From positions 1 through 17,309 of the forward strand of contig JAJHRB010000032.1 of NCBI GenBank assembly GCA_020833025.1: 17,309 nt of DNA, written 5' to 3'. This document shows, in pieces, positions 1 through 17,309 of this stretch (position 1 is the stretch's first letter; every line of letters starts with the position of its first letter). A program made the translations under genes and the position numbers. The notes below the pieces were generated by a model. That model worked only from the letters and a program-made list of their open reading frames with translations, did no database searches and had not been told where the DNA came from. This stretch comes from Thermoproteaceae archaeon (lineage in GTDB: Archaea > Thermoproteota > Thermoprotei > Thermoproteales > Thermoproteaceae).

Positions 1-102
1 AGTGTAAGTATTGCTGTAGTGCTATCTTGGATTGGCTGCTGGGTTCGTAGGCGCCCGCCGTGCAAACTGCACGTGGAAATTTTGATGCAGTATTGTTATC
101 CA

Positions 103-879
103 ATGGGCGTGTCGGTGCTCCGCTCGCCTCGCGTCGGGCTGATAGCATCGTGGGGCTCGGAGGAGCTGGTCTCGGCGCTTGCCGACGTGCTGTACCGCGG
201 CGTGCCGCTGGAAGAGGCCCTGCGCTCGCAGACGCCAGAGGTCGTGGAGAGGCGCGTGGCGCTGCTCTTCAGGCGCGGCCACTGGAGTGCCTTCGAGTTC
301 ATGGGCGCGCAGTTCCTGGTCGAGTGCTCCCGCGCGTGTCACTTGCAGTTCGTCAGGCACAGGCTCGCGTCCTACTGGGCAGAGTCCCAGCGCCGCGTCG
401 ACTACGCCGCCGCCGGCATCAGGTTTGTCGTGCCGCTCGGCTTCCCAGAGGAGCCCCTGAGGAGGGCTTACGAGGAGTACCTGAGGCTGAGGGAGCGCCA
501 CCCGCCCGAGGTGGCGAGAGCGGTGCTCCCGAACGCCGCAGCGGTGAGGTTCGCCGTGCAGATGAATGCCCGCGAGCTACTGCTGAACTTCGCGCCCCAG
601 CGGTGCGCATACGCGGCACAGGCTGAGATTAGACACGCGTGCTGGCAGATGCTGGCAATCGCGTGGAGGCTGTGGCCGCGGCTGGCAAGGCTTGTCTGGG
701 AGGAGCTCCCGCGGCTTCACAGGGACTTCTGCTCCGGCGTTCCCGAGGGCGAGGACTGCCGCCTTCACGCCATAAGAGACGCCGAGGAGAGACACGGCCC
801 GCTGCCTTGCCCCGCCTCCCCGCATTCCGGCGACTCACTTCACCTTTTTCCGCCTTGTCGGGACAGACCCCCATCCTAG
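103..879 (+). CDS. thyX: FAD-dependent thymidylate synthase ThyX
   Basis: GHWSAFEF and RHRLASYWAESQR (RHR-x7-S-x-R ThyX signature), plus ARAVLPNA and MNARELL. Start taken as ATG 103 (GTG 109 is possible) rather than ORF-track 19. The last ~24 codons are encoded by the C-rich repeat region. Confidence 0.88.
   Translation: MGVSVLRSPRVGLIASWGSEELVSALADVLYRGVPLEEALRSQTPEVVERRVALLFRRGHWSAFEFMGAQFLVECSRACHLQFVRHRLASYWAESQRRVDYAAAGIRFVVPLGFPEEPLRRAYEEYLRLRERHPPEVARAVLPNAAAVRFAVQMNARELLLNFAPQRCAYAAQAEIRHACWQMLAIAWRLWPRLARLVWEELPRLHRDFCSGVPEGEDCRLHAIRDAEERHGPLPCPASPHSGDSLHLFPPCRDRPPS
809..828 (+). repeat. 20-bp direct repeat GCCCCGCCTCCCCGCATTCC, copy 1 (inside thyX 3' end)
   Basis: Identical to 881..900, read directly from the sequence. 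Confidence 0.9.
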
Positions 880-880
880 T

Positions 881-900
881 GCCCCGCCTCCCCGCATTCC
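881..900 (+). repeat. 20-bp direct repeat GCCCCGCCTCCCCGCATTCC, copy 2 (just after thyX stop)
   Basis: Identical to 809..828; period 72 bp. Confidence 0.9.
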
Positions 901-1005
901 GCTCCGGCGTAAATTCCAAATTGGCGCCTCCGGTGACAACTCAACGAGAGAGCCGAAGGAGGGCGTCAGGTATCCAGCAGGAAGAGAACCTTTGGAGTCT
1001 CCACC

Positions 1006-1035
1006 GGGCCTTAAGGCCCTCAGTTAAGTTTTTAA
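1006..1035 (+). promoter_or_regulatory. htpX promoter: perfect 14-bp palindrome GGGCCTTAAGGCCC (1006-1019) plus TATA-like TTTTTAA (1029-1035)
   Basis: The palindrome is seen directly. The TATA ends ~22-23 nt before GTG 1058, matching the spacing at other genes here. Confidence 0.55.
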
Positions 1036-1057
1036 GCGCAGCAAGAACCACGTCCCC

Positions 1058-2113
1058 GTGATCCCGCTGCTTGATCCTATATCATTCGCGCTGTATGTAG
1101 TTGGCTACATAGTCATGCTGCTAGTGGCCTCGGCAGTAGCGCCGAGAGTTGCCAGCGCGGTCTCGGGCCGTTTCACGCTTTACGGCGCCATGGCGCTTGC
1201 AGCCGCGCTCATAGTTCTGACGACAGCGCTGGTGATATACCTATTCTTGACAGTGGCGGCGCCTGCCGTGACTAGATGGGGTTTGAATTTCTTTATCGGG
1301 ATGATACTTTTCGTCGTATTCATGAACCTTGTAACTTACTTGGCATCTCCATATATAATTAACGCCGCGTATGGCGCGCGGCCCGATGCAAGGCTCCAGC
1401 GCATAGTTGACGAGGTCGCCTCCAGGCTCGGGCTAGCTTTTAGAGTCAGGGCTGTTGTCGTTGACGGCCCCCCGAATGCGTTTGCCTACGGCAACCTCCT
1501 TACCGGGAGGTATGTTGCAGTGACGACGGGAATGCTCGCAATAGCCGATAGGAGGGAGCTCGAGGCCGTAATAGGGCACGAGCTAGGCCACCACGCGCAC
1601 AGGGACAACGCTTTAATGCTGCTCTTCGGCCTTCTGCCGTCCGTAATTTACTACCTTGGCATCTCCTCCGTGCACATGGCACTGGCCTCCTCCTCCGAGA
1701 GTCGCGGCGGGGGCTCTGCCGTTCTTGCAATTTTCGGGGTGATTGCCGTGATTATATCATTTCTCGTGCAGCTGCTAGTCCTCGCCTTTAGCAGGCTGAG
1801 GGAGTATTATGCAGATATGGCCGGCGCTATAGCAGCAGGCAAAGAGACCATGCAATTTGCGCTGACAAAGATACACAAGTACTACCATGTGCACCCAGAG
1901 GATCGCGAGACTGTGAGAGACAGTAAGTTCAGGACGCTGTTTATATACGCTCTCGTGGGCGCGGTTGCCAATCCATTCATGGCGGTCACAAGAAGGGACG
2001 TTGAGGAGCTGAAGCGCGCCGAGTACCCGGCACTGATGGAGATCCTCTCGACACACCCGCCGATACCGAAAAGACTGAGATTCCTCGACGAGCTCCAGCT
2101 AGGAATTCCTTGA
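1058..2113 (+). CDS. htpX: HtpX-family membrane zinc metalloprotease (peptidase M48)
   Basis: N-terminal TM helices, PNAFAYG, HELGH (HExxH), FSRLREYYAD and STHPP motifs. Confidence 0.92.
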   Translation: MIPLLDPISFALYVVGYIVMLLVASAVAPRVASAVSGRFTLYGAMALAAALIVLTTALVIYLFLTVAAPAVTRWGLNFFIGMILFVVFMNLVTYLASPYIINAAYGARPDARLQRIVDEVASRLGLAFRVRAVVVDGPPNAFAYGNLLTGRYVAVTTGMLAIADRRELEAVIGHELGHHAHRDNALMLLFGLLPSVIYYLGISSVHMALASSSESRGGGSAVLAIFGVIAVIISFLVQLLVLAFSRLREYYADMAGAIAAGKETMQFALTKIHKYYHVHPEDRETVRDSKFRTLFIYALVGAVANPFMAVTRRDVEELKRAEYPALMEILSTHPPIPKRLRFLDELQLGIP

Positions 2114-2169
2114 GGTGAGAGCGGCTGGCAGTCACGAGTAAGGAAAGTAGGAGTGTCCTTTTTAGGGAC

Positions 2170-2304
2170 GTGTTCTGCGTGTACGTAAGCAGGGGCTGGG
2201 GGCGCGTGCTTGTGACGAGCGAAGAGTTGAGGGAGGATGACTGGGAGCTGGTCGCAGTCTGCACGACGTGGAGAGAGGCATACAGACGGGACTGGTCCTC
2301 GTAG
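2170..2304 (+). CDS. Putative 44-aa small protein (MFCVYVSRGWGRVLVTSEELREDDWELVAVCTTWREAYRRDWSS)
   Basis: GTG start to TAG, below the ORF-track cutoff. Fills the htpX-glnA gap with protein-like composition; may be truncated. Confidence 0.4.
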   Translation: MFCVYVSRGWGRVLVTSEELREDDWELVAVCTTWREAYRRDWSS

Positions 2305-2354
2305 TACACTCCAGTAAGTAGTCTAAATTTTTCGGCGAGCTGCAAGGCGCGCGG

Positions 2355-3650
2355 CTAGGCGGCTAACAGGTATCGCTCGTACTCCCATTCAGTGATGACA
2401 TTCCACGCCCTATCCCAGCTGTACTTGCTCGTGTAGCTCTCCCACTCAGCCCTCTTGAGTCTCAGGTATGCGTCAACGAGCTGCTGGGGGAGCTCGCGCG
2501 CGACGTTACTGCCAGCAAAGCGCTCGAGGGCCTCCCCCAGGTGCCTCGGGAGCTGCTCGACTCCCTCGAGCTCGTAGGCCACGCCTGTCACTGGCGGCGG
2601 CGGCTCCCTCCTCTCCTCAATGCCCCTAATAGCAGAGAGTGTCACAACTGCGAGTGCTAGGTATGGGTTCATTGATGGGTCTGGGTGTCTGTACTCAATT
2701 CTGTTAATCCTGCCGCCGTAATAGGGCACGCGCACGAGGGCAGACCTATTTGCAAGGCCCCAGACAATTCGCGTTGGCGCCTCGTGGTGGGGCACCAAGC
2801 GCTTGTAGGAGTTTACAGTGGGCGCGACGACAGCGGACATCGACACGGCACTCTCGAGAATCCCGGCCGCCGCATATTTTAACTCCTCGGTGGGCTCGCC
2901 GCTCGACGCGAAGAGATTGCGCCCGTCCCTCCACACAGAGAGGTGCACGTGAGCCCCGCTTCCGTTAATGCCCCAGAACGGCTTCGGCATGAACGTTGCA
3001 ATTAGTCCGTGCTTTGCCGCTATCGAGCGCGCCATTATTTTAAACACGAGCATGGCGTCGGCAACCTTGATCGGGTCCCTGGCGGGAATGTCCATCTCGA
3101 ATTGAGACGGCGCGACTTCGTGGTGCGTCTTGCTGCTCCCTATGCCGCATGCAGATATGTTGTCGACTATCTCCTCAATCACGGGCCTGTGCGCTGGCGC
3201 CACCACGTCAAAATAGCCGGCAGAATCGAGAAGCTGCGGCGGGCTTCCGCGGACGATGAAGTACTCGACCTCGATGCCCACCTTGACGTCATACCCCAGC
3301 GCCCTCGTCCTCTCAATTACAGCCTTCAGCACGCCTCTAGGGTCCATTGGAGAGTGCTTGCTGCCCTCCATGACATAAGTGAAGACGTAAGCGGACTTCC
3401 CGCCAGTCCATGTCTCGATATAGACAGAAGATGGGTCTGCCACTGCGACGTAATCGCTCTTATTCACGGTGGCATAGGCAGGAATGGACGAGCCGTCAAA
3501 GTTTATGCCGCCGATTAGCGCGTCCCTGGCCATATCTATCGGCTCTACTTCTACTCTCGGTCTGCCGTACATATCGACGATCACGAAATTCACATACTTA
3601 ACGCCGGCGCCGCGTAAGATTCTCCACACGTCGGCACCGTCCGCGTACAT
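2355..3650 (-). CDS. glnA: Glutamine synthetase type I
   Basis: FDGSSI, EVEYF, HHEVAPSQFE, FMPKP..NGSGAHVH, NSYKRL, NRSALVRVP and RIEYRHPDP..NPYL motifs. Confidence 0.95.
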   Translation of the reverse strand: MYADGADVWRILRGAGVKYVNFVIVDMYGRPRVEVEPIDMARDALIGGINFDGSSIPAYATVNKSDYVAVADPSSVYIETWTGGKSAYVFTYVMEGSKHSPMDPRGVLKAVIERTRALGYDVKVGIEVEYFIVRGSPPQLLDSAGYFDVVAPAHRPVIEEIVDNISACGIGSSKTHHEVAPSQFEMDIPARDPIKVADAMLVFKIMARSIAAKHGLIATFMPKPFWGINGSGAHVHLSVWRDGRNLFASSGEPTEELKYAAAGILESAVSMSAVVAPTVNSYKRLVPHHEAPTRIVWGLANRSALVRVPYYGGRINRIEYRHPDPSMNPYLALAVVTLSAIRGIEERREPPPPVTGVAYELEGVEQLPRHLGEALERFAGSNVARELPQQLVDAYLRLKRAEWESYTSKYSWDRAWNVITEWEYERYLLAA

Positions 3651-3670
3651 GCCGCCAGGCTACAACTGCA

Positions 3671-3768
3671 TTAATAAGCTTTACGCACAGAAAGGAGAAT
3701 GTGACGATTTCTGTATTAATTCACATAGAAACATAATGTTATATTTGATGGAATGTATCGATAATTCC
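3671..3768 (-). promoter_or_regulatory. glnA promoter: TATA-like TTATTAA (3677-3671) and upstream palindromes (3730-3740, 3750-3768)
   Basis: The TATA ends 21 nt before ATG 3650. The AT-rich intergenic region holds AACATAATGTT and GGAATGTATCGATAATTCC. Confidence 0.55.
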
Positions 3769-3859
3769 TTGACTTAAGAGCGATTATTTATTGTTGAAAT
3801 ACTGAATATCCTTGCTTTTATTTGCCTGCCATTGTTGTAAAGCTCGGCGCCAGCCCCCT

Positions 3860-4846
3860 CTATTGGGCCTCTGTAAGTGCCGCTATGTACTTTCCCACTT
3901 CAATTGTCTTGCTGTTGCCGCCGACGTCCGGGGTCTTGATACCTCTCTTCAGGCTCTCCACGACGGCCCTCCTGATGGCACTAGCCGCATCCTCCCTGCC
4001 CATCCACTCGAACATCATGGCGGCGGACAGTATCGTCGCTATGGGGTTCGCGATGCCTCTCCCCGCTATGTCAAAGGCAGCGCCGTGGACTGGCTCGAAC
4101 ATTGCCTTGCTGTCGCCGATATTAGCACTCGGCGCGAGGCCTATGCCGCCGGCGACCTGTGCCGCCAGGTCTGTGAGTATGTCGCCGTACTGGTTCGTCG
4201 TGAGTACGACGTCAAAGCGAAGCGGGTCCCTCACGAGCTCCATCGCGGCCGCGTCCACGTACACCTGCTCGACCTCAAGCCCCCTCAGCTCCTCCATTGC
4301 GACGTCCCTGAAGAGGCCGTCGACAACTCTCAGCACATTGGCCTTGTGCACTATTGTGACCTTGCGCCGCCGCATCTCCGCGTAGCGCCTGGCGACTCTG
4401 GCAACGCGCCTCGTGCCCTGCGCGGTTATTACCTTCAGCGCTATTGCCACGTCGCCGACCCTGTACTCGGCGCCGACGTAGACGTCCTCGACATTCTCTC
4501 TGACGAACACGCAGTCAATCTCCTTTATCGCAGTCGCTCCCGGCAAGCTCTTGACGGGCCTTATGTTTGCGTAGAGCAAGTACCTCATCCTGAAGAACGA
4601 AGTCACGTCGTAGGCGGACTCGCCTATAGGGCCCTTGAAGATTGCATCAGCCGCGTCTGCGAGGCTGAGGGTCTCGGGGGGCATCGGCACGCCGTACTTC
4701 CTCAACGCCACGTCTCCCGCCTCGGCCGTCTTTAGCTCTAGCTCCACGCCGTATTTCCTCGCTGTCGCGTTAATTACATAAAGCGCGGCCTCGACTACCT
4801 CCGGGCCGATGCCGTCGCCTGGAATGACCAGTACCTTATACGGCAT
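3860..4846 (-). CDS. leuB: 3-isopropylmalate dehydrogenase (isocitrate/IPM/homoisocitrate dehydrogenase family)
   Basis: IPGDGIGPEV, RENVEDVY, HKANVL, NQYGDILTD, GLAPSANIG and FEPVHGAAFDIAG motifs; adjacent to leuA-like and leuD. TATA-like TTTAAG ends at 4867, 21 nt before the ATG. Confidence 0.88.
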   Translation of the reverse strand: MPYKVLVIPGDGIGPEVVEAALYVINATARKYGVELELKTAEAGDVALRKYGVPMPPETLSLADAADAIFKGPIGESAYDVTSFFRMRYLLYANIRPVKSLPGATAIKEIDCVFVRENVEDVYVGAEYRVGDVAIALKVITAQGTRRVARVARRYAEMRRRKVTIVHKANVLRVVDGLFRDVAMEELRGLEVEQVYVDAAAMELVRDPLRFDVVLTTNQYGDILTDLAAQVAGGIGLAPSANIGDSKAMFEPVHGAAFDIAGRGIANPIATILSAAMMFEWMGREDAASAIRRAVVESLKRGIKTPDVGGNSKTIEVGKYIAALTEAQ

Positions 4847-4975
4847 GCTGGCACGGCAGCGCGGAACTTAAATCAATTGGCGAGGGCGCGCCAGACGCGC
4901 CTCTGGCAGCACCCCACGGCCGGGCTCGAGACGGCGGAGCACAAGGCGCCTCGGCGAGCTGGCCCCGGAAAGTGA

Positions 4976-6123
4976 CTAGCCAACCGAGGAGGTGTGCGCG
5001 CAATATCGTGACACGATTTCCTTGAGGGCGTTCTCGTCTATCTTTGTCTTTCTCGCGGCCAGCTCCTTCACCGCTGCCATCACGCAGCTCACCAGACTCT
5101 CGGTCGGCTCTGCGCCAATGTTTTTCAGGGCCCACTCAATTGCGTGCCTCCCCGAGTGCTTCCCGAGGACTATCCTCCTGACATTGCCGACGTCCTCCGG
5201 CCTTATTGGCTCGTAGGTGAACGGGCAGTTGAGCACTCCGTGCACGTGAATCCCGGACTCGTGCGAGAAGGCGTTCTCGCCGACTATAGCCTTGTTGGGC
5301 GGCAGGGGCACGCCGAAGAGCTTGGAGACGAGGCGCGAGAGCTCGCACAGCCTCTCCAGCCTCACGCCAGTCCTGGCGCCGAGCAGGTAATGAATAGCGG
5401 CGACGACCTCCTCTAGGGCTGCGTTTCCCGCCCTCTCGCCGAACCCATTTACTACCACCTGCGCCACGTCGCTCCCGCTTTCTATTGCCGCGATTGTGTT
5501 CGCCACTGCCATCCCGAAGTCATCGTGGCAGTGCACATGTATGGGTCTCTGCGGCAGCCTCTCCCTCAAGTAGCGTATGAGATATGCCATTCTGCTCGGC
5601 GTCATCACGCCCACGGTGTCAGGCACGTTGATCTCATCGGCGCCGGCCCTTATGGCAGTCTTGTAAACCTCGGCAAGAAAGTCCAAGTCCGTCCTTGTGG
5701 CGTCCTCGGCGCTGAAGAGAACCTCGACCCCGTACGACTTTGCATACTGGATCATTTCCTGCACCAGAGAAAGTACCTCGCCCCGGCTCATCTTGAGCTT
5801 GTACTTGAGGTGTATGTCGGACGTTGCCACGAAGATGTGTACCATGTCAGCGTCGGCCGACGCCGCCGCGTCCACGTCGCCCTTAGTCATCCTGGCGAGA
5901 CTAACGACCTTGGCGCGCGCGACTTCCTTGGCAATGCGCCTTATCGCCACGAGCTCGTCTCTCGACACCGCGGCAAATCCAGCCTCTATCATATCAACGC
6001 CGGCCTCGTCCAGCGCGAGCGCTATCTGCAACTTCTCGTCAGGCGTCAGCGCAACGCCGGGCATCTGCTCGCCGTCTCTAAGCGTTGTGTCAAAGATTTT
6101 AATTACGCGAGCCCCGATGACAT
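4976..6123 (-). CDS. leuA: 2-isopropylmalate synthase-like (LeuA/HCS/CimA family, no C-terminal regulatory domain); 5' end out of frame with the predicted start
   Basis: [11 protein letters not shown] lies in frame upstream of ORF-track ATG 6064, followed by [24 protein letters not shown] and HESGIH. No ATG/GTG/TTG is in frame upstream of [12 protein letters not shown] 6123 is promoter-placed but needs a -1 shift at the 6112-6115 run. Substrate specificity is inferred from context only. Confidence 0.8.
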
Positions 6124-6143
6124 GGGCGTCGCTGCACGCATAG

Positions 6144-6174
6144 TTTTAAAGCTTGGCGGGGAAAGAATTTTTAA
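6144..6174. promoter_or_regulatory. Back-to-back divergent TATA boxes for leuA (TTTAAAA, minus, 6150-6144) and leuD (TTTTTAA, plus, 6168-6174)
   Basis: Each ends exactly 21 nt before a start codon (ATG 6123, GTG 6195). Confidence 0.65.
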
Positions 6175-6194
6175 CGCAAAGCCTGCAGGTCGCG

Positions 6195-6683
6195 GTGATA
6201 ATCCGCGGCAGGGCCCTCGTCTATGGCGACAAGATAGACACGGACGTAATAATACCGGCGAGGTATCTCGTGTACACGGATCCCGCGCTCCTGGGCCAGC
6301 ACGCAATGGAGTCTGTCGACCCCGACTTTCCCAAGAAGGCAAGGGGCGCGATAGTAGTTGCGGGCCGCGCGTTTGGAATGGGCTCCTCCAGGGAGCAGGC
6401 AGCGCTGGCGCTGAAGGGCGCCGGGGTGCTTGCAGTTATCGCTGAGAGCTTTGCTCGTATATTCTTCAGAAATGCCATTAACGTGGGCCTTCCCGTAATG
6501 CAGGTGCCCGGAATTACAAAGAGGGTGCGAGAGGGCGACGAGCTGGAGGTGAACCTGGAGAGTGGGTACTGCCTTAATCTGAATACAGGCGAGAAAATAG
6601 TGGGTAAACCTGTCACCGGCCTGCCGCTATCAATTCTGAGAGCCGGCGGCCTACTGAATTATTTGAAACAGCAAAGTAGGTAA
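6195..6683 (+). CDS. leuD: 3-isopropylmalate dehydratase small subunit (LeuD/HacB family)
   Basis: GDKIDTDVIIPARYL, FGMGSSREQA and IAESFARIFFRNAINVGLP motifs. Start placed at GTG 6195 by TATA spacing. Confidence 0.9.
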   Translation: MIIRGRALVYGDKIDTDVIIPARYLVYTDPALLGQHAMESVDPDFPKKARGAIVVAGRAFGMGSSREQAALALKGAGVLAVIAESFARIFFRNAINVGLPVMQVPGITKRVREGDELEVNLESGYCLNLNTGEKIVGKPVTGLPLSILRAGGLLNYLKQQSR

Positions 6684-6738
6684 ATTTTGTAATGTGTGCT
6701 GACAGAATATTTATAAAGTCCGCTCCGCGCGCGACATT

Positions 6739-8466
6739 ATGTGTGGTATCTTTGGAGTTTTCAGCCTCTCAGGGGAGTACATAAGCGGTAATATAGTGTT
6801 GAGAGCTCTTACTGTTATGAGGGAGCGCGGGACTATGCACGGCGCAGGCGTGGCCCTCTACTCGCCCTCGCAACACGTTAGGGCTAAGCTATTCACGTAC
6901 AACTCACCCCGGAGCGCCGCGGAGGTGCGCAAGCTGCCCGGCGGTATTTATGACGTAACCATGTACGATAGCGATGAGACTGACGACACGCGCGGCGCTG
7001 TGCACGGCATTGTGTATGTAAGGAGTAAGTGGCTCGACATTTATAAAGTGATCGGCTGGCCTAAGGACCTGGACAGAGTGTATGGCGTCTCAGAGATGAG
7101 GTCCGTTGCATGGCTTGGTCACACGAGATACCCCACTAATAGTCCCGGCGGCCTTCCCTACTACAGCCACCCCTTCTCGGCGGGCGACGTTGCTATTGTC
7201 CATAACGGCGATTTAAGCTCTTACGGGGCAAATCTCAATCTGCTGAGATATAAATTTAGATACTATAACTTTACAGGAAATGATAGCGAAGTCATAGCAT
7301 ACTTACTCTGGGAGCTTTATAAGAGGTACGGCGTGGAGAAGGCAGTAGAAGAGCTCATGCACGGGAGAGAGATTAGATGGGCCAGACTTGACGGGCCTTA
7401 CGCAGTTCTGTTTATAATAGGAGGCCCTAAGCCTATATTCGGGGCGTTCGTGGATACGCAGCACTTCAGGCCTCTTTACGTGGGCGTGTCGAGAGAATTT
7501 GTCTATGCCGCCAGCGAGGCTGCGGCCATAAAGGCAGTTGGGGGCGGCGGGGTTGAAATATGGGCGCTGAGAGGGGGTGAGTACATAATTGCGGCTGGTG
7601 GTGAAGTCTGGGGGCATTACAAAAAGAGGGATGCGCTATACCACGACCTGCCGCCCCAGCCTCCTAATGCTATTGACGCCTCCCTTTACGGAGCCACAGA
7701 GCTAGCGCCTGCAATTAGGCAGCTGCTTAGTGAGATGGGACACGTTAGTGTAATTAATGTAATGGGTCACAGGTATCTCGGCAATGGAATGGAGAGTGGC
7801 ATTCTGAAGATTTGGGGCATTGTCGGCAACGCCTCTGGCAATGTAATGAGTGGCGGTGAGATCCACATATATGGCGACGCCCAGGACGACCTGGGCGACG
7901 CCATGAACGGCGGCTTGGTAGCCGTCTACGGCAACGTGGGCGACACGGTGGCCCAGGCCAAGCGGGGAGGCGAGATATATATATATGGCAGCGCCGGGAA
8001 TAGAGCTGGTATACAGCACAGAGGCGGCGTGCTAGTGATAGGCGGCTCTGCTGGAGACTACCTGGGCGAGTATATGGGGGGAGGCACTATACTAGTGCTC
8101 AGGCACACAAGCGATGAAGAGGTGGGGCGTAAAATAGGCGCGGGGATGGTCGGCGGGACTATTTACATTAGAGGCGAGGTGGACAGGGAGAAAATAGGTA
8201 GTGCTGGTGCTAGCAAGGCAATTACCGAGCGGTACCTGCGCGCACTGAGGCTGGCGGGCATAAATGCAGACCCCGGGAGCCTTCAAGACAATCTGCGCCG
8301 CCTTTTCTCGCTCTACCACGAAGTTGAGGTCAGAGAGCTCACAGAGGAGGAAGTTGCAACGCTTACGCCTTACGTGAGAAAGTTTAACACCCTATTTAAC
8401 GAGGACGCCTCAATAGAGAGGGAGGTATTTACAATTATAAGGGCTGGGGCGCTTCCGCGTGAGTAA
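6739..8466 (+). CDS. Glutamate synthase subunit: class II glutamine amidotransferase domain fused to GXGXG (GltB3-like) domain
   Basis: N-terminal MCGIFG nucleophile, GHTRYPT, HNGDL and DSEV motifs. C-terminal Gly-rich repeats (GNASGNVMSGG, GDYLGEYMGGG, GAGMVGG). TATA-like TTTATAAA 6710-6717. Confidence 0.88.
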   Translation: MCGIFGVFSLSGEYISGNIVLRALTVMRERGTMHGAGVALYSPSQHVRAKLFTYNSPRSAAEVRKLPGGIYDVTMYDSDETDDTRGAVHGIVYVRSKWLDIYKVIGWPKDLDRVYGVSEMRSVAWLGHTRYPTNSPGGLPYYSHPFSAGDVAIVHNGDLSSYGANLNLLRYKFRYYNFTGNDSEVIAYLLWELYKRYGVEKAVEELMHGREIRWARLDGPYAVLFIIGGPKPIFGAFVDTQHFRPLYVGVSREFVYAASEAAAIKAVGGGGVEIWALRGGEYIIAAGGEVWGHYKKRDALYHDLPPQPPNAIDASLYGATELAPAIRQLLSEMGHVSVINVMGHRYLGNGMESGILKIWGIVGNASGNVMSGGEIHIYGDAQDDLGDAMNGGLVAVYGNVGDTVAQAKRGGEIYIYGSAGNRAGIQHRGGVLVIGGSAGDYLGEYMGGGTILVLRHTSDEEVGRKIGAGMVGGTIYIRGEVDREKIGSAGASKAITERYLRALRLAGINADPGSLQDNLRRLFSLYHEVEVRELTEEEVATLTPYVRKFNTLFNEDASIEREVFTIIRAGALPRE

Positions 8467-8495
8467 CCTATATAGCCCGCCCCGGCCTCAAGTAG

Positions 8496-10550
8496 GTGCG
8501 GCGCGTAATTAAGTCCTACACAGAGCCGGTCAGGCGCGCCGTGTCCGAGTTCTGGAGTGAGGAGCGGATACGGGCAGTGAGAAAAATGGCAGAGACGGCC
8601 CTCCCGCATATAGACGGAACGACTCCGTCCGTGCGCGGAAGAGTGCTCGACAAGCTCATATTTAAGGACTTAAGACCTTCCTCTCTCAAGGAGGCCCTGG
8701 CCAGAGTTGACAGTCTAGGCGTAGATGTGGGAGTTGACTTCTTCGGCGCCCGGCTCGAGGTGCCTCTGTACGTAGGCGATATGTCCTTCGGCGCGCTGAG
8801 CGGAAATCCAAACATAGCAATTGCAAAGGCCGTAACGGAGGCAGGCGCTGTTGCTGGCATAGGGGAGGGGGGCTTGCACCCGGAGGTTGCCAAGTACCGC
8901 AATATTGTAGTGCAGTGGGCGTCTGCAAGGTTCGGCATGGACCTCAATCTGCTCAGGGCCGGGCTCGCCGTGAACATAAAAATAGGCCAGGGGGCCAAGC
9001 CGGGCATCGGCGGACACTTGCCTGGCAGGAAGGTTGTTGACGTGATCGCCAAGCTCAGGAAGATACCGGTGGGGAGCGATGCCCTCTCGCCGGCGCCGCA
9101 TCATGACATATACTCCATAGAGGATCTGGCGCAGCGCGTGAAGGCACTAAGAGACCTTTCGGGCAAGCCTGTGCTTGTCAAGGTTGCTGCCGTCAATAAA
9201 ATAAGCTTCGTCGCGGTAGGAGTCGCTAGATCCAGCGCAAGCGGCATAATAATAGACGGCGCAGGCGCCGGGACGGGGGCGGCGCCGGTTGTGACCAGAG
9301 ACAATCTCGGAATTCCCATAGACTACGCCACTCCGGTCGTTGACATGTGGCTGAGGAGGGAGGGCCTGCGCGCCGGCTTTCTCGTCATTGCTGGCGGCAT
9401 GCTCGCGACCCCGATGGACATTGCCAAGATAGTAGCCATGGGCGCTGACATGGCCAATGTCGCAACAGCCGCGCTGGTAGCAATGGGCTGCATAATGTGT
9501 CACAGCTGTCACACCGGCGACTGCCCGGCCGCGCTGACGAACATGATAGGCGGGCCGAAGGTTCTCGACATAGAGTGGGCCTCTCAGCGGCTAGTCAACT
9601 ATTTAGTAGCGGTGAAGCGGGGGCTGAAGGCCATTCTGTACGCCCTCGGCATGAGCAAACTCTCAGAGCTAGTGGGGCGGCGGGACCTGCTAGAGGCGTA
9701 TTACATTGACGGACACGTGGCCGAGACTCTCGGGGTTGAGCTGAGAGAGGGGGGAGACGTGGCGTGGATAGAACCCGTGAAGGTGCACGTGCACAGAGAG
9801 TACTACGAGGAGGGGCGTCCCCCAATAACCGGCATGGGCGGCGTCGTGCCTGGGTACACGACTCCTGCCAGGCGTCCCCTGGATTTACTGCGCATAGAGG
9901 CCACGCAGGTCACGCGCCCTCCCGTGGACCCGTACAGAGAGGGGATAGACGTCACGGTTAGAGTTGACGGCGAGGAGTACTACACGCCGGTGACCGTGCC
10001 TGCGGCGGACGACGCGGCCGTGCTGGCCGCGTACGCCCTAGGCGCTCCGGTGTACGGCGAGAATTCACTAGGCATAAAGCACGTGGACGAGGGCGCCGTT
10101 GTGATAGCGCCAGGTCAGGACATCAGCGTAGACTCAGGCATTGTCATTATTGACGAGAGGCTGGGCGGCAGCATTACCGCGGAGGAGGCTGTATCCAGAC
10201 TCGACATAGAGTTGAGGAGGAGGGGCGTGAGAGACAGGGTCTGCATCGCGGTGGCGGGAATGTTCTACACTGGCGCGGATGTATACAAGCTGGCCGCGCT
10301 GGGCGCGGATCTAGTCGTGCCTCTGGGAATCTTCACATACGTGCACGAGCGGGTCAGGCATCTGGATCTCAGGGCGCGCATGATGAGGTACGAGAACACA
10401 ATCGCTGCCCTCACCAAGGAGTTGAAACTCCTCATGGGCGCAGGCGGCGTGACAAATTACTACAATACTCTTGTCGGCAATAGAGACTTGCTAAGGTCAC
10501 TGGACGGTAAGATAGCCAGAGCGCTGGGAGTTGAGGTTGCCGGCAGGTGA
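8496..10550 (+). CDS. gltB: Glutamate synthase FMN-binding subunit (GltB2-like) with duplicated degenerate C-terminal barrel
   Basis: MSFGALS, GEGG, IKIGQGAKPGIGGHLPG, SPAPHHDIYSIEDL, IDGAGAGTGA and the Fe-S motif CIMCHSCHTGDC. Confidence 0.88.
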   Translation: MRRVIKSYTEPVRRAVSEFWSEERIRAVRKMAETALPHIDGTTPSVRGRVLDKLIFKDLRPSSLKEALARVDSLGVDVGVDFFGARLEVPLYVGDMSFGALSGNPNIAIAKAVTEAGAVAGIGEGGLHPEVAKYRNIVVQWASARFGMDLNLLRAGLAVNIKIGQGAKPGIGGHLPGRKVVDVIAKLRKIPVGSDALSPAPHHDIYSIEDLAQRVKALRDLSGKPVLVKVAAVNKISFVAVGVARSSASGIIIDGAGAGTGAAPVVTRDNLGIPIDYATPVVDMWLRREGLRAGFLVIAGGMLATPMDIAKIVAMGADMANVATAALVAMGCIMCHSCHTGDCPAALTNMIGGPKVLDIEWASQRLVNYLVAVKRGLKAILYALGMSKLSELVGRRDLLEAYYIDGHVAETLGVELREGGDVAWIEPVKVHVHREYYEEGRPPITGMGGVVPGYTTPARRPLDLLRIEATQVTRPPVDPYREGIDVTVRVDGEEYYTPVTVPAADDAAVLAAYALGAPVYGENSLGIKHVDEGAVVIAPGQDISVDSGIVIIDERLGGSITAEEAVSRLDIELRRRGVRDRVCIAVAGMFYTGADVYKLAALGADLVVPLGIFTYVHERVRHLDLRARMMRYENTIAALTKELKLLMGAGGVTNYYNTLVGNRDLLRSLDGKIARALGVEVAGR

Positions 10551-10552
10551 GC

Positions 10553-10598
10553 CCCCATCTCCCCCCGCCTCTCCCGCCCCGGGCCCGGCGCCGGATCT
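10553..10598 (+). repeat. ~45-bp C-rich dispersed repeat immediately after the gltB stop
   Basis: CCCCATCT..CCGCCTCTCCCGCCCCGGGCCCGGCGCCGGATCT aligns to the reverse complement of 14317..14361, with a 15-nt exact core CGGGCCCGGCGCCGG. Confidence 0.8.
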
Positions 10599-10615
10599 CG
10601 CCGCCGCGCTGCTAG

Positions 10616-10634
10616 CGCCTTCCCGCATTTCGGC
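10616..10634 (+). repeat. Variant of the thyX 3' repeat (CGCCTTCCCGCATTTCGGC)
   Basis: 17/19 identical to 813..831 (CGCCTCCCCGCATTCCGGC). Confidence 0.7.
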
Positions 10635-11046
10635 CTGGCAGCTGGAGCGGCCCGCGCCACGCGCGTAATTGCAATTCTAGCCGGCGCCGGCGGCGCTCGT
10701 GATGATTCTCGCCAGTGAGCGCGGGCGGCGAGGCCCTCTTTCCTGCCCGCCCGCTCCGGCAGGCTCGGGCTGACATGTCTGCTGGCGCGATTCCGCCAGC
10801 CGCGCCAGTAGGCCTCCCCGAGCCTCCCGCTTCCAGGCGCCTCATCGCACCCACCCCGCCGAGCCAGCGCCCCTCTGGGCCGCGGGCTGCCATCGGGGCG
10901 TTGCCCTGCGAGTGGGGACTCCGGCCCCCGGAGTGAGGCTGGATTGGGAGTGCGCGCCCCTCACTTTGTCAGTCCGTCGCGAGGCTATCACGCATCTACT
11001 AATTTGGTACCCCTCATCACGCCAGTAGGCCTGCGGCATGCAATTA

Positions 11047-11334
11047 TTAAGCACCACTCCCTCGCCGCCTTATTGAGGCCGCAACCGCCCTCGCACGACT
11101 GCACGTGCCGACGACCTTAACGGTGCGGCAGCCGTCAAGCAGCGCCACAATTGCCCTCACGGCTCTTATCTTACTGCGCGGAACACCGACGGCTAGTATG
11201 TCATTGTATATAGCAACAAGCTGCGGCGGGTGTAAGAAAGACGCGAAGCCTGTCAGCTGGTACATCTCCAGTATCTGGGCGTAGCAGAGAGCGGGATCCG
11301 CGCTCCTGATTAGCAGGTATCGGTACTTGGCCAC
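11047..11334 (-). CDS. RNase P protein subunit Pop5/Rpp14 family
   Basis: KYRYLLI N-terminus, VRAIVAL and VKVVGT..RAR C-terminus resemble Pop5. ~95 aa, downstream of the Rpp30-like gene near rpl15e. Confidence 0.62.
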
Positions 11335-11855
11335 GTCTGCGCCACGAGCTCTGTAAGAGTGCCGAGCGAGCCCTTTATTGGCAGTGCCCAGCTCTCGTCG
11401 CCGCCTATCTCAACAAGCAGCGCGGCCACGTCGAGCGGCGACTTCACATCGCGGATGCCCTCTACAGGCGTTGAGAATATTGTGACCTCCGGCTCTAGCA
11501 CATTAAGCCACTTGGCGAGCGCCCTGAGATCCTTCAGCAGGGGCTTCAGGGGCAGCTCTATGTACTTGCCGTGCTTAATGGCAGCCCTAACTTGGTCCCG
11601 TGTAATGGGCTCGACAGGGCTAACCCTTATTATCTGGACGTCGTCCCGGTACACGTGCACATTAAATTTACTGCGGCTCTTAACCTCAACACAGTTGACA
11701 TCAACGCCGCGTACAAACGGCGCCAGTAGCACGGTCTCTGTCTCTCTGCGCAGTAATGCCGCGCGCACGCCTACCTCCCACAGCGCTCTCTCTATTTCTG
11801 GCAGTACGGTAACGAGATCCCACTCGACAAATCCGCGCCTAATTACAAAGCCCAT
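11310..11855 (-). CDS. RNase P protein subunit Rpp30-like (divergent)
   Basis: Position between the COG1325-type gene and Pop5-like gene. The [20 protein letters not shown] and [11 protein letters not shown] segments fit the Rpp30 pattern. Start placed at ATG 11855 (MGFVIRR). Confidence 0.58.
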
Positions 11856-12225
11856 TCCTTGCCCGGATCTTGAGCCTGACGACGTCATCATGCTCAACAG
11901 CCCTTACAATTCCCGTTGCCAGTGCTTGCTTGTCAAGTCTCAGGTAGTACAGGCCTTCCGTCTCCCCTTTAGATGCAGGCACCTTGCCGCCGAACGCGCT
12001 GCAGAGCTTCTCCAGAATTTTCTCGCAGCTCTCGAGGAAGGAGGTCACGAGGTATATTGAATTTCCGTGATGGCCGCTGTAAATCTCGACAACGAGTGGA
12101 ATCTCGCCGAAAAACGCGCGCAGGGCGTCAAAGACCTTCTCGAGACTCTCCGTTGCGTGCACAATCACGCTGATTTCTACGTAACGACACCGTGCGCGGG
12201 GACTCTGCGGGGGGCGCCCCTCCAC
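11839..12225 (-). CDS. COG1325/DUF54-type RNA-binding protein (exosome-neighbourhood)
   Basis: [23 protein letters not shown] and DDVVRLKI motifs; adjacent to rpl15e. Confidence 0.72.
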
Positions 12226-12356
12226 ATCGTGGCTGAGATGGGGGTTGATAAGGACGCGTGCGCGAGGGTCTCGTGGCGCCGGCGCTGCCCAGCAAGAAGC
12301 TCCCGGAAGGGCAATTGAAGGGCATGCACATTTAAAGTGGCTGCGCGCAGCCCGGC

Positions 12357-12950
12357 ATGGCCCCCTCGGCGTACAGCTATATGGCGATGTGGTACAGGAA
12401 AGTCGGGAGAGAGGTGCGCGAGCAGTTGATTAGGAAGCTCCTCATAGAGTGGAGGAGGGGGCCGTCAATAGTGAGAGTCCACAGGCCGTTTAGGCTCGAG
12501 AGAGCCAGAAAGCTTGGCTACAAGGCCAAGCAGGGCGTTGTCGTTGTGAGAGTCAGGGTAATCAGAGGGCCTTTCAACAGGAGGAGACCAAGGTCCGGCA
12601 GGCGCCCGAAGAGGATGGGCGTGTACGGAATCACGGCATGGAAGTCGTGGCAGCAGGTCGCGGAGGAGAGGGCCGCGAGGAAGTTCCCAAACCTGGAGGT
12701 GCTCAATAGCTACTGGGTTGCTGACGATGGTATTTACCGGTACTTCGAGGTAATAATGATTGATTGCAACTTGCCTGCAATCCAGCGGGATCCCCTTTAC
12801 TCGGGAATATGCGGCAGGAGGGTACCTCGGAGGAGAATAGTCAGGAGGTTAAGAGAGCGGCAGAGAAAACTAATAGAGCACCTAAAAAGGACGCTGCTAC
12901 CGAGGCTAAAGTCAGAGGCGCAAGCGGATCGGATAGGCGCCGCCTTGTGA
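12357..12950 (+). CDS. rpl15e: 50S ribosomal protein L15e
   Basis: [35 protein letters not shown] and [20 protein letters not shown] motifs. TTTAAA 12331-12336 ends 21 nt before the ATG. Confidence 0.95.
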
Positions 12951-12975
12951 AGTATCCTGCCGGTGTCTGGACACC

Positions 12976-13896
12976 CTATCCCTCGCGAAGGAGTGCCGGC
13001 GCCCCCGGCTGCCGCTTAGTATCTGTGCAGCAGGCCTTGCGCAGGGCGCGGAATAGATGGCCGGCGTATGACATGTTGAAAGCGCCCCTCCCTGACGTGC
13101 TGAGGTCGAGTAGGAATGCAGAGTTCACAGCCCTGGCCAGATTGTAAATCGCGAGGATCCACGGCATGTGGTCCTGCCTCCCCTGTACGAGGGCGTACCT
13201 AGGCGAGCCCCCCACGCTGTACAGCTTTACGCGGAGCTCGCCGAAACTTACTCTCGATACCTTTCCCTCCGGCTTGCACCCAAATGCTGCATAAAATATG
13301 TCCCTCCCGACAGCGTACTCAAGTTTCAGGTGACGCTTGGGCGCCTCCATGCCTGTGATCGCCGCGTAGACCTCTGCCGCTATAAGCATCCTCTCGAGAG
13401 CCCTAAGGGGGGTGTAGAGGCAACCGCCCCATGCATCTCTAAACGCCCCGCAGAGCGAGTAATCGCCGCCTGAGTATGGCTTGTAAGTCACGCTCACCTC
13501 CGCGTAGCTACCAGCCTTCTCGACCGGCAGATCGACGAGCACGTCGGGCACAGGCAGCGAGCGGTAGAGCGACAGCGAGGCTGAGAGCCAGGCATCTCCG
13601 GCGACATACAGCACTTCGCTGCTTAAGAGTGCCTTCCTCAAATTTTCCAGCCCTATGATGTCGCAAGAATCCACAATCAAATCGTAACTGCTGCTGGCTC
13701 TTTTAACTATCCTGACGGCTAGGACCTCCCTCATGAAGTCCAGTGTGAACAGCGGCTCAAACGGCGGGATGTCCAGCAACGGATCGGACGGCCTTTCCGT
13801 CAGAATGTCTACCTCGATGCCGCTCTCTCTTAACAGGTACGCGAGATATGCAGATCCTGGCTCGAGACCGCGGATTAAGACGCGCCCGACCCTCAC
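12976..13896 (-). CDS. Hypothetical protein, degenerate FAD/NAD-dependent oxidoreductase-like
   Basis: The N-terminus RVLIRGLEPGSAYLAYLLRESGIEVDIL has the beta-alpha-beta pattern of a dinucleotide-binding start but lacks GxGxxG. Long clean ORF. Confidence 0.55.
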   Translation of the reverse strand: MRVGRVLIRGLEPGSAYLAYLLRESGIEVDILTERPSDPLLDIPPFEPLFTLDFMREVLAVRIVKRASSSYDLIVDSCDIIGLENLRKALLSSEVLYVAGDAWLSASLSLYRSLPVPDVLVDLPVEKAGSYAEVSVTYKPYSGGDYSLCGAFRDAWGGCLYTPLRALERMLIAAEVYAAITGMEAPKRHLKLEYAVGRDIFYAAFGCKPEGKVSRVSFGELRVKLYSVGGSPRYALVQGRQDHMPWILAIYNLARAVNSAFLLDLSTSGRGAFNMSYAGHLFRALRKACCTDTKRQPGAPALLREG

Positions 13897-14125
13897 GCCC
13901 GCGCGCTGCCTGCCGCTTGAAAAACAGTTGCACAGCCCCGCTCTTGCTGCCTTCCGCTAGCTCGACCTCGCGCCTGAAGATTAGCGCGACGCGAAGCCTC
14001 ACGGCGCCTCCCGCGGCTGGTATTAACGGCGGCCTCGCGCTGCGTTTTAGCAACACGCTCACTAAGCGAATCTCGCTGCCAGGGTCATCTATGCGTGCGC
14101 CGGTCCGGCAGACATAGGCCGCCAC
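13757..14125 (-). CDS. Hypothetical protein, boundaries doubtful (140-nt overlap with the downstream gene)
   Basis: The first ~70 aa look protein-like; the tail is Arg-rich shadow sequence over the next gene. No TATA at the usual spacing. Confidence 0.3.
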   Translation of the reverse strand: MAAYVCRTGARIDDPGSEIRLVSVLLKRSARPPLIPAAGGAVRLRVALIFRREVELAEGSKSGAVQLFFKRQAARGREGRARLNPRSRARICISRVPVKRERHRGRHSDGKAVRSVAGHPAV

Positions 14126-14316
14126 TCAACTCACGGAAGTGGGGGAGGTAGGGCTGCTGGCTTGCAGTGAAGTACTCGCAGAGAGCTGAGGCCGCCAGGA
14201 GAGCCGCGGGATGTCGGAGCGGCACTTGCGCTCGCAACTGTGCGTGTCACGCCTAGAGACTCTGCCTTCTAATCGTGTGGGCGCAGAGGAAATTCAACGA
14301 GCTGCTGCAGACTGTA

Positions 14317-14361
14317 AGATCCCGGCGCCGGGCCCGTGGGCGGGGGAGGCAGGAGATGGGG
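14317..14361 (-). repeat. ~45-bp C-rich dispersed repeat, minus-strand copy
   Basis: Reverse complement CCCCATCTCCTGCCTCCCCCGCCCACGGGCCCGGCGCCGGGATCT aligns with 10553..10598. Confidence 0.8.
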
Positions 14362-14379
14362 AAGGCATTGATTGCCGCG

Positions 14380-14540
14380 CTACTGTCGCCCGCTCCTGAC
14401 GAGCTCTATCAACAGCTTCTGTATTTCCAGAGGGGTGGCTTTCATGGCGTCGGCGGAAAGCCTCTTCAACACGCGCTCACCTGCGATCTCGAGCGCGTCG
14501 CAGGTAATAGCGGAAACGCAGGCTACAAAACATATTCCAT
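14380..14540 (-). pseudogene. Small ORF with defective start (…VACVSAITCDALEIAGERVLKRLSADAMKATPLEIQKLLIELVRSGRQ*)
   Basis: 48-codon open frame 14526-14383 with stop 14382-14380. ATG 14540 joins only with +1 T in the 14527-14530 run; alternatively GTA 14526 is a decayed GTG ~20 nt after a TATA-like box. Confidence 0.3.
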
Positions 14541-14859
14541 GCCGATATAAAAACGCAGCGCCCCCAGCACATCCTGGTTAAAGGCCGCTGCGAATACGTC
14601 TTGCCCTATAACAGCGCGGCTTTTGGGATATAACTATACACTGGTGTGTAGAGGTTTACGAGGCCGCGTGTAACGCCGGTGTAGCGGATGGCGACCGCCC
14701 CCAACGCCGTATTGTCTTAGGTGTACGGCGTACATCCCACCTTCGCCTCTGATGGGGCCATATTCAGCGGTGATTATGAGGGCTGTGAAGGGGAGGAAGG
14801 AATTTCGTGATTATGGATGGGATGTGGAGAAACTGGAGTGGCCTCTGCAACCTCCTTGC

Positions 14860-15316
14860 TCGGAGCTGTTGTTTAGAGTTAGGGGGTTTGGGGATTCGTG
14901 CATTGTTTGCGTCGGCCTGTTTGAGGGTGCGGTAGCCCTTGAACGCGTAGATTCGTGCGGCTAGTATAAGCAGGGCGCCTATCAAAGCGACGTTTTCGGA
15001 AGGCGACAGAGTTGGCGGTCTTGCCGGGCGTCGCATAGGCTTTTGCTAAGAAGCAGTAGGGCACCACTGCTATGAAGAGCCATGCGGCGGCCCAGACCAG
15101 GACTGTAAAGAGGGGGGCAGTAGTTGCGTTCCCCCGCTGGCGGTATTTGTCGATAACCGCCAGCGGGGCTGGGCCTGGGCGCGGGTTCACCAGCATCGCC
15201 CGCGCTGCATGGGCCCCCGTCGGGGCCAACGCCACAAAGCCCCCCATCTGGAGGTGCCTGAAGGCATCCCCCTCACCGCAGCGCGGGTCACAAGGGGTTG
15301 GATAGGCGGCCGCCGT
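14860..15316 (-). pseudogene. Frameshifted membrane-protein pseudogene, DUF973/DUF996-like by resemblance
   Basis: Frame 1 carries LFTVLVWAAAWLFIAVVPYCFLAKAYATPGKTANSVAF; frame 2 continues VALIGALLILAARIYAFKGYRTLK near 15000. ACG at 15316 sits 22 nt after TTTAAA, where an ATG is expected. The 3' boundary is approximate. Confidence 0.4.
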
Positions 15317-15358
15317 ATTTGAAAACACCTAGAAGTATTTAAATTTATCCATGATAAG

Positions 15359-15693
15359 TCAACAGCCTTGGCAGTTGCCGAGTGGTAGGGCGAGGAGGGT
15401 GGCGAGAGATATAAGCGCGGCAGCGCCTCCGAGGAGCGTCATTACATACCTCAGCGAGTTTCTCTGCAGCTTTTCTTTGGTGGTCGCCGAGGCCGTGTAA
15501 CGCCGTAAATTAAGGCATGAGGGAGAGAATACCGATGGCCGGGACAGCTGTGTACAGTGTCAGTAGCAAGAATACGAAGAGTATGTATTACTGAGTATTA
15601 CAGCGAGGAGTATGGCGGCAATTATTACGGGCCGGGTTAGGAAGAGGATTGAGGCAAGGAGGCAGAGAGCTGCGTGGTAGAGAGCCGGCCCAT
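15359..15693 (-). pseudogene. Multiply frameshifted membrane-protein pseudogene
   Basis: ATG 15693 (21 nt after TTATAT) is followed by hydrophobic segments in switching frames: GPALYHAALCLLASILFLTRPVIIAAILLAVILS / YILFVFLLLTLYTAVPAIGILSLMP* / ..YVMTLLGGAAALISLATLLALPLGNCQGC*. Confidence 0.45.
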
Positions 15694-15757
15694 GTGCAAA
15701 TTGATCTTTAAAGATATAATGTGGCGTCTTGCATCGGATGTTGTTTTCGGCTTAGTG

Positions 15758-16045
15758 TTACTTTTTCATTCTTTTTTCAAGCTCGGCATATACGTCGTTT
15801 AGGGTAAGGCCTTGAACAACTAGGAGAACGAGTAGGTGATAGAGAAGGTCTGCCGCCTCCTCGACAGTTCGCCGTCTGCCTTCGGCTATAGCTGCTATGG
15901 CTGTCTCCACGGCCTCCTCCGCGACCTTGCGGGCTATGTGGGGGATCCCTGCTGCATAGAGGCGGTAGGTGTAGCTCTGGGAGCTGGCCTCTCTTATCCT
16001 CTGGCGTATTACTTCCTCGAGACGGGCGAGGACCTCGCAGTTCAT
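15758..16045 (-). CDS. hisE: Phosphoribosyl-ATP pyrophosphohydrolase
   Basis: SYTYRL, IARKVAEEAVE and EEAADLLYHLLVLL motifs; ATGA overlap with hisD. Confidence 0.92.
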   Translation of the reverse strand: MNCEVLARLEEVIRQRIREASSQSYTYRLYAAGIPHIARKVAEEAVETAIAAIAEGRRRTVEEAADLLYHLLVLLVVQGLTLNDVYAELEKRMKK

Positions 16046-17193
16046 GGCCTCAGCGCCTTCCTATGGTGCGCGAACCCCTCATACTCTGCCAGCACTGACG
16101 CCTCTCTTGCGAGCTCCAGCCTGCCCACCGCCTCGGCTATGCCGATGGGCTTCATGAAGGTGCTCGGTGTGATTATGCCGCGCCACTTAGCGGAGCCGCC
16201 GGTCGGGAGGACGTGGCTAATCCCGGCGGCGTAGTCGAGGTAGGGGCTCGGCATGTTGACCGAGACCGCGCCCGCGTTTCTCACGCGGTACGCCACCTCC
16301 CGCCTCCCCCAGACCTCCAGGTGCTCTGGGGCAATCTCGTCTATCACGCGCACAGCCTCGTCGGCGCCGGCCACCCTCAGCGTCTTGAGAGGCCCCATCG
16401 ACGAGGTCCTCTCGCGGGCGTATATCTCCTCGGCCCTCCGTATGAGCCGCTCGTCGGGAGAGATGAAATATGCGAGAGACGCGGGGCCGTGCTCCAGCTG
16501 GGCCAGCACGCCGCGCATCGCAACCTCGGCGTCAACGCCCTCGGCGTACACGGCCAGCTCCGTGGGCCCCTCAATTCCGTCAATGCCGACGTACTGCGAG
16601 AGGACGTACTTGGCGGCCTGCACGTACAACCCGCCGGGCCCTGCTATCATGTCCACGCCGAGGTGGAAGGCTGCGTACGCAAGGCCGTGCGGCCCCCCGA
16701 GTGGCACCACAGCGGCCACGCCGAGCTCCCTAGCCACCGCGAGAATCTCAGGGGCGGCACCCTTGGGCGGGGTGACCACGTACACGCGCTCCACGCCGGC
16801 GACCCGCGCCGGGACGGCGAGCATCACGAGCGTCGAGATGTACCTGGCCGGGACGTACAGGGCGACGGCGCGCACTGGCTTCCAGACGACCAGCCTGAGA
16901 ACCCCGTTGTAGTAATCCGCGGCGCCGCTCGGGACGAGCTTCCTGTAGAACGTCTCCAGAGCCCTGGCAATCTCGAGCGCGGCGCTCACCACCTCGCGGC
17001 TCCCACCGGGGCGCGGCTCGACGAGCGGCTTCTCGGGGGCCGTTCCGTCCAGGCGCCTGGAGTACTCGAGAGCCGCATCAAGCCCCCGCGCAACAACGTC
17101 GTCGACTATCTGCTCTACCGCCCTAATGGCGTCGCGCGGTATGGCCCTGCCCGGTCTCGTGGCGGCGCCGCACTCGCGGCCCTCCCGCTCCAT
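16042..17193 (-). CDS. hisD: Histidinol dehydrogenase
   Basis: GPGGLYVQAAK, GIDGIEGPTE, QLEHG, APEHLE, DYAAGISHVLPTGG and EGFAH motifs. TATAAA ends 22 nt before ATG 17193. Confidence 0.92.
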   Translation of the reverse strand: MEREGRECGAATRPGRAIPRDAIRAVEQIVDDVVARGLDAALEYSRRLDGTAPEKPLVEPRPGGSREVVSAALEIARALETFYRKLVPSGAADYYNGVLRLVVWKPVRAVALYVPARYISTLVMLAVPARVAGVERVYVVTPPKGAAPEILAVARELGVAAVVPLGGPHGLAYAAFHLGVDMIAGPGGLYVQAAKYVLSQYVGIDGIEGPTELAVYAEGVDAEVAMRGVLAQLEHGPASLAYFISPDERLIRRAEEIYARERTSSMGPLKTLRVAGADEAVRVIDEIAPEHLEVWGRREVAYRVRNAGAVSVNMPSPYLDYAAGISHVLPTGGSAKWRGIITPSTFMKPIGIAEAVGRLELAREASVLAEYEGFAHHRKALRP

Positions 17194-17309
17194 GCCGCCC
17201 GGGGCGGCAGTGCATTTATACTGGCCGTGCCTGGTTTGCAGTTAGTCTCGCGGCCGCCCGCATGCATCGGGGAACCGGGAGGGCTTCTGATAGCGCCGGG
17301 CTGCTGGGC

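Follow-up and report, generated by a model that had tools for sequence, protein, structure and literature searches.

A probable leucine-sensing −1 frameshift at the start of a leuA-like gene and similar leaders on amino-acid biosynthesis genes of Thermoproteaceae

The leuA-like gene of a Thermoproteaceae archaeon is probably controlled by a translational leucine sensor, in which ribosomes on a leaderless mRNA would slip by −1 on a G_GGG tetranucleotide when the Leu codon that follows it is unfilled. Judged by sequence comparison, this device looks like one member of a set of frameshift attenuators heading amino-acid biosynthesis genes in the family. A leucine-sensing −1 slip had been suggested in the initial annotation of this DNA, and the suggestion is now supported at the level of sequence by conservation of the arrangement in 28/28 genomes, by Ile and Lys codons in the corresponding place of two paralogues, and by about ten further genes that carry codons cognate to their own pathways.

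The gene lies on contig JAJHRB010000032.1 of assembly GCA_020833025.1, and the window analysed here comprises the whole stretch of 17,309 nucleotides (positions 1 to 17,309 of the forward strand). The source, a hot-spring archaeon, is represented by a 1.56-Mb metagenome-assembled genome (MAG) of 126 contigs, the closest named relatives of which are Pyrobaculum species. The elements of the locus, together with the other genes that share its layout, are collected in Table 1.

Table 1. Elements of the leuA-like locus (window coordinates) and other genes of the same genome with a G_GGG leader
Feature	Position	Strand	Remarks
TATA-like box CTTTAAAA	6144..6151	-	20 nt separate the box and the leader ATG of the leuA-like gene
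0-frame leader mini-ORF, ATG TCA TCG GGG CTC GCG TAA (MSSGLA*)	6103..6123	-	read from the sequence
Leader start ATG	6123-6121	-	read from the sequence
G_GGG, candidate slip site	6112..6115	-	tetranucleotide invariant in 28/28 orthologues
CTC (Leu), proposed sensor codon	6109..6111	-	0-frame A-site codon while GGG occupies the P site
TAA, 0-frame stop	6103..6105	-	non-shifted translation ends after 6 codons
Main ORF, −1 frame, 378 codons + stop	4976..6112	-	short-form 2-isopropylmalate-synthase-like enzyme
LeuD/HacB-type small dehydratase subunit, divergent	6195..6683	+	leaderless GTG start; own TATA near 6166-6174
LeuB/homoisocitrate-dehydrogenase-like gene, downstream	3860..4846	-	own TATA (about 4867-4873); ordinary ATG
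Citramalate synthase (CimA, Ile pathway)			ATG TCG GGG ATC in this genome; G_GGG then Ile
Homocitrate synthase (HCS, Lys pathway)			ATG CGC GCG GGG AAA in this genome; G_GGG then Lys
IlvB			codon after G_GGG is Leu in this genome
TrpE, TrpD, TrpB-like (TrpB2)			codon after G_GGG is TGG (Trp)
ArgG, CarA			codon after G_GGG is CGA (Arg)
ThrC			codon after G_GGG is ACG (Thr) in this genome
Transketolase subunit			two sites, after G_GGG: TAC (Tyr) and TTC (Phe)
Cys-synthase-like PLP enzyme			codon after G_GGG is TGT (Cys)
Trp-tRNA synthetase			ATG GGG TGG (Trp)

The short frame opened by ATG 6123 and placed behind a TATA box is found as it was first described, and its promoter spacing resembles that of other promoter-led genes, as had been proposed: the distance from the TATA hexamer to the ATG is 27, within the range of 25-29 in 88 ordinary leaderless genes of the same genome. 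The synthase frame is displaced by −1 relative to this ATG and is open back to a TAA at 6148-6146, inside the TATA box. Over the whole interval from that TAA to the catalytic motif it contains no ATG, GTG or TTG, which confirms the earlier observation that the catalytic frame has no start of its own; the enzyme would be reached only by passage into the −1 frame on G_GGG or immediately past it. The sequence is also as described with respect to the GGG codon within a run of four G, the CUC in the A site, and the −1 slip that would join the leader to the enzyme frame. The predicted product of such a slip is a protein of 382 aa that begins with MSSG and continues in the enzyme frame (ARVIK...), and homology to the protein family profile begins 4-5 residues past the slip site. 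One extra G in the run (G5) would put ATG 6123 in frame with the synthase.

Both neighbours of the gene, the divergent LeuD/HacB-type gene and the downstream LeuB-like gene, are devoid of a slip leader. The device is seen on the pathway-committing synthase only, and the shared LeuB- and LeuD-like neighbours are free of it.

Because a single G decides the frame, an assembly error in the homopolymer or a recent mutation had been regarded as the more parsimonious reading, and the fragmented state of the MAG agrees with it. This reading is refuted by comparison with relatives, since 28 genomes, single-contig ones among them, share an identical layout; we regard it as having next to no probability. 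Orthologues were taken from all family members in which the gene occurs (27 genomes in addition to the present one, belonging to three genera and including at least 11 single-contig genomes), and the same G4 run with an out-of-frame ATG is found in all 27 others. The same reading, also in the form of an inactivating mutation, is further contradicted by the clear purifying selection on the ORF: beyond the slip site, the third codon position varies freely in the enzyme frame, with synonymous changes.

Alignment of the orthologous 5' ends, which had been put forward as a check, shows that the arrangement of four G and a Leu codon is conserved in 28/28 genomes, with the ATG out of frame. Each orthologue has a TATA box, 17-20 nt, an ATG, 1-3 codons, NCG GGG CTC and a 0-frame stop 1-2 codons later. 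Between ATG and NCG there is one codon, or three in one genus, and leader length amounts to 6-8 codons across the 28/28 family genomes. The sensor codon is always CTC, and the position of the 0-frame stop varies although it always falls 1-2 codons past that codon. Among the 28 orthologues there is no conserved in-frame ATG, GTG or TTG from which the enzyme could start, the rare cases sitting within the TATA box or farther upstream, and 17 of the orthologues have a stop codon in the enzyme frame 4-16 nt before the ATG. Programmed −1 frameshifting is marked by two frames that overlap with a conserved −1 offset and by a product that depends on the shift; all 28 cases agree with this. The sequence CGGGGCTC is invariant in the whole set, even where a change would be synonymous in one or the other frame; therefore both frames are constrained across the site, as a shift site predicts. 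The invariance of CTC and of CGGGGCTC also imposes on the enzyme frame the rare Ala codon GCT, which accounts for 10% of Ala codons in this genome. Reinitiation at the ATT at 6103-6101, the third option considered in the initial annotation, is rejected because no start-like codon is conserved at this position; orthologues have ATA, ATC, GTA, GTC or GTG in its place.

Leucine sensing would be of little meaning if the enzyme did not belong to leucine synthesis. The −1-frame product passes the models TIGR02090 (LEU1_arch, score 492.6 vs. a cut-off of 484.75) and NF002085 (2-isopropylmalate synthase, 525 vs. 517), and fails the narrower equivalogs, scoring 488 against NF041069 (IPMS_Sufob), the cut-off of which is 600; its best PDB matches are a mixture of homocitrate and isopropylmalate synthases. 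Two paralogues of the same genome pass other equivalogs, one that of citramalate synthase (TIGR00977, 630 vs. 450) and the other that of homocitrate synthase (TIGR02146, 531 vs. 413), and the leuA-like copy is thus assigned as isopropylmalate synthase by elimination. The catalytic motif is of the Asp type, LRDGEQ, in the leuA-like copy vs. LREGEQ in the HCS paralogue. Taken together, the elimination, the LRDGEQ motif and the leuB- and leuD-like neighbours point to an isopropylmalate synthase, for which specificity towards 2-oxoisovalerate is predicted. Pfam found in the product an HMGL-like catalytic barrel (PF00682, 309 bits) and the subdomain HCS_D2 that follows the barrel (PF22617, 88 bits), and nothing else. 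The C-terminal, Leu-binding LeuA_dimer regulatory domain (PF08502) was not found by Pfam and the protein ends after HCS_D2, in agreement with the earlier remark that the allosteric domain is missing. In this respect the product is a short form, as are the enzymes of Sulfolobales.

The strongest argument for sensing comes from the paralogues and from other amino-acid genes, in which the layout is the same and the codon after G_GGG changes with the pathway (Table 1). In CimA an Ile codon follows G_GGG in 25/25 genomes of the family, with swaps between ATT and ATC, and HCS has AAA in 28/28 genomes, with leaders that differ in length and in their other codons. The arrangement TCG GGG CGA stands before ArgG in about 25/28 genomes, and AC(A/G) follows the site of ThrC in 26/28, 12 of which have an additional Ile site. 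The IlvB leaders of relatives contain up to three successive G_GGG sites with Val, Leu and Ile codons. The tetranucleotide is shared by the LeuA, CimA, HCS, IlvB, ArgG, ThrC and Trp leaders and is invariant in the first six of these. The leader of TrpE is present only where TrpE heads the transcript; where the device is missing, as in one ArgG orthologue (L196) and in operon-internal TrpE, an ordinary in-frame ATG stands at the same place.

These leaders were collected by a whole-genome motif scan followed by a stricter, promoter-anchored scan. As a control, every ATG located 24-29 nt after a TATA hexamer in this genome was considered: 88 open a long ORF, 18 open a short frame accompanied by a long −1 ORF, and only one is accompanied by a long +1 ORF. 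NadB and QueE, which appeared in the first motif scan, are false positives, being internal ATGs without a TATA box. An ORF of 220 aa, in which the codon is for Pro, lacks any family match; lying opposite the thrC promoter, it is probably a shadow ORF. The 9-mer CGGGGCTCG is not special on its own as a genome-wide motif because its 68 matches compare with 49 for the reversed control. For HCS, a search of five complete sister-family genomes gave no match at E<=1e-100.

It might be argued that the shift is real but constitutive, or that the polymerase adds a G within the G4 run, so that the arrangement would be a quirk of expression that has nothing to do with leucine. A fifth G would indeed restore the frame at the level of RNA, and the 0-frame product is tiny in every case. 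Neither version, however, explains why 11 genes carry a codon for the product of their pathway after GGG, for which the probability of a chance match is ~2e-15 given the amino-acid usage of this genome. Unexplained, too, are the swaps of sensor codons that preserve the amino acid (ATT/ATC, ACA/ACG, GTA/GTC/GTT) and the multi-site leaders of IlvB and the transketolase. Moreover, the tracts known for transcriptional slippage are far longer than four G. We therefore consider a constitutive or RNA-level shift very unlikely and retain starvation-induced slippage as the preferred reading.

The properties of the site fit slippage by a single tRNA. The heptamer rule X_XXY_YYZ does not apply, as G_GGG alone re-pairs and the A-site CUC cannot re-pair as GCU. 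The P-site codon is suited to hungry-codon shifting: tRNA-Gly on GGG 6114-6112 can re-pair perfectly one base upstream, on GGG 6115-6113. No conserved RNA structure was found downstream of the site by RNAalifold in the 28 orthologues (−1.2 kcal, three pairs), and z-scores of single-sequence folding in this region range from −1.0 to +1.7. A GCUCGC...GCGAGC pairing spotted by eye was not recovered by RNAalifold. One-tRNA hungry slippage works without stimulatory RNA (PMC8211752), and the absence of a conserved downstream structure fits it because such slippage needs none. It should be noted that G_GGG is a minimal 4-nt site without a stimulatory structure, which counts against the proposed slippage. 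Ordinary ORFs of this genome do not clearly avoid G|GGG in frame (observed/expected 0.89, n=2025); since the sequence is tolerated there, slippage must depend on the 5'-proximal position, on the short nascent chain or on the hungry A site. A role of CUC as a rare codon was considered and dropped, CUC being the commonest Leu codon of this genome (41%). The tRNA inventory obtained with ARAGORN comprised a few tRNAs only and was left unused.

Since the sensor codon is meaningful in the ATG frame only, initiation must take place at this ATG, and the ribosomes must arrive at GGG-XXX in phase with it. From the arrangement of the locus we infer that ATG 6123 is both the 5' end of the mRNA and the start of translation, that the shift occurs on G_GGG, and that its rate follows the charging of Leu-tRNA. 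Ribosomes would thus begin at the first nucleotide of a leaderless message and, after Ser-Ser-Gly, would hold peptidyl-tRNA-Gly on GGG in the P site with CUC in the A site. When Leu-tRNA is plentiful, CUC would be decoded and the TAA two codons on would release a 6-residue peptide, with no enzyme made; the nearby stop would in this way remove the non-shifted ribosomes. When charged Leu-tRNA is scarce, the A site would stay empty and tRNA-Gly could move back one base on G_GGG. The next codon would then be GCU (Ala), and the full synthase MSSG-ARVIK... would be produced. In all such leaders the −1 codon read after the slip would consist of G and the first two bases of the sensor codon. Slippage would take place at codon 3-7, with a very short nascent chain, which may ease it. 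The result would be negative feedback, in which low Leu-tRNA leads to more LeuA.

A different use of the same mini-ORF has to be weighed against this scheme, namely that it is a leader peptide on which ribosomes stall to sense leucine, while the synthase starts separately at a non-canonical codon (ATT, ATC or other) and no frameshift occurs. The rule of cognate codons fits any mechanism in which the leader frame is read, the tolerance of in-frame G_GGG in the bodies of ORFs is compatible with a site that does not slip, and leaderless sensory short ORFs are known in mycobacteria (10.1101/834739). Entries in RefSeq and elsewhere already give the leuA-like gene a non-canonical start (MKIFDTT..). 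Nevertheless, there is no conserved near-cognate codon between the upstream stop and FDTT, the positions varying among ATT, ATA, ATC, GTA, GTC, GTG and TTC. Stalling also leaves unexplained the invariant G_GGG with the sensor codon always directly after it, as well as the constant −1 phase (18:1 over +1). Finally, a leaderless mRNA has no space for a second ribosome entry, and there is no RNA structure to be remodelled. A stalling leader therefore appears unlikely, and frameshifting at the hungry Leu codon remains the favoured explanation.

Extending the −1 slip from leuA to all the genes of Table 1, it seems fairly likely that Thermoproteaceae control about a dozen amino-acid genes or operons, possibly along with Trp-tRNA synthetase, by a frameshift attenuator consisting of a leaderless AUG, a few codons, G_GGG and a codon for the end product of the pathway, the enzyme frame being reached only via a starvation-induced −1 slip. 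Multivalent leaders (Val/Leu/Ile in ilvB, Tyr/Phe in the aro operon, Ile/Thr in thrC) would act as OR gates in such a scheme. Sister lineages may use other slip sites on leuA, such as A_UUG_CUY in the Vulcanisaeta/Caldivirga family and G_GAA_UUG in one further genome.

No published description of the device was found in a full-text literature search that included the recoding reviews PMC8211752 and PMC5009743, so that amino-acid-sensing frameshift leaders apparently form a conserved class that is unpublished. Its traces are visible in the public annotations of the genes concerned, which are inconsistent; in some of them the start is placed past the catalytic LRDGEQ motif. For example, the GenBank record of P. 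aerophilum reads 'leuA with possible unusual start codon' and places the start after the catalytic motif, RefSeq entries have non-canonical starts, and the Swiss-Prot entry LEU1_PYRAE begins MASGLVQ-IKIF, with the leader joined to the enzyme frame near the stop. If the proposal is true, gene callers will need a rule for the frameshift leader.

The wider meaning would lie in the mode of control. It was in Pyrobaculum aerophilum that leaderless transcription was discovered (Slupska 2001, as cited in PMC6028130). On leaderless mRNAs there is no space for riboswitches, T-boxes or attenuator hairpins. The leaders described here, if they work as proposed, would represent a new class of regulation in which the ribosome gauges the charging of one tRNA species and responds by a change of frame, with no need for a regulatory protein, an RNA switch or a 5' UTR. 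They would thereby explain feedback control by amino acids in hyperthermophilic archaea with leaderless mRNAs.

The closest mechanistic relative is the hungry-codon −1 frameshifting of E. coli, which reviews citing Gallant and Lindsley 1992 (PMC8211752, PMC5009743) present as a starvation-induced error in laboratory constructs. In that system, as summarized there, the P-site tRNA alone likewise slips by −1 onto an identical or near-identical codon while the A site awaits a scarce aminoacyl-tRNA. In contrast to those constructs, the site described here belongs to the opening codons of native genes, recurs throughout a family and matches the product of the pathway. A 2016 review considered the natural use of hungry-codon shifting unclear (PMC5009743); should the present proposal be true, this process would be no longer a laboratory error but a programmed mechanism in nature. 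The autoregulatory prfB gene (RF2) of bacteria offers a similar logic, with an early-ending 0-frame, a slippery P-site codon beside the sensed A-site codon, and the full protein made when the decoder is scarce. However, prfB uses a +1 shift, senses a stop codon and its release factor, and has an upstream Shine-Dalgarno-like stimulator, whereas here the shift would be −1, the sensed element would be a sense codon with its aminoacyl-tRNA, the mRNA would be leaderless without a 5' UTR, and many genes are involved with differing sensor codons.

Bacterial attenuators (leuL, ilvL, trpL, thrL, pheL) also have a short leader that is translated first and contains codons for the end product, and the multivalent leaders of bacterial branched-chain genes resemble the Val/Leu/Ile sites of IlvB. 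Attenuators, however, work by alternative hairpins and a transcription terminator and have a leader separate from the gene; in the present case there is one sensor codon, no hairpins were found, and the leader overlaps the gene, to which it would be fused by the shift. The polycysteine leaderless short ORFs of mycobacteria (10.1101/834739) are alike in being sensory mini-ORFs that head amino-acid operons and in forming a ribosome-coordinated regulon, or 'ribulon', without a protein regulator. [quoted passage not shown] In mammalian cells, start-codon-associated ribosomal frameshifting (SCARF; 10.1101/2023.02.15.528768) is similar in the loss of frame within the first codons after initiation and in its increase upon amino-acid starvation; it is, however, a global effect that acts via eIF5B degradation and yields mostly out-of-frame 'noise', being neither codon-specific nor required for a given enzyme. 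Among archaea, fucA1 of Saccharolobus solfataricus is comparable as a cellular gene that needs a −1 shift, but the shift occurs on an A_AAA_AAT heptamer in mid-gene, where it joins two ORFs, and has no known sensing role or regulon. The fucA1 gene is the only archaeal cellular −1 frameshift listed in the two recoding reviews, PMC8211752 of 2021 and PMC5009743; if the leaders of Thermoproteaceae act as proposed, the count would rise from this one gene to a regulon.

The N-termini of leuA products are inconsistent among public proteins (P0013, P0016, P0028, P0030 and P0074). The start of the 364-aa entries is placed after LRDGEQ, RefSeq entries begin with MKIFDTT or MRIFDTT, the Swiss-Prot entry LEU1_PYRAE begins with MASGLVQIKIF, and a Vulcanisaeta entry starts at ATT (MAQED..). 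It should be noted that the window contains another ATG in the same frame as the leader ATG, only 2 nt past the TATA box (see table). If the spacing of the transcription start site is usual, this second ATG is too near the TATA box to be included in the transcript.

In-frame G|GGG codon pairs are frequent in ordinary ORFs (n = 2025 across the whole genome G000, to which the window belongs; observed/expected 0.89), and therefore G_GGG by itself cannot be very prone to slippage in normal elongation. Within the assembly of this genome, the end of one contig (C98) repeats the promoter, leader and first codons of the citramalate synthase (CimA) gene of contig C65 with a few differences; this duplication reflects either a redundancy of the assembly or variation between strains in the MAG.

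In the Vulcanisaeta/Caldivirga-like sister family f2, the conserved 5' element of leuA orthologues (L028-L033, L051, L164-L169) differs, consisting of GGTG followed by GNN TAG ATT GCT C, and no canonical start was found in the enzyme frame of these orthologues after the TAG. A start codon followed by a Leu codon (TTG CTY) lies at the same +1 offset as the Pyrobaculum leader, and the element may be a variant in which slippage occurs at the start codon (candidate A_UUG_CUY). There are exceptions: TGG replaces TAG in one genome, and an in-frame TTG is present in one genus. A canonical start is likewise absent from CimA of f2 (L154-L158), where the sequence reads GTG GTN TAG AAA TCN. Here, the Ile codon ATC belongs to the alternative frame (GAA ATC), and the shift required would be +1, not -1. 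In a genome of another family (G055, locus L050), which encodes a LeuA that is 59% identical, the ATG is likewise one base out of frame; its 5' end reads ATG GAA TTG GTT CAC GTA GAA TAA, in which the GGGG run is absent and the Leu codon TTG comes after G_GAA.

The leader consists of an ATG and a few codons preceding G_GGG, a cognate amino-acid (sensor) codon and an early 0-frame stop. In Pyrobaculum ArgG (L171-L187), the leader ATG lies within the 3' end of the preceding gene (..GAC TAT GGC GAG TAA..), and thus the device is operon-internal there and not located at the 5' end of a leaderless mRNA. At all of these loci, CGA serves as the Arg sensor, a rare codon (4% of Arg codons). In the Trp-tRNA synthetase gene, G_GGG is composed of the last G of the ATG and the GGG codon, the Trp codon is next, and the enzyme is encoded in the -1 frame; this leader is nonetheless ambiguous because an in-frame GTG is present 5 nt downstream of the ATG.

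Coordinates of individual leaders and related features
Feature	Location	Strand	Detail
Second ATG, leuA locus	window 6139-6141	minus
CimA repeat, contig end	L004, G000:C98:1-240
Trp-tRNA synthetase gene	L069, G000:C31:772-2087	minus	ATG GGG TGG downstream of TATA box
Transketolase N-terminal subunit leader	L061, G000:C61:20452-21434	minus	two G_GGG sites, then TAC (Tyr) and TTC (Phe)
IlvB leader, own genome	G000:C116 about 10478		first site degenerate: CCG GGA GTA

Some leaders contain more than one site. The gene of the transketolase N-terminal subunit, whose leader carries two, is likely the head of the aromatic amino-acid operon. Among the ThrC orthologues (L201-L214), 12 leaders have an additional G_GGG ATT (Ile) upstream of G_GGG ACR (Thr). 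As many as three G_GGG sites occur in succession in leaders of IlvB orthologues (L126-L153), with Val, Leu and Ile codons coming after them; one such leader reads ATG TCG GGG GTA TCG GGG CTT ACA ATG GGG ATT. All sites of a leader lead into one common -1 frame. This multivalent Val/Leu/Ile design resembles that of ilv attenuators.
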